Shown here in pieces: positions 1 to 64,000 of a stretch of DNA of 64,000 bases; the first letter of the stretch is position 1; each line of letters starts with the position of its first letter. The translations under genes were made by a program, and so were the position numbers. Origin of the DNA: a virus (taxonomy: Duplodnaviria > Caudoviricetes); the IMG/VR virus record IMGVR_UViG_3300028914_000078, positions 3,752 to 67,751 of that record; one strand, written 5' to 3'. The notes beneath the pieces were generated by a model. That model did not search any database. It saw only the letters and a list, made by a program, of their open reading frames with translations, and had not been told where the DNA came from.

Positions 1-440
1 AGAGCGACCTCAAGATATACTACGACATGGTCTCCTCCTATCAGAAGGCCATGCTCACCGAGCCGATGAAGCGTCTTGTGTTCTATATCGACAAGTACAA
101 GAGGGCGATCGAGGTCGAGACTGATGAGAGTCTCACCAAATCCATCAGCAACCGCGCCAACAAGGGCAAGGCAAAGGTGGCCGGCCCTCTCACCGCAGGA
201 GAGATCTCCCTCAAGTGGAACCCGCTGTATCAGATGACAGAGAAGGAGAACGCGGACGTCTACAAGTCAAACGCCGACGCAGACCTTGCATATCTTGAGA
301 AGGGCATCCTCAGTTCTGAGGAGATCCGTGTGAACAGGTTTGTCGGCGGTTACAACCAGCATATCTCAGTCCAGTCAGCCGATCTCCCCGTGAACACCAA
401 GATGGAGGAGACTCCTGCCGAGGAGCCTGAAGAGAAGTGA
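1..440 (+). CDS. Portal protein, C-terminal part (DUF1073-like), truncated by the window start
   Basis: Frame open from the window edge; lies directly before the head protease gene; C-terminal 'KWNPLYQMTEKE..D....ADADLAYLEKGILSSEEIR' resembles DUF1073 portals. Confidence 0.7.
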   Translation, partial: SDLKIYYDMVSSYQKAMLTEPMKRLVFYIDKYKRAIEVETDESLTKSISNRANKGKAKVAGPLTAGEISLKWNPLYQMTEKENADVYKSNADADLAYLEKGILSSEEIRVNRFVGGYNQHISVQSADLPVNTKMEETPAEEPEEK

Positions 441-444
441 TCCC

Positions 445-483
445 ATGTGTCATTTTGACATTGTGTGTGTCAGAATGGCACAT
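445..483 (+). terminator. 16-bp stem-loop after the portal gene
   Basis: atgtgtcattttgaca-ttgtgtg-tgtcagaatggcacat; both mismatches are G-U compatible on the + strand; no clear U-tract. Confidence 0.45.
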
Positions 484-511
484 TTGTGTTGAAGCTGGTG
501 TCCCGTTATTG

Positions 512-540
512 TTGACTTATTCAGGGACGCTTGCTAATAT
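512..540 (+). promoter_or_regulatory. Sigma70-type promoter for the head genes
   Basis: TTGACT(512-517)-17 nt-TAATAT(535-540), then GGAGG RBS and ATG at 565. Confidence 0.65.
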
Positions 541-564
541 GAAGACGTAGCTGGAGGACAGACT

Positions 565-1752
565 ATGCCCAAAGAAATGAAGAGCGGAAATGTTTGCGAC
601 GTTTACGCGAATCTTCCTGACAATACCTTTCATGTTGATGAGAACGGCTTCCTCGTAGGCCGTGCCATTGTCACTACAATCGGTGTTTTCCCTTATCTGC
701 TTGAGGACGGAACCGTGTTCCGTGAGTTGAGGCTTCCTGAGGAGGTTTTCTCCGATGAGTCACTCAACAGTCTCAGGATGATTCCCATCACCAACGATCA
801 TCCGAGCTCCTTTGTCACACCCGACAATGCCAGTGAGCTTCAGGTCGGTACCACAGGTGAGGACGTCTGCCGTGCAGAGATGTACTATGAGGGTGGGTAC
901 ACCTACAAGACGGATGGCACACAGGTGTCGATTCCGCTCAAGATCACGGATGCCAAGGCTATCGAGGACGTCCTTGGCGGAAAGCGGGCTCTGTCCTGCG
1001 GTTACTTCCGCGAGCTCGAGCTCACAGGCGGAACATGGTGCGGCATGGAGTATGACGCCATCCAGCGCAATATCCGCTACAATCACGTTGCCATCGTGGA
1101 CAGAGGACGTGCGGGAGATACCGCCGTCATTAGAATGGACAATGCCTTCGTGCCGACCTTTGTTGAGGTTGAGGACACCGCTCTCGAACCTAAGGCGGAC
1201 GGCTCGGCTGAGAAGGGATTAGATAATAAGGAGGCTAATATGCCAAAGAAGGAATTAGTTCTTGATTCTACTCCTTACGAAGTCGAAGAGCAGGTTGTAG
1301 ACGCCTACAACGCCGTAGTCGCCGAAAGGGATGCGGTCAAGGGGCAGCTCGACATGGCTAACACAGAGATTGCCAACCTCAAGACACAGATGGTCGGCAT
1401 GATCGACGCAGCCATTCTTCCGCAGAAGGTCAAGGAGTACCAGCTCATCAAGGAGACCGCCGACAAGCACGGTGTTTCCCTCGATGAGGGCATGTCCGAG
1501 CTGGACATGAAGAAGGCCATTCTCAAGGTTGTCAACCCCGCAATTGCGGACGGCATCGACGAGAGGTCTGAGGACTACATCAACGGCGCTTTCAGTTTCT
1601 GCACCAAGACTTCGGTCGCTGGTGAGAGCAACGACGGTGCTGACGATGAGGGCGCGGGCGAAGCAGGCGACGAAGGCTCTGCCGCAGAGAACAACAAACT
1701 GATTGACGGACTCAACGAGAGACTCTCCAAGAAGTACGGCAACAGGAGATGA
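565..1752 (+). CDS. Capsid maturation protease/scaffold (DUF2213 family)
   Basis: 'IGVFPY..ELRLPEEVFSDESLNSL..PITNDHP', 'LSCGY', 'NHVAIVDRGRAG'; acidic scaffold-like C-terminus. Confidence 0.85.
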   Translation: MPKEMKSGNVCDVYANLPDNTFHVDENGFLVGRAIVTTIGVFPYLLEDGTVFRELRLPEEVFSDESLNSLRMIPITNDHPSSFVTPDNASELQVGTTGEDVCRAEMYYEGGYTYKTDGTQVSIPLKITDAKAIEDVLGGKRALSCGYFRELELTGGTWCGMEYDAIQRNIRYNHVAIVDRGRAGDTAVIRMDNAFVPTFVEVEDTALEPKADGSAEKGLDNKEANMPKKELVLDSTPYEVEEQVVDAYNAVVAERDAVKGQLDMANTEIANLKTQMVGMIDAAILPQKVKEYQLIKETADKHGVSLDEGMSELDMKKAILKVVNPAIADGIDERSEDYINGAFSFCTKTSVAGESNDGADDEGAGEAGDEGSAAENNKLIDGLNERLSKKYGNRR

Positions 1753-1766
1753 TAGGAGACTAAGAA

Positions 1767-2237
1767 ATGGCTACTAACGTATCTATTCCGCAGTATGCTT
1801 CCAGAATGGCTCTTGCCGTTCCCGGACAGCTCTTCGGTTCCAGTGACCATGTTGTGCTCGTCAAGAAGGCCGGTGAGGACATCGCTTTCGGTGCTGCCCT
1901 TTTCGCACAGGCTGCTGATGGACACGAGGTCAAGGCTACGGACGGAACAAAGGCTCTGCCTTTTGTTGGTATCGCAGGCTTCACACACAATGTCGACGGT
2001 TTCTACGCTGACGACATGCCGGTGAACGCTGTTGTCGACGGCTTCATCTATGTCAAGATCGCTTCTTCTGCAATTGCAGAAGGCGAGAAGGTCTACGTGA
2101 AGTATGCAGACGGCAAGTTCTACAGCGCAACAGATTATGCAGCAGGCACAGCCTCTGATTTCTGTGACATCCACGCTGAGGCTGTCGAGGCTGGCGCAGC
2201 TGCCAATGCAATCGTTCCGATTCGCATCCACGGCTGA
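1767..2237 (+). CDS. Capsid decoration/cement protein
   Basis: 156 aa, Ala/Gly-rich, between protease and major capsid; 'DIAFGAALF', 'DMPVNAVVDGFIYV'. Confidence 0.65.
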   Translation: MATNVSIPQYASRMALAVPGQLFGSSDHVVLVKKAGEDIAFGAALFAQAADGHEVKATDGTKALPFVGIAGFTHNVDGFYADDMPVNAVVDGFIYVKIASSAIAEGEKVYVKYADGKFYSATDYAAGTASDFCDIHAEAVEAGAAANAIVPIRIHG

Positions 2238-2250
2238 TTAGGAGGACATC

Positions 2251-3156
2251 ATGGACAAATATACAATCTTTTTTGCCAATGAGTGCAATCTTCTCCTCAA
2301 CAAGATCGTAGAGACCATCTACGACAAGCTTGAGGCTTTCCAGTACATCCCGCTTGCACCCGCAGAGGGAGAGGGACTTGAGACCCTGTCTTGGAGACAG
2401 TTCACTGCTGTCGGTATCGCCAAGATCATCTCTGACTATGCCAACGACATCCCGTCTGTCGAGGCATACGGCAAGGAAGTCAGCTCTAAGGTTTACCACA
2501 TTGCGACTTCCTATGGCTACAACAAGTTCGAGCTTGAGAGAGCCATGAGAGCCGGTCGCAACCTCGTCGACACCAAGTCCCGTGCCGCAAGACGCGCAAT
2601 CGAGACAAAGGTCGATGATCTCGCTTGGTACGGTGATTCAGAGTACGGTATTCAGGGCCTTGTGAACTACACAGGCATCTCTTCCTGTACACTCGCCGAC
2701 AACGAGGCAGGCACCTCCAAGAAGTGGGTTGACAAGACCCCCGACGAGATGGCAAAGGACATCAATGACATCATTGACACCATCCTGACAACCACCTCCA
2801 ACAAGGAGCAGCCGGACACAGTCCTTCTCCCGCCCGATCTGATGAGGCTGGCAACAACCAACTTCGTCGACACCAACAAGACCATGTCTGTTCTTGACTT
2901 CCTCAAGAAGTGCAACCCGATGATCAAGACTTGGGCTGCTGTTCAGGCACTGGCAACCGCTGGTTACGGCGGAAAGGGAAGAATCCTTGTCTACACCAAC
3001 TCAGCTGACAAGCTGGAGTACCACCTCCCGGTTGGTCTCAGACAGGAAGACCCCGAGCGCAACGGACTCAAGTACAGCGTGATCCTCACCGCTGATGCCG
3101 CTGGCACCACAGTGTACTATCCGCAGTCAGTCTGCTACGCCGACGGCGCTAACTGA
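2251..3156 (+). CDS. Major capsid protein (DUF2184-like, HK97 fold)
   Basis: 301 aa; 'DDLAWYGDSEYGIQGLVN', 'W..KTPDEM..DI', 'PDTVLLPP', C-terminal 'GTTVYYPQSVCYADG'. Confidence 0.85.
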   Translation: MDKYTIFFANECNLLLNKIVETIYDKLEAFQYIPLAPAEGEGLETLSWRQFTAVGIAKIISDYANDIPSVEAYGKEVSSKVYHIATSYGYNKFELERAMRAGRNLVDTKSRAARRAIETKVDDLAWYGDSEYGIQGLVNYTGISSCTLADNEAGTSKKWVDKTPDEMAKDINDIIDTILTTTSNKEQPDTVLLPPDLMRLATTNFVDTNKTMSVLDFLKKCNPMIKTWAAVQALATAGYGGKGRILVYTNSADKLEYHLPVGLRQEDPERNGLKYSVILTADAAGTTVYYPQSVCYADGAN

Positions 3157-3165
3157 TGTACCCTA

Positions 3166-3198
3166 CGGATGGGGTGGCGGACACCGCCACTCCGTCCG
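3166..3198 (+). terminator. 15-bp GC-rich hairpin after the capsid gene (terminator or mRNA stabiliser)
   Basis: cggatggggtggcgg-aca-ccgccactccgtccg. Confidence 0.55.
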
Positions 3199-3224
3199 AT
3201 TTATCTGTTAAAAGGAGCAATATT

Positions 3225-3692
3225 ATGGCAACAGAGAAAACCAATTCAACCGCTGGTGGCAACGAAGCTGTCCTCGACCACAAGTGTTTACTTTACTGGC
3301 ACAGCAGAAGCCTCCATTCTATTCCGCTCAAGGAAGGAAAGAGGCTGAACGTATTCCCGGGTTACAACGCCTTCGATTTTTCTCAGCTTGAGAAGATTGC
3401 GAAGGAGTGTAAGGTCGAGATTGAGAGCAAGATGATCACCCTTTGGGGCATCGAGTTCAAGGCCAACGGCACACCGTATGAGGTCAAGACACTCAGCAAG
3501 ATTGACATCAAGGAGCTGAACAAGATCCTTGAGGCAACTTACAGTGAGGACACTCTTGCGGTTCTCTCAAACCCCGATGTGGTTCCCGCTGTCTATGCAA
3601 GATATGCGGTCGAGCGCAGCGTGAAGCTGAGAGAGGCCGTGGGAACTGAAGCTGACAATATTGAGGTGCATACCGTTAACAAAGGTATCTGA
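3225..3692 (+). CDS. Hypothetical protein in the head cluster
   Basis: AAGGAG RBS before ATG 3225 (MATEKTN); position after the capsid gene. Confidence 0.65.
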   Translation: MATEKTNSTAGGNEAVLDHKCLLYWHSRSLHSIPLKEGKRLNVFPGYNAFDFSQLEKIAKECKVEIESKMITLWGIEFKANGTPYEVKTLSKIDIKELNKILEATYSEDTLAVLSNPDVVPAVYARYAVERSVKLREAVGTEADNIEVHTVNKGI

Positions 3693-3708
3693 TTGCAGGA
3701 GATGAAGG

Positions 3709-4122
3709 ATGGCGCTTACAGAGAGCGAAGTTCTGAAGGTCAAGGAGTACATCACGGTGTACTACCCTGCTCTTCTTGAGAATACGAATATTAACTTTCT
3801 CATTGACGACGCGGCTGATACGCTCAGTCCTTCTTTCTTCGGCAGACATTACCTCAAGGCGGTGGCTTATCTGACGATGCACAACGGAAGCATCGCCGCA
3901 CAGACATCATCAGGCGGAAGCACAGGCGACGCCGGTGGTGTCGTCGTGCAGAAGACGATAGGCCCCGTGACCATAAAATATTCAGACAAGAGCTCAACGA
4001 AGGAGTGGGCTGCCCTATATGGCTCAACCAAGTTCGGGCTCATGCTGATAAGTCTCATGAAGCTCTGCAGCGGAGGTGGCAGCTTCACCGTTAATAACGC
4101 GTGGAGGCTGCTGCCGTCATGA
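3709..4122 (+). CDS. Head-tail adaptor (DUF4054-like)
   Basis: 'YLKAVAYLTMH', 'KTIGPVTIKY', 'YGSTKFG..L..L'. Confidence 0.7.
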   Translation: MALTESEVLKVKEYITVYYPALLENTNINFLIDDAADTLSPSFFGRHYLKAVAYLTMHNGSIAAQTSSGGSTGDAGGVVVQKTIGPVTIKYSDKSSTKEWAALYGSTKFGLMLISLMKLCSGGGSFTVNNAWRLLPS

Positions 4123-4448
4123 GCATCCTTTCTGACTTCCAGTCAATGATGAGGAATACTCTTGTGGTGAGCAAGGCCACCACAACGGTGGTGAACTTCG
4201 TTCCGACCACAACGTACGTGGATGGAACCGGAGTTCCCGCTTTTGTGTATTCCCGCACGGCTGGCGAGTCATATTTTGGGGCGGGGATGTGGAAGGCATC
4301 TACGGAATACATAGCCGTCGTCGCTCCGATTGAGGTCAGTACAGACGACAAGGTTAAGATTGACGGCGTCACGTATGCTGTGGATTATGTGGACGACGTG
4401 GCTTTTCAAGGGGAAGTCATGCTCATCGGTCTGAGAGGTGTGAAATGA
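4119..4448 (+). CDS. Head closure/stopper protein
   Basis: ATGA overlap with the upstream stop; ~109 aa beta-rich; 'DDKVKIDGVTYAVDYV'. Confidence 0.6.
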   Translation: MSILSDFQSMMRNTLVVSKATTTVVNFVPTTTYVDGTGVPAFVYSRTAGESYFGAGMWKASTEYIAVVAPIEVSTDDKVKIDGVTYAVDYVDDVAFQGEVMLIGLRGVK

Positions 4449-5029
4449 GTATAAATGTACATATGATCAGAGGCTCATCTCACTCCTACAGAACAGGTGA
4501 GGTTCTCCGCTCCGCCACGCAGGAGTTCATAGGGTACACGAGCAAGGGCAAGAAGCTCAGTGACGTTGCACTCGAGAAGCTCGAGGAGAGCGTCGAGGAC
4601 GGTCTCAGGGTTGCGTGGGAGTCTGTCAGGGATACTGCACCCGAGGATGAAGGGCTCTTGAAGAACTGTATCGCCTATACTATGGATGGCGAGACGTTTC
4701 AGGGGCTTAACAGTCTGATGGGACATCAGTGTGACGAGAGCGCGTATGAGGCATACTGCTCTCTCGCAGGTGATATATACCGCAATCGTAAGAATTCGGT
4801 GGCGGGTTATGTCACGGCTTTTGCCATGCGCTCCATCTGTGTCAGTGGTGACCAGTCCAAGTCCCGCCATGATCCTGAAAAGTGGTATAACAATGTAAAT
4901 TACGCCGTGTTCGTGGAATACGGCACGTTCAGGACACCCGCCCAGCATTTCATGCGTAGAGGCATGGAGGCCGCACGCGGTGCGATGCTGGCGGAGGTTG
5001 TCCAAGGTATGAAGTGGGTGAGAGCATGA
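4445..5029 (+). CDS. HK97 gp10-like tail completion protein
   Basis: 'APEDEGLLKNCI', 'NVNYAVFVEYGTFRTPAQHFMR'. Confidence 0.8.
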   Translation: MSINVHMIRGSSHSYRTGEVLRSATQEFIGYTSKGKKLSDVALEKLEESVEDGLRVAWESVRDTAPEDEGLLKNCIAYTMDGETFQGLNSLMGHQCDESAYEAYCSLAGDIYRNRKNSVAGYVTAFAMRSICVSGDQSKSRHDPEKWYNNVNYAVFVEYGTFRTPAQHFMRRGMEAARGAMLAEVVQGMKWVRA

Positions 5030-5418
5030 CGGAACAGCAGGTTGCAATAGATATTCTTACTGCTCTTCAGGGTTCTACAGCGTTTGTCAGCCAGCTTTCT
5101 CTGTGTGGGACTGCTCCTATGCTTATTTATGCACCTTTGGTACCTGAAGAGTGGTCAATTACAGATAAAACTGCTAATATGTACGTGTCAGGTGAGACGC
5201 AGCAGAACGAGTGGGAACGTTCGGAGTTCACTCTCGCGTGCCGTGCGCCTTCCTCGGTTGAATCGCGTTCATTGGCTTGGGCCGCACGTGATGCACTGAA
5301 CCGTATGACGGTGAACGGTGCTTTTGTGATTGTGGACATCAAGCCCACAATCGAGCCTATGGATGCTGAATTTGACAACTATAACACGCCTGTGGACATT
5401 GTCGTTCGCTACACGTGA
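5026..5418 (+). CDS. Tail terminator protein
   Basis: Position between the gp10-like gene and the major tail gene; ~130 aa. Confidence 0.6.
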   Translation: MTEQQVAIDILTALQGSTAFVSQLSLCGTAPMLIYAPLVPEEWSITDKTANMYVSGETQQNEWERSEFTLACRAPSSVESRSLAWAARDALNRMTVNGAFVIVDIKPTIEPMDAEFDNYNTPVDIVVRYT

Positions 5419-5500
5419 TGGTTGTATAGTGAAGTTGGGGCTTGGGCCTCATATCATATAAGTAAGGCTTCGCAAGAAGTCACTGTATAAGGAGGCTATC

Positions 5501-6310
5501 ATGCCAGTACAGACTACGAAAAAGAGTAACATCTATTTTCCCGATGGTGCTATGGTCAAAGTCAGGCTCACTCCGAACGACCCTTGGTTCGACGTAGGCG
5601 CCATCAACAGCGCAGTCACAGCAACTCTCAACTGGGACGAGAGTTCTGTTGAGACTGCAAATGCGGGCACTCTGAATACCCGTGTTTCGAACATGACAAT
5701 TTCAGGTGGCTTCACACTCATCAACCTCGATCCCGAGGGAATCGGAAAGATGGGTAACGGCGTCCTCAACGTCACAACCACTGCAGCTGGTTCTACAGTC
5801 TCATTTGAGAATCAGGTCATCCCCAGCCCTGCTGCGAATACCGCTTATGCCCTTGCACTTAAGGACACCAACGGCATTTCATACAAGACCACAGGCGCTG
5901 TCGGAATCGCTTCCGTCAAGAAGGGTGAGACAACCCTTTCTGCCGGTACTGATTACGTGATTGTCAACGGCTTTGAGATCGTGTTCCTCTCCGCCCCCGG
6001 CGGTGATGTCACAATCACCTACACCGCAAGTCAGGCAGTTGTCGGCAAGACCACTGTCACAGCCGGTGCTTCAACAGTCGTCATGACACCGTACGCCATG
6101 CAGATCGAGCACACAGACGAGAACGGCAAGAAGAGAACTCTCGACCTCTATTCCGTTTACGGAAACAGCGGTGGATTCCAGTTCAACTTCAAGGGTGCCA
6201 ACGAGGACGGTGTCGAGGAGATGCCCCTCACCTTCACAGCCAAGCTCGATACAACTCGTAGCAACGGTGATCAGCTCATGGCTTGGTCAATCGACAATGG
6301 CGCTGCCTGA
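5501..6310 (+). CDS. Major tail (tube) protein
   Basis: 269 aa, Thr/Gly-rich, strong AAGGAGG RBS, followed by a hairpin and the chaperone/tape measure genes. Confidence 0.8.
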   Translation: MPVQTTKKSNIYFPDGAMVKVRLTPNDPWFDVGAINSAVTATLNWDESSVETANAGTLNTRVSNMTISGGFTLINLDPEGIGKMGNGVLNVTTTAAGSTVSFENQVIPSPAANTAYALALKDTNGISYKTTGAVGIASVKKGETTLSAGTDYVIVNGFEIVFLSAPGGDVTITYTASQAVVGKTTVTAGASTVVMTPYAMQIEHTDENGKKRTLDLYSVYGNSGGFQFNFKGANEDGVEEMPLTFTAKLDTTRSNGDQLMAWSIDNGAA

Positions 6311-6394
6311 TAGTGAACACTATCATGTAATACACTGGAGGGGGAATCCGCTTGCTCCTTTGCGGGTTTCCCCTCCTTTTCAAAGGAGCTAGAA

Positions 6395-6928
6395 ATGGGA
6401 GAGAAGAAGAGCAGTCTTCGTAATGAGATTGATTACGACCTGCATTATGTTACCGATAATGGGCAGAGGGCTATAAAGACTCTGCACATCTCGTTTGTGT
6501 CACAGGCTATCTATCAGGACTATCTTGAGCTTGTAAACGAGGCACAGGAGGCCATTGAACTCAGTGGGCGCATGAAAGACCTGCTCAAGGAGATGGGTGG
6601 CACTATTGCACGCAGGAAGAACTATACGGACGGTGCAGGTAACGTCGTTCTTCCGAAGATGAAGTTGTCCGAGGTGCGTGAAGACATCAAGGACTTGAAA
6701 AGGGAATATGACGATGCTGTTGCCCGCATAACTGAGATAAGCAACGGCACATACAGGAAGAAGTTCAGTCTTATCCAAAAGATACTGGACAAGAACGGTA
6801 TCGACGAGCCCGATCTCCGCAGGGAGGACTGGTGGTACAACAACACCAGTGTGCACGAGATGATGGAGTTCATCGTCGCCGCATGCACCAAGGATGAGGT
6901 GGCTTCTTCAACTAAAAAAAAACGGTAG
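6395..6928 (+). CDS. Tail assembly chaperone (lambda G-like)
   Basis: Between major tail and tape measure genes; ends in an A9 slippery run. Confidence 0.75.
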   Translation: MGEKKSSLRNEIDYDLHYVTDNGQRAIKTLHISFVSQAIYQDYLELVNEAQEAIELSGRMKDLLKEMGGTIARRKNYTDGAGNVVLPKMKLSEVREDIKDLKREYDDAVARITEISNGTYRKKFSLIQKILDKNGIDEPDLRREDWWYNNTSVHEMMEFIVAACTKDEVASSTKKKR

Positions 6929-7119
6929 ATGACTCCGTATATCATCGGGATCGTCTGTATGCGGCGTTGTGCAAGTATTACAGGCCCATGTCGTGGGGGG
7001 AGTTCTTAGACATGGACATGCAGGAGGTGACCAACGCCGTTTCTGTTTGCGGTATGCCTAAAGAAGTTGTAAACTACATTTGGGAAAAGAAGCATACCGC
7101 GTTTGAGGTTTTTGATTGA
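6913..7119 (+). CDS. -1 frameshift extension of the tail chaperone (GT-like)
   Basis: T AAA AAA AAA C at 6913-6923; -1 frame open 6922-7119 (TVDDSVYHRDRLYAALCKYYRPMSWGEFLDMDMQEV...FEVFD*), filling the gap to the tape measure gene. Confidence 0.8.
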
Positions 7120-7134
7120 CGGAGGATTTGCAGC

Positions 7135-10100
7135 ATGACTGTCGTAGATGTCCTTACTTATGTTATAACAGGTGATGTATCCAAGCTCGAGGGGTCTTTG
7201 GAGGAGGCTAATACTCAAGCCAACAAGCTCATAAAGGATCTCAATGACAATTTCAAAGGGCTCGGAGAAGATGTAGAGGCCAAGGTTGAGGAACTGGTCA
7301 TGCAGTTCACTTCTGCGGCAGGGAAGATAAGGGACATCGCAGGTAAGGATCTGACCTTTCAGGAGGCCATTGACAGTGTGCAGCTCCTTGGCAAGGAGTT
7401 TGTGAAGCTCTCGGGCGATATCGCACCGCTTGTGAAGGGCGACATAGAGATGTTCGCCAAGTCAATCACAGACAGCATTACCGCTATGGCGAGCCTCAGT
7501 GACGATGAGATATATTACCAGCAGGCTCTTGCCCGTATGGCGGAACAGCAGAAGCAGGTGTTGGCTGAACGTGAGTCGGCTCTCTTTGCCGAGAAAGACG
7601 CACAGGACAGAGCCGCAGACGCAGCTATCTACCGTTATGAGCGTGAGCGTGAGGCCCTCGAGGTAGCAGCCGCCGCAGAGGAGGAGAAGCGTTACAGGGA
7701 GGCTCTCGCCAATGCTGCATGGCAGGAGGAGGCGCAGGAGATACTGCGCAGGAGACAGGAGCAGGTTGAGGCCATGAACGCAGAGGCTGATGCCGCTATG
7801 CACAGTTATGATGAGGCCAAGAAGTTCAGGGAGGAGCAGGAGCTCTCCAATCAGGCCCTTCTGACGTCCTCTGAGCGTGTCGCTGACGTGAAGGACAAGC
7901 TGGAGGAGCTTTCAGAGAAATACGAGAAGAATAAGGAGAAGCTCGAACCCCTAGTTGAGGGCACGCAGGCATTGTCAACAGCTCTCAACTCATTGCAGAG
8001 CCTTGCGGGGTTGGATTTCTCCTTCGACATGATAAAATCTCTTACAAAAGATGCGGGAAACGCAGAGAAGGCACTCACACGCATGTCCGCTGTCTTCAAG
8101 ACCAGCGTGAACGACGCTGTCTCGGCGTCAAAACGTATTGCTGATTCCTATGGTCTGTCAGAGAGGGCCGCACAGGAAATGCTGGCTTATGCCGGGCAGG
8201 TCTTCACTGAGCAGGGTTTCATGGTTGATCAGGCACTCGAGATGGCTGAGGCTTTTGTCAAGAGAGCTGTTGACCTCCAGTCTATGGCTCAGGGAGGTCA
8301 GGATTCAGCCGCCGCTCTGAAGGCAATGGTCAGCGCACTTATAAGTGGAACTAAGGCTCTCAAAAGCTGGGGTGTCGCCTTCACTGCACAGGATGTGGCT
8401 ACGGAAGCCGCCATCCATGACCTCAACGCATATAACGGCAAACTGGAAGGGACAGCGAAGATTCTCGCTTCATACTACACCATATTGAACAAGACTTCCG
8501 AGGCGGAGGGCAACTTCGCTCTGAACGAGCAGAATCTTGTCAACATACAGCAGGAATACAATGCCGCAGTCGAGGAGTTGCGCATTGCTCTTGGAGAGAA
8601 TTTCCTCCCGCTTATGAAGGATATGCTTGTGCTTGTCACCAATCTCGCTGATTTTCTTGGTGAGCATAAATGGTTCAGTTCATTCATAGCGATTGTGTTA
8701 TCGGGTGCTGTTGCCCTGAAGGCTTTCTCTGCTGCGGCAGGAGCTGGGATCAAGGCAGCCATAGGATTGCAGACAGCCATGAAGTCCACTGAGACGGCGT
8801 TCAGGACAGCTACCATTGCTGTCAATGCTTTCAATGTGGCTACAGGTGTGTTGGCGCTTGCCGGCATATTGTCGACGATCGTGGCTATAATAGGTGCTGC
8901 GAATACGGCTACCGATTCCGCACAGGCGCTTTCCGATGCTGTTGACAGTATGGCTAATAAGGGCGCGTTGGACAAAGATGAGGTAAAGGAGCTCAACAAC
9001 AGCTGGAAGAACTTCAACAAAGATATTAAGAATGGACAGCAGGAGGTCGCTGACCAGCAAGAATATGTGAATCAGCTTCATGAAAAAGAGCTGGAGCATC
9101 TTGCTATCTATGGTGCAGCACAGAAAGAGCTTTCTAATGCACGCCGAACGAATGATAAAGCGTCTGTTGCTTTTTATGAGGCACGTGTGACCGCTTATGA
9201 AAATATCATTGCCGCTGTGAGAGAGCTACGCAAGGAAGAAGAAGCAACGCTTGTTGCTGATGAGGCCCGTGTGGAACGTGCTGAAAACGAACGTGAGGCT
9301 TTTGTTTTGCGGTTATCCCGCGCCTATCTTGAAGCCGGTGAGGAGGCTGCACTGCTCGCAGGGCTGAATGAGGAGCTCATAGCGGAAATAAAGACAATGA
9401 CTGAGAAGCTGAAGGAAGCACAGGAAGCGGGTATGGATCTTGATGCCTATGCCCGTACACTCTCACGCTCCACTGCTGACTGGGACACACTTCTCAAGAA
9501 CGCTGAGACTCATTACAACAACGCCATGAAGGCCGCCGAGAAAGCCACTGGTGATTACAATGTCACTATGCTCCGCAACATCGACCTCATTGAGAAGCAG
9601 CGTGAGGAGTATGACAAGACAAGCCGCACGCAGCTCGATACGATCATGAAGCTTAACGGTTTCTCGGACATGTCTGCCAAGATGTTGCAGGAGAACGCGG
9701 CTGCCATCGTTGCCGGAGATAAGGCACTTGATGATTGGGCCGATGGGATTGAAGGGGATACCGAGAAAATAGACCTTCAGGTTCGTTATGTCATAAACGC
9801 TATGCTCAGTGCAGAGAAGTGGTTCAACACTGAGTCTGCCGCCTACAGGCAGGAGTTCATCAATTCAACGACCAAGGACATGGATAAGTTCACTGAGTAC
9901 CTCACAAAGCTCACAGACAAGACTGCCGTGACCTTGAAAGACCAGTACACAAAGACACTCAACAGCGGCATAGAGACGTTTACGGATGCGGTTATTGCCG
10001 CATATGGCAGCACAGGCGGTCTCACTGGCATTTTGTCTGATTTCCTTGGCGGTGAGGATGGTAAGGAATTCCCGATTCAGGCGGTGATCGAGGACGCAGT

Positions 10101-11901
10101 AACGGCAGTGAGGAATGGTGCGGCTGATGTGGATAAGGTCATCACCAATCTTCAGGTCAAGTACCGCATGTATGATTTGGTTGAGAACACCGACGAGAAC
10201 AAGAAGGCGGTAAAATCCTTCTTGGCAAGTCTCACACTTGCCTTACAGGCACTTATGGGAGTCGAAGCGGATGCCATGACTACCTATAATGATGCTGTGA
10301 ACAAGTTGCTGGTATCCGCACAGGAAAAACAGCTTCAGGCAGTGCAGGATAATGCCAAGACCACGCTCAAGGCCAAGCGTGAGAATGAGAAGAAGCTGCT
10401 CGAACTGGAGCAGGAGGCCGACCGTAAGAGCTACCAGCAGCAGCTTGGCGCGAATTATGATAGCGAGGAGGCATATAAGGCCCTTCTTGCTGCGCAGGAA
10501 CAGGAGTTGCAGAACCTCAATGACAAGTGGAAAGAGGAAGACGCCGAGATGTTGCGCACCCACAAGAAGACAATGCTCTCACTTGTTGCATCTACTGCGC
10601 TCGGAGCAAAGGCGTCCTACGACGCACAGGTTGCAATTCTTGCTGAAGAATACCAGTATCGCATAAACCACGCCGCGCAGACAGGAGAGGATGTAAAGAA
10701 TATATATGCGGAGTGGGCGAAGCAGAATCTCATTGCTTATCGTGCATATACGGAGGCTGTCAAAGACGAGACTCTTAGGTTACGTGATATTGTTCTCGAG
10801 ACCAATAAGCGTAACCCCAATCTTTTCACTGATATTTTCTCGTTTGCCAATATAAGTGCAATTCAGAGTAATCTTGACATCGAGATAGAGCAAATTGTCA
10901 ACGATGGGCTCAAGAAGCTCACGGGTGAGAACGCACAGAAGCTTAATGAAGCATTTGCCGACGGCAAATTGGATATCGGTCAGATGGTTGCTGACAATAT
11001 GTCTACTGATGAGATGAAGAAGGCCCTTTCTGAATTTGGTCTTGCCGGTAAGGAGTTTGAGGCTGTTTGGGCTTTGGTTTGCAAGGATTGCGCTGAGACA
11101 ACCGATGATGCCAACAAGGCTATGGTTGAATCCCTGACGGATGCCGTGGATGCCATGATGGCGTACATGGACAAGATCAACGGGCTCATGGATTCTTTCT
11201 CAGACAATAAGAAAACTGACATACAGAACAAGATGGCCGAGTATCAGAAGATGTATGATGCGTTCTCTGACAGTCTCGATGAGCTCAACGACAAGAATAC
11301 AGAGGGGTTGACCAAGAAGGAGAAAGATGAGCTTGAGCGGCGCAAGAAGATGGACGAGGATGAACTCGCACGTATGCAGAGCCTCATTGACGAGCAGGAG
11401 GGGCTTTTGGACGAGCAGAAGCGCAAGGACTTCAACCGTGAGAAGGCTTTCAGCATCGCAAACGCGACCATCAGCAGCATCGAGGGTATTGTCAAGACCC
11501 TTAGTAGCACAGTGCCCCCGTTGAACTATATCCTCGCTACTGCTCAAGGAGCGTTCGCTGCTGCACAGATAGCCGCTATCGCATCTCAGCCATATCCGTC
11601 CTATGCTGTTGGTGCATATAACCTCCCTGAGGATCAGATGGCACAGGTGCACAAGGGTGAGATGATCATCCCGCGCCCATTTGCTGAAGAACTCCGAGAT
11701 AACGGAGGTATCGGAGGCGATATAACCGTCAACCTGTATGGTGTAGGAGATGGTGCGGAAGTTGATGAATCATCGTCTGAGGGCGTAAGGCAGATCGACA
11801 TCTATGTTTCCAATAAAGTCAAGACAATGGTCGCCCGTGGAGAGCTCGATGGAGTGCTCCAGTCAAGGTATACATTGGGAAGGAACGGCAAAAGAGGCTG
11901 A
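7135..11901 (+). CDS. Tape measure protein
   Basis: 1588 aa helical Ala/Glu/Lys-rich; C-terminal 'AIASQPYPSYAVGAYNLPEDQMAQVHKGEMIIP'. Confidence 0.92.
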   Translation: MTVVDVLTYVITGDVSKLEGSLEEANTQANKLIKDLNDNFKGLGEDVEAKVEELVMQFTSAAGKIRDIAGKDLTFQEAIDSVQLLGKEFVKLSGDIAPLVKGDIEMFAKSITDSITAMASLSDDEIYYQQALARMAEQQKQVLAERESALFAEKDAQDRAADAAIYRYEREREALEVAAAAEEEKRYREALANAAWQEEAQEILRRRQEQVEAMNAEADAAMHSYDEAKKFREEQELSNQALLTSSERVADVKDKLEELSEKYEKNKEKLEPLVEGTQALSTALNSLQSLAGLDFSFDMIKSLTKDAGNAEKALTRMSAVFKTSVNDAVSASKRIADSYGLSERAAQEMLAYAGQVFTEQGFMVDQALEMAEAFVKRAVDLQSMAQGGQDSAAALKAMVSALISGTKALKSWGVAFTAQDVATEAAIHDLNAYNGKLEGTAKILASYYTILNKTSEAEGNFALNEQNLVNIQQEYNAAVEELRIALGENFLPLMKDMLVLVTNLADFLGEHKWFSSFIAIVLSGAVALKAFSAAAGAGIKAAIGLQTAMKSTETAFRTATIAVNAFNVATGVLALAGILSTIVAIIGAANTATDSAQALSDAVDSMANKGALDKDEVKELNNSWKNFNKDIKNGQQEVADQQEYVNQLHEKELEHLAIYGAAQKELSNARRTNDKASVAFYEARVTAYENIIAAVRELRKEEEATLVADEARVERAENEREAFVLRLSRAYLEAGEEAALLAGLNEELIAEIKTMTEKLKEAQEAGMDLDAYARTLSRSTADWDTLLKNAETHYNNAMKAAEKATGDYNVTMLRNIDLIEKQREEYDKTSRTQLDTIMKLNGFSDMSAKMLQENAAAIVAGDKALDDWADGIEGDTEKIDLQVRYVINAMLSAEKWFNTESAAYRQEFINSTTKDMDKFTEYLTKLTDKTAVTLKDQYTKTLNSGIETFTDAVIAAYGSTGGLTGILSDFLGGEDGKEFPIQAVIEDAVTAVRNGAADVDKVITNLQVKYRMYDLVENTDENKKAVKSFLASLTLALQALMGVEADAMTTYNDAVNKLLVSAQEKQLQAVQDNAKTTLKAKRENEKKLLELEQEADRKSYQQQLGANYDSEEAYKALLAAQEQELQNLNDKWKEEDAEMLRTHKKTMLSLVASTALGAKASYDAQVAILAEEYQYRINHAAQTGEDVKNIYAEWAKQNLIAYRAYTEAVKDETLRLRDIVLETNKRNPNLFTDIFSFANISAIQSNLDIEIEQIVNDGLKKLTGENAQKLNEAFADGKLDIGQMVADNMSTDEMKKALSEFGLAGKEFEAVWALVCKDCAETTDDANKAMVESLTDAVDAMMAYMDKINGLMDSFSDNKKTDIQNKMAEYQKMYDAFSDSLDELNDKNTEGLTKKEKDELERRKKMDEDELARMQSLIDEQEGLLDEQKRKDFNREKAFSIANATISSIEGIVKTLSSTVPPLNYILATAQGAFAAAQIAAIASQPYPSYAVGAYNLPEDQMAQVHKGEMIIPRPFAEELRDNGGIGGDITVNLYGVGDGAEVDESSSEGVRQIDIYVSNKVKTMVARGELDGVLQSRYTLGRNGKRG

Positions 11902-11931
11902 TTGCTTTTTGAAGCCTTGATAATGTATAAT
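11902..11931 (+). promoter_or_regulatory. Possible sigma70-type promoter for the tail-tip genes
   Basis: TTGCTT-18 nt-TATAAT, then AGGAGG and ATG at 11953. Confidence 0.45.
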
Positions 11932-11952
11932 GTAGCCATGTAGGAGGACTGC

Positions 11953-12327
11953 ATGGCTGCAACTTATTCATGGGACGCTACTTGGCTCCTCAATTCAGAC
12001 TGGTCGGACACCCCTTCGATGGCTGTGGTGGAGAACAAGCCTGAGATAGGCCCGCCCATAAGACGTATGCGTTCACACAACGAGAAGCACGTTCTCTCTT
12101 GCAGCGTCGATATGACTTATGCACAGATGAATGTGGATCTCCCGACATTCATATACAATATCAAGGGCGGAATTCTTCCGTTCAGGTTTACGTCTCCCGT
12201 AGACGGCGCTACCTATGATGCTTACCTCGAGGGCAGTAACGGGCAGTTCTACACTAGGAAACGTAAGAACGCCTCGCTCTATACGGTTTCGTTCAAGATT
12301 GCATATTACAAGATAGGAGTGGCCTGA
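11953..12327 (+). CDS. Distal tail protein (lambda M-like)
   Basis: 124 aa after the tape measure; 'PEIGPPIRRMRS', 'PFRFTSPVDG'. Confidence 0.7.
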   Translation: MAATYSWDATWLLNSDWSDTPSMAVVENKPEIGPPIRRMRSHNEKHVLSCSVDMTYAQMNVDLPTFIYNIKGGILPFRFTSPVDGATYDAYLEGSNGQFYTRKRKNASLYTVSFKIAYYKIGVA

Positions 12328-12830
12328 TGTCTTTGCCGTATGAGGATCTCTATAAAGGCGTTATCGAGGGCCTTTATGTAAATGTTGTAAGGATACATTA
12401 CAAGATTGGGACTTCCGGCGGCACGGTGTGCCTCAATGACAGCGGGAGCCAGTTCTCATTCAAGGGTGAGGATTATCTTCCTGTTGGTTTCACGCTTACC
12501 GAGCCTGACAAGGCCAGTGCTGAGGAGGGCAATGGCTCTCTCAGCATAGCCGGCGTTCCGAGCTCATATATTCAACTTGTGCAGGAGGCTAATCAGGACG
12601 ACGGGATCACTGTGGATGCCGCTCTTGTGAAGCTTGTGCTGAACAACGGCGTTCTGTCAGTTGAGGGTAATGATTATATTCTTGCGCCTACAGAGTATAC
12701 TCTAGAGAGTGTGAGCATCAATTCAGCTTCAGCAGTGCTTACGTTGAATCTGAAGTCGGGTGGTGCTCTCGGTTATATAGCATCGACTCTGTGCTATACG
12801 AGTTCTTTGTTTCCGGGGCTGTGCGGATGA
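12327..12830 (+). CDS. Minor tail protein (DUF1833/lambda L-like)
   Basis: 'FKGEDYLPVGFTLTEP' and position in the M-L-K-J order. Confidence 0.65.
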   Translation: MSLPYEDLYKGVIEGLYVNVVRIHYKIGTSGGTVCLNDSGSQFSFKGEDYLPVGFTLTEPDKASAEEGNGSLSIAGVPSSYIQLVQEANQDDGITVDAALVKLVLNNGVLSVEGNDYILAPTEYTLESVSINSASAVLTLNLKSGGALGYIASTLCYTSSLFPGLCG

Positions 12831-13210
12831 TGACACCTGAGGAGTACTTTGAGAGGTGCCGCGATATAAAGTACGCGAAGACGTGCAAGATAGGCGGGTT
12901 CGGGGAGCCGATGAGCTGCTACGGGTTCATCTATTGGTATTACAGGCTCTGTTTGGGTATGGAGCTTCCTTACGAGGATGTGGTATCCTTTGAGAGTGTC
13001 ACGGGGCTGCATTACGAGCCTACAGACAGTCCTGTGGATGGTGATGTGGTGGATATAAGGTCGCTCCGTAGTGTGTATCAGACGCATGTCGGAGTCCTTT
13101 ATAAGGATTTTGTCTACCATTTCACAGAAGATGGGCTGATGTGCAAGAACAGGTTCCGAATGGGGAACTGGGTTAAGGGGTATTACCATGTTGTTCAGGA
13201 TAAGACGTGA
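12827..13210 (+). CDS. NlpC/P60-type tail protein (lambda K-like)
   Basis: 'SCYGFIYWYY' (Cys) and 'THVGVL..FVYHF' (His); ATGA overlap. Confidence 0.75.
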   Translation: MMTPEEYFERCRDIKYAKTCKIGGFGEPMSCYGFIYWYYRLCLGMELPYEDVVSFESVTGLHYEPTDSPVDGDVVDIRSLRSVYQTHVGVLYKDFVYHFTEDGLMCKNRFRMGNWVKGYYHVVQDKT

Positions 13211-16200
13211 GATATTCAAGGCTGGTGAGTTCGAGCAGCATTTCATAAACGAGAAGGTCACCAAGGCTGATCTCTGCAGGGAATACCATCTAGACCCCGC
13301 TACTACAGAGTTCTACGGAAACAACGGGAACCTGATTGATTGCGCGGATGACGTCATACTTGATGAGCCTTTCCTTGTGGCGATGCAGAAGCCGGGTGAG
13401 CTCGGAACAGCTATAGTGGTTGGTGCCATAATTGCCACGGCATTGGCTGTCACTGGAACGATTGTATATGCTGTCGGAGTGACCTACTGGGATTGGAAGG
13501 ACATCTTCGGGTGGTTCAACCATGAGCAGGCACAGGTGGCATATGCTTACTCACTTAGAGGTTCGGCTAACCCGCGAAGGAAGGGCGGACATATAGGATT
13601 GCTTCTTGGGCGTGCTTGTGTCGCAGCTGATCAGGCCGGTATGGTCTATTCCAGTTATAACCCGAACAACCTCGTGTCTAGCGGAAGCGGTAAACAGTGG
13701 ATACACCAGTTGTTCTGCTATGGCTACAAGGATGCCGTGGTCATGAAGGACGATTCCTTCAAATCCACAGGCAACCCGCAGGGCTATATGGTTCGAATCG
13801 GCGAGAGCCCGATTGACATTTACGGCGATTCAATTTCAATTGAGATAAACAACGACAGCCCGGCTACGCCCGTGGATGTATCAGATTTTGCATATTACAA
13901 CAAGCGCTGTGTCGAGGAAGGCCTGACAATCAGGCTCGATGGTGCGGAAAGTGACGCCTCAGAGGGAGATCCGACTGCCCGTTATAAGGCCGGTGTTTCC
14001 CGCACATCTCCGACAAACACCAAGATTCTCCGTGTGGGTGTCTGTGCTCCTTACGGTTGGTACATCCAGCATGAGGGAGGCACTGACAATATCCGCGCAC
14101 TCAGGATGCACTACGGCATAGACATCAAGGCACACAGCAGCAATTCATGGCCTTCCTCCCACTGGGTCAACCATGACAGTGATGAAAAATACAACGGCAC
14201 CTATTACAGGGCCATGCATGAGGTAGACCCGGCTTCATGGCTTTCGTCCTACGGGGAGGCGACTGACCCGAACAACCAGTATGATGTCCGTGTCTATCGT
14301 TATGGATGGGATGATCCGTCCAACCTGACCAAGCAGGACACGTTGATGGTTGAGCTCGTGCAGTTCGACACACGTAACTCCGTGAATGTGTCGGGGCTCA
14401 CCGAGAAGGACAGGACGACTCCTGTCCGCATGTCGCACAGGTTCGGTCTCATGGGCATGTATGCCGAGGCCACGGATAAGTTGAACGGTTACATCAACCA
14501 GCTCAATATCGAGTGCTTCCTGAACACATACTATTTCACCGGCAACTCACCGAGTAATGATCCTTCCATGTGGAGAAAGGATGTCGATCCCTCAGAGGTT
14601 GACGACAGGAATAACCCTGCTAGTGTCCTTCTCTACATGTTGTTGAGCAACGATGCCAACCCGAGGGCCTTGAACATCGGAAGCACAAGTCATGGAAGTG
14701 CGACATCGGGCTACAGGTTGCTGTCAAATTCGGCATCGTCATATCCCGACATCAACAAAATAGACTGGTATTCCCTCAGTGAGTGGTTCCTTTTCTGCAA
14801 GAGCATGAAAGACCCCGAGAACCCGAACGATGACGGGTGGAAGTGCAATGCGTGGGTCACCGAAGAGCTTACTGTCGGTGAGATCTGCTCACGTATCTGT
14901 CTCACAGGCCGTGCCTTGTTCAGGGTCATGGATGGCAAGTACACCATACTCATACAGCGTGAGAACGACAATGTCACTCAGATGTTCACTCCGAGGAACG
15001 CTTGGGACATGCAGGAGTCCCGTTCGTTCGAGAAGCCTGCCAGTCTCGGGAAAGCCACGTTCATCGACATGGACACCGCCGAAGAGGTGGAGCGTTATGT
15101 ACTTGTTGACGAGAACAACACACTCACATACCCCGAGGACATCTCGACCGTCGCATCATCCCTTACGGATAATGCTGAGACATACGAGCTTTGGGGAGTC
15201 ACGAAGCCACATCAGGTGGCGCAGCTCATGGCTTTCCAGTTGCTCTGTAAGAGACTTCAGACCCGCACATATACATGGAGATGCTCGCTTGAGTCCATCA
15301 CCTGTGCTGTTGGTGATGTCGTGTACCTCGCCAATGATATGTTCCTGTTCAGTCTCGGCTATGGGCGCATTACTGAGGTTCTGACATCAGGCGGAAATGT
15401 CACTGGAGTCAAGGTCGACGAGTCAATGGGCATCGACCCGACCAAGAGTTACGGAATCACAATCCGAAAGAGTGACGGCACTCTTGGTTCATATCAGATA
15501 AATCAGGACACGTCTGACTCCCATACTCTGTATTTCACCACACCTGTGGCTGTATCCTCGGCCAATGTGCTTGAAGGCAATCTGTTCATCTACGGTGACA
15601 ACTCCGCGATAGGCAAGAAGGTCATCATAACAGCCATAACGCCTGATCAGGACAGAAGTGCGACAATTACCGCAGTTGACTACATCCCTGCGGTCTACAC
15701 GATTGTGGAGAACACTCCTATCCCAGCATATGTCAGCGGAATCAGTGTATATGGCAGCGGAGCGAATGTCTCCAAGGGTGTCGTGCCTCCTGTCAGCTAT
15801 CAGCAGGGCGCTACCGGAGCGGCGGGTGCAAGGGGTTCGGCTTGGTCGAGTGGAACCGCAATCCACGGTTCTGATCCTAACAATAGGTACAGGGGATTTG
15901 CCGGTCTTGTTGGGGATTACTATCTGAACACAGCCACTAATGATGTCTATATATGTGTAGAGGAAGGCGATGTTCGGAACGCTCTGTGGGAGTGGGTTGC
16001 CAACATCCAAGGGGATCCGGGTGATGTCTCTCAGGTCAAGTACGAGATAGAGTATGCACTTAGTACATCCCCGAACGACCCTCCGTCATCTACACCTGCT
16101 GTGTGGGGATACGATGATGATGAGTCATACGGTGCCGAAGACCCATCGGATGACGCAGAGTTCGAGTATGGTTTTCCTGACGTGTTCGATTGGGGAAGCA

Positions 16201-18269
16201 ATTATGACAGATGGTATAAAGGTCTCTATGTTTGGCAGAGGCTGAAGATCACCGATGCGGATGGAGCTGTCACATATACCGACCCGACATACTGTAAGGA
16301 AATCACCGAAAGTCTCATTTCGGGCTGTATTTTCACTGTTGTGCTGACAGACAGCGACGGCAATGGAGATACGCAGACATGGGAGAGGAACCTCGCTGAT
16401 TCGACTAACACTGTTACTATCCAGTTCAGAGTCGTGGCTAGGGCGTACGGGGGTACGTCAGCTTTCCTGTCAGCCCTCACATCCGTGAAGATAATACCGT
16501 TCAAGAACACGACCGCACAAACGGAGATCCCTTTGCCATCCCCGTCATCTGTGACGATTGATTCGGTCACAAGGCTCGCGACAGCAGTCTATACGTTGTA
16601 TTTGAATAAGAACAAGGATTGTGACTCGTTGGTGATAGATGCCACGCTTGTGGATGCTTATGTGGGCGAAGATGGTAATTCGTACACAATAACTTCCAAG
16701 GCAAGCGAGACAATGACTGCTGTGGATGTGACTGTGGCTGACCCGTTCGGCGGTCTTTTCCCCACTACCAAGAACAGCGTAAACACACTCGAGGCTGCTG
16801 ACGCCATTGCGGCGGCTTACTTTACAGGCAAATACGATGGTGTCATAGAGGGCGCCACCTATGCATTGAACTGTGACAACATCTCAGGTGCGAGCTTCCT
16901 CGGACTCCGCACGTACATAACAGGTTCGGGATGGACGTGGCTCAGCGGTGAAACTTTGGGTAAACCGAGGGTCTCTGAAATTTGTGCTAAAGCGCAGAAA
17001 GCCGTTTTGTCGATGATAACTCCCGGAACGGTCACACAGAGTGACTTCGCATACTTCAACACATTGATTGTCGGCATAATCACTGCTGACTATATAGGTG
17101 CGAAGCAGATAACATTGCAAAATGGCGGCCTTATTCAGAGCAGCGGCATAACGGAGGCAAACATACAGGACAACGGTTACCTTGATAAGGACGGATTCCG
17201 TCTTGAAGATGAAGGTATTCTCCGTTGTAAATCAGGATATTTCGGTGACATCCGTATTGCTGGGCAGTCCGTACTTGAGGGTCAGGTAGACAATGACTCT
17301 CTTTCCACATTCCCTGCTGCAACCAGCAAGACAATCACAGCCAGCTTCTCGCCGTCAGTCAAAACAGGAACCGCCGGCCACTATACCGTCTATGCATATG
17401 GACTGGCAAAAACAGCAATCAAAGCGAGTGCAGCGTTCGGAGAGACGGCTTTCTCGGGATACTTCACAGGAACTGTCGTTATTGATGGTGTCACGTATAC
17501 AGGCACGCTGCTTTCACCCATACGGGTGTATTATCAAGTCTTAACTGACGGGTCACCGGTTTTCGAGATAGGCGGCGCCGGATTCTCTATCGAATACGGA
17601 TATATCAACCGCCTCGGGAGGTACTCCTTCCCGGATGCGACAGATTATGCCATCTGCTCCAGTGTCAAGTATCAGCAGGGAACTCCCGTTGGTAATCTGA
17701 CTTCCGTTTCCTTGTCGGCAATAGTCAGCGAGGGCGGTTTTTATAGCCATGACATGCTGCCGAAGACTCCGAATGGAGATACAATCGGTGCTAGTGGCCA
17801 GCGTTATAAGGAAGTATGGGCAGGTGCGTTCCGTGGCGGATATATCCATGCCAATGAAGCCGAAAGCAGTCTAGGAGATCTGAACGTAGGTAAAGTCAAG
17901 AGTCGCGATGTCGTTCCCCCCGGAGCCATCGTACTCATTGATCAACGTGTAGACAGACAGGCTTCCGACTATCTTAGACATTTCCTTCCCTGTGACGGAT
18001 CCGCATTATCGAGGGAGGACTACCCAGATCTCTTCTATGAAATCGGTCTCTCCTGTACGCCTGCATACTCTTCATCAACCAGCTATTCCGTCGGTGCCTG
18101 CGTGACATATGGAGGCGAGACTAGGTGGGGATATAGGTGTATCAGGGCTTGTCAGGGGATAGATCCGATGGACGGTCTCAATGAGTACTGGGAAGAAGGA
18201 TACTTTAAGCTTCCGACGGCATCTTCTGTAATACTGCAGACCGGCTGCTATATGATTTCAACCTGGTGA
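13188..18269 (+). CDS. Central tail fibre/host-specificity protein (J-like) with C-terminal tail collar domain
   Basis: 1693 aa; 'NNPASVLLYML', 'TQMFTPRN', 'ESITCAVGDVV', 'ITAVDYIPAVY'; collar motif 'PPGAIV...FLPCDGSALSREDYPDLFYEIG...FKLP'. Confidence 0.85.
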   Translation: MLFRIRREIFKAGEFEQHFINEKVTKADLCREYHLDPATTEFYGNNGNLIDCADDVILDEPFLVAMQKPGELGTAIVVGAIIATALAVTGTIVYAVGVTYWDWKDIFGWFNHEQAQVAYAYSLRGSANPRRKGGHIGLLLGRACVAADQAGMVYSSYNPNNLVSSGSGKQWIHQLFCYGYKDAVVMKDDSFKSTGNPQGYMVRIGESPIDIYGDSISIEINNDSPATPVDVSDFAYYNKRCVEEGLTIRLDGAESDASEGDPTARYKAGVSRTSPTNTKILRVGVCAPYGWYIQHEGGTDNIRALRMHYGIDIKAHSSNSWPSSHWVNHDSDEKYNGTYYRAMHEVDPASWLSSYGEATDPNNQYDVRVYRYGWDDPSNLTKQDTLMVELVQFDTRNSVNVSGLTEKDRTTPVRMSHRFGLMGMYAEATDKLNGYINQLNIECFLNTYYFTGNSPSNDPSMWRKDVDPSEVDDRNNPASVLLYMLLSNDANPRALNIGSTSHGSATSGYRLLSNSASSYPDINKIDWYSLSEWFLFCKSMKDPENPNDDGWKCNAWVTEELTVGEICSRICLTGRALFRVMDGKYTILIQRENDNVTQMFTPRNAWDMQESRSFEKPASLGKATFIDMDTAEEVERYVLVDENNTLTYPEDISTVASSLTDNAETYELWGVTKPHQVAQLMAFQLLCKRLQTRTYTWRCSLESITCAVGDVVYLANDMFLFSLGYGRITEVLTSGGNVTGVKVDESMGIDPTKSYGITIRKSDGTLGSYQINQDTSDSHTLYFTTPVAVSSANVLEGNLFIYGDNSAIGKKVIITAITPDQDRSATITAVDYIPAVYTIVENTPIPAYVSGISVYGSGANVSKGVVPPVSYQQGATGAAGARGSAWSSGTAIHGSDPNNRYRGFAGLVGDYYLNTATNDVYICVEEGDVRNALWEWVANIQGDPGDVSQVKYEIEYALSTSPNDPPSSTPAVWGYDDDESYGAEDPSDDAEFEYGFPDVFDWGSNYDRWYKGLYVWQRLKITDADGAVTYTDPTYCKEITESLISGCIFTVVLTDSDGNGDTQTWERNLADSTNTVTIQFRVVARAYGGTSAFLSALTSVKIIPFKNTTAQTEIPLPSPSSVTIDSVTRLATAVYTLYLNKNKDCDSLVIDATLVDAYVGEDGNSYTITSKASETMTAVDVTVADPFGGLFPTTKNSVNTLEAADAIAAAYFTGKYDGVIEGATYALNCDNISGASFLGLRTYITGSGWTWLSGETLGKPRVSEICAKAQKAVLSMITPGTVTQSDFAYFNTLIVGIITADYIGAKQITLQNGGLIQSSGITEANIQDNGYLDKDGFRLEDEGILRCKSGYFGDIRIAGQSVLEGQVDNDSLSTFPAATSKTITASFSPSVKTGTAGHYTVYAYGLAKTAIKASAAFGETAFSGYFTGTVVIDGVTYTGTLLSPIRVYYQVLTDGSPVFEIGGAGFSIEYGYINRLGRYSFPDATDYAICSSVKYQQGTPVGNLTSVSLSAIVSEGGFYSHDMLPKTPNGDTIGASGQRYKEVWAGAFRGGYIHANEAESSLGDLNVGKVKSRDVVPPGAIVLIDQRVDRQASDYLRHFLPCDGSALSREDYPDLFYEIGLSCTPAYSSSTSYSVGACVTYGGETRWGYRCIRACQGIDPMDGLNEYWEEGYFKLPTASSVILQTGCYMISTW

Positions 18270-18282
18270 GAAAGGAGAGCAC

Positions 18283-18876
18283 ATGCAGACAAGAGACGCA
18301 TACAGGTTTGATCTTGACACAAGAGAATATCTCGGTATCCAACAGGCGTACCCCAACATCAGGAGGGAGGGTGAGTATATCTTACCTTACGGCTGCACAT
18401 TCGTGGCACCGCCTACGTACGGAGAGTTTGAGATTCCTGTGTTTGACGGCACATCGCAGTGGACTGTCGTTCCCGACTACCGCAGGAAAGAGGGCTCTGA
18501 GGGCAAGCCCTATTATAGGGATTCGGATTACTGGTGGGCTGAGCCCCAGTATATGGAGACCTATGGGGATATTCCTGAGGGCTGCTCGTTCGACAAATAT
18601 GAGAAGCCACAGGACGTGCTTGACGTGATCGAGTTGCAGAATATGTATGACACTCTTGTGGAAGAACTGCAAAGCACAGACTATTATGCACGTCGTTTGT
18701 ACGAGTATGAACAGGGATATGACAGCGATCCTGAGAGGGAAGCGCGGTATAGGTCTGAGTTGCAGAGGCTTGTGAAAGAACGTAAAAAGCTTGCACCATG
18801 GGGAGCACAGATAGATGTGTTAAAAGCACAAATTGTGCTAGAGTATGGTGAGGAAGCGCTGAATCATTTGAATTAA
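18283..18876 (+). CDS. Tail fibre assembly chaperone (Tfa-like)
   Basis: 'YRFDLDTREYLG...PYGCTFVAPP...PVFDG..WTVVPDYR' directly after the collar-containing fibre. Confidence 0.75.
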   Translation: MQTRDAYRFDLDTREYLGIQQAYPNIRREGEYILPYGCTFVAPPTYGEFEIPVFDGTSQWTVVPDYRRKEGSEGKPYYRDSDYWWAEPQYMETYGDIPEGCSFDKYEKPQDVLDVIELQNMYDTLVEELQSTDYYARRLYEYEQGYDSDPEREARYRSELQRLVKERKKLAPWGAQIDVLKAQIVLEYGEEALNHLN

Positions 18877-18888
18877 AGGAGTGTGCAT

Positions 18889-19233
18889 ATGAAACGTTTT
18901 TCCATTTTGGTTTTGTTGTTGTCGGTGTTCGTATTGTGCTTGCTGCCTTCTTGCAAGGCAACTCCCGAAATACCTGTTGAAGAACAGGTCGTCGGGTGGT
19001 GGGAAACTGAGGTTGGTGCATATGATTATCTTTTGCACATACGGGCTGACAAATGGGCTGTGTTTTTCAAAGTGCACAACGATGAAGTGTATGAGATCGG
19101 CGTCTACCAGTGGTTCATCGAGAACAATCTTTTTGTAATGGTAGACGAGCAACGTTATCCCGACATAGCGGAGTTCAGCCTCTCGGGTGACACTCTTGTT
19201 TTGGGCACGCTGATATACGCCAGAGTTTACTGA
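18889..19233 (+). CDS. Predicted lipoprotein inserted in the tail module
   Basis: MKRF + hydrophobic stretch + lipobox 'LPSC' then K; visibly more AT-rich than its neighbours. Confidence 0.7.
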   Translation: MKRFSILVLLLSVFVLCLLPSCKATPEIPVEEQVVGWWETEVGAYDYLLHIRADKWAVFFKVHNDEVYEIGVYQWFIENNLFVMVDEQRYPDIAEFSLSGDTLVLGTLIYARVY

Positions 19234-19322
19234 TGCCGCCCGTAATCGTCATATCGCGGGCACTTTGGATTTGATATTTTTTACGATTAGTATAGAATTG
19301 AGATAGACACGGAGGAACATAT

Positions 19323-19988
19323 ATGGCAGTTAAACCTTTCGCGAACGCACCTCATGCAGCGAAGAGCGCTATAGCCACTTCTTGGCTCATAGGAGTACAG
19401 GCGGGAAACACACCCAATGCAGTCAGTGAAATGAAATACCTCACCGTTGGTGAGTTCACTGAGTACGTGCGCTCGAATTACGGTTCGATGTGGAATTATA
19501 GGGGTGAGTGCAGCAATGCGACACCCACAGACCCTGTCAACAATGACTATTTCCTTGCTGTCTCGACTTTTGCAGAAGACGGAACAATTTACACAGCCAA
19601 CCACCTCTATGCTTATAACGGCAACACATGGGACGATGTATCCAATGTGCTGAATCAGTACGCAAGACAGTCCGCACTCGATCAGACGAATGTGGCTGTC
19701 GCGGCTCTCGAGGACAGGGCGGACACGGACGAGTCGAACATCACGTCTCTGGACGAAAGGGTTACGACCCTCGAACAGGCGGCACAGAGCGGCTACAACT
19801 ATAAGGGTGACTGCACGTACGCGAACCTGCCTACGAGCGGCCAGCAGCTCGGTGACATGTGGTACGTGACAGACCGCAACGACAACTATATATGGAACGG
19901 CTCGGTGTGGCGCGCACAGAACAATGTCGGCTGGGCGTGGGTGCTCCAGTCAGACGGAAACTACAAGCTCGGGCTTTTAGAGCATTAA
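19323..19988 (+). CDS. Tail-associated/fibre adaptor protein
   Basis: Two 'NY(R/K)G.C' repeats, a short coiled coil, 'GDMWYV...YIWNG..W'. Confidence 0.6.
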   Translation: MAVKPFANAPHAAKSAIATSWLIGVQAGNTPNAVSEMKYLTVGEFTEYVRSNYGSMWNYRGECSNATPTDPVNNDYFLAVSTFAEDGTIYTANHLYAYNGNTWDDVSNVLNQYARQSALDQTNVAVAALEDRADTDESNITSLDERVTTLEQAAQSGYNYKGDCTYANLPTSGQQLGDMWYVTDRNDNYIWNGSVWRAQNNVGWAWVLQSDGNYKLGLLEH

Positions 19989-19998
19989 GGAGAAATAT

Positions 19999-21405
19999 AT
20001 GGCATACATTTATCCGCTTACAGACGAAACAGGAAAAGACCTTGCCGACGGCATCCATGCCGTAGCCGAGGCATTGGGTGGCCAGACGAAGCTCAGTTTC
20101 AAGAGACTTCAGCAAATCATCCGCGCTGGCCGCATCGACGAATATCTGGCCATAGGCGATGAGATCGAGGTCGAGAAGGAAACCGGACTCAGTATCAGCG
20201 TCCATACGACGGGATCTCTTTCCGCCACGATTACCGAGGCTACATGGAATCAGCATGTCGAACATCTTCACCATGGCGTCTATGAGTTCACATACGACGG
20301 CTATGAATGGTCAGAGCATGAGCTGGGTGAAGGACTGGATCTTTCATTCTACGGAATCAATGTGTCCGGCACTGCTGCAGAGGGCGATGTCATCGCCGTT
20401 ACGGTTGCCACGGCCACGCTCGTGTTCCAGTATGTCGCCAAGGACAAGGACGCACCCCGCAACCCGAACCTCACGCATTCAGCCACGTTCCAGATGAAGA
20501 ACTGCTACCGCAGTTTCCAGTTCGACGCATCGGAGGCACTGATATGCGCTCCGTTCCAACTTGTCGCGGGAACGACCTATCAGATTTATCTCTATCAGAA
20601 CTCAAGCGGCACATACTATCTGAACGCAAACCTTCAGAACAAGTATCTCAATTTCACTCCGTCGGTGAGCGTTCCTGCGGGTGGTCAGCTTGTCGTGACA
20701 ACCGGAGATATGAGAAACAGCACGAGCATCTCGGATTTGAAGCTGTCGTCCTATGCCAACAAAGGCGATACTACGGCCCTTGAAAGTAACATCGCATGTG
20801 TCGAGGGGACTTCCGGTGACGGCTCCACATCCATCGGATCCGCGAACACCACGGCGGACAAGGCCAAGGTCAATCATACGGACAGAACGCTGTACGGTTC
20901 GAACAACTGGCAGCAGAGCGCTCTCAGGCTGTGGCTCAACTCAGACAAGGCCGCGAATGCATGGTGGAGCCCACAGGGGCCGTTCGACAGACGTCCTAGC
21001 GGTTACGATATCCCCGGCTTCATGTACGGCATCGAGAAGGACTTCCTCGATGTCCTGCAGGAGGTTCAGACTCCGGCTGTGCAGAACTGGTTCGACGGCG
21101 GTCAGAAGGTCACGACCTACGACAAGTTCTTCGTCCCGTCCAACAGCCAGATATGGTTCACTTCAGCGGAAACAGAGGGCAAGCCGTGGGATTTCTATAC
21201 GATGTTCAGCGACAACGCGGAAGCTTCATATGGTGCGGATTCCAACCGTATCAAGAGGCTTAATGGAAATGCGACTTACTGGTGGACTCGCACTCCGCAC
21301 GGGTCTCTCGCTACCGGTGAGTACTCTGTTAGTCCTTCTGGATCTTATGGCACCGATTGTGCGTACTATTCCATCGGGGTGGCTCCCGCCTGCGTTATTG
21401 CGTAA
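19999..21405 (+). CDS. DGR target protein: receptor-binding tail protein with C-terminal C-type-lectin-like (DUF6273-like) variable domain
   Basis: 'YGSNNWQQSALRLWLN', 'YDKFFVPS', 'YWWTRTP', 'GVAPAC'; the VR occupies the last ~39 codons. Confidence 0.9.
   Translation: MAYIYPLTDETGKDLADGIHAVAEALGGQTKLSFKRLQQIIRAGRIDEYLAIGDEIEVEKETGLSISVHTTGSLSATITEATWNQHVEHLHHGVYEFTYDGYEWSEHELGEGLDLSFYGINVSGTAAEGDVIAVTVATATLVFQYVAKDKDAPRNPNLTHSATFQMKNCYRSFQFDASEALICAPFQLVAGTTYQIYLYQNSSGTYYLNANLQNKYLNFTPSVSVPAGGQLVVTTGDMRNSTSISDLKLSSYANKGDTTALESNIACVEGTSGDGSTSIGSANTTADKAKVNHTDRTLYGSNNWQQSALRLWLNSDKAANAWWSPQGPFDRRPSGYDIPGFMYGIEKDFLDVLQEVQTPAVQNWFDGGQKVTTYDKFFVPSNSQIWFTSAETEGKPWDFYTMFSDNAEASYGADSNRIKRLNGNATYWWTRTPHGSLATGEYSVSPSGSYGTDCAYYSIGVAPACVIA
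21288..21393 (+). repeat. DGR variable repeat (VR)
   Basis: Aligns ungapped to 21916-22021 over 106 nt; 23 mismatches, all opposite TR adenines. Confidence 0.97.
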
Positions 21406-21427
21406 GGAATCTAAAATCTTAATCAAT

Positions 21428-21445
21428 CGCCCCCGGCAGGGGGCG
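21428..21445 (+). promoter_or_regulatory. DGR target-recognition hairpin/cruciform after IMH
   Basis: CGCCCCC-GGCA-GGGGGCG, 7-bp GC stem with a GRNA-type loop, 22 nt after the target stop codon. Confidence 0.85.
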
Positions 21446-21492
21446 CTGCATCTTTGGCTGTCTTGGTCAAATCCGCATGGGAGGACGTGAAA

Positions 21493-21909
21493 ATGAGTGT
21501 ACCTGAGCTCAAGCGTGACATCGAAGAGCTTACTGTGATAACGAAAGGCAGGGCGTTCGTGGCAAGGACTATACGCATCTGCGGCAACGAGAAACACTTC
21601 GCCAAAAGGCTGAGATGGGATTTTACCCACAAGTTACCTTCATTGGCCGTGGATCTCTTTGTCTGTTGCAGGAAGGCGAACCGTGTCCGTGTCGAGTGTC
21701 AGAAAGACGCTCAGATGAGGTTGGGCTTCTGGAAGGAGGCGTTGAGCGATGCCGATGCGCTGATGGGTCTCATAGACCTTTGCACCGAACTGTCTTCAAT
21801 GCCACTCAATAAAGTTCAGACATGGAGTGCTGATCTTGATGAGGTTCAGAGGCTCATAGAGGCACGTATCAAATCCGACAGAAGGAGGTATGCGCCTTAT
21901 GAAGGGTGA
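21493..21909 (+). CDS. avd: DGR accessory variability determinant (four-helix bundle)
   Basis: GGGAGG RBS then 'MSVPELKR'; 'HFAKRLRW', 'KANRV', 'KSDRRRY'; sits between VR and TR. Confidence 0.88.
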   Translation: MSVPELKRDIEELTVITKGRAFVARTIRICGNEKHFAKRLRWDFTHKLPSLAVDLFVCCRKANRVRVECQKDAQMRLGFWKEALSDADALMGLIDLCTELSSMPLNKVQTWSADLDEVQRLIEARIKSDRRRYAPYEG

Positions 21910-23248
21910 TGTCTGTCGCACTCCGAACGGATCTAACGCTAACAATGAGTACAATGTTAATCCAACTGGATCTAATGACAACAATAATGCGAACAATTCC
22001 AACGGGGTGGCTCCCGACTACAAGAACAGCCTGATTCAAGTAAGCGGATATCTCCCGCCGAACGCCGTGCAACCTTGCAGGGAGACATCATCCTGTCCCG
22101 TCGTTGACGGGCGAAAAGCGGATGTCGATGTATCCGACCCATTATGGGACGTCGATGCTGTGAACGGCATTCCGTTCGACTATGCTGATTTGATCGAGGC
22201 TGTCAGGGAATGCAGATGCAACGTCCTTTGGAAAGATTCCGTGGCGGGTTTCAACAAGAACAGACTCGTCAATTGCGCAAAACTCATGTATGCGCTGCAT
22301 GACGGAACATACAGACTGTCCCCCTATTCCTGTTTTCATATCTATGAACCGAAACCACGGGATATTGTGGCAACGGCTTTCCGGGATCGTGTGGTACAAC
22401 GGGCCATGTGCGATACATACCTTTATCATGCCCTTACCAAGAGTTTCATTTATGATAACTGGGCCTGTCAGATAGGAAAAGGCACAACCAATTGCAGGAA
22501 AAGATTGAAATACCTTTTGCAACGCCACTGGCGCCAATACGGCAACAACGGCTGGGTATTGAACGTCGATATCAAGAACTATTTCGGCTCGACTCCGCAT
22601 TGGGTGGCAAAACAGACTGTTGCCGAGCGTGTTGATAATCCATGGGTACGCAATTATGTCTTCATGCTCATTGATTCTTTCCATGGGATTACGGGCGATC
22701 ACAGGGGAATCGGTCTGGGAAGTCAGATATCGCAGTTGATTCAGCTCGCGGTTTTGGACGAGCTCGACCACATCCTCAAGGAAAAGATGCACATGAAGGT
22801 CTATATCCGTTATATGGACGATATCAAGATCGTGAGCAACGACAGGCAGAAGCTCGTGGAATGTCTCAGGATCATCGAAGACTATCTTGCTGAAAGAGAC
22901 CTCTGTCTCTCGCCCAAGAAGACATATATCGCGCCGCTTTCCGACGGTATTAGATTCCTCGGTTTCAGATACAGGCTTACGGATACAGGTTTTGTCACCA
23001 TGAGTCTCGACAAGAAGAAACTCCCGAAGGAACGGCGGAAGATCAGACAGCAGATGCCACATCTTCCGAAACAGAAGATGGACTTCGCCTATCAGTCATG
23101 GAAGGCGAATGCAACACAGGGAACGACATGGGCCGCAGTCCGGCGCATGGATTCATATTACTACAGCAGGAGGAGAAGACATTATGCCCAAACTCAGGAA
23201 AGTCTCCAGAGAGGAGATAGAACAGGAAAAGAGGGTCAAGCTGCTTGA
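21899..23248 (+). CDS. DGR reverse transcriptase (true start uncertain, 21899 to ~22170)
   Basis: 'FRDRVVQ', 'QIGKGT', 'DIKNYF', 'GIGLGSQISQ' (DGR-type GxxxSQ), 'YIRYMDD', 'FLGF'. Confidence 0.95.
   Translation: MKGDVCRTPNGSNANNEYNVNPTGSNDNNNANNSNGVAPDYKNSLIQVSGYLPPNAVQPCRETSSCPVVDGRKADVDVSDPLWDVDAVNGIPFDYADLIEAVRECRCNVLWKDSVAGFNKNRLVNCAKLMYALHDGTYRLSPYSCFHIYEPKPRDIVATAFRDRVVQRAMCDTYLYHALTKSFIYDNWACQIGKGTTNCRKRLKYLLQRHWRQYGNNGWVLNVDIKNYFGSTPHWVAKQTVAERVDNPWVRNYVFMLIDSFHGITGDHRGIGLGSQISQLIQLAVLDELDHILKEKMHMKVYIRYMDDIKIVSNDRQKLVECLRIIEDYLAERDLCLSPKKTYIAPLSDGIRFLGFRYRLTDTGFVTMSLDKKKLPKERRKIRQQMPHLPKQKMDFAYQSWKANATQGTTWAAVRRMDSYYYSRRRRHYAQTQESLQRGDRTGKEGQAA
21916..22021 (+). ncRNA. DGR template repeat (TR)
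   Basis: 13 AAC/AAT codons in the VR reading frame; shares the invariant GGGGTGGCTCCCG with VR, then diverges (IMH* vs IMH). Confidence 0.97.
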
Positions 23249-23348
23249 GGCTGAGAATTACGAGCTCAAGGCCAAGCTGGACTATGTAGCCATGATGACC
23301 GACGTGGATATCCCCGTCGAGGAACAGGAGGGAGAGAATGACCTTTGA
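23184..23348 (+). CDS. Small coiled-coil tail-module protein (XkdW-position)
   Basis: AGGAGGAG RBS before ATG 23184; 'LKAKLDYVAMMTDVDI'; precedes an XkdX gene; overlaps the RT 3' end. Confidence 0.65.
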   Translation: MPKLRKVSREEIEQEKRVKLLEAENYELKAKLDYVAMMTDVDIPVEEQEGENDL

Positions 23349-23466
23349 GAAAATCAAGAAATACTACGACAGGGGTCTCTGGAACAAGACAATGGTCAGA
23401 AATGCCGTTGTTAAAGGAAAGATTACACCCGAGCAGTACGAGATGATCGTACACGAACCGTATTGA
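23338..23466 (+). CDS. XkdX-family protein (not in the ORF track)
   Basis: Hand translation MTFEKIKKYYDRGLWNKTMVRNAVVKGKITPEQYEMIVHEPY*. Confidence 0.85.
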   Translation: MTFEKIKKYYDRGLWNKTMVRNAVVKGKITPEQYEMIVHEPY

Positions 23467-23473
23467 GGAAACC

Positions 23474-23755
23474 ATGAAGCTGAGTAAAGACCACATCTTC
23501 CACTTCGTGGCATCCGCTTTCGGAATGATTGTTGGATATTACATCATGAACCTTTTCTCTTGTCCGTTCTGGCCGTGCATCGCGGGAGGCATCCTCTTCG
23601 GTCTCGGTCTCGGGCTTGGAAAAGAGTTCGGTGACATGATGAGTCCCGGAAACAAGTTTGACTTCACCGACCTATTGGCCGACCTTTTGGGGTTGGTTGC
23701 AGGAACGGGCATCGTCCTTGTCATCGGACTCATCTCTCGGCTCATACCGAACTGA
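23474..23755 (+). CDS. Small membrane protein (YfiM/VanZ-like)
   Basis: 'KDHIFHFVAS..', 'GLGKEFGD', 'DLLADLLG'; three hydrophobic segments. Confidence 0.55.
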   Translation: MKLSKDHIFHFVASAFGMIVGYYIMNLFSCPFWPCIAGGILFGLGLGLGKEFGDMMSPGNKFDFTDLLADLLGLVAGTGIVLVIGLISRLIPN

Positions 23756-23934
23756 AGCGGCATGACTCTGTGGAGCTTGCCTAGAGGGGAAGGTTGCGAC
23801 TGACCCCTCTTTTGTGACATAATATCATCCGAGAACAAACCTTAAATGGTTTAAGGGTGGAGGTTGCGACCTCTGCCCTTTATTTTTTCCTTCCACTATT
23901 TACAACGTCGGAACAAATACGCTAAAATGTAGGC

Positions 23935-24201
23935 ATGAAAGACACAGAGATAAGGATAAGAACCGACAATGAGTTCTTGGAGAAAGTGGACTATCTTCAA
24001 CATATCAATGACTACAAGAATAGGAGTGATACTGTGAGGAAGGTAGTGGAGAAAGAGTACAGAAAAGAGGTTTTCCCCTGTGGAACGTGCAAGTGCTATG
24101 AGGACAAGAAATGTATAATCCTCAATGCCGAGGTTGATCCGAGGGAGAGGGATAACAGATGCTCTTTAGGGAAGGAGAAGGAAGATGGACATAGGTTCTG
24201 A
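23935..24201 (+). CDS. Ribbon-helix-helix-like regulator with Cys-rich tail
   Basis: 'EIRIRTDNEFLEKVDYL....NRSDTVRKVVE'; upstream TTTACA-18-TAAAAT. Confidence 0.55.
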   Translation: MKDTEIRIRTDNEFLEKVDYLQHINDYKNRSDTVRKVVEKEYRKEVFPCGTCKCYEDKKCIILNAEVDPRERDNRCSLGKEKEDGHRF

Positions 24202-24640
24202 TAGAGGTTATCCAGCATCGTCATTGAGTAATTTTGCACCACATCCGTTTGTGATTGATGGTGTTGAATGTGCCTCAATGGAAGGCTTTCTACAATCTTT
24301 GAAGTTCAAGAGCCCTGAGATGCAGAGGGAGGTTTGCAAACTTGTTGGGATGAAAGCAAAGATGAAAGGCAAACACAAGACATGGTGGAAAACCCAAACT
24401 TTGTACTGGCAGGGCAAAGAGTATAAGAGGGATAGTGAAGAGTATCAAAGATTGTTGGACAGAGCATACGAGGCATTGGCTAGAAATGATGGATTCATCA
24501 GAGCATTAAAGGCTACTGGCAATGCGAGTCTTACTCATTCAATAGGCAAGAATGATATTAGTAGAACAGTTCTTACTCAACGAGAATTTTGTTCGAGACT
24601 TTTGTATTTGAGGGAGAAGCAAGATGGACTTACTGATTAA
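24185..24640 (+). CDS. NADAR-superfamily protein similar to T4 gp30.3
   Basis: 'SSLSNFAPHPFVIDG..SMEGFLQSLK', 'TLYWQG', 'GFIRALKAT...LTHSIG', 'TVLTQREF..L' match the gp30.3 pattern as I recall it. Confidence 0.75.
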   Translation: MDIGSDRGYPASSLSNFAPHPFVIDGVECASMEGFLQSLKFKSPEMQREVCKLVGMKAKMKGKHKTWWKTQTLYWQGKEYKRDSEEYQRLLDRAYEALARNDGFIRALKATGNASLTHSIGKNDISRTVLTQREFCSRLLYLREKQDGLTD

Positions 24641-25715
24641 AGGGATGCACTTACCCAAGCTGGGTTATGTGACCACCATCACCATTTTCCATGACGGCAC
24701 TGTTGCAGACAAGATGGGTAATGTCGAGACGGTAAAGGCCGTAGAGCTACCGTCTCACGGAGAACTCTGTGATAAAGACATACTTAAAGAAGCAACCAAA
24801 AATACAGAGATTCGCAACTCAAGGGGAGAGATTTATCCAATAGGAGAGGCAATCGCGAAGATGATTGATGAAGCTCCTACAGTCTTGGAGGCAACAGAAT
24901 GAGAAGAAAATATGACTATGCACCAATAAGGCTTACTGAATCCGAATATAAAACACTCAGAGGAATTGAAGAATCTGCAAAACTCACGAACTCAAATCTA
25001 GTTGTTTATTACCTTTATAAGTGGGATATCAATGTCATTTGTAGTTCAAGTGACGAAATTGGTTACAGCTATCAATACCGTAAATTGTTAAGATGGTGGT
25101 TTTATGTTTTGACATGGATTCCTGCTACATTATGTAGGTTTATAAACGCCTTGTTATATTTGGGCCTTTTCAATTTTGAACCATATCAGAGATTGTTTGT
25201 CACATATGAAATTAAGAATCGTGGTGAATCTTGTTATTCAGATGAATTAGAGACAAGAGAGTTTGAACGCATTGATGATTTTTGGGAGCAAAGAGAACAG
25301 GAGGCAAGCAAATGACAGAATGGAAACATGGATGTGAGTACTGGGAGAAAGAAGACGGACGTTACAAAGAAATTAATTGCCCTATGCAAGGGAACTGCCC
25401 TGCATATTACAAGGAATTAGGGAAGCAATGTCCAATGAACGCGCACCCGATTGATTATCGGCCCGAAGGATGCCCGCTGGAGGCAAGCAAATGAGTAGAG
25501 GAAGTGTAATAGACAGGGCAAGACTCAGAGGCAAGCCCCTTCTCGATATGTGCAAGGATAGACCCGACATCATCTGCCGCAACGAATATGGGGAGGATGA
25601 TCACCGCCAGTTCTGCCGTGGGTTCGTGGACAGAATGACGGACGACTACCTGCCCGAGTGCCGGAACTGCGGTGCATGGGTCTATAACGCGGAACCATTG
25701 GAGGCGAATGGCTGA
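24624..25715 (+). CDS. Four overlapping small hypothetical genes (24624-24902, 24899-25315, 25312-25494, 25491-25715)
   Basis: Chained ATGA overlaps, each with a GGAGG RBS; the last two are Cys-rich. Confidence 0.65.
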
Positions 25716-25802
25716 CTATATGGGGATTCGTCGGGGGCTGCCTGTTGGGAACGGGCCTGACCACCATGCTGATATGACTGGTCGTCAGGTAGTTAGTCAG
25801 TA

Positions 25803-25831
25803 TTGCACCCTTCGCGTTTTGAATATATACT
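25803..25831 (+). promoter_or_regulatory. Sigma70-type promoter for the Ig/lysis cassette
   Basis: TTGCAC-17 nt-TATACT. Confidence 0.55.
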
Positions 25832-25866
25832 GTAACCGCAGAAGATAACAGACAGGAGGCACATAT

Positions 25867-26565
25867 ATGGCTAGACGCCCTTACCCCGCACTCATACGTA
25901 TCGCTCGCAGGCTCGAGGCTATGTTCGGCGGTACAATCAGCAATGACCCACCTCTCATCAGGATCGCACAGGCACTTGAGGGAGGGCAGTATTCGGACGA
26001 GAGAATCGCAGCCCTTGAGACGCGTATTGGGGATCTTGAAACGCGTGTCGAAGCACTTGAAGGAAGTCAGGCTTCCATCACAGTCACAGTCAAGATTGAC
26101 GGGGTGGCCACAGCTGGGATCGACGTGACCGCCACCAAGGGGGAGACAGTCCTCACAGGAACAACAGGTGAAGACGGAACGTACAGGTTCCATGTCGGAG
26201 TCGGAGAGTGGACAATCGAGGGCGTCCTCAGTGGCACAGAATACTATGACATCACTGATGCAGAGGTGACAGTCGAAGCCGGTGATGCAGCTACGGCCAA
26301 CGTCACAGCCAAGGCAATCCTGCCTGATGCGCTCACCGTCAAGACACCTGCCACCAAGCTGGTTTACGATGCAGGTGATCCTGTCGACACCACAGGTCTT
26401 GTGCTGACAGTCACATACACAGACGGAAGCACGAAGGACATCTCAGAGGGATTCACAGCAACTCCCGCTGAAATCGCAGCAGACACCACATCAATCACAG
26501 TCAGCTACACTGAAGGAGATGTGACAGTCAACACGGGATATGACATCACCGTGAATGAAGGATAA
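25867..26565 (+). CDS. Ig-like domain virion protein (prealbumin-like + bacterial Ig-like domains)
   Basis: 'TGTTGEDGTYRF..GVGEWTI'; 'LTVKTPATKLVYDAGDPVDTTGLVLTVTYTDGS..ITVSYTEG'. Confidence 0.75.
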   Translation: MARRPYPALIRIARRLEAMFGGTISNDPPLIRIAQALEGGQYSDERIAALETRIGDLETRVEALEGSQASITVTVKIDGVATAGIDVTATKGETVLTGTTGEDGTYRFHVGVGEWTIEGVLSGTEYYDITDAEVTVEAGDAATANVTAKAILPDALTVKTPATKLVYDAGDPVDTTGLVLTVTYTDGSTKDISEGFTATPAEIAADTTSITVSYTEGDVTVNTGYDITVNEG

Positions 26566-26576
26566 AGGAGTACAGT

Positions 26577-26804
26577 ATGAGTTGGATCACTGAAAACTGG
26601 GCTTACATTTGCTCAGGTCTTTTCGGACTCGTCGTCTTGGCAACAATCATTGTCAAGTTCACACCGACTACAAAGGATGATTCTGTCATGCACAAGATCA
26701 TCTCGTTCATCGACCATTTCTCACTTGCCAAGACCGCTGATGACAAGGCCCTCATCGAGGTAGCCAAGCACATCGACGAGAGCAAGAAAGAGGAGGCAAA
26801 ATGA
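26577..26804 (+). CDS. Holin-like membrane protein
   Basis: 'MSWITENW..I...L...ATIIVKFTPTTKDD' pattern, 1-2 TM segments, before the spanins. Confidence 0.65.
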   Translation: MSWITENWAYICSGLFGLVVLATIIVKFTPTTKDDSVMHKIISFIDHFSLAKTADDKALIEVAKHIDESKKEEAK

Positions 26805-27097
26805 ACAACGGGGCTGTAATCAGTGTTCTGATAGGAGTCATAGGTGCGCTGCTTGGGGTCTTCGGCCTCAGCAGCGCCGCCCGTTCATCACAAGCGAAGA
26901 AAGCAGCTGAGAAGCGCGCTGATAACGCTGAGAAGATAGCCGTAGACCTCATAAGGAAAGAGGAGAGGACAGTTAAGGAGGTCTCTGATGCACACAAGGA
27001 GACAGAACAGATTGCAGAAGACAGGAAGAGCTCTGAGAGCCCTGCTCCCACTCCTGCTGGCAGTACTGCTGACAAACTTGACAGGTTGCGCAAGTAG
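26801..27097 (+). CDS. i-spanin (Rz-like)
   Basis: N-terminal TM followed by a charged coiled coil. Confidence 0.65.
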   Translation: MNNGAVISVLIGVIGALLGVFGLSSAARSSQAKKAAEKRADNAEKIAVDLIRKEERTVKEVSDAHKETEQIAEDRKSSESPAPTPAGSTADKLDRLRK

Positions 27098-27386
27098 TTC
27101 GCTCCCTGAGGAAGAGGGGAAGCCGGTAATCGACGGCACAGCTACACTTCTTCTGCTTCAGATGCCTGACATGCCCTCATCTCCGTCATTCCCATCGGGG
27201 CTCGATTGGGGTTATGACGAGGGGCGTAATCTATACACGCTTGACGATGCAGGTGTAGACGCTCTGCTTGCGTTCCGTGATGACCAGTATGGTTCAGCAG
27301 ACACAAGAGGCTTTCTTTATGATTTGGAGACATGGCGTCTGCAGTATGACGCGATTGTACGGAGAATAATCGAGCTAGGACTCTGA
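26988..27386 (+). CDS. o-spanin lipoprotein (Rz1-like)
   Basis: Overlaps the i-spanin in another frame; lipobox 'LTGC'; Pro-rich mature part; exact start uncertain. Confidence 0.65.
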   Translation: MHTRRQNRLQKTGRALRALLPLLLAVLLTNLTGCASSSLPEEEGKPVIDGTATLLLLQMPDMPSSPSFPSGLDWGYDEGRNLYTLDDAGVDALLAFRDDQYGSADTRGFLYDLETWRLQYDAIVRRIIELGL

Positions 27387-27445
27387 TTCGGGTTGTAATC
27401 CTAGAGCGGTTACGTTATACTGCTGATGTAGAGAGGTGACTTACT

Positions 27446-27841
27446 ATGCCCACATGGCTCACGATAGTTCTTACGATTCTTAGTTCATCCGTGACATTGG
27501 AACTGATACACTGGTTCGTGTCGAAGAAACGGAGACTGGATGAGAAGAACATCTTCATCGAGGCTCTTCCACAGAAGATCAGTGACCTTGACAAGAAGAT
27601 GGATACCGTACAGACGACAATCGAGAAGGACAGTAAGCACTTCGAAAAGATTGACTCCGCCTTATCCGAGGTGCAGAAAGCCCTCAACCTTAATGCAGAG
27701 GGAACTGCAATCGGACTTGAGAATGACCTTATAATCTTCAACGCCTTCCGAAATCACCACATAAACGGTGAGTCCGAGAAGGCGGAAAAAAAAGTAAAGG
27801 ATTACCTGATGGCTAGTGCAAAGGAGACTCTGAAGGTATGA
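27446..27841 (+). CDS. Membrane-anchored coiled-coil protein (holin/antiholin-like)
   Basis: N-terminal TM, coiled coil; own promoter TTGTAA(27393)-17-TATACT(27416). Confidence 0.55.
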   Translation: MPTWLTIVLTILSSSVTLELIHWFVSKKRRLDEKNIFIEALPQKISDLDKKMDTVQTTIEKDSKHFEKIDSALSEVQKALNLNAEGTAIGLENDLIIFNAFRNHHINGESEKAEKKVKDYLMASAKETLKV

Positions 27842-27864
27842 CTGTGGTCTGAAAATGTGACCCG

Positions 27865-27889
27865 ACGCCCTACGGGGCGTTTCTTTTTT
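27865..27889 (+). terminator. Rho-independent terminator ending the lysis cassette
   Basis: acgccc-tacg-gggcgt followed by ttctttttt. Confidence 0.75.
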
Positions 27890-27890
27890 G

Positions 27891-27919
27891 TTCCACTTCC
27901 CGTTCTCCGTGTTCTAATA
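27891..27919 (+). promoter_or_regulatory. Repeated non-sigma70 promoter-like motif, copy 1
   Basis: TTCCAC-14 nt-GTTCTAATA; same spacing at 34261 and 35946. Confidence 0.65.
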
Positions 27920-27941
27920 GTTATTGATTAACGGAGATCGA

Positions 27942-28130
27942 ATGGCAGACAAACTACTTAGTGTATTCATAGCCGGGTACCTGCTCGGATACATACTCGA
28001 CGGCATCTACGCGATCATGAACCCGCCGAGCGAGGCAAGCGAAAACGACAAGACATTCAATAAACTGGGATTGCTGCTCTACACAACCCTGTTCGTTCTG
28101 TTTATGCTTGTGCTTATGGGGGTTGTATGA
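27942..28130 (+). CDS. Small membrane protein
   Basis: Two hydrophobic segments; ATGA overlap with the helicase gene. Confidence 0.55.
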   Translation: MADKLLSVFIAGYLLGYILDGIYAIMNPPSEASENDKTFNKLGLLLYTTLFVLFMLVLMGVV

Positions 28131-29590
28131 GAATAACCGAGAAAGGCATCAACGACAATCAGACCATCGCACTGTGCATGATGGCCTATGACGACAAGTT
28201 CACCTCTGAGGTCGGATTTCAGATCGCCGACACAGTATGGGAGGATGACTGGGCGCGTCTTCTTTCCAACTGGATATGCGAGTACGTGCGCAGCTACGGG
28301 GTGGCTCCATGTGACAACATATATAAGCTCGCCCTCGAGCGCAGAGGCTCCATACTCGACGAGGATACGGCAGACTCGGTATGCTCATTCACCAAGGCAA
28401 TAGCAGCATACCGTGAGGAGCATGCAGACCTGTTCAGGAACCACAAGTTCGTGGCGGACACGGTGCTCACGTGGGCGCGCAGGCGTAGCCTCGAGGTGCT
28501 CGGTCAGCAGATAAACAACGCTATGGACGATGGCAATGTCGCGAGGGCCGAGGAGGCCCTTCACCGCTATGCCGAGATAAGGCGTGTCGAGTGCACAGCC
28601 ACAGACATCATGCAGGACATCGGACGTATCGCATCAGCCTACGACGAGGATGACGGAGAGCTCATGACCCTCAAAGGAGACTTGGGCAGGATGACAGGCC
28701 CCCTTGCGAGAGGCGACCTCATGCTCATAATGGGAGAGAGCGGAACAGGAAAGTCGTGGGTGTCGATGGAGATCGGCATGCAGGCCATGAAGCAAGGCTT
28801 GTCTGTGCTGTACGTCAACTTGGAGAACTCGGACAGGCAGATGGTGCGCAGGATATACTCCAACATGACAGGTCTGCCGAAGACCACCATGAGATGCCGC
28901 TTCCCTTACTTCCGTAAAGTCGATTCCGTGTTCGATGACGAGACCGGTGAGGAGACCGCCACGAAGTGGGAGATCTGCTATCGTGAGAAGGTTCTGTCAC
29001 CGCCATCTACAAGCAGCGACGACATAGCTGCCTTCCTCAAAAGGCAGAGACTTGAGACAAACGGGGGAAGGTTCTACTTGATGTCCTTCCCGCCGAGGAC
29101 TTTGTCTGTGCGCGACTTGGAGCGTGAGCTCGACAACCTCAGGGATTTCAAGAATTTCATCCCTGATGTCGTGATAGTAGACTATATAGACTTGCTCAGA
29201 CCTGAGGTCAGGGAAGACAGGAGACTTCAGATAGACTCCATCTGCTTGGGTCTGCGCTCAATGGCGTTGGCGAGGGACATTCTGATCATCTCGCCGACAC
29301 AGATAAACAGAGCCGGGTACGGACGCGATGTCCGCAAGGAAAACATGTCTGAGAACATCGGAAACATCAACCACAGTGCGGTTGTATGGGGCCTGAACCA
29401 CACAGACAGGGAAAAGGATGCCGGTATCACCCGAATAAGGGTGCTGAAGAGAAGAGACGGAACGCAGAACGGTGAGTTCTGCCTCTGTGTCGGCTGTCTC
29501 GACGTGGGAAGGCCGATAATGAGCTCTAGGATGATGAAAGACGTAGTCACAAGCGAAGGAACAGCTATGGATATGGAGGACGACGAATGA
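28127..29590 (+). CDS. Replicative helicase (DnaB-like)
   Basis: Walker A 'GESGTGKS', 'VIVDYIDLL', 'PTQINR', 'KRRDG'. Confidence 0.9.
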   Translation: MRITEKGINDNQTIALCMMAYDDKFTSEVGFQIADTVWEDDWARLLSNWICEYVRSYGVAPCDNIYKLALERRGSILDEDTADSVCSFTKAIAAYREEHADLFRNHKFVADTVLTWARRRSLEVLGQQINNAMDDGNVARAEEALHRYAEIRRVECTATDIMQDIGRIASAYDEDDGELMTLKGDLGRMTGPLARGDLMLIMGESGTGKSWVSMEIGMQAMKQGLSVLYVNLENSDRQMVRRIYSNMTGLPKTTMRCRFPYFRKVDSVFDDETGEETATKWEICYREKVLSPPSTSSDDIAAFLKRQRLETNGGRFYLMSFPPRTLSVRDLERELDNLRDFKNFIPDVVIVDYIDLLRPEVREDRRLQIDSICLGLRSMALARDILIISPTQINRAGYGRDVRKENMSENIGNINHSAVVWGLNHTDREKDAGITRIRVLKRRDGTQNGEFCLCVGCLDVGRPIMSSRMMKDVVTSEGTAMDMEDDE

Positions 29591-29770
29591 CTTTGACTGA
29601 TTTGTTCAAGGAACTGCTTAAAGCAGGAGAGAAGGCGGGTCTCGGTGCCGAAGTGCTTACCGCAGACGGGAACATAGTGACGAGAGTCACATCACGCAAG
29701 GATGAGGTAGTCCTTGTCACTGAGGAAGGGGAGAAAAGCCCCCAGCTCGAGCTTTTCGGAGGAGATGGCA

Positions 29771-29968
29771 ATGTCTAAGCCCATACCTACAACAAAACAC
29801 AAGGGAGTGGATCCTGCTTCCTACACGCATGCGTTCTGCATGACCAAGACGACATGGAATATCGTGAAGAACTACGCCATAGAGCAGAACCTGTCATACT
29901 CAGCTGCGCTGCGTGAGATTCTTCTTGTCGGATGGGAGACCATCAAACGCAACAGGAGCGGCTTATGA
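29771..29968 (+). CDS. Small RHH-like DNA-binding protein
   Basis: 'HAFCMTKTTWNIVKNYAIEQNLSYSAALREIL'. Confidence 0.5.
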   Translation: MSKPIPTTKHKGVDPASYTHAFCMTKTTWNIVKNYAIEQNLSYSAALREILLVGWETIKRNRSGL

Positions 29969-30474
29969 GCAAGAAGCTGATAATCGGTATCGACAACGGC
30001 GTTACCGGCACGATAGCCTGCAAGGCGGGCAACGACGAGTGGTTCTTCCTCACACCTGTGAAGAAAGAGCAGAACTACGTCAAGAAGAAGGACATGATAA
30101 GCCGCATCGACGTGAACGATCTCTCGCAGAAACTCAAGCATGTCATGGAGAGTGTCGGAGCACTCCCACAGGAGTGTCTCGCCATATTGGAGAGGCCCCT
30201 TGTGAACCCTACGAGGTTCAAGGCCACCCTCTCAGCCATCAGGGCACTGGAGGCCACTATCTGCACTCTCGAAGCTCTCGGTCTGCCTTACATGTATATA
30301 GACAGCCGCGAATGGCAGAGGGAGATCCTCCCAAAGGGCTGTGAAGGAGAAGAGCTGAAGAAGGCATCGGCTGACATCGGATGCAGGCTTTACCCGCAGA
30401 GAGCCGAGCTCATCCGAAAGCACAAGGACGCCGACGGACTGCTCATCGCACACTGGGGAAGCCTCCATTTCTGA
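29965..30474 (+). CDS. RuvC-like Holliday junction resolvase
   Basis: 'IIGIDNGVTG', 'AILERP', 'WQR..LPKG', 'DADGLLIA'. Confidence 0.85.
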   Translation: MSKKLIIGIDNGVTGTIACKAGNDEWFFLTPVKKEQNYVKKKDMISRIDVNDLSQKLKHVMESVGALPQECLAILERPLVNPTRFKATLSAIRALEATICTLEALGLPYMYIDSREWQREILPKGCEGEELKKASADIGCRLYPQRAELIRKHKDADGLLIAHWGSLHF

Positions 30475-30521
30475 ACCGTTTCCCGGTTTCGATGTTCTAA
30501 TATGTACAAAGGAGCGAATAC

Positions 30522-31604
30522 ATGAAGACAAAAGAGCTTTTGAACGTGGTCGCACAGACTATGTCAGGATGCAAGACCAATGATGAGGGACACCGCAACC
30601 TCCTGTTCAAGGACGGTTATATATATGCATGGTCAAGCGCACTCAGCGTGTCAGCCAAACAGCCCGACGGATGCGACCTCAATGGAATCGTGGATGGTGC
30701 GGCACTTGCGCTGTTCCTCACACGTCTCGGACGTGACGAGGTCGAGATCACAGGCGAGGAAGGACGCTGGCATTTCGTGGCAGGTAATGCGGAGGCCGAC
30801 ATCGCCACCAAGAAGGATGACCAGCTCGAAAGGAGCATCGCCAAGAGAAACGACGAGGAGCTGGAGTGGAAGGCTCTGCCGAAGAACTTCTACGAGTGTC
30901 TCGCCATCTGCGACATCCCCAACAACATGTATGTGAAGGCTGGCGTTTTTGTCAGTGGCGACCTCATGGTATCTACCGACAACAAGCGGGTGAACAGGGC
31001 GACCATGAAAGGCACGATGGACGCAGCCGTGCTGATGGCACCCTACTCGGTATCGGAGATACTGCGCCTTGGTGTGAAGTTCACTGAGTATGCCATCACT
31101 GACAGATGGGTGAACTTCAGGACGACGGCAGAGGGCACGGAGCTCCTGACTTTCTCATGCAACCGCCTCGGAGACGAGACGAACTATCCTTATGAGAAAT
31201 ATGTGGGCCTCATCGACAAGGCGATGGAAGGCACGCTGGTGAACGGCAGATTCCCCGACCTTGGACAGGCGCTTGTGCTTGCACAGTGCTTCGACGAGAG
31301 CGTGAACGAGAGTACAGCCGTGCTCAACAACGTGATCTCGCTCAAGTTCGACAAGAGCAAGCTCACAATCTTCTCTGAGAGAGGCAACAACGGCTCGATA
31401 GGCCGCTACCGCGAGACATTCAAGTATCCCGATGACAAGCCTCTCGCCATTGAAAGCCCTGTCACGGTGCGTGTCTCCGCTCCCTTCCTCATCAGCGCAT
31501 TGAACCACACGAAGAACTTCAGACTCTCCTATGTGGGGAGCAGGGCGCTCCTTGTACTCAACGGAGAGTTCTTCGACACAGTTCTTCAGGTCATAGGGGG
31601 TTGA
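30522..31604 (+). CDS. Sliding clamp (DNA pol III beta-like)
   Basis: 360 aa three-domain size; 'NLLFKDGYIYAW', 'MVSTDNKRV', 'YP', 'VSAPFLISAL'. Confidence 0.7.
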   Translation: MKTKELLNVVAQTMSGCKTNDEGHRNLLFKDGYIYAWSSALSVSAKQPDGCDLNGIVDGAALALFLTRLGRDEVEITGEEGRWHFVAGNAEADIATKKDDQLERSIAKRNDEELEWKALPKNFYECLAICDIPNNMYVKAGVFVSGDLMVSTDNKRVNRATMKGTMDAAVLMAPYSVSEILRLGVKFTEYAITDRWVNFRTTAEGTELLTFSCNRLGDETNYPYEKYVGLIDKAMEGTLVNGRFPDLGQALVLAQCFDESVNESTAVLNNVISLKFDKSKLTIFSERGNNGSIGRYRETFKYPDDKPLAIESPVTVRVSAPFLISALNHTKNFRLSYVGSRALLVLNGEFFDTVLQVIGG

Positions 31605-31605
31605 C

Positions 31606-34257
31606 GTGGGGCTTTTCGATGATGATATGACGAAAGGCAAGGTGCGGAACTTCCGCCCCGGCTGTGAGATCTCATGCCTCCAATGTCTCAACTGCACCTC
31701 CCCGAAGCTCTCGCATATAGCCGAGCAGAAGGGAGGCATCCTGTTTATTGCAGACGAGCCGACTGCCGCACAGGACAGGTCAGGCAATCCGTTCACCGGC
31801 ACATACCGCACCATCATGGAGACAGCCGAGGAGTACGGTTACCCGACCGATAAACTCAGCTTCTGCTTCGCTTGTGCCTGCAACGGCGCGGGCATAGCGG
31901 ATATGAAGGGCGACAAATACATGCTTCAGCTCGAGTCCTGTCATGATGTTCTCATGAAGAACATAGAGAAGGCTGACCCGAGCATCATAGTGACCCTCGG
32001 TGAGGTTGCTTGGGATGCCTTGAAGCTCAAGTCGTTCACAGGCCGTCTTGAGGGACTCAGATATGTCGAGGACATCGCATACTCCTACATCCCCGACCAA
32101 GACATGAGGCGTTGGATAGCGACATGTCTCTCACCTAGGCAGATAGCGGTTCTGATGGACGACAGGCAGACAGAGGATACAGGAGCGTACTATCGCCGTG
32201 AGTACAAGCGCATGATGCGGCGTGTGTTCACGGACGACTGGACTGTGTTCCCCGACTACAACCACCTCGGAGACCACGTGCAGATATGTCAGAGTGCGGA
32301 TGAGGCCAAGAGTAGACTCAGACGCATACTCAAGGTGAAGCCCGAGAGGCTTGCCTTCGACTTCGAGACCGAAGGACTCAAACTCGAGCGTGAGGACTTG
32401 GACATAGTGTGCGTGGGAATCGCCTGTGACGGATTACTCACGTCAATGGACTGGTATAGGGGCGATGAGGAGTTCATCGACCTATTCAGACAGATAATGC
32501 AGGATCCCGAGATAGGGAAGATAGCGCATCATGCGAAGTACGAGGCACGCTGTGTTCTCGACAAGCTGAAGGTGTTGCCCGAGCCTTGGGCGTGGGATTC
32601 CATGTATGGTGCGAGAATCCTCAACAACAAGAAACGCTGCGGACTCAAGCCGTTGGTATATCTCACATTCGGGATTTCGGGCTACGATTCGATAGAGTGG
32701 TGCCTCGACACACCTGACGGTGAGGATGAGGAAGATAAGTGGGGCAGTAACCACAGGAACAGCCTCATGAGGAACTACACAAAAGACCCCGACGTGAGAG
32801 CCGACGCTCTGTACTATGTCGCACAGGATGCTTTGTACTCACTCCTTCTGTCTGAGATGCAGATGGAGGAGATGAAGAAGATCCCGCACCTTCAGAAGGG
32901 CGAGGAGCTCTTCCGCTCGCTCATCAATCCGCTTGTGAACGTAGAGGTGCACGGGATGGTCATAGACAAGGACGTTGTGGCCGCCAATATCGCCAAGTGC
33001 AATGACATCTACAATGACATCGTGAGGCAGATAGGTGAAGACCGCATGGTGAGGAGTCTTTGGGACGAAGAGAAAGAAGAGCATGCGTTTGACTTCAACA
33101 GCAGCTCAGACCTCGGTCATCTGCTGTACGAGCTTGCCGGTGAGGAGAAGGCTTTCACCACGAAGGGGAAGTATCTTCTCGACAGTGCGACACTTGAACG
33201 CATGCCTTATCCTGTGACAGACAACATCCTCGAGGCACGCAGGATAGCGAAGATAAGGGACACATATCTCGCCAACCTCGACAGGGAGTCTGTTTGGGAT
33301 TCCAAGGAACAGGATTACATACTTCATGCGGTCAACAACCTGCATGTTGCCGACACCTTCCGTTCATCATCGAGCGGAGGCATCAACCTACAGAACATTC
33401 CGTCGCATGACAAACGGGCTCTCTCACTCGTCCGCTCATGCATCCTTCCTCAAAAGGGCAGGTGCATCCTCGGAGGGGACTTCAGGGCACTCGAGGTCAC
33501 CATCGGATGTTCGATCCACCATGACAGGAACATGCTGTCGTTCTTGGAGAGCGGTGGAGACATGCACAGAGCCACGCTCTTGGACACGTTCGTGCTCACA
33601 CCTGAGGAGGCAGATGCCATGCCGAAGGACATGTACAAGAAGTTCAGAGGGTATGCGAAGCGCGAGAACTTCTGTTTCTTCTATGGTGGCGGAGCCAAGC
33701 TGATGGGCAACACCCTGTGGAAAGATGCGAACCACGAGCCTGTGGTCATGGAGCACCTCAACAGCAAGAGGTTGGGCGACTACGACCGGTTTATGGAGCA
33801 CATCAGGGACGTTCTGACCCGTCTGTGGGAGAAGCAGTTCCCCCAGTACGGGCAGTGGCGCAAGGACATCTATGCCTTCTATCAGAAACATGGATACGTG
33901 GACTTGGTGGACGGGTTCAGGTGTTACGGGCCAATGTCCTCGATGCAGGCTACCAACGCACCCATACAAGGCCCTGCAAGCCATGTCCTTCTTTGGAGCC
34001 TCGGTCAGATAGACAGGGAACTCAAGGAGAAAGGCATGAAGAGCTACATCGTGAATCAGATTCACGACGCCATGTACCTTTCTGTCGTCAAGGATGAAGA
34101 GGAAGAGGTGAAGCGGCTCATGCGGAAGTGGATGGTTGAGGAATCAGCCAATCATTTCCCGTGGATCTCCGCTCCGCTTGCAGTAGAGGTAGAGAGAACT
34201 GAGTACCGTGAGGACGGGGGCAACTGGAGTCAGGAAGTGGAGCTCGGCATGGTCTGA
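31606..34257 (+). CDS. Family A DNA polymerase with N-terminal UDG-like domain and 3'-5' exonuclease
   Basis: Exo 'FDFETEG','HHAKYE','YVAQDA'; motif A 'DFRALE', B 'RGYAKRENF..FYG', C 'QIHDA'; N-terminal 'CLQC..C..ILFIADEP...D..G.PFTG'. Confidence 0.92.
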   Translation: MGLFDDDMTKGKVRNFRPGCEISCLQCLNCTSPKLSHIAEQKGGILFIADEPTAAQDRSGNPFTGTYRTIMETAEEYGYPTDKLSFCFACACNGAGIADMKGDKYMLQLESCHDVLMKNIEKADPSIIVTLGEVAWDALKLKSFTGRLEGLRYVEDIAYSYIPDQDMRRWIATCLSPRQIAVLMDDRQTEDTGAYYRREYKRMMRRVFTDDWTVFPDYNHLGDHVQICQSADEAKSRLRRILKVKPERLAFDFETEGLKLEREDLDIVCVGIACDGLLTSMDWYRGDEEFIDLFRQIMQDPEIGKIAHHAKYEARCVLDKLKVLPEPWAWDSMYGARILNNKKRCGLKPLVYLTFGISGYDSIEWCLDTPDGEDEEDKWGSNHRNSLMRNYTKDPDVRADALYYVAQDALYSLLLSEMQMEEMKKIPHLQKGEELFRSLINPLVNVEVHGMVIDKDVVAANIAKCNDIYNDIVRQIGEDRMVRSLWDEEKEEHAFDFNSSSDLGHLLYELAGEEKAFTTKGKYLLDSATLERMPYPVTDNILEARRIAKIRDTYLANLDRESVWDSKEQDYILHAVNNLHVADTFRSSSSGGINLQNIPSHDKRALSLVRSCILPQKGRCILGGDFRALEVTIGCSIHHDRNMLSFLESGGDMHRATLLDTFVLTPEEADAMPKDMYKKFRGYAKRENFCFFYGGGAKLMGNTLWKDANHEPVVMEHLNSKRLGDYDRFMEHIRDVLTRLWEKQFPQYGQWRKDIYAFYQKHGYVDLVDGFRCYGPMSSMQATNAPIQGPASHVLLWSLGQIDRELKEKGMKSYIVNQIHDAMYLSVVKDEEEEVKRLMRKWMVEESANHFPWISAPLAVEVERTEYREDGGNWSQEVELGMV

Positions 34258-34260
34258 GTG

Positions 34261-34289
34261 TTCCACTTCTGTGGCACATTGTTCTAATA
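34261..34289 (+). promoter_or_regulatory. Repeated promoter-like motif, copy 2
   Basis: TTCCAC-14 nt-GTTCTAATA just before the 34293 ORF. Confidence 0.65.
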
Positions 34290-34292
34290 GGA

Positions 34293-34918
34293 ATGGAGGA
34301 AGACATGGAAGAAGGTCTTTTTGAGAAGAACGAGAGAAGAGGCAGATGCACATGCTTGGAGAAGGCGAAGCCGCTCGCCATGCGCTCCCTTACTATCCGC
34401 TCTTATTTCCCCAGCAGGGTTTGGGGGCGCGCCAAGGAAAGCTATGACGGGCGCAAGCTGCTTGTAGTCAAGTGCAACCGTTGTGGGAGGGTTTGGCATG
34501 AGTATGGAAGGAACAGCAGGTTTTGGAAGCTCATCGACGATTCACCTGACATGGGCGGTGAGCGTCTTGTGACATTGAACATGGAGGAGACATGAATAAA
34601 AGGAAACTGAAGAGGAAGATGGGCAGGCTGTCTGAGGCCGATTGTGCGGTGCTGTCCTATGTGATGCAGGAGCGTCTGATCATGAACATGGCCGAGAGGC
34701 GCATGGAAGACAACAAGAACAATGACGATTTCTGCCAAGGAATAGCCATTGTGGCGTACGGGCTCGGTTATGACTGCGGGAAGAACGATGACGGTAAGTG
34801 GGTGTTTGAGCGTGATCGCGACGGACTCCCGAAAAAGGACTGGTCTAGAACATCCGAGATTCTGCTCGAGTCCTCATCACCTTTCTCTGCCAAGGCCGAT
34901 GATTCCAAGGAGGAGTGA
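34293..34918 (+). CDS. Two small hypothetical genes (34293-34595, 34592-34918)
   Basis: ATGA-coupled, RBS-like GGAG; the first has Cys pairs. Confidence 0.55.
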
Positions 34919-34919
34919 C

Positions 34920-35858
34920 ATGGGAAACGACATGGAACTTGCAAGGCGGTGCAGACCGGCTACACTGGACGACATGTGGGGCAACGAGTCCGTGGTGGGC
35001 AGTCTCAAGGCACTGCTGAACAACCCCAAACGCCCGCAGACATACCTGTTCAAGGGCCCCGGGGGAACCGGCAAGACAACTGCGGCACGTGCTTTCGCAC
35101 ACGACCTCGGGATTGACGAGCTGGACATTAAGGAGATGAACGCATCGGACAACAACGGAGTTGACGACATGCGCGCTCTTATGGACGAGCTTCAGTACAG
35201 AGGATGGGGTAACGGAAGGGCGGTGATACTGGATGAGTGCCACAGGCTCTCAGCCGCAGCTCAGTCGAGCATACTCAAGCTCACTGAGGAGCCTCCTGAG
35301 GGATGCTACATGTTGCTCTGCACGACAGACCCGCAGCAGTTGAGCAAGCCCCTCCTCACACGATGTGTGCAGATGGAGCTGCGCCCGATAACCGAAGACG
35401 AGATGATCCGCAGACTCAAGGGCGTCTGCAAGACCGAGGGCATGGACATATCGGTTGATGTGCTTGAGTCCGTGGCTGACAAATGTGAGGGCGTGCCTAG
35501 AGTGGCACTCAAGCTGCTCGACAAGGTGAACGGGATGGACGAGGACTCCGCCCTGAAGCTGCTCTCCAAGGAAAAGGCCGGTGACGACATGGCCCCCGAT
35601 GTGAAGAAGCTCTGCAACCTGCTCCTCAAGGGAGCCGCGTGGGGGGACATCGCCGATATACTGAAGAAGATAAAGGGAAGTGACGCAGAAGGCGTGAGGA
35701 GACAGATAGCGGGCTACATGGCTGCTGTACTCCTCAACAGAGGACAGGCGAAAGCCGCATGCATACTCAGTTACTTCACCGACAGTTTCTTCACGAGCGG
35801 CTTCTCGGGATTGGTCTATGCCTGTTACGGAGCACTTGAGGAGAGCAGAGGTCTATGA
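34920..35858 (+). CDS. Clamp loader AAA+ subunit (DnaX-like)
   Basis: 'RPATLDDMWGN', 'GPGGTGKTT', 'NASDNNGVDDMR', 'ILDECHRL', 'LLTRC'. Confidence 0.9.
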   Translation: MGNDMELARRCRPATLDDMWGNESVVGSLKALLNNPKRPQTYLFKGPGGTGKTTAARAFAHDLGIDELDIKEMNASDNNGVDDMRALMDELQYRGWGNGRAVILDECHRLSAAAQSSILKLTEEPPEGCYMLLCTTDPQQLSKPLLTRCVQMELRPITEDEMIRRLKGVCKTEGMDISVDVLESVADKCEGVPRVALKLLDKVNGMDEDSALKLLSKEKAGDDMAPDVKKLCNLLLKGAAWGDIADILKKIKGSDAEGVRRQIAGYMAAVLLNRGQAKAACILSYFTDSFFTSGFSGLVYACYGALEESRGL

Positions 35859-35945
35859 TATTATTCAGAAGGAAGGAACAGCCCTAAACAACCCTTCCTT
35901 CATGTGTGGCAGGAAAGTTAAAGATTTCCTGCCTTTTCTTTTCTG

Positions 35946-35974
35946 TTCCACTTCCCAGCCGAACTGTTCTAATA
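35946..35974 (+). promoter_or_regulatory. Repeated promoter-like motif, copy 3
   Basis: TTCCAC-14 nt-GTTCTAATA, then GAAGGAGG RBS and ATG at 35994. Confidence 0.65.
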
Positions 35975-35993
35975 AGAGGTGAAGGAGGAAAAC

Positions 35994-36476
35994 ATGGCAA
36001 ACGCACTTGAACGTGATGTCTCGATTGACAAGTACCATCTTGACGACGAGGCACAGAACCTCCCTTCAATCATGGGCAAGTACCATGAGAAAGTCTACAA
36101 AAGGTCGCAGGAGCTCTCACAGCTTGAGCTCGCCCTTGAGAAGGAGGAGGCGGTTGCAAGGAAGAATGTCCGCGAGGAGTTTCAGCTGAAAGGCGTGAAG
36201 TTCACTGTGGACATGGTGAATGACGGGGTGGCACTCACAGAGGCTGTACACCAGCTTCGTATGGATGTTGCCGACGCCCGTGCGGAGATCATGTATCTGA
36301 AAGGCATCTTGTCCGCGCTGGATGCCAAGAAGTCGAGTCTGAACAATCTTGTCAGCCTCTACTGCAAGGCATACTACGATAACGAGAAGGCCAAGAACGG
36401 CGACTACCGCGAAGCCGATATACTGCACACAGAGACCCTAAGGGATAACGGAAGGGTCGAGATTACAAGGAGATGA
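35994..36476 (+). CDS. UvsY-like recombination mediator (coiled coil)
   Basis: 'VSIDKYHLDDEAQNLP', helical, 'ALDAKKSSLNNLVSLY'; next to SSB and RecA. Confidence 0.55.
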   Translation: MANALERDVSIDKYHLDDEAQNLPSIMGKYHEKVYKRSQELSQLELALEKEEAVARKNVREEFQLKGVKFTVDMVNDGVALTEAVHQLRMDVADARAEIMYLKGILSALDAKKSSLNNLVSLYCKAYYDNEKAKNGDYREADILHTETLRDNGRVEITRR

Positions 36477-36478
36477 AC

Positions 36479-37594
36479 ATGGCAAAGAAGTACAACTTCT
36501 CGGGCCTCAACAAGCAGTTTGGGGACAGCATGAAGACGAAGGAAGCATACTCCTCCGCAAGCGGAGCATCCGCATCGAAGCTCTTCGACACAAAGGTGTT
36601 CGGGAGCGTACCCTTCCTCAAGATGAAGAAGGGGGAGAACTACATCCTCAGATTCGTTCCCTACGTGGTCGACGAATCTCATCCTAAGGTCAAGGAAGGC
36701 AAGCTCGAGAAGGGCGATTACGCCTACGTCCTTGATTTCACACAGCATGCGATCGGCCCCAACAACACCCGTGTCGTATGCCCGAGAGGAACATACGGAC
36801 ATCCGTGCCCGGTATGTGACAAGGCTTTCGCCCTCCGCAAGGAAGGAGCCTCCAAAGAGGAGACAGATGCCTTCAAGGCAAGCAGGAGAGTGTTGTACAA
36901 CGTAGTTCTTTCCGACGACCCCAGCAAAGTCTACATCCTGTCAGAGTCTCATTTCCTCTTCGAGAAGGAGTTCCTCACTGAACTGGACAAGGGCGATGAC
37001 AATGGAGAGGAGTACAACCTCGCCGACTTCTGTGTGGGAGCCACAGAGGGAACCAAGGAGCATCCGCTTCTCGCCCTCAAGATCAAGGTCACGACTGACA
37101 AGCTCGGCACACGTGAGTTCAACCGCTATTCCTTCAAGGTCGTGAAGTACACGGGCGATGTGGATGAGAGCGTCCTTGACGAGGCCGTTCCCCTCCACAA
37201 GGCACTCATCGAGCTGAAGCCGACTGAGCTCGAGACCATCATGTATGGAGCAGCCACAGCTGACTTCGATGAGGACGAGGAAGACGAGGACGACATCCCT
37301 AGACTCGTCATCGGCAAACCCGACACACAGGGCAAAGACCTCCCGAAGAAGAGGAAGAAAGCCGACGAGGACGAGGATGAGGAAGATGAGGATCTTCCGA
37401 AGAGAAAGAAGGCGTCAGCCGTCTACGACGAAGCAGACGACGATGACGACGAGGACGAGGAAGAGGAAACCCCTTCCTGTCCGAGCGGCTATGAGTTCGG
37501 TGGCAAGCGCGCAGGATTCGAGGATGAGTGCGATGATTGCCCCTACTACAGCGAGTGCAGAGCAGAAAGGAAGAGACGCAAGTCCCTTGCTTGA
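36479..37594 (+). CDS. Single-stranded DNA-binding protein (gp32-like)
   Basis: 'LRFVPY', 'HAIGPNNTRVVCP..TYGHPCPVC', 'RRVLYNV'; long acidic tail with terminal Cys cluster. Confidence 0.8.
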   Translation: MAKKYNFSGLNKQFGDSMKTKEAYSSASGASASKLFDTKVFGSVPFLKMKKGENYILRFVPYVVDESHPKVKEGKLEKGDYAYVLDFTQHAIGPNNTRVVCPRGTYGHPCPVCDKAFALRKEGASKEETDAFKASRRVLYNVVLSDDPSKVYILSESHFLFEKEFLTELDKGDDNGEEYNLADFCVGATEGTKEHPLLALKIKVTTDKLGTREFNRYSFKVVKYTGDVDESVLDEAVPLHKALIELKPTELETIMYGAATADFDEDEEDEDDIPRLVIGKPDTQGKDLPKKRKKADEDEDEEDEDLPKRKKASAVYDEADDDDDEDEEEETPSCPSGYEFGGKRAGFEDECDDCPYYSECRAERKRRKSLA

Positions 37595-37651
37595 TAAAGG
37601 AGCAGGTGGGGGTGGGATTTCCGCCCCCACCATTTTCTTAAAGGAGCAGAC

Positions 37652-38914
37652 ATGAGTGAGATAACTGAAGCATTTGAGAGCGACAGACCTGTAAGGCAGA
37701 AAGCCAAGAGTCAGATCTATTTCCGTACCGGCAGTGCCCTCGTGGACGAACTGGTGGGCGGAGGCATGTCCCTCGGTTATCCGAGCGGGAGAATCGCCAA
37801 CATATACGGAGAGAGCGGCGCAGGCAAGACCTTCTTCGCATGCGAGCTTATCGCAGCCGCACACAGGCAGTACAAGGACAAGTTCAAGTGGGTCTATGAC
37901 GATGCGGAGCACGGATTCAGCTTCGACGGAAACGCCCTGTGGGGTGTGGAGATCATCCCCGAGGATGCGAAGCCGTCAGAGACCGTTGAAGACCTGTTCT
38001 ACAACGTCCGCAAGTTCCTCAGAGGGCTTAAAGAAGACGAGTGCGGCATCTACATAGTCGATTCACTGGACGCATTGTCCAATGAAGAGATAGAGTCAAG
38101 GGCAGAGGAGAGAATGAAGGCCGGTGACAGAGGTGAGACCTTCGATAAGGGTACCTTCGGAGCCACGGCACAGAAATTCCTCTCACAGGAGTTCTTCCGC
38201 AAGCTATGCAGTGAGCTTGAGCACAAGAACGTGCTCTTGGTCTTCCTCTCACAGTTGAGGGATAACCTGAACGCAGGACTGTATGGTGAGAAGAGGAGAA
38301 AGAGCGGCGGCTCGGCACTCGACTTCTACTGCGATACCATCCTCAATCTCAAAACGAAGGAGAAGTTCGAGAAGAAGGGTCTTGTGGTGGGTGTATGTGT
38401 TGAAGCCACACTCAAGAAGAGCAAGACGGCACGCCCGTTCCGTTCCGCACTGGTGAACGTGATCTTCGACTACGGGATCGACGACATCAGCACGAACATC
38501 GACTACATCTACGGCTTGAAGAGCGAGCAGACAGGAAAGCTCCTGCCTACGCAGAACATCAACATGGGCGACACGTCAGACCCGAGATTTGGAACACATC
38601 CGAACAACCTTGACGGTCTGAAGGCAGTTCTCTCCGATGAGGGCCTGTATGACGAGTGTAGGATATGGTGCAAGGATAACGGTCGGAAGTACAACAAGGA
38701 CGCCTACACCGAGTGGCTCAAGGCCAACCATGATGACGTCTACAAGGCGTATTTCGGCGAACCGTTTACGCGTGACGAGCTCATCGTGAAGGCAGAGAAC
38801 GACAAGAGTCTCCGCCGTCTGCTGCGCGAGAAGGCCATGCAGAAGTGGGAGGACACGGAGGCATCCGTCGCCTCAGGAAGGCGTAAATATGCAGATGATG
38901 AGGAGGAGTACTGA
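37652..38914 (+). CDS. RecA/UvsX-like recombinase
   Basis: 'GRIANIYGESGAGKT', 'YDDAEH', 'IVDSLDAL', 'SQLRDN', 'SGGSALDFY'. Confidence 0.92.
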   Translation: MSEITEAFESDRPVRQKAKSQIYFRTGSALVDELVGGGMSLGYPSGRIANIYGESGAGKTFFACELIAAAHRQYKDKFKWVYDDAEHGFSFDGNALWGVEIIPEDAKPSETVEDLFYNVRKFLRGLKEDECGIYIVDSLDALSNEEIESRAEERMKAGDRGETFDKGTFGATAQKFLSQEFFRKLCSELEHKNVLLVFLSQLRDNLNAGLYGEKRRKSGGSALDFYCDTILNLKTKEKFEKKGLVVGVCVEATLKKSKTARPFRSALVNVIFDYGIDDISTNIDYIYGLKSEQTGKLLPTQNINMGDTSDPRFGTHPNNLDGLKAVLSDEGLYDECRIWCKDNGRKYNKDAYTEWLKANHDDVYKAYFGEPFTRDELIVKAENDKSLRRLLREKAMQKWEDTEASVASGRRKYADDEEEY

Positions 38915-39183
38915 TGGCAGACAGAGTCAAACTCGATGCATTTGAGGAGAAGAACGGAATCTCCCTCATGACAGGAACGGATGTCACATACGAGAACATC
39001 CTTCATGCGGTGATGGATTTCAACATCTATGCGGTTCAGAACAAAGGGAGCAATCTCGTGAACTTCTTTGACCGCAAGCATGTGCGCAACAAGGTCATCA
39101 GGGCTTTCGCCCTTATTGGAATGAAGCATGTGTGCGACGAGCTGAACAGAAAGCTCAAGGGGGTTGAGAGTGGCGATAAGTAA
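38914..39183 (+). CDS. Hypothetical protein
   Basis: Coupled to the recA-like stop; 89 aa. Confidence 0.55.
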   Translation: MADRVKLDAFEEKNGISLMTGTDVTYENILHAVMDFNIYAVQNKGSNLVNFFDRKHVRNKVIRAFALIGMKHVCDELNRKLKGVESGDK

Positions 39184-40279
39184 GGTACTGAGCATAAGAC
39201 TTCAGAACTTTCAGAGCCACAGGGGCACCAAGGTGACTCTCTCTGAGGGAGTCACCACGCTTGCAGGAGAGTCCTCCAACGGAAAGACCGCAGTGCTCAG
39301 GGCATTGAGGTGGGTGCTCACCAACAGGCCGACCGGCATCGGATTCGTGTCCCACTGGGCTAAGAAAACCAACGCCAAGGGCGAGATCGTGCTTGACGGA
39401 ACGTGTTCAGTCACCTTGGAGGTCACAGACACAGAAGGCAAGGTGCACACTGTGGAGAGAGTCCGTTCCGCGACGACGAACGCCTACATCCTTGACGGAG
39501 AGACGCTCGAGGCTGTCGGAACAGACGTACCTCCTGCCGTGGTCAAGCTCCTTGGTCTGAAGGAAGTGAACACACAGTCACAGGATGACCCGTACTTCAT
39601 GCTGACACTCCCTTCAGGGCAGGTGGCTGCGAAGCTGAACGAGCTTGTCCACCTCGATGATATCGACAAGGCTTACGGGTTCCTCCACAGGAGGAAGGTC
39701 GAAGCCAACGTGCTTCTGAAAGAAGATGCTGTCGACATCAACGAGCAGAAGCGCATCATCGACAACCTGAAGCACATCCCACAGTGTGAGGAAGACTTCA
39801 AGGCAATCGAAGAGCTCGAAGAGAAGAGCGACGAGTTGCGAACCAAGATCGACACCCTGCGTCGCATCAGGGATGCGGTTGAGGAGTGCTCGAATCTCCT
39901 GTCCTCCCTTGCTTTCGACAATGTGGCGGACGACGTCAGCCGCATCAGGGATATGATCGTCAGACGCGACGAGATGGCTGATGAGCTCAAAGACCTCAAG
40001 GCGCTCAAGGGCGACTTGTCCAAGACCGTCAGCGAGCTTGAGGCCCTCGGCCCTATAGCTGACATCGACAAGGAAGCGCTGCTGAAGTTCGCACACACAT
40101 GGGAAGAACTGGTTGAACGGGCGAAGGAGCTCAACGAGATGAAAGAGTGGCTGAAGGCCGCCAAGATCGAGCTCGATGAGTGCTCTGAGGAACTCTCGGA
40201 AGCGGAGAAGGAGCTTCCCGACACCTGTCCGCTCTGCGGTCAGCCCTTTGGAGGTGAACATGATAATTGCTGTGGGTGA
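39164..40279 (+). CDS. Rad50/SbcC-like ATPase, N-terminal half with zinc hook
   Basis: 'LQNFQSH', Walker A 'GESSNGKT', Q-loop 'QSQDDPYF', coiled coil, 'CPLCG'. Confidence 0.85.
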   Translation: MRVAISKVLSIRLQNFQSHRGTKVTLSEGVTTLAGESSNGKTAVLRALRWVLTNRPTGIGFVSHWAKKTNAKGEIVLDGTCSVTLEVTDTEGKVHTVERVRSATTNAYILDGETLEAVGTDVPPAVVKLLGLKEVNTQSQDDPYFMLTLPSGQVAAKLNELVHLDDIDKAYGFLHRRKVEANVLLKEDAVDINEQKRIIDNLKHIPQCEEDFKAIEELEEKSDELRTKIDTLRRIRDAVEECSNLLSSLAFDNVADDVSRIRDMIVRRDEMADELKDLKALKGDLSKTVSELEALGPIADIDKEALLKFAHTWEELVERAKELNEMKEWLKAAKIELDECSEELSEAEKELPDTCPLCGQPFGGEHDNCCG

Positions 40280-41156
40280 TTTACATCTGAGTGCCTCAAG
40301 GCCGGTATGCAGGACTGATGACAACTGGATTCTTACACAGAGAAGACACTTGGATTTCATTTTGGAGCAGGTGAAGTCCAACAACGCAACCCTATACGTT
40401 GCAGGTGATGTGTTCGATACACCGACTGTGGCTCCAGTCATGGTCAACATGATGATAGACTTCCTTCAGGAGTGCTCGAGAGTTGCCCCTGTGCGCATGA
40501 TAGCGGGCAACCACGACCTTCCTTGGCACAGCATGAGCAGACTTGAGGAGTGCTCTTTCGGAGCCCTCAGAAAGGTCGTGGGAGACGACTGGCGGGCGAC
40601 CTGCTTCGACTTCGGCACTGAGCCTACTGACGGAACATGTCAGGCCCGTGTGGTCATGCTTCACCACTTCGCGGTTCCTTCTGAGAAGGATGCTCCTCCG
40701 GGGCGTGAGAGCTACACCGCTGATGACCTCATAAGGATGTTCCCCAAAGCCAACATCATCATCACGGGCGACAACCATATCCCGTGGACTGTGAAGCGCA
40801 GGAACAAGCTGATCGTGAACTGCGGAACCCTCATCAAGAGGAGTGCGGTGGAAGCCCTGCACCCGTGCGGCGTTTGGCTCATCGACAACGAGCATATCGA
40901 GGCCAAGTACATCGACTACAGCGAGCACAACGACCGCTGGATAGACACGGCTTATCTCGATAAGGAGCACGAGAGAATTGAGAACAAGGCACACTATGAG
41001 AGTCTGCTGAGTGAGCTCAAGAGCGGTATGGAGGGCTCATATGACTTCCCGTCCACGCTGGGCGGCTATGTGAGCAGCAACAGGGACAAACTCGGTGAGG
41101 ATGTCTCCACGTTGCTTGAGGATGTGATAGACTATGTTAAGGAGGAAAGGACATGA
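40260..41156 (+). CDS. Mre11/SbcD-like metallophosphoesterase nuclease
   Basis: 'GDLH', 'AGDVFD', 'GNHD', 'LHH', 'GDNH'. Confidence 0.88.
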   Translation: MIIAVGDLHLSASRPVCRTDDNWILTQRRHLDFILEQVKSNNATLYVAGDVFDTPTVAPVMVNMMIDFLQECSRVAPVRMIAGNHDLPWHSMSRLEECSFGALRKVVGDDWRATCFDFGTEPTDGTCQARVVMLHHFAVPSEKDAPPGRESYTADDLIRMFPKANIIITGDNHIPWTVKRRNKLIVNCGTLIKRSAVEALHPCGVWLIDNEHIEAKYIDYSEHNDRWIDTAYLDKEHERIENKAHYESLLSELKSGMEGSYDFPSTLGGYVSSNRDKLGEDVSTLLEDVIDYVKEERT

Positions 41157-41389
41157 CAAACAAGGAGCGTGCCGAGCGTATCATAAGAAGATACAATGAC
41201 CTGAAGGACAAGCACACAAGGCTTGAGGAACGCAGGAACATGTACCTTGAGAGCATGAAGAGGGAATATGGCATAGAGAGCGAGGAAGAGCTCGACCTCA
41301 CCATAGAGAAGACCGAGAAGGCACTCGCCAAACTCGACGCCAAGATCGAGCCGATGCTCGAGAAACTTGAGAAAGGATTAGGAATATGA
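41153..41389 (+). CDS. Small coiled-coil protein
   Basis: 78 aa heptad-rich, ATGA-coupled on both sides. Confidence 0.6.
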   Translation: MTNKERAERIIRRYNDLKDKHTRLEERRNMYLESMKREYGIESEEELDLTIEKTEKALAKLDAKIEPMLEKLEKGLGI

Positions 41390-41997
41390 GCCGTAGACTT
41401 GAGGATATACGGAGAACCCTCATAATCAAGCGTGGTGAGTACGATAAGGCCAAGGCTAGGCTTGAGGAGCTCGAGGAGAACAACAAAGCCCACCTTGAGC
41501 GTCTCAAGACCGTAGATGCGTCCGTAGCTGTTGTCCAAAGCGTGGCAGCCGAACTTCAGAACAGCGTCATGACCAAGGTCTCCTCCATCGTACAGAAGGC
41601 CCTCGATGCCACGTTCCCCGAATACATGTTCAGCATGGAGTTCGTGAGCAGGCGTGACAAGACTGAGGTGGATATGTGCGTCACGGATCTCAAGGGCAAC
41701 CGGCAATCCATACTTGACGGGTGCGGAGGGGGACTGAAGGACATCATATCGTTCGCACTGCGTGTAGCTGTTTGGTCGCTCGACAGGGATGTGGCCTCCG
41801 TCCTAGTCCTTGACGAGCCGTTCAAGTTCCTGAGCCGTGGCATGAGGGATTCAGGGGCGAAGCTCTTGGGGGTTCTCAGCCATGATTTGGGAATACAGTT
41901 CCTCGTGGTCTCCCACGTGGATGAGATAGTGGATAACTCGGACACCGTATATGTGCTCCGAAAAGGAGCCGACGGGGTGACAAGGGGAGGGGATTGA
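41386..41997 (+). CDS. Rad50/SbcC-like ATPase, C-terminal half
   Basis: Signature-like 'CGGGLKDIISFALR', Walker B 'LVLDEPF', H-loop 'VVSH'. Confidence 0.85.
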   Translation: MSRRLEDIRRTLIIKRGEYDKAKARLEELEENNKAHLERLKTVDASVAVVQSVAAELQNSVMTKVSSIVQKALDATFPEYMFSMEFVSRRDKTEVDMCVTDLKGNRQSILDGCGGGLKDIISFALRVAVWSLDRDVASVLVLDEPFKFLSRGMRDSGAKLLGVLSHDLGIQFLVVSHVDEIVDNSDTVYVLRKGADGVTRGGD

Positions 41998-42024
41998 CCC
42001 TCCTCTTTTTTTCTCAGATGGGTA

Positions 42025-42053
42025 TTGACGAATCAATAGTTTTGCGCTATCTT
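42025..42053 (+). promoter_or_regulatory. Sigma70-type promoter for the sigma-like gene
   Basis: TTGACG-17 nt-TATCTT, directly after a hairpin with T-run. Confidence 0.55.
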
Positions 42054-42073
42054 GCATGATGTGGAGGAAACAC

Positions 42074-42607
42074 ATGGAATATGCAAAGACTCACGAGGAG
42101 TGGAACAAAGCCCTCAAAAGGATCGCCTACAGCTGGCAGGTCAAGTATCATGGAATAGATGCCGAGGAAGCTTACAGTGAGCTTCTTGTGGCTTATGCGG
42201 AGGCCCTCGCCTGCCCCAAGAAGAACGAGGACTGTTCGTTCGATACAATCTTCACCTACTACAAGAAGAAAGCCATCAGGAACCTTCTGAACCGCAGAGA
42301 CAAGGACATCAACTTCCATACATATATGGATGTGGATGTGATGGGTGGCGTGTTCACAAGCAGCCACACGGAGAAGGCTCTGCGTGACATCCTGTTCGAG
42401 ATGGATGCCGTAGAGCTGGACAGCGACACACAGGAAGTGCTTGCCTACATCCTCTCGGACGAGTGGGAGAAGAAGGATCATGCAGCCAACACGAAGATGA
42501 AGACAGTCATCAAGGACATGCACGAGGAGAAAGGCTGGACGTACTCTAGGGCACGTGAGGCAGTCGGGAACCTCAGGAATTTCTATATGGAGTTCGCCAA
42601 CGCATGA
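42074..42607 (+). CDS. Phage sigma-like transcription factor
   Basis: Region-2-like 'DAEEAYSELLVAY..A...SFDTIFTYY.KKAIRN'; C-terminal HTH-like 'GWTYSRAREAV'. Confidence 0.55.
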   Translation: MEYAKTHEEWNKALKRIAYSWQVKYHGIDAEEAYSELLVAYAEALACPKKNEDCSFDTIFTYYKKKAIRNLLNRRDKDINFHTYMDVDVMGGVFTSSHTEKALRDILFEMDAVELDSDTQEVLAYILSDEWEKKDHAANTKMKTVIKDMHEEKGWTYSRAREAVGNLRNFYMEFANA

Positions 42608-43560
42608 GAAAAGTGGATTGGCGTGCATATTGCCGTGACCACGGCATACAGACGAACGGCAAACCGCGGAGAGGGCTGTGGCTTGAAGTCAGATGCCCCT
42701 TCTGCTCAGACAAGGGCACGCACGGAGCCGTGAACGTGAAGAACGGCGTGTACAATTGTTGGAAATGCGGCAACCACTCCATGACGGAGTTCGTGAGCAT
42801 GACATCCAACACACCGAACAGCTACAAAGAGGTGATGAACTACCTGAGACCTTGGCTCACTGAGGCAGAGGTCTACACGACACGTAAGGTCATAGAAGAT
42901 AACGAGCGGTCAGTGAAAGTGGAGAAAGCTCTGAGGATGCCCGGCAAATCTCCCCTCGGGGTAGCGATGAAAGATTACCTGAGAAGCAGGGGATTCAGAC
43001 CCAAGTATATGGAGAGGATGTACGGACTCAAGGACGGAGGCATGTCAGGCAGATGGGCGTGGCGTCTGATGATCCCAGTCAACGTGGACGGAAAGACCGT
43101 AGCGTGGCAGGGAAGAACCATAGGACGCGACAACCCGTTGAGGTACATGGCATCAAGCCTCGAGGAGTCTCTGATGGACATCAAGGACACCGTGTACAAC
43201 TTGGATTATGTGCGTGATGGCAAGGCAATCCTTGTGGAAGGCGTGTTCGATAGCTGGAAGATCGGGCCCGGGAGTGTAGCTCTGTTCGGAATCTCCCTCA
43301 AGGACAGTCAGATAAAGCTGCTGTCTGAGAGACTGGACGAGGCATACATCCTGTTCGATCCCGAGAAGAGGGCGCAGGAGCAGGCCGCTGTGCTTGCTAG
43401 GAAGCTGTCCAACCTCGGAGTGAAGGTCACTGTGCTGAACATGGAGGACACGACCTCCGAAGACCCCGGTGACCTCACCAAGGCTGAAGTGAAACAATTG
43501 AGGGAACTTGTGTTCGGAAAGGATTCGCAGTATGATGAAGATACACCATGGCTCATGTGA
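42604..43560 (+). CDS. DNA primase (Zn finger + TOPRIM)
   Basis: 'CPFCSD..H..NCWKCG', 'YLRSRG', 'ILVEGVFD', 'LFDPE', 'DPGD'. Confidence 0.88.
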   Translation: MRKVDWRAYCRDHGIQTNGKPRRGLWLEVRCPFCSDKGTHGAVNVKNGVYNCWKCGNHSMTEFVSMTSNTPNSYKEVMNYLRPWLTEAEVYTTRKVIEDNERSVKVEKALRMPGKSPLGVAMKDYLRSRGFRPKYMERMYGLKDGGMSGRWAWRLMIPVNVDGKTVAWQGRTIGRDNPLRYMASSLEESLMDIKDTVYNLDYVRDGKAILVEGVFDSWKIGPGSVALFGISLKDSQIKLLSERLDEAYILFDPEKRAQEQAAVLARKLSNLGVKVTVLNMEDTTSEDPGDLTKAEVKQLRELVFGKDSQYDEDTPWLM

Positions 43561-43580
43561 ATGAGCGAAAGGAGCGAATC

Positions 43581-43781
43581 ATGGAGAACACTGAGAAACG
43601 CTGCTACACAGAAGGTGAGCGCGTGAGAATGAACCTTAGCGAGAACGCCAAGGGATGCTATCAGATTGACGTGACTGTAGAGAGCAATAGCGTAGAGAGA
43701 TCGCAGGAAATGCTCCTCGCGTCAATAAAAGCAGCTAAGCAGACTATGTCTGAATGTGGATTGAAGGAGGCTTCCTCCTGA
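43581..43781 (+). CDS. Small hypothetical protein, paralogue of 60907-61143
   Basis: AAGGAG RBS; core RVRMNLSENAKGCYQ. Confidence 0.65.
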   Translation: MENTEKRCYTEGERVRMNLSENAKGCYQIDVTVESNSVERSQEMLLASIKAAKQTMSECGLKEASS

Positions 43782-43866
43782 TCCATTGGCTCCCGAGGGG
43801 GATACTTTTCATGGATTTCCTCCACCCCTCGGGAAGCCTTACTATCGCGGAGGTAAAGGAGCACAC

Positions 43867-44166
43867 ATGAAGAAAGAAGGGGTTACGTTGAAAAGGTTGA
43901 TTGCGGATTATTTCGACGGTCTTAGGGAAGGAGAGAAATTCTCACCGTCGGACGTAAGAGCCTACGTCGTGAAGATTACCGATGGGGAAAGAAACCCCAT
44001 GGACGGTACTATAACGAGGATAATGAGATTCCTCAGAGATGAGGGATGGGAATGGACTGTGGAGGACAAAGCCAACGCAGTGTACAGGCGTGGGAAGAAA
44101 CTCGTTACCGGCTCAGAATGTAAGAAGGGAGTAATCAAGCCCCAACCCTACTCATACCGGTATTAG
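43867..44166 (+). CDS. Hypothetical protein, possibly winged-helix
   Basis: AAAGGAG RBS; 'NPMDGTITRIMRFLR'. Confidence 0.5.
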   Translation: MKKEGVTLKRLIADYFDGLREGEKFSPSDVRAYVVKITDGERNPMDGTITRIMRFLRDEGWEWTVEDKANAVYRRGKKLVTGSECKKGVIKPQPYSYRY

Positions 44167-44209
44167 AAAGGTTCGACTTATTGTCCTTCCTTATTTTCCC
44201 CAATCTCTT

Positions 44210-44244
44210 GGAAGGCCCGATGATGCACGGGCCTTCCTTTTTTT
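44210..44244. terminator. Terminator at the convergence of the two genome arms
   Basis: ggaaggcccg-atgatgca-cgggccttcc followed by T7. Confidence 0.8.
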
Positions 44245-46190
44245 ATTTGTAATATCTGCAGTTGTCGTAGAGCTTCTCACGCAGCTTCCGCATGAGCCAT
44301 GCTGTGTCGTGAGACATGAACAGCTCCACGGGGCACACATAGGACGAGGTGCCCATCTCAGGGTTTGATACGAATCCGTATACGTCTATGTCAAATTCGG
44401 AGACCTTTATCTTGTACCTGTTCTGATCTGCCTGCTTGCAGTAGGTACGGACACCATGAGAGTCCACGCTGTCAAGCATGAACCCTCCGTCTTCTATCAG
44501 TGAGAACACTTCATTCTTTGTCATCTCCGTCATCCTCCTTATGCGGATGCCTTCTCTCGTATGCGAGCAACGCCTTCTGCACGACGTAGCCTAGAACGAT
44601 GGCACCACCAAAGAGACAGCCAAATATCACTATCCATATCAACCCTTCATGAAAATGTGTATGAGAGCGCGCCTGAACTCCTCGTTCCTGCTTGTCTGTA
44701 CACAGATGTGGATTACAGCCATGTCCTTCTCTGCACGTGACAGGCTTCCGTCAGGGTGAGCGAACACAAGACGCTTCAGCCTGTCGAAGCAATCATCGTA
44801 GAAATTCTTGGTACGCCTCCTCAAGCAATAGATTATACCCTCGGCCATATCCCTGTCCACAGCCCACTTCAACCACTTATCCAAGCACTGGGGTGAGCAG
44901 AAACGCTGTATAGAGTGGCAACCGTACTTGTCAGGGAAATAAGAGATGACCCTCATCCCCTTCAGCTCCTTGCCGCACTGCTTGCACTGTTGTGCCTTGC
45001 CCTTACCGCCTGCCATCGCCGGCCTCCATATCGTTGACGTTGCCCCCGATCCTGCCGTTCTGAAGTTTGTGAAGGGTGGCATTGGAGCACAACGGGCGAC
45101 GTGCTCCCTTACGCTTCTTGGCGTCTCTCTTCAGATCATCGGGGTCTGTGACGAACCCTGACTTTCTCTCTTTATCTCCCATGTTATCCTCCATAAAAAG
45201 CATGATTCCGTATTTATTTTCCCGAATTCTGACGGATTTTGTCAAAAAACGAGAAAATATCTGTCTGATTCAGGGATATTATCCATGAATCACTGAAAAC
45301 AAATGGTACTGTGATGCCATCCTATGATTAAAGACTCTCCCGTTGCCGGGTATCGCATAAAGCGGCGCCTACACCACCTGACGTAGCTGTACCTCACTCG
45401 ATTTCGAGCCACAATTTGCTCCACTGTACGTTCCGTGGACGAACAACATCCTCAGATTTCGAACTCTATGTCAGCCTTCAGCCTGCAGTCCTTGCGCTTG
45501 GGTGCGCCTTTCTCAAAGCACTTGCAGGGCACACCTTCGGTGCGCTCCAGTTTCTTCTCACAATCGCCAAGATACCACATGGGCTGACCCATATAATCCT
45601 CATGACGCTCAAACGTCATGTGCTTGCACTCTATGCAGCATCCGTCGTTGTCTCTGCTCATACAGGTTTGGCCCCATTACCTGCACCTGCGTTGCAGTAG
45701 AACGGTGAGTCCCACGGATATGATGGAACCGTAATCGGACGCAGATTAGGTGTCGACGGCGGTGTGTACGGTATACTCATGATGGACTGATCATCAATCA
45801 TATCAATCACCTTGTACACATCTTCCTTGTTGAGTGTGTCTTTCCCTTTGGCAATGATCTCAAGCACTTCCTTGGCCTGTTCCTTGGTCATATCTCCTCT
45901 CCCTCCTGATAACCATATACGGTCGGACATGCGATGGTCTTTATCCACCGCTGGTTTATGCGTATGGCATATCTGTACAATGCCCTACATCCTCTCACCC
46001 TTTTGGGGTGGCGTGTATCGCCCCAAAGCTCAAGGCCTCCCCTGAGAAAATTGAGCTCACGGACATTGTCCTTGTCCTTACGGTGTTTCTTCAATTCCTG
46101 ATGACACATCACTACCAGTTTGTGATGGAGTGAGCCCATCGGACGCCTCTTTCTGCAGAAAAGAATGTCCTGCATCCTGTGTCGTTTCAT
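44243..46190 (-). CDS. Cluster of small hypothetical genes (44243-44533, 44639-~45020, 45003-45245, 45452-45661, 45658-~45890, 45888-46190)
   Basis: Consistent minus-strand orientation with overlaps; starts uncertain; several Cys-rich. Confidence 0.5.
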
Positions 46191-46519
46191 CCAGCCTCCT
46201 TCCTAAGACATCTCCTTATGGATGCCGGCTTGAACTTCACGTCCCTTTCCACCCCGTTGCCGTAGACGTCAACGAGATTCCTGATGTCACTCAGCCTGAT
46301 GGTGGAGAATCCCCACTCACTGCCTCCGAGCGTCATGTACACATTGAACAACCACTCGTCGTCGCTTATCCGCTCACCCTCGTAAACAAGCCAAACCGCG
46401 TGCTGTGACGGCATGGAATACCTTATGAGAGCCTTCGCATCAAGCCCCATCCCTGACTGGCTGAACCGCGGAAACGCCTCAAGCCTTTTCTCCGTAACCT
46501 TGTCGATCAGTTTCATCAA
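46187..46519 (-). CDS. DUF2958-like protein
   Basis: 'FPRFSQ...DAKALIRY.MP...WLVYEG...LF.VY...EWG...LSDI'. Confidence 0.55.
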   Translation of the reverse strand: MMKLIDKVTEKRLEAFPRFSQSGMGLDAKALIRYSMPSQHAVWLVYEGERISDDEWLFNVYMTLGGSEWGFSTIRLSDIRNLVDVYGNGVERDVKFKPASIRRCLRKEAG

Positions 46520-48393
46520 ACCCCCTCTGAACTGACATCCCCGAAGATGGCCTCATATTTGACGCCACCCTCTTTCCTCAGGATCTCGAGCATGTTATCT
46601 TCCTCAACAACACCGTCGAATATCCTCCTGTGTGTAGCCGCCTTGCGGTTCACTATCTCCATGAGCCTGTCGTCTATCGTGTTCGGACAGCACATGAACC
46701 AAATCTTGGCGGCGTTCCTCTGACCTATGCGGTGGATCCTGTCCTCTGACTGCAAGACCTCGGCACAAGTCCACGGGAACTCGGTGATGAGCACATCGCT
46801 GGCGGCTGTGAGAGTCAGACCGACTCCTGCCGCCTTGATGTTGCCCAAGAGCAGCTTCACCTTGGGGTTGTGCTGGAAAGCCTCAACAGCCTTGTCGCGC
46901 TCCCTCATGGAAGTGTCGCCGTCTATACGTACGGCTATGTCACCGAACTTGGACTGCAGGTCGTCGAGTGTCATCTTGTGTGTCGCGAACACCACCAATT
47001 TCCTACCTGAGGAGAGGAAGTCCTCGACCCAGCCGCCTATCTCCCGCCTCTTGCGGAGATATGCTATCTGCTTCTGCCACTCCAGCGTAGACAGATAGTT
47101 CTTGGCATGCGCAATCTGCCTCTCCATCTCAGTGATACGTGAGAAGGCTTCAGGGTCTTTCCTCAGGTCGGCGATGTCCGTAGCAATCGGCACCACAATA
47201 CGCATCTTCTCCGGCAGTTCCGTGAGCACGTCCTCTTTGAGTCTTCGGATACATATGCCGTCCTTTATTATATCATGGAGTACGTCCATGTTGGACGCCC
47301 CCTTGAAAGACCATTTCATGCCCTCTCTCTTCGGGTCGCAGAACCTCATGCCGAAATCCTGCTGGTCACGGAAAATCCTCGGTGCAATGCAGTGGAGGGC
47401 ATTGTACATCTGCATGGGACGTGATGTGAACGGAGTACCGCTTATGAACAGCGTGTCCTTGGCCTTGGACGCGATCTTCATGAAGGCGCGTGTCCTCTTG
47501 GCTGTGCTGTTCTGTATGTAATGGCACTCATCCGAGCAGATGAAGTCGAACTGGAGAGAGGCGAGGTAATGTGCCCAGTACGGAAGTATATCATAGTTTA
47601 TGATTGCAAACTTGGCGTTTACCTCAAATGGGGTGCTCCCTGTGAGTATCTGTATGTCCGACGGTTTAGCGTCAGTCCACATGAGGATCTCCTTCCTCCA
47701 GTTGAGCTTGAGTGTGGCAGGACAACAGATGAGTATCCTCTTGTACTTGTCCTTGTTGAGCATGAGGAACTGGAGTGTCATGCAGGTCTTGCCAAGCCCC
47801 TGCTCGTCAGCAAGAAGGCGGTAACCTGTCTGAAGCATGCGTACTCCGTCCACCTGATAGGGGAACAGACGCTTGTCCAATGCCGATGCCGGCACATCTG
47901 CTATGGTCTCCACCTTCTTGTAGCTCGTGTATATCCTGAACCCTATGGTCTTCAGGTAAGATATGGCCTCGAAATCCTTCGGGACGAACTCGAAACGCAA
48001 CTCGTTCCCGTCGCTGTACTCGTACTCGAGCGTGTGTGAGCCCTTTATCTTGGCGAACCTGCGTTTCCACTCGTTGCGTGAGCTGCCCTTGTTCCAATGA
48101 AGGAGAAGGATCTCTCCACCTACCTCTACCCCTATGTTGTTGTCCGTGTTGACACTTGTGCCCTCTACCGGGTACGGGAGCACGTTTCCTCTTAGGAGAT
48201 AGACCATAGGCGCGAGGGTGATGGCTGACGGACACTCGTATCCGTTTATGTAGTTGGTAAGGTTCTTGCGCACTATCTGAGCCTGCGACGCAGTGAACAG
48301 ACGGGGGGCTCCCTTCTCCATGCGCCGAATATGGGCAAGCAGATCAAGTGCGAGTGCCACAGCCATCATCATAAATCCATCTCCTTCAACCAC
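46516..48393 (-). CDS. SNF2/SWI2-family (HARP-like) helicase
   Basis: 'LFPYQVDGV', 'LADEQGLGKT', 'DECH', 'SGTP', 'RRLKEDVLTELP', 'GVGLTLTA', 'QSEDRIHRIGQ'. Confidence 0.92.
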   Translation of the reverse strand: MVEGDGFMMMAVALALDLLAHIRRMEKGAPRLFTASQAQIVRKNLTNYINGYECPSAITLAPMVYLLRGNVLPYPVEGTSVNTDNNIGVEVGGEILLLHWNKGSSRNEWKRRFAKIKGSHTLEYEYSDGNELRFEFVPKDFEAISYLKTIGFRIYTSYKKVETIADVPASALDKRLFPYQVDGVRMLQTGYRLLADEQGLGKTCMTLQFLMLNKDKYKRILICCPATLKLNWRKEILMWTDAKPSDIQILTGSTPFEVNAKFAIINYDILPYWAHYLASLQFDFICSDECHYIQNSTAKRTRAFMKIASKAKDTLFISGTPFTSRPMQMYNALHCIAPRIFRDQQDFGMRFCDPKREGMKWSFKGASNMDVLHDIIKDGICIRRLKEDVLTELPEKMRIVVPIATDIADLRKDPEAFSRITEMERQIAHAKNYLSTLEWQKQIAYLRKRREIGGWVEDFLSSGRKLVVFATHKMTLDDLQSKFGDIAVRIDGDTSMRERDKAVEAFQHNPKVKLLLGNIKAAGVGLTLTAASDVLITEFPWTCAEVLQSEDRIHRIGQRNAAKIWFMCCPNTIDDRLMEIVNRKAATHRRIFDGVVEEDNMLEILRKEGGVKYEAIFGDVSSEGV

Positions 48394-49583
48394 GCCCTGT
48401 GTGTCTTGCTGTCAGGGTAGAAATGCCCGTTACTGGGCGCCCTTCCGTCAGTGACGTCAAAGACGTATGACAGATAGGACTTCCAAAAATCCTCTGCGTA
48501 ATACACGCAGACCCAATGCTCATCGTATTTTACAGTCGCCTTATGCCACTTCGCAAGTGCGCGGGCTCCTTCGGCGAAATCATCCTTATACTTCAGCCAG
48601 TCATACATGCCGAGCTCATTGAGAGCCCACTCGCACATCTTCGGGAGCTTGACCTCGGCGGCGGGCTCTTCGGAAGCCGTGGCGGGTCTCTCCACAGTGA
48701 ACGAATCCTTATCAGCGTTCCTCATACTCCATATACGGAGCTTGAGTTTCCAGTTCTTCACAGGCTCCCCCTGCATCGTCTTCCATTCGGTGGTGTCATA
48801 CCACTTCACGAACTTGACCGGGTCGACGTTGCTGCCTATCGAGGCGCAGTATGCGGCTACCTCTTCAACCGTAGGCGGAATGAACTTGACCTTACGGGTG
48901 ACATTTCCATTAGCGGAAGATGAAGGATCATCAAATAATCCTTTTTGTGCAATAAAATCAATAGGTCGCCCTAATATAGTTTCTTTCTTTTCTTCGGTGT
49001 CTTTCTTCCCCTCTTCTTCTTCTTTATTCTTCTTTATAGACCTTTCTTCTTTTTCTTCTTCTTCTCCGCTTCTTTCTACCGCTTCTTTTCTTTCTTTGTA
49101 GCTTTCAAGGGGGTGGTTTTCTACCCCTTGAGAATCACCCCCTTGAGAAAGCATGTTCACGGTGAGTCCTGCCTCCGCTTCATGGAAGGCTATCTCCTGC
49201 TCCGCATCCATGTAAGGATGCTCGTAGACATAGTATTTATATACGAGCCTGCTGTTCCCGATCGTGCCGGGCATGAACTTGTGTGCGATGAAATAGTGGC
49301 CGTCCTTCAGCTCCTTGAGAGCGGACTCTATCGCCGTCTCACCCTCGGTGCAGATCCTGCACAGGTTCTTCACGGACGGCTTGAAGTTCTTCGGCAGAAC
49401 CATGAGCAAGGCAAGGAGCCCCTTTGCCTTCAGGGAGAGTCCGGCTCTGAGCAGGAAGTCGTTGCTCATGGCAACGTACTCGCTCTGCCTCATGACCCTT
49501 ATCTCGGTGTCGGTATCCAACGGGAACAGCTCGTCTTCAGTCACCGGCTCCACGCTTGACTTCAGTATCTCATCATACACCAT
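48369..49583 (-). CDS. Replication initiator-like protein (N-terminal wHTH, replisome-organiser-like C-terminal domain)
   Basis: 'MSNDFLLRAGLSLKAKGLLALLMVLP'; 'FIPPTVEEVAAYC...DPVKF..WY...W....PVKNWK'. Confidence 0.75.
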   Translation of the reverse strand: MVYDEILKSSVEPVTEDELFPLDTDTEIRVMRQSEYVAMSNDFLLRAGLSLKAKGLLALLMVLPKNFKPSVKNLCRICTEGETAIESALKELKDGHYFIAHKFMPGTIGNSRLVYKYYVYEHPYMDAEQEIAFHEAEAGLTVNMLSQGGDSQGVENHPLESYKERKEAVERSGEEEEKEERSIKKNKEEEEGKKDTEEKKETILGRPIDFIAQKGLFDDPSSSANGNVTRKVKFIPPTVEEVAAYCASIGSNVDPVKFVKWYDTTEWKTMQGEPVKNWKLKLRIWSMRNADKDSFTVERPATASEEPAAEVKLPKMCEWALNELGMYDWLKYKDDFAEGARALAKWHKATVKYDEHWVCVYYAEDFWKSYLSYVFDVTDGRAPSNGHFYPDSKTHRAWLKEMDL

Positions 49584-49608
49584 ATCGACTCCTATATAAA
49601 AAACGAAA

Positions 49609-49709
49609 CCCTAATCTCTAAAGGTACTTCCGCAAAAGACCTAGCGGTTGTAATCTCCGCATCGGTAAAGTACCCCTAGAGACTAGGGCTCCGTTCCTCA
49701 AGTTTGCGG
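49609..49709 (-). ncRNA. Structured RNA leader candidate upstream of the initiator-like gene
   Basis: 21-bp arms 49609-49629/49668-49688 with three G-U pairs on the minus strand, inner GCGG/CCGC hairpin, alternative CCGCAAA/TTTGCGG pairing. Confidence 0.55.
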
Positions 49710-49797
49710 CTCTGTTAGAACACTTATATGTTACCACTACTCCTCAAAGAAGTAAAGCCCCCGCCGCACAGGCTAAACGGGGGCTAGGCACATTCAT

Positions 49798-52700
49798 CTA
49801 TCTCATTTCCGCCTTTGTGGCGGTCATGGTCATATCGCTGTCACAGCACTTGACCGTCAGCTTGGCCTCTATCAGCTCCATGCCTTTTACGAGGTCGGAC
49901 ACAGGCCAGTGTGCGAAGTCGCCATACTGTGCAGTGTTCATGAAGTTGTGTTGGCACAGACGGAAGAGCCTGCACGCTCTCGGGCAGTCATCGAACCTGT
50001 AGCAATAGTGCATCAGGGACAGTGTACCGGCTGCCCGTAACATGTCGTCATCGACCTTGAGTTGTGTGCTCTTCCGTTTCCTTCCCATAACTTCGCCTCC
50101 AGTCATCCAAATGATAGCATATCATCCTTCACGGAATCCATAGTCTCTGCAGGTGGCAGCCACGAGCTGCTGAAGCGGCGTATGGTACCTCCTGCACTCG
50201 CCGTACTTGTTCCTCCATTTGCACGAGGCACAGGTGAAGAGTTCCGTCACAATTTCCTCCCTGACGCGCGAGGATGGCCTGTGGCGGCGTTTCATCCTGT
50301 AGCCTCCTCTACATATGTCTCGGCCTCCTCCAATGCGTTCACGGCATTGTCTAGCGCGTCTACGGCCTCTGACATGGACTCACCTCTGTCGGATTCCTGC
50401 AGACCTTCGGGAAGATTGTCGTAGCACTCCTCTTCCTCGTCCTTGCACTCCTCGATGATCTCTTTCGCCTGCCCTATCAGCTCAAGGGCCTTGTCGAGTC
50501 TGTCTCTTCTCTTTCTGTTCATTCCACCTCCTCAGTCAATGCATACCTTATAATACTCGTCACTTCCGGGAACATTCCTGTAAAGGCACAGGTAATTGCC
50601 TCCCCTGTTGCACCCGACGTACAGTGTCTTCAGCTTGCGTAAAGGCATGGCGCATATGACCTCATCAGGCACTATCAACGTGTTCCCGTCCAGCACGTTT
50701 ACCTTTATGAGGTTTATGATGCATAGCCACCTGTCACTGATTGACACCTCAAACTTCTCGGAGCGGAACACGGTCACTCCATACTGTCTTTCGGATTCTC
50801 TCCATCCGTCCCTTGTGGTGTACTCACGCAGTAGCTGTACGGCACGTTCTTTCCTCATCCCTCTAGGTCTCCTTTCTTCATGCTCTCGACACAGCCCTTG
50901 ATGAACTTCACCTCTGATGCGAAGTATTTCCCGAGCGTTGTGATGTCAAACACCGTGAACGTACATGTGGAGTAATCGTAGACGAGGATGTAGTCATGCC
51001 CCGTCACGAACGTGTCGCAGTTGTAGAACCGCATGTCGTCCACCCCGTGCCTCTCTCCATCCATGTGATCAGCCACCATATCGCTCAGGTGGTGTATGTC
51101 ATCTGTGTTCTTCGGCGAGTATATGAACTGCACCGCATCACTCGCTGTGATGTCAGCAAGCAGCGTGAAATTCACTACTGTCTCCATGAAAACCTTATTG
51201 CTCATGTTTTTCCTCCTTGAGCTTCATAACCTCGACGACCCTTATCCTACGGCCCTTCCAGTCGCCTTCCATATATTCCTCGTGAGCGGTGTGCCGGGCC
51301 TCGCTGGCGTTCTCCGCTTCGACTTCAGTAACATACAGGTCAGACACCTCCACCACACACTTAAAACGGCAGGACATCCTCATCGTCCTCATTGAAGTCT
51401 TTCATGCTGTTCGCAATGAACTCGAGCTCGCACCTGAAGCGCTGCCTCAAGTTCTTGACATCAGTGATGATCACATTGTTGTGGTGGCAGACCATGACAT
51501 ACACATTATCCTCGGCGAGCTCATAGCCATTCACCCAAATGGTCGGGTAGTTCCCGAATATGGTGTGGATTATCTCTTTCCAGTCCGCTTTCGGCTTGAA
51601 CATATATGCCCTGCAGTTCGTGCCGGTCATGAACAGCGCCATACTCTCAGGGAATCCGTAGAACTTCTTGGTCATGGAATCGAACAGATCCAGTTTGTCC
51701 TCATAATCCACACATCCCTGCTCTGTGTCGAACTCCTTCCCGTCTCTAGCCACATAGACCTTGTACGGCATCATCGTCATACGTCTGCCAGTTTCAACTC
51801 TCATCTGTCGTCCTCCTCTCTCAGTGGTTTGCGGCTTACGCCAAAGCGTTTCAGTGTCGCCACGACTCTCGGATCATCCTCCATAGGAACCTTGGTGTCC
51901 TCAGGAGGGAACTTCGGTCGTCCCTCATCTCTCCATGCCCTTACACGGCGTTCGTTCTGCTCCCCCATCTCCCGCTTGCATGTCTCAAGGCTGTCGTCGC
52001 TCATGTCTGAGCCCTCGAGCATATGTTCGTCGTTCTTGAAGTGGGAGCAGGCAGGACAGTTCACCGCCTCATACAGGTCATCCTTGACTCCGCACAGGCA
52101 GAACGCCCCGAACTCCCCGTAATAGGCATACATACAGTCGCTGCAGTGGTCTCCGAAGATGTGGTACAGAAGTAACTGGTTCGGGTGGCTCAATGGACAA
52201 CGCCATTCAAGCTTGTCCGCGTTGAAGTCAAGGTTGTTCTTCCACTCGTACCAAAACGGACACCACTCCCCGAGATACTCATAATCATTCATCGTCGGCA
52301 TGGCCTTCAGCCATCTCTTCATGTCGGGCTCTACCCTGACTCCCGCATACACATAGAAAGCTAGAAGAAATGCCTTGCCCTGCACTATACGTGCCAGTGC
52401 GGCTTTGGCCTCATCGGGGTTCTTCATGGCCTTGGCTGTAGCCAGCACTCTCTCGTTGACCATGATGTTCCTCATGATCAAGTCCTCGATTTCCACAAGA
52501 CCCACGCCCCTCGACGTCCCGTCCTCCACAAATGTACCTCTCATGTCAATCCTCCATCATTGTGCGGTTGGCTTCGGCTTCCTCAATCTCTGCGTCGGTC
52601 AGCTCCGTCCGTGTCTTCTTCTTTGCGAACAGGAGCCAACCCACATACAGGAGCCACGACATCGGGAACGAGAACAGGACGGCGAACGTGAGCAGCCAAC

Positions 52701-53505
52701 CGAGGCGGAACGCCACCGAAACCATGACTAGGATGGTGTGAATCCAAACCGACCAAAGCATGAATCCGACAGGTGTGTAGTTCTTGCTTGTCAGCCACTT
52801 GCACCATATCGCTGCCTTATAAAGTTTTCTCGACATCTTGCCTCCTTCTCAGACTACTCGTCGAGACCTTCCTGATACAACTCCTGAGAGTAGTATTCCT
52901 CTCCGTTCGGATTGAAGTGGTAGAGCGTCAGCTTTACCTTCCTCTTCAGGCATGCGTTTATCACAGCCACGAGAGGATACTGGACTCCTGTAACGTAGAG
53001 GTCGATGTCCAATCCGTCCAGCTTGCACTGGCAGGCATATCTGTCAGCCTGACTGTCGATGGCGTCCAAATCCGTGAAATCCACGGCGGAGGGATAGATT
53101 GCCTCAATGACGCCGGGAATCGAGTGCCTTGACTTGCACAGCGCAAGTCTCTTTACTTTACCTTTGCTTTCTGTCATTCCTTTATTTACTCCTTTATAAT
53201 GACTGCCTTGTAGCGAACCGCTGGACTATCATGAAGTCCTCGGGATTCATCCTATGGTAGGCACAATATTTCCTCAACCACTCCTGTGCCTCCGAGAGTG
53301 GCAGACGTTCGGGGTTCTTCAGCACCATGTGCGTTATGTAGTCCGCCATAGGGGCGCACTGCATCTTGTACCCGTTCCTCGCATTGAGGACACAGTACCA
53401 CACCGTGCTGTCGTCGTTTCCCCACGGCTCGTACTCCAGCAGGATCATCCCCCGCTGGTTCTTCCTTATGCGGACATTGACTCTTCCGTAGTCAGTGCAT
53501 CTCAT
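49798..53505 (-). CDS. Cluster of small early-type hypothetical genes (49798-50106, 50292-50522, 50532-50858, 50855-51205, 51195-51392, 51361-51804, 51801-52544, 52546-52836, 52854-53177, 53194-53505)
   Basis: Tight head-to-tail minus-strand ORFs with GGAGG-type RBS; 50292-50522 is a highly acidic helical protein; 52546-52836 has TM segments. Confidence 0.6.
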
Positions 53506-53514
53506 ACCGCCTCC

Positions 53515-53790
53515 TCACATGACCGACATGCGTCTCATGTTCGCCTTGACCCTGCCTGCGAGCCTCTCGTCAGTGAGGAGAGCCGTGAACGTGACACCCA
53601 AGACTTCCGCTACGGACACGAGGATGTCAAGGGACGCCGTGTTTATGTTCCTCGTCCCGCACCCGAGCTTCTGAAGTGTGCTCACGCTCACTCCCGACAA
53701 CTCGGACAGGCGCTCGTATGTCATCCCCTTCTCCCCTACCATGATTCCGAGGCGGGACAACCTATTCCTCTTTCTTTTCTTCTCCTCCAT
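53515..53790 (-). CDS. XRE-family HTH transcriptional regulator
   Basis: 'GMTYERLSELSGVSVSTLQKL..G.RNINTASLDILVSVAEVLGV'. Confidence 0.85.
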   Translation of the reverse strand: MEEKKRKRNRLSRLGIMVGEKGMTYERLSELSGVSVSTLQKLGCGTRNINTASLDILVSVAEVLGVTFTALLTDERLAGRVKANMRRMSVM

Positions 53791-54187
53791 TTCCAGTCCT
53801 CCTGTGTGCTTCCTGCCAAGCATCGGAGAGGTGCTTGTACAGATAGAGTTCCTTGTAGGACAGACCGCACCTGAGAAGCCATTCGTCGTCGTCCCTCGGG
53901 TCATCGAGGTTTTTGGCCTCTTCCAAGAACATCTCAACGAGCTCCTCGTGCCTGCCCTCACGTTCTTCGAATATGAACGCGACCATCTCCTCACCGAGTG
54001 CTGCCATCGCATCCATCACCAAATCCTCATTGTCCTTGGGACACATCTTGCCCGGTATGACCATGACGTAGCCTTCACGCTTCTTGCTGAAAGCCTCTTC
54101 CATGTCGGCCACCGAGATGAGCCCAGCCGTCTTCTTCAGGTTTTCGATCGTCCCCTCGATCTTTTCCATGATGTGTTTGTACTTCAT
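53762..54187 (-). CDS. Hypothetical acidic protein co-transcribed with the XRE gene
   Basis: GGAGG RBS before MKYKH; overlaps the XRE start. Confidence 0.6.
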   Translation of the reverse strand: MKYKHIMEKIEGTIENLKKTAGLISVADMEEAFSKKREGYVMVIPGKMCPKDNEDLVMDAMAALGEEMVAFIFEEREGRHEELVEMFLEEAKNLDDPRDDDEWLLRCGLSYKELYLYKHLSDAWQEAHRRTGNGGEEKKEE

Positions 54188-54218
54188 TTTGCCTCCGTAA
54201 GTACCAAAACCTATTGAT

Positions 54219-54247
54219 ATTGTATCACTAAAGTGAAATCTTGTCAA
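54219..54247 (-). promoter_or_regulatory. Near-consensus sigma70 promoter with a palindromic operator in the spacer
   Basis: Minus strand TTGACA-17 nt-TACAAT; TCACT-AA-AGTGA at 54225-54236. Confidence 0.75.
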
Positions 54248-54393
54248 GCCCTATGTTTCCAAATAGGAAATATCCTATCCCACAAGGGTGCCAATCAACG
54301 GCTTACCCCTCCCAAACACTGTGTCTGAAGAGGGGTATCTATTGATTCATCAATACCAAAAAATATACACAGTTTTTGTATATATTGCCTTTT

Positions 54394-56379
54394 TCAGACA
54401 GACTCCTCGGGAGCGTCGTTGGGCCAGTGTATCTCGATGCTTTTCGTGTACACCTCAAGTACCCTCGAGGGCAGTCCTTTCGCTCCGGCGAAGCGGGTCG
54501 CCATGTTGTACATCGGGTCGCCGAAGTCACATGCCACAACGGAGCACACGACTCCGAACCTGTCCCCCTTTACGGTCTCGACTCTCACGATGTCCTCCTC
54601 GTTGAGCGAGAGCTGTGCGGGGCTGCGGAACAAGAGGTGCTTCTGTGACACCTCATTCAGAAGTTCAACTTCCACTAACTTCATTGTCATCGTGACTGTC
54701 CTCCTCTGCATCAAACACTGCAAGTGCTTTCAGCATACCTCTCTCTACCCTCTCTTTGCCATAGATGGTGACATACCCGCTGTCGGTTTCTATGATGATG
54801 TAACTCTTGCCGGGAACCACATCAGCCACAGCCACGTTCCAGCACGCGTCATAATACTTGCCTGCGGGGTCAGCGAAGTATCCGTCGTGATCCTTGACCC
54901 ACATGCAGATCGTGTTGACCTCGTCCATGTTCTTCGGTGAGACCAAGTAGTATGTGGCTGTCCTGCATCCTGAATCCATGAAGTTGTCGATGTGGTTGTA
55001 TGCATCTCCGTGCAGTTTCTTTGCCAGCGGCTGGAACCTCATGTTCAGCAGGCATGCGAGAGAGTCCTCATAAATCTTGCATAACTCTTCCTTTGTGAAC
55101 TCCGTGCCGTCATTGGCGACATAGACTGTGTACTCTGTTGTTGTGGTTCTTTCCTTCTTAATTGCTTTCATGTGTTTGCTCCTTTTCTTTTGTTTCTTGC
55201 TTCTTCCATGCTTACAACGTAAGTCATTTCTTCGTATGCTCTTGCATACAGACGCAGTGCGTCAGCCGCTGCGGAGTACAGGCCGCATGCATCCATTACG
55301 GACACAAGCTCCTTCAGACTCCCGTATGTGTAAGAGCAGGTCTCTCCTCTGTACATAACGGTGGTTCCGTCCACGTACAGCTTCACCATGATTTTCTTTT
55401 TGTCCAGTCCCGTACCGGGGAACTCCGCCAGCACGAAGCAGTTGTTTCGTCCGTCTATTGTGACGGGTTCGACTTCCCCCGACTCCCTCGCTATGGTGTA
55501 GAGCTCCCTTCCGATTATCGGAACCAGCTTCTGTACCGTCTTCGTCCAGTACACCTGTTCCTCCTTGGCTATCTGACCGCGTTGATGTCCAAGCGGTCAG
55601 AGATTGAGTAGTCGATGTCGCTGATGTCGAGAACATCATCGACCTGTATGTTGTAATTCGATATCACATATATTTTTACGGGTTTGTCTTTGTTCGGTTC
55701 CTTCTCAAGGGCCTTGATGAGCTCACCTACTGTCATGATGCATCCCCTCAAAACAGCTCGATCGCTGGGAGCTTGTTCATCCCGTCCCTGCTCCTGACGA
55801 TTATCTTCTTCTCGTCGTCCTCATAGTAGGGACATTCGTGAATCAGCACCGGCTCTGCCTTCGGTGTCTCCGCATCATACGGAATGAGCCCGTACAGCAC
55901 CAACCCGCTCGAAGTGATGTACAGAACCTCATCGTACTCTCCGCCTTCCGTGTCCTCACGGATAACGCACACGCCATTCAACCCTTCTGCGAGGGCGATA
56001 GTCGGGTACCCGTTCTTCACCAGCAACTCATACAACTCCCGCAGAGGAGCCCTCTTCCGATGTGCTACTCGTGGAATCATTACTCCGTCATAGAACTTGG
56101 CAGATTTGTATATTTCTCTTTGCGGCATAACTTTACCTCCTATATGTCGTAGCCGTGCTTTGCGAGAATGAGGCGTTCCTTCGCCTCATCATACGGGTCG
56201 GGAGGCCCGGGCGGGAACTCATCAACGGCATCCATGATGCCGTCCCACACGGCATCCTCGATAAGGTCGTACATCACCTTGTCGAACATGTCGTCGTCCT
56301 TCATCCCCATGAACTCCTCCTCGTGGTCGGAGACATAACCCTTGACGATTGCCTTGATTTCATCAGCCCTTGTTGCCAT
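54394..56379 (-). CDS. Cluster of small hypothetical genes (54394-~54690, 54665-55171, 55168-55554, 55569-55740, 55748-56128, 56140-56379)
   Basis: Contiguous minus-strand ORFs with overlapping stops/starts. Confidence 0.55.
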
Positions 56380-57508
56380 TCACAACCTCCTTGGCATTGT
56401 CCTCGTCTTCGACATCATCCTCTATGTCGTAGAGATCCTCTGTCGTGTCGTCGACCCAGCTCTTTGATATGTAGATGCACAGGTCATCCTCGGGGACGAG
56501 CTCATCATTCTCATCGAAGCTCCACACCGTCTCCCCGTCGTCCGTGTAGAGATAGCTGTCATTGACCATCTCTATGGGGTTTCCGTCAAGGTCGTAGACA
56601 TCTCCCCACAGGTCACATCTAGACATCCCCTCATACTCGGCGATTTCGTCCCTCATCTCCGTCCTTTCCTGAAATTCCCTCTCCTCTGCGCTAAGAATCT
56701 GAGGGAGATTCTTCGGGAGTCCCGGCTCTTCTTCTTTTTTGACTGTGACGGTTGGGACTGAGTTGCGGTACGGATAGTAGTCGTTGGTGTAGTAGTTGTC
56801 ATACCAATCATCCTCGTCGTCGTACCACCCGCCGAGGATTCTTCCGTGTGTGTAGGAGGTGTCCTCCTTCTTCTTGCTGGATTTGCTTGAGTAGTAGCCT
56901 GCGCCGCTTCTGTAGTTCCAGCTTGTGCCCCACCAGTCCTTCCAGTGGCTGTTGCTGTACAGGATGCCGTCCTTGTACTCCCACTCTCCGCTCGTGGCGT
57001 AGTTGCCGCGTCCGTCAAGGAGCAGGATTCTGTTGTTCGTCTCCGTCTCATCGCGGATGATCTCCAACTCTTCCTTGTCAGGAAGTCTAGCCCCGTTGAA
57101 CATGTCGAACAGCCTCTTGGCATATGCCGACGAGTCGCTGTCCTTGCTCTTGTCATAGTGCTCATCCTTCTCCATGAATGACATGATGCCGTTGTGCATC
57201 AGCATGCATGCGCTGTCTCCGCTTGACTTGTACAGTGCCTTGCTCGCTGTAAGCGGGAACGGATGGCAGAGCTTCGAGCTCACGGCTCCGTGTGTCTTTA
57301 TCCTGCAGTGCATGGCTGCCACGATTCCCTTCGGGAGCGCATGCCACGCCTTCAGCAGGTCCTCTACCTTGAAGAATCCCTTCACCCAGTGAACTCTTCC
57401 GTCCTGTGCCCACATGATGCCCGCTCCGTCGGGGTTGCCCGAGAACATGGTGCGGATAGTGTCGTCTTTGAGCTGTGCTCCTCTAGTCTGTAAAGCTATG
57501 ATACACAT
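56363..57508 (-). CDS. Class II (Ntn) glutamine amidotransferase with acidic Tyr-rich tail
   Basis: Cys2 'MCII', 'NPDGAG', 'HCRIKTHG', 'CHPF', 'MHNG', 'DSDS'-like 'DSDSS'. Confidence 0.88.
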   Translation of the reverse strand: MCIIALQTRGAQLKDDTIRTMFSGNPDGAGIMWAQDGRVHWVKGFFKVEDLLKAWHALPKGIVAAMHCRIKTHGAVSSKLCHPFPLTASKALYKSSGDSACMLMHNGIMSFMEKDEHYDKSKDSDSSAYAKRLFDMFNGARLPDKEELEIIRDETETNNRILLLDGRGNYATSGEWEYKDGILYSNSHWKDWWGTSWNYRSGAGYYSSKSSKKKEDTSYTHGRILGGWYDDEDDWYDNYYTNDYYPYRNSVPTVTVKKEEEPGLPKNLPQILSAEEREFQERTEMRDEIAEYEGMSRCDLWGDVYDLDGNPIEMVNDSYLYTDDGETVWSFDENDELVPEDDLCIYISKSWVDDTTEDLYDIEDDVEDEDNAKEVVNGNKG

Positions 57509-57526
57509 CTACTTATCCCCCTTACC

Positions 57527-59713
57527 TCAGTCTGTGAAGACATTCCTTGCCTTCAGATACTCCTTCACGAAGTCAGGAGCGTTGTCGTAGTCGATCAGCT
57601 CCTTGAATGAGCACTTCATCACATCGTTGTTGTCATCGAGGATGAAGCGGTTGACTGCATCCACGAGCCACAGGGTAGCCTTGATGGTCTCCACCTTGAG
57701 TGAGCCACGGAAGATTCTTATCTCCACGGTGGCGCTGTTGGCGAGGTTGACTGCCTGATAGCGGTCGTATGAGGACTTCTTCTTCTTGGCGTCCTCCAAA
57801 TCCTTGGTCGGAGAACCGCATCTTTCGGACAGGAACGCAGCCCACCTCTCCGTGTTGTTGCGTCTCGCAATCTTCTTCCACTGCGCCATGAAGTGGTCGT
57901 ATGCGAACATGAGCTTCTCCTCATAATCCGCGATGCTGGCCTCGATGAACGGCTTGCGGGAGATGTGGACATGCAGTCCGCATGTGGTCGTGTCGTGGCT
58001 TCTCATTCCGTTCTCACGGGCGATGTTGCACACCTTCTCCCACATGTCTGACTCAAGATGGAACCTGAGTGTGGCGGGATGTGTGACGACCTCCGCTCCG
58101 TTGTCCAGTGAGCCGTCATGCTTGCAGTAGAGCGGGAGACATGCGTCGTACAGGGCTCTTGCGAAGTCGTCCGGGTCTCCTTCTCCGTCGACGCTGTCGG
58201 TCTCATCCTCCACACCGTAGAACAGTGTGTTCTCAACCTTCAGCTCCTCGTCTTTCATGTGCTGGAAGCAGGGGTGCGGCTTGAAGGAGTAGTTGTTGAT
58301 TCCACGGCATCCTCTGTTCGGGGAGCTGTCTCCCGTGCAGTCGATGCCGTCTCCGTTCCCACCCTCTCCGCAGTTGGGGCAGCAGCTGAAGTCATCGCTG
58401 TAGTATGTGTCACAGTTGTCACACCATGTGGCGTTGTTGTCTATACATGAGTCGCACCAGTACTCGGTGTTGCCGTCGTCATCTATAATGACCTCATGGG
58501 TGTTGGGGACGTAGTCCTCACACCTGTCACACCATGAGAGGTTGTCCTCACAACAGCTCTCGCAGACATATGCGTTGAGGTACTCGCTCCAGCGCATGTT
58601 GTCCCTGAGCTCCCAGTTGCGGCAGTAGTGACACTTGGCGTAGTCTGACTCTATGCAGTCGATGCAGACATACTCGTCGTCCACCAACTCGTAGACTTCG
58701 CCCTCGTACTTGCTGTCGAGTCTGTCGGGGTCATCGGGATCCCTGTACTTGTCGTCGAACGCATGACCGCAGTGCATGCAGATGATTCTGTCCCGCTCCT
58801 CTCCGACGTCCCTGATGATGGCGTACTGGGAAGCCTTGACGATGTACTTCCTGCCGATTGCCTTGCTCTCGGAGTTGCCTGTGCACTCGACCTCCACCAT
58901 GCCCATCGGGAGCAGCTTGGTGACGACTCCCCTGAAGTTGAAGTGCCTTGTGAGAAGGTACTTGCCGTTGGACTCGCTGTAGGCTCCGATGGTCATGCCC
59001 ACCTTCATCTTGGCGTTGTGCACGGGCTCGTCCGACAGGGAGATGTGCTCCACGCTTGTCCTGATGACGTATCTGCCCGGGACTCCGTCCGATGAATCCG
59101 ACGAGAGGATTCCCGGCGCCTCGTCGTCCGTAAGGACTCTGACGGGGTTGTACCTGTCGTATGTCCTGAAGGCGAAGATGTAGCCGTAAGCCTCCACGCA
59201 CCCGCGTGTGACCTTGACCCTGTCCCACAGATGGAACCCGCCGAGCTCCTCGATTCCGAGCTCCTCGTTGTTGAGCCCAGACCCGTGCTCGGCGAGGCGG
59301 ACGTCGTCGGGGAAGATGTTTATCTCCCTTCCGACGAAGCCGTACTTCTCCGCGAGGCTGTCCGTGATATGGATCCTGAACGCGGTGTTCGAGTTGTACC
59401 ACCTCGGGGCAGAGACCACGTAGCCCCTCTCCCACGTATCTCCGAGCACACGGAACTCGACCACGTCGCCCGGCTCGTACTCGTACGGATTGACCGAGCA
59501 CTCGGGCACAGCCTCGAAGACCCTGCCCACGTCAGCCCTTCTGCGGGCTCCCACGCAGAGGAGTTTGTACACGTTCTCCCCCGTGTTCGTCTTCGTCCAG
59601 TTCACGATCCTTCCGACGAACCTGTTCATCCTCGTGATCGACACTCCACGCTCGTCACTTCTCCAAGCGTCCTGATTCACATTTGCGATAACTGTACTTC
59701 CGATTGCGTACAT
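57527..59713 (-). CDS. Amidoligase (COOH-NH2 ligase type 2) with Cys-repeat Zn-ribbon array
   Basis: Eight CxxC pairs, then 'FYGVEDE', 'KHDGSL...EVVTHP', 'TCGLHVHISR', 'RYQAVN', 'TVEIRIFRGSL'. Confidence 0.88.
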   Translation of the reverse strand: MYAIGSTVIANVNQDAWRSDERGVSITRMNRFVGRIVNWTKTNTGENVYKLLCVGARRRADVGRVFEAVPECSVNPYEYEPGDVVEFRVLGDTWERGYVVSAPRWYNSNTAFRIHITDSLAEKYGFVGREINIFPDDVRLAEHGSGLNNEELGIEELGGFHLWDRVKVTRGCVEAYGYIFAFRTYDRYNPVRVLTDDEAPGILSSDSSDGVPGRYVIRTSVEHISLSDEPVHNAKMKVGMTIGAYSESNGKYLLTRHFNFRGVVTKLLPMGMVEVECTGNSESKAIGRKYIVKASQYAIIRDVGEERDRIICMHCGHAFDDKYRDPDDPDRLDSKYEGEVYELVDDEYVCIDCIESDYAKCHYCRNWELRDNMRWSEYLNAYVCESCCEDNLSWCDRCEDYVPNTHEVIIDDDGNTEYWCDSCIDNNATWCDNCDTYYSDDFSCCPNCGEGGNGDGIDCTGDSSPNRGCRGINNYSFKPHPCFQHMKDEELKVENTLFYGVEDETDSVDGEGDPDDFARALYDACLPLYCKHDGSLDNGAEVVTHPATLRFHLESDMWEKVCNIARENGMRSHDTTTCGLHVHISRKPFIEASIADYEEKLMFAYDHFMAQWKKIARRNNTERWAAFLSERCGSPTKDLEDAKKKKSSYDRYQAVNLANSATVEIRIFRGSLKVETIKATLWLVDAVNRFILDDNNDVMKCSFKELIDYDNAPDFVKEYLKARNVFTD

Positions 59714-60034
59714 TTCCGAAGCCCCCTCCTTAGGGGCGTGCGGAGACCTGCAGGCTCCATTTCCTCTTCCTGCCTGCTTCTCTCCAGTCAGATGACGATG
59801 ACCGATGATTCTCCACCAGTCCCGATATAAGAAAGGGGGGACGGACTCACTTCATCCCCCCGACTGTCCCCGTATGACACACGTGTACCCCTTTGACACA
59901 GGGGTGTATCAATGTGACACACATAATCGGCTATACCCAATACCCCAGTATGGGGAAAGGGGTGTTGGGGGAGGGCTGGGCGCCCCCCTCCCGCCCTTCA
60001 CTAACTCCTTTTCACATATAGAGTTACTTCTTCA

Positions 60035-60923
60035 TCACGGCCTCCTCCTCACAATCACCTCGTCCCCGTCCACGGGCATGATGTAGACGAACTTCGGCGT
60101 CTCCATGACCACGGAGGACTCCTCCCCCGTGCTGTCTATCCTGCATGAGCTCACAGGCTCCTCGTCGCTGACAGCGATGCCGAAGCCCCTGAGATAATTC
60201 TTGGCGCTCATCTCGAGCAGAAGTTTGGACATGTCCCCTCCTTCACCCCGCGGGTGTCTCAGACAGACACCGCAACGGCTCCGTCACGGTACATCTGCAC
60301 GAACTTCTGATATGCGATGTGGTCGAGCTCCTTCTCCTCTTCCCGCTCCTTGCGGCGCAGGAGGCGGAGCTTCTTCGCCTCCTCTGTCTTGCTGAACTTC
60401 AGGCAGTGGTCGAGATACACGGTCTCCCCTCCCACGTGCAGTGGGGTGCCCTCGGCGATCACGGTCTCCACCAGCTCGTCGAAGTCGAACTTGTGATAGC
60501 CTGCCTTGCGGAGCAACGGCTCCACCTTGTCCTTGTTGGCGGGGATGTTCACCCCGTCTCCGATTATCAGATACTTAGCCATTGTTTCCTCCTGTGGCTG
60601 TCGGTCTGTAGATGATGCACAGGCCGCGGGCGCACACCGCCCCCGGGCCTCCCGCTTTCCTTGTGCGCAGTATGATGCGCCTTCGCCTCTCAGACGGCGT
60701 CGATGGCGTACTTGACCGCACCTTCGTCACCTCCGCGACTCTGCGCACAGCGCACCTGCGCGTCTGTGAGGACGACTCCGAAGCTGGTCTCCGCGATGCA
60801 TCGGATGAACTCCTCGGGGACTACCTTGATAGTCCCCTGCCTCTTCTGCGCACGGAGCTCCCCCCTGCGCAGACTGTCCTTGAATCTCACGCTCATGGAC
60901 TCCTCCTCACTGCTCGTCGGCAA
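60035..60923 (-). CDS. Three small hypothetical genes (60035-60232, 60259-60582, ~60690-60900)
   Basis: Minus-strand ORFs with GGAG RBS. Confidence 0.5.
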
Positions 60924-61143
60924 TCTGATAGCCGAGGTTCTTGACGGTCTCCCTCATCTGCTTGAGTCCGTCCTCAAGCATCCTGCGGGACTCCTCAGGG
61001 GACGGGCTCTCCGCAGTGATCTCCAACTGCATGCAGCCCTTGCTGTTCATCGACACGTTCATGCGTACGCGCGGGCGTGTCTCCTCATTCGGCGCCTCGT
61101 TCACATTGATTGCGTAGACGGGCTGTGTTTTCTTCTGTGCCAT
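60907..61143 (-). CDS. Small hypothetical protein, paralogue of 43581-43781
   Basis: GGAGG RBS before MAQKK; core RVRMNVSMNSKGCMQ. Confidence 0.65.
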   Translation of the reverse strand: MAQKKTQPVYAINVNEAPNEETRPRVRMNVSMNSKGCMQLEITAESPSPEESRRMLEDGLKQMRETVKNLGYQIADEQ

Positions 61144-61187
61144 TTTCTGCACCTCCGAAGATTTGATATGCGAAGCCATACGGCTCC

Positions 61188-61225
61188 ACTTTATATATCT
61201 ATCTTATAAGATAGATATATAAAGT
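61188..61225. repeat. 38-bp perfect AT-rich palindrome
   Basis: actttatatatctatcttataagatagatatataaagt equals its own reverse complement. Confidence 0.95.
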
Positions 61226-61264
61226 CGAGGGGAGGCGGGCTCCAGTCGCCTCCCGCTCCATTTC

Positions 61265-61498
61265 TCAGTAGCCGAGCCCTAGCCACAGTTCCAGCTCACT
61301 CACGACTCCGAGCAGGCTCCCGTCTTCGGCGTGGAAGCTCACGAGCTTCTCTCCGTTGGCTCCTGCCAAATACTGCACGAACGAGGCGCCGAGCAATTCC
61401 TTGTGCTCCCGCACCATCTTGTGAAGGCGCTCCAGCCTCCGCACCTCATGGCGGGCCTCCCGCTTGTGCCTGATCCTTGTGATAAGATTCTCTTTCAT
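61265..61498 (-). CDS. Small hypothetical protein
   Basis: GGAGG RBS; followed by hairpin GGAGGCG..CGCCTCC. Confidence 0.55.
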   Translation of the reverse strand: MKENLITRIRHKREARHEVRRLERLHKMVREHKELLGASFVQYLAGANGEKLVSFHAEDGSLLGVVSELELWLGLGY

Positions 61499-61871
61499 GT
61501 TCTGCCTCCTGTCGCAGAAATATCACGTGGGTGTATGTCACCTGCCGGTCTCCCAGCCATGCACCCACGTCCATATTGCCACGACTCCCCGCCTCCCCGT
61601 GTTCACCCACGGGTGACGGCGTGCTCTATGGAGAAACACTCCAACTCCCAAAAAGGCGACGGCTCCCGGCTCCTCAGTGTCCTTTGGCTCCCTGCCTCCC
61701 GTGTCCTTTCGGGACACGACGACGTGGAGCCAAAAGGGCAGAAAGTCCCCGCGTTTGCGGTTGCGGGTGCGGTCGCACAGCCACGGAATTTTGGTCACTG
61801 TACTAAACAATTTTTGCAGACGGACATAAAAAAAGCACGGCAACGTGTTTTGCTTGCCGTGCTTGCCGTGT

Positions 61872-62159
61872 TCAATTGTTGAACACAAATAATGTTTTGC
61901 CGTTTACAACGACACGTGCAAAGTCTTTGCCGTTGTCCGTTCTATGGTATTTTGCCGTTGCTTTCTTGCCGTGCATGTACTTTTCAACGTCTACGTTAAA
62001 ATGCAACGTCTGCACGTTCTGTTTGTCCGTGCGTTCTGCTTTCTTGACTAGCTTGCAATCTGCCGTGTAATCAATCATGGACTTAAACGCACGTGCTTTC
62101 AATTCATTGTGTACTTTTGGACACTTTCCGTTGAAACTGTAATTGCGATTGCTTTTCAT
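61872..62159 (-). CDS. Basic hypothetical protein in the AT-rich terminal segment
   Basis: AAAGGAAAG RBS before MKSNRNY. Confidence 0.6.
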   Translation of the reverse strand: MKSNRNYSFNGKCPKVHNELKARAFKSMIDYTADCKLVKKAERTDKQNVQTLHFNVDVEKYMHGKKATAKYHRTDNGKDFARVVVNGKTLFVFNN

Positions 62160-62228
62160 TTTTGCTTTCCTTTTTTGTTTGCTGGATTTACTGCACGTGT
62201 TGTTTGTTGCCGTGTTCGTTGCTACCAA

Positions 62229-62987
62229 TTACAAACCGAGGTTTGCAATTGCCGTTGCTTTCCGATACTCAGCAACTATATCATTGTTATCTGATACAGT
62301 TTGCAGAATAACACGGACGTTGTCAAAGTCTGTTGCAATCATGTTCTGATAATCGAGATACGATTTTTTACTTTCGTCATCAGTTATCGTGCTTTCCGTG
62401 TCTGCAATTGCGCACCATAAAGCACACAATTGGGCGTTGCTGAAGTAGACAACCTTTTCAATAATGTTGCGATATTCAACATTATCAACAATGAAAGTCT
62501 TTTCATCTTTCGGCAATAAATCGTACTTTGTTAGCTCGTCTTTCGTTGCCGTGATACTCCCGCAATGCTTGCAATTACTATCTTTTGCAAAGTCTGCAAT
62601 GACGTCATTAAACGTCATCTTGTTACGTTTCCAAATCGGCAAAATTGCTTTCTTGTATTTGTCCTCAATTGCTTTTTTGCTTTCATCGTGCAACGTGTGC
62701 AGATTATCAGATTCAGAATAAAGATTCTGAATTGTGAGTAAAGCACGATAATTGCCGTGCTTGTCTTTCTTGCAATCACGTGTAATTACGGCACAATAAT
62801 CTTTGAATGTACCATAAAGCACAACGGCACTATTGCCGAGCATGATAGACTTAATTTGTGCAAGTCCATCTGCATATTCTGCATAGTGCTTTCCTTTATT
62901 GTCGTAGCGTGTTGCAAGTGCGTTGCGTGTTGATTCTGAAAAAGACTTAAATTTTGCAGTCCTCAAAACTGATTCTTTGTTATTCAT
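62229..62987 (-). CDS. Hypothetical protein (252 aa) in the AT-rich terminal segment
   Basis: AAAGGAAC RBS before MNNKESV. Confidence 0.65.
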   Translation of the reverse strand: MNNKESVLRTAKFKSFSESTRNALATRYDNKGKHYAEYADGLAQIKSIMLGNSAVVLYGTFKDYCAVITRDCKKDKHGNYRALLTIQNLYSESDNLHTLHDESKKAIEDKYKKAILPIWKRNKMTFNDVIADFAKDSNCKHCGSITATKDELTKYDLLPKDEKTFIVDNVEYRNIIEKVVYFSNAQLCALWCAIADTESTITDDESKKSYLDYQNMIATDFDNVRVILQTVSDNNDIVAEYRKATAIANLGL

Positions 62988-63591
62988 TGTTTTGTTCCTT
63001 TTGAATTGTGATTCAATCGTGAACACGGCAACAAATAACACGTGCAATAGTTTGTGTTTGCTTGCCGTCCGTCCGTTGAACGTCAAGTCTATTTTGCTAC
63101 ATGTTCGCACTAGGTTTGTATAGTGTGTTTGTTCTGCTATCCTACGTTAAACAGTTTGCCATATTGTTACAGTGTTTACGCTTTTAGACTTTGGCACGTT
63201 GCGTTTGTTTGTCCGTGTCTTTCTGTCCGTGCGCCTGCTATCGTCTGCACAAACCTACATGTCAAAAATCAACAAGTGCAAATGCACTTTCCCAATATCC
63301 ATTATTTCACAATAGTGCAATAGTGTCAACATAAAGTTTATACACGTTTTTGCACGTGCTTTTTGTCCGTGTCTTTCCGTGTCTGCTTGCCGTGTCCGTG
63401 TACACGTGCGCAATACTTCTATAATTTGCCGTGTAACGTGTGACAGTGCCGTTTTTAAGACACTTTCTTTTCTTGCCGTGTTTTTTCTTGTCTTGCCGTT
63501 GTCCGTGCGTTTTACGTGCGTTTCTTGCGTGTCCGTGCTTGCCCGTGTTTTCTGCACGTGTTCACGGACTACAAAACACGGCAAAAACACT

Positions 63592-63747
63592 TGTTTATAT
63601 CCTGTGCATAACCCTGTCAGTATCTTGTGCATAACTTGTGTACAGCCCTGTGCATTGCTTGTGCATAGCCTGTCAGTTTCCCTGTTCACAGCCTGTGCAT
63701 AACTTGTGCATAGGGTTGTGCATAACCTGTGCATAACCTGTGCGAAA
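63592..63747 (-). repeat. Phased tandem array of DnaA-box-like 9-mers
   Basis: 14 TGT-initiated units at 11/11/12-bp spacing; five exact TGTGCATAA (= TTATGCACA, matches TTWTNCACA) at 63603, 63626, 63694, 63717, 63728. Confidence 0.85.
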
Positions 63748-64000
63748 AACCGACCTTTTTCCGGGGCCGAATCGCCATAAAATTTCTGACACTTCCAAAC
63801 CCTATATTTGGCCCCTTGCCCGATGATTCGTATATAGGGGGGGGCACACCGCGCATCCATGAGAAATTTCTGACATTTTTTCAATCCCTTATTTGCCCCC
63901 TCCCCACTGTGTCCCCTATCGGCGCATACTGCGCTTCCTCCCCCTTCTCCCTTTCTCTCTACTCTCCTTCCCCCATCCTTCTCCCTCCTTCCTGCCCGTT

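Follow-up and report, generated by a model that had tools for sequence, protein, structure and literature searches.

Positions 19999–23248 of the window (the whole stretch of 64,000 nucleotides that was analysed) contain, in this order, a target gene ending in a variable repeat (VR), a GC-rich hairpin, the gene avd, a template repeat (TR), a spacer and a reverse transcriptase (RT) gene. The features, which are directly established, are collected in Table 1. We are highly confident that together they constitute a complete diversity-generating retroelement (DGR) of the BPP-1 type.

Table 1. Coordinates of the cassette and of two neighbouring genes (positions in the window).
Feature	Position	Strand	Remarks
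J-like central tail fibre gene (1693 aa)	13188–18269	+	phrog_31 central tail fiber J 2.1e-36; phrog_469 tail protein 3e-23
DGR target gene (468 aa)	19999–21405	+	C-terminal DUF6273 / C-type-lectin-like domain, VR at extreme end
Variable repeat (VR)	21288–21388	+	A-templated sites 21298–21374; 3′ end is the GC-rich GGGGTGGCTCCCG (21376–21388)
IMH-equivalent, VR side	21389–21429	+	Unrelated to TR-side sequence; contains target stop 21403–21405; invariant among close relatives
Target-site hairpin/cruciform CGCCCCC-GGCA-GGGGGCG	21430–21447	+	7-bp GC stem, 4-nt loop GGCA (fits 5′-GRNA)
avd (138 aa), accessory variability determinant	21493–21909	+	phrog_3206 'Avd protein of DGR' 5.5e-13
Most likely RT translation start	21882–21901	+	Shine-Dalgarno AAGGAGGT (21882–21889), ATG 21899 (alternative ATG 21890), within avd 3′ end
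RT ORF (449 aa from ATG 21899)	21899–23248	+	RT core from about 22175; GxxxSQ 22718–22735, YMDD 22811–22822
Template repeat (TR)	21916–22016	+	34–36 A, 13 AAY codons; in frame within RT ORF, codon phase as in VR
Spacer (Sp-like) RNA 3′ of TR	22025–22193	+	97% nt identity to L013 (RT core: 89%)
XkdX-family small gene, closes tail-fibre module	23338–23466	+	phrog_134 4.8e-14; TIGR01669 28.0 bits vs cut-off 28.2; PF09693 on orthologues

A first-pass annotation of this DNA had aligned VR (21288–21393) with TR (21916–22021) over 106 nt without gaps and had counted 23 differences, all at adenines of TR. We reproduced this alignment exactly, with no stop codon and no mismatch at a base other than A (A>T 9, A>G 8, and A>C 6 in the direction TR to VR). 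With 36 adenines in the 106 nt of TR the chance of placing 23/23 mismatches on A is P 2e-14. The reported change of all 13 AAC/AAT codons was also recovered, including AAC>CTC (21307), AAT>GGT (21316), and AAT>TGT (21358). An independent search returned the same repeat pair (21288–21391 and 21916–22019, spacing 628), and no additional remote VR is present in the 67,751-bp genome. While the count of 23 stands, two of the mismatches (21389 and 21392, residues 464–465) lie 3′ of the GC-rich element and are invariant in 13/13 close homologues and, at the nucleotide level, in all related loci that were aligned. Both are hence fixed differences between IMH and IMH* rather than products of mutagenesis, which leaves 21 substitutions in the mutagenised stretch.

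The invariant GC element and the divergent IMH/IMH* that had been described are both present, as VR and TR have GGGGTGGCTCCCG in common (22004–22016 in TR) and differ downstream of it. The hairpin with its GGCA loop was likewise found where it had been described. It is kept in all relatives, and in L015 three compensatory changes of stem pairs leave the loop unchanged. It fits the published rule for DGR target sites, a GC hairpin of 7–10 bp with a 4-nt GRNA loop (PMC3240598); its distance from the end of the TR/VR homology is 41 nt, slightly above the reported range of 4–34 bp. Shared GC element, divergent flank, and downstream GRNA hairpin are thus the target-site signals of a DGR.

The diversified protein

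Residues 290–467 of the target belong to Pfam DUF6273 (59.4 bits at a gathering threshold of 23.5), which is a published C-lec target domain of DGRs (PMC10743442, PMC11792537). A fold prediction for the C-terminus had been proposed as a check, and a lectin-like fold was obtained; VR is situated at the end of an ORF with a C-type lectin fold, as is characteristic for DGRs. The 468-aa protein includes an inserted beta-sandwich. The target shares only about 29–38% identity with the best database phage, and a scan of 185,579 species genomes returned 0 bacterial carriers or prophages with this target subfamily. Comparison of the target sequence with the PDB gave nothing meaningful, and there is no sequence match to Mtd: the target is of the DUF6273 type here and of the Mtd type in BPP-1.

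From gene order and fold the target can reasonably be regarded as a tail receptor-binding protein, since the J-like fibre gene marks the surroundings of the cassette as the tail module. It is rather unlikely, in our opinion, that the diversified protein is a surface adhesin of some other kind, such as a Hoc-like decoration of the head or a tentaclin-like protein, directed to mucus, glycans, or non-host ligands. Such a role is hinted at by the match of the DUF6273 part to phrog_10993 'Hoc-like head decoration' (3.1e-16), by the known occurrence of DUF6273 also in tentaclins and in Hoc-like DGR targets, by the Hoc-like gene adjoining the DGR of the phage FP_Brigit, and by a bacterial IgA peptidase domain as the best solved match of the target. 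Nevertheless, the target is flanked by J-like fibre and tail-fibre-like genes and by the XkdX gene, with which tail modules end, and this gene order is kept in all relatives. In addition, the target is devoid of Ig-like repeat domains, and its VR has the C-terminal position seen in targets of the Mtd type, in contrast to the N-terminal one of tentaclins.

Variation among related genomes

The contig L017 is identical to the window in the flanks of VR (1289/1289, 87/87, and 417/417 nt, in total 1,793), whereas the VRs agree at 77/100 positions. Zero substitutions in 1,793 flanking nucleotides against 23 in 100 nucleotides of VR leave no time for ordinary divergence, so the diversification is very recent. 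Among the related loci the TRs are 99/100 identical and the VRs 63–79/100. Across 13 proteins that are ≥ 88% identical, the 13 AAY sites have an entropy of 2.61 bits compared to 0.097 elsewhere, and protein pairs with 1–3 differences outside these sites differ at 9–13 of the 13. The AAY sites of the homologues are occupied only by residues that NNY can encode, and differences between TRs at bases other than A are mostly mirrored in the VR of the same genome. In the comparison of TR and VR, 8/8 cassettes of the clade are A-specific with at most one non-A mismatch per cassette. Hypervariation restricted to A sites among otherwise identical genomes is a direct observation; from this comparison of contigs from different samples we infer mutagenic retrohoming.

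It could be argued that the DGR is a fossil with activity in the past and none at present in this genome, and that the VR differences of the relatives are inherited and selected alleles. Decay does occur in the family, since the related temperate phage L021 has lost avd, TR, RT, and the hairpin but retained the target. For the present genome we consider this very improbable, as all ORFs and motifs are intact, the cassettes of the clade are intact in 8 of 8 cases, and relative to L017 the 23 changes in VR stand against none in the 1,793 flanking nucleotides.

Reverse transcriptase, Avd, and the in-frame template

The RT is intact as had been claimed and carries both diagnostic motifs; motif 4 reads GSQISQ, which is of the GxxxSQ and not of the GxxxSP type. 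It matches RVT_1 (3.9e-18) and phrog_1423 (6e-85). The best match in the PDB is 8ub7_A (1.5e-22), by the title of the PDB entry the RT of a DGR ribonucleoprotein, compared to 1.2e-10 for the group II protein 6me0 and 1.7e-4 for the retron protein 5hhj. Judged by sequence, the RT appears to be closest to bRT of BPP-1 among the solved structures and to belong to the DGR clade. The nearest RTs of named phages (31–40% identity) come from known DGR phages such as Faecalibacterium Lelie and Toutatis (39.7%), Roseburia Shimadzu, and nd12. Relatives in IMG/VR reach at most 41% identity, and 9/11 of them gave a TR/VR pair whose mismatches are A-specific to 100%; in the remaining two an unrelated repeat was selected by the script. 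That the RT stems from a group II intron, a retron, or a defence system and that the repeat is coincidental has a negligible probability, and a group II or retron identity was rejected: although the scoring NCBIfam models are those of group II RT/maturase, Drt3a, and retron St85 and several phage records call homologues 'retron-type', the scores remain far under the curated cut-offs (98.2 bits vs 300 for TIGR04416, 48 vs 200, and 34.3 vs 235 for NF038233), neither group II intron RNA nor retron RNA matches at E ≤ 1 within 19000–24500, the best solved relative is a DGR RT, the present protein has GxxxSQ rather than GxxxSP, and the A-only mismatches with the above P value are incompatible with coincidence.

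The assignment of avd, also made in the first-pass annotation, is supported by its PHROG match and by its fold. The AF2 model (pLDDT 88) is a four-helix bundle whose top Foldseek matches are 2gsc, 2rld, 8ub7_B, and 4dwl_D (probability 1.00, TM 0.62–0.75 for the query and 0.70–0.88 for the target). For 4dwl_D, the Avd of BPP-1, TM is 0.69/0.88 and the rmsd 2.0. Sequence searches of the PDB, with the single sequence as well as with an 11-sequence profile, gave nothing meaningful and did not reach the BPP-1 Avd. By fold and PHROG an Avd hence adjoins TR and RT, as in other DGRs, and the family and fold membership of all three proteins is directly established. These matches, together with the GRNA hairpin and the A-site hypervariation with identical flanks in the population, support a complete and recently active DGR and bear out the BPP-1 architecture that had been proposed.

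The RT most likely starts at ATG 21899, which is preceded by the Shine-Dalgarno sequence AAGGAGGT, and gene callers picked the equivalent start on the relatives. An internal start at GTG 22160 was rejected, as it has no Shine-Dalgarno sequence, is changed to GTA in L014 and to GGA in L015, and does not occur in L019 or L022. TR and spacer are in frame inside the RT ORF throughout the clade, and the frame is kept through indels. The spacer forms conserved and covarying hairpins in folds of the individual sequences; RNAalifold on the MAFFT alignment of the spacers gave 13 pairs only, with the variable hairpin misaligned. By analogy to BPP-1 the spacer is probably the priming and scaffold RNA. 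The Rfam model RT-2 (RF03077) scores 20.9 bits on this spacer and 20.5–30.8 at the same place in five cassettes, the present one included; all scores including the best (30.8 in L015) are below the gathering score of 40, and the spacer is not a member by the rule of Rfam. Its positional recurrence suggests a divergent relative of RT-2. The in-frame TR and spacer within the RT ORF, a clade-wide feature, and the weak match of the spacer to RT-2 are the less ordinary features of the cassette. We tentatively propose, as one possibility that we hold to be somewhat less than even, that in this clade TR and the priming spacer, instead of being an untranslated leader, are translated as the 5′ portion of the RT gene. 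In that case the RT would have an N-terminal extension of ∼90 aa with the spacer and the Asn-rich TR as its coding sequence, the transit of ribosomes might be coupled to the use of the template, whether in competition with it or in favour of cis action, and the spacer would link the orphan motif RT-2 to DGRs.

From the BPP-1 model we take over the cDNA chemistry, the role of the spacer in priming, the oligomeric state of Avd, and the binding of a receptor, and we infer the following course. The avd-TR-RT transcript would give rise to an RNA comprising TR and the structured spacer. RT and oligomeric Avd (pentameric in BPP-1) would produce a cDNA from TR with misincorporation opposite adenines, and this cDNA would replace the target gene's 3′-terminal VR, guided by the GC-rich element as well as by the GC hairpin and GRNA loop downstream. 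As an outcome the 13 AAY codons would be randomised (15 residues each, no stops) as well as codons 447 and 451. These codons lie on the C-terminal strands of a C-type-lectin-like domain of a tail-fibre-module protein which most likely binds the receptor.

Carrier phage and comparison with known systems

The carrier genome (67.7 kb, 67,751 bp) is complete by CheckV and belongs to a tailed phage, probably a siphophage. It derives from gut or rumen-type metagenomes. The phage encodes DnaB, a DNA polymerase, a clamp loader, SSB, a UvsX-like recombinase, SbcCD, and a primase, but no integrase, resolvase, protelomerase, rve transposase, or ParB was found in it. Its own replisome and the lack of lysogeny genes thus support the earlier designation as a lytic-type phage. 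In contrast, no support was obtained for the diderm host that had been considered probable: in the nearest RTs, the type of the target domain, and the XkdX gene the phage shows traits typical of Clostridia/Bacillota phages, and we lean towards Clostridia. Among about 50 ORFs Pfam and PHROGs recognised no endolysin, spanin, or other envelope-specific gene. The capsid protein is ∼29–30% identical to those of Proteobacteria phages and of Faecalibacterium FP_Brigit alike, and the polymerase is ∼22% identical to those of Bacillus and Clostridium phages. A megablast of 13000–24000 against phages gave no match to a close annotated relative. FP_Brigit, an unrelated temperate myophage, was rejected as a guide to the host.

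The cassette resembles the prototype of BPP-1 (mtd-avd-TR-brt) in gene order, in the C-terminal VR of a lectin-fold protein of the tail module, and in the A-specific differences between TR and VR. The likeness extends to the GC-rich 3′ element of both repeats, the divergent IMH/IMH*, a GC hairpin further downstream whose 4-nt loop fits GRNA, the four-helix bundle of Avd, the GxxxSQ and YMDD motifs of an RT with bRT as best PDB match, and a putative structured spacer RNA 3′ of TR. Apart from the target type, both systems differ in that the 140-nt spacer of BPP-1 is non-coding, whereas TR and spacer lie within the RT frame here, and in that the RT-10 motif has been reported for BPP-1, whereas the present spacer resembles RT-2. 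Moreover, BPP-1 is temperate, whereas the carrier phage lacks an integrase and encodes a replisome of its own.

A DUF6273 C-lec target with VR at the C-terminus is also found in Faecalibacterium and Roseburia phages and in the gut phages nd4 and nd12 (PMC11792537, PMC10743442). However, these are temperate prophages or small siphophages, and their targets differ from the 468-aa protein with inserted beta-sandwich. FP_Brigit, a myophage with integrase and host-dependent replication, differs from the carrier phage as well. The first-pass annotation had regarded the lytic-type setting with an own replisome as the notable part. This argument is weak, since DGRs in non-temperate phages have already been published for crAss-like phages (PMC11054128) and for the Bacteroides phages 'Bacuni' (PMC8143477). 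There too a lectin-fold receptor-binding protein is diversified by a DGR and lysogeny is not demonstrable, and the crAss-like phages also possess own replication proteins. Nevertheless, these are separate phage lineages with Bacteroidota hosts, and the epsilon-crAss RT has GxxxSP instead of GxxxSQ. An architecture similar to ours is 'group 3' of the DiGReF survey (PMC3521204), which reports overlap of annotations only. Beyond this, we find here the whole TR and the spacer RNA inside the ORF, in the phase of VR, with a strong Shine-Dalgarno sequence and start just upstream and a frame that is kept through the indels of the clade.

The DGR described here is a clean case of a well-known system and not a new kind, and the known picture of how DGRs work is unchanged by it. 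It adds a clean and demonstrably active DGR to the few in seemingly strictly virulent phages with their own replisome, and such virulent-looking phages would be easier to use than prophages for work on host range. The near-identical genomes with differing VRs together with the decayed L021 form a comparative set for the exploration of receptor space by a DUF6273 lectin tip. In addition, the in-frame TR and spacer offer a testable handle on the function of the DGR RNA versus its translation, and the recurrent RT-2-like RNA offers one on the role of the orphan RT-2 motif.

The repeat pair and the cassette around it

An unbiased repeat search recovered the repeat (21288–21391 and 21916–22019, spacing 628), and base-by-base comparison extends it to 106 ungapped positions, 21288–21393 against 21916–22021, with 23 mismatches. 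The first-pass annotation, which had placed the variable repeat (VR) and the template repeat (TR) of a diversity-generating retroelement (DGR) here with 23 differences confined to adenines, is borne out in this respect. The downstream copy, the TR, carries A at all 23 mismatches (A>T 9, A>G 8, A>C 6), and the probability that 23 of 23 mismatches land by chance on its 36 adenines is P = 2e-14. The TR also holds 13 in-frame AAC or AAT (AAY) codons and, as had been claimed, all 13 are altered in the VR with no stop created. The mismatches at 21389 and 21392 lie 3′ of the shared GGGGTGGCTCCCG, where the TR/VR homology effectively stops. The corresponding residues 464–465 do not vary in 13 of 13 close homologues, nor in any related locus, and because of this invariance we regard both mismatches as fixed IMH/IMH* differences. 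Thus, the notion of 23 mutagenised differences holds for the 21 substitutions in the diversified stretch and fails for these two sites. Scanning all 67,751 bp of the genome with the TR's non-A positions brought up VR and TR and no third site.

Features of the cassette and its surroundings, and RT-2 matches in related contigs
Feature	Position	Remarks
J-like central tail fibre gene	13188–18269	upstream of target gene
Target gene	19999–21405	C-terminal DUF6273 domain, 59.4 bits (cut-off 23.5)
Hairpin CGCCCCC-GGCA-GGGGGCG	21430–21447	41 nt 3′ of GC element
avd	21493–21909	PHROG family 'Avd protein of DGR', 5.5e-13
RT frame	to 23248	RVT_1 3.9e-18; phrog_1423 6e-85
RT motif GSQISQ	22718–22735	
RT motif YMDD	22811–22822	
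XkdX-family gene	23338–23466	downstream, end of module
RT-2 match, L015	6037–6191	
RT-2 match, L022	3745–3855	
RT-2 match, L014	5274–5440	
RT-2 match, L020	5524–5719	

The hairpin agrees with the experimentally established rule for target-site hairpins, a GC stem of 7–10 bp and a 4-nt loop 5′-GRNA (PMC3240598). The other upstream neighbour of the target gene encodes a tail-fibre-like N-terminus.

The best solved relative of the reverse transcriptase (RT) in the PDB is 8ub7_A (1.5e-22), from an entry entitled 'Diversity-generating retroelement (DGR) ribonucleoprotein reverse transcriptase', as against 1e-10 for group II maturases and 1e-4 for retron RTs. Assignment to the group II, Drt or retron RTs was rejected, as the respective models of NCBIfam, a collection without any DGR model, all score far under their cut-offs; within 19000–24500 Rfam detected neither a group II RNA nor a retron RNA. 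Among named phages the closest RTs are those of known DGR phages of Clostridia, namely Faecalibacterium Lelie/Toutatis (39.7%), FP_Brigit and Roseburia Shimadzu, together with nd12 and nd4, two unassigned gut phages. A-only TR/VR pairs accompany 9 of 11 IMG/VR relatives of the RT (36–41% identity), and for the remaining two the repeat chosen by the script was an unrelated one. Avd is too divergent for sequence matches in the PDB. The top Foldseek rows for its AlphaFold model (pLDDT 88) are Avd-family bundles only (2gsc, 2rld, 8ub7_B and 4dwl_D), the last being the 'Avd molecule from Bordetella bacteriophage DGR' (TM 0.69/0.88, rmsd 2.0 Å).

Template repeat and spacer in the RT reading frame

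A strong Shine-Dalgarno (SD) sequence, AAGGAGGT at 21882–21889, and an ATG at 21899 lie within the 3′ end of avd, and the frame opened by this ATG runs through the TR in the phase of the VR and through the spacer into the RT. As the sequence reads, TR and spacer are here not an untranslated leader. An SD-preceded start is found 18–27 nt 5′ of the TR in all eight cassettes of the clade (the window, L013, L014, L015, L018, L019, L020 and L022), in which the RT frame is free of stops through TR and spacer while the other two frames contain 1–9. The distance from this start to the RT core takes five values (270, 279, 285, 288 and 315 nt), each divisible by three. The GTG at 22160, the sole nearby candidate for an internal RT start, is not conserved. 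Among the distant relatives, 9 yielded a TR/VR pair, and in all 9 the RT frame excludes the TR. The conservation of the start and the maintenance of the frame suggest that an N-terminal RT extension made up of TR and spacer is translated. This layout is not new, because DiGReF already lists, as 'group 3', cassettes in which the TR overlaps the annotated RT open reading frame (PMC3521204).

In comparison with L013 the spacer, the 160 nt 3′ of the TR, is better conserved (154/159 identical positions) than the RT core (956/1074), and it contains motifs that do not vary as well as hairpins with stems that covary from genome to genome. The sole Rfam match in the region is the RT-2 RNA (RF03077), which aligns over its full model length at 22025–22193 (20.9 bits; E 0.0067, calculated for the local stretch). 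In L015 (30.8 bits), L022 (27.7), L014 (22.9) and L020 (20.5) the sole relevant match is likewise RT-2, again along the full model and 12–15 nt past the TR. These matches, all under the gathering score of 40 in the five cassettes (20.5–30.8 bits), suggest that the orphan RT-2 motif may be a class of DGR spacer RNA. In BPP-1, the prototype from a Bordetella phage, the priming adenosine comes from the spacer, and Weinberg et al. placed the RT-10 motif at the equivalent position, with the guess that further motifs of the RT series play this part in other DGRs (PMC5737381). A DUF3800-VII RNA (RF02967) lies at 9887–9965 of L008, an unrelated IMG/VR contig that carries a DGR, and its 51.1 bits exceed the gathering score.

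Signs of recent activity in related assemblies

Activity was assessed on related assemblies. The target protein is one of 14 that cluster at 90%, drawn from JGI, ENA and Logan assemblies. In the 13 full-length members of this cluster the 13 AAY-templated sites have a mean column entropy of 2.61 bits, as against 0.097 bits elsewhere, and contain only NNY-encodable residues. The window protein differs from its homologue P0122 at 12 of the 13 AAY sites and at one residue outside, and from P0128 at all 13 and at two residues outside. The related locus L017 is identical to the window over the target (1289 nt), the intergenic region (87 nt) and avd (417 nt), and its VR differs at 23 of 100 positions. 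At the nucleotide level, related loci have TRs identical at 99/100 positions where the VRs share 75–79/100. In L013, L014 and L015 the TRs differ at non-A positions, and each genome's own TR base is mostly present in its VR. Repeated transfer of information from TR to VR with adenine mutagenesis predicts such patterns, which ordinary divergence cannot yield. Hypervariation at A sites amid identical flanks, as seen between related assemblies, thus upholds the earlier view of an apparently active DGR.

The cassettes of L013, L014, L015, L019, L020 and L022 are intact and A-specific with targets 56–92% identical, as is the cassette of L018, which belongs to the same 90% cluster as the window. In L021 a target of 59% identity is followed by a truncated avd remnant, and hairpin, TR and RT are all missing 3′ of the target. 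Genes for an integrase and for HTH regulators are present on this contig. Judged by its gene content, L021 is a temperate relative in which the DGR (3501–5450) has decayed, a natural contrast to the intact cassettes.

Two assemblies show irregularities. L017 (1734–4022) is 100% identical to the window in target and avd but follows L013 in TR, spacer and RT start, and at GGGGTGGC[T/G]CCCG its VR has T and its TR has G; either recombination in the area of the TR or a chimera made in assembly accounts for this locus. The 65,889-bp contig L016 ends ∼95 nt 3′ of the target gene, apparently because the VR/TR repeat and the heterogeneity of the VR broke the assembly there.

Carrier phage, host and known DGRs

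The window corresponds to positions 3752–67751 of an IMG/VR record (67,751 bp) that is 100% complete according to CheckV; the samples were presumably ruminant gut metagenomes, as the record names lead us to suspect. The phage encodes a head protease, a major head protein and a tape measure protein, and for replication and recombination a DnaB-like helicase, a family-A-type DNA polymerase, a clamp loader, SSB, a UvsX-like recombinase, SbcCD, a primase, an SF2 helicase and a DnaD-like initiator. No tyrosine/serine recombinase, protelomerase, rve transposase or ParB was detectable in the phage, and none of 185,579 bacterial species genomes contains a relative of the target subfamily. With replication genes present and lysogeny genes undetected, the description as a lytic-type phage with its own replisome stands as far as absence of evidence goes. 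A weak UvsY-like match (E 0.0012, 35979–36476) lies ∼1.2 kb upstream of the UvsX-like recombinase gene (37652–38914) with an SSB-like gene (36473–37594) in between, which hints at a T4-style recombination mediator pair. The ORF 24185–24640 (phrog_652, 1.3e-48; Pfam Phage_30_3 on an orthologue) is consistent with a T4 gp30.3/NADAR-like gene.

A diderm host had been considered probable, for which we see no support. The closest RTs, the target domain type, the XkdX gene and the DnaD-like loader are typical of Bacillota phages, especially those of Clostridia; a weak, sub-threshold Rib-domain match is also counted as typical of them. Weighing against this, similarity of the capsid is just as low to phages of Proteobacteria, and searches of 23474–27841 and of the rest of the window brought up no endolysin, holin or spanin family. 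We consider a Bacillota host fairly probable, and the diderm Negativicutes are a possible host. In the lysis-gene searches the sole matches were a VanZ-like small membrane protein or lipoprotein (23474–23755) and the weak, sub-threshold CarboxypepD_reg/Rib-domain match (25867–26565).

By mechanism and membership the cassette is a BPP-1-type DGR. It differs from BPP-1 in its target (DUF6273 instead of Mtd), in the placement of TR and spacer within the RT frame, in the type of spacer RNA (RT-2-like, sub-threshold, versus RT-10) and in the lifestyle of the carrier phage. Benler et al. (2018) found DGRs in temperate phages only and expected lytic examples to turn up. DGR cassettes have since been reported widely in crAss-like phages (PMC11054128) and also in Bacuni phages, for which lysogeny could not be demonstrated (PMC8143477). 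The occurrence in a lytic-type phage with its own replisome is therefore less notable than first proposed, and the DGR described here is a further, very well supported example of a known system.
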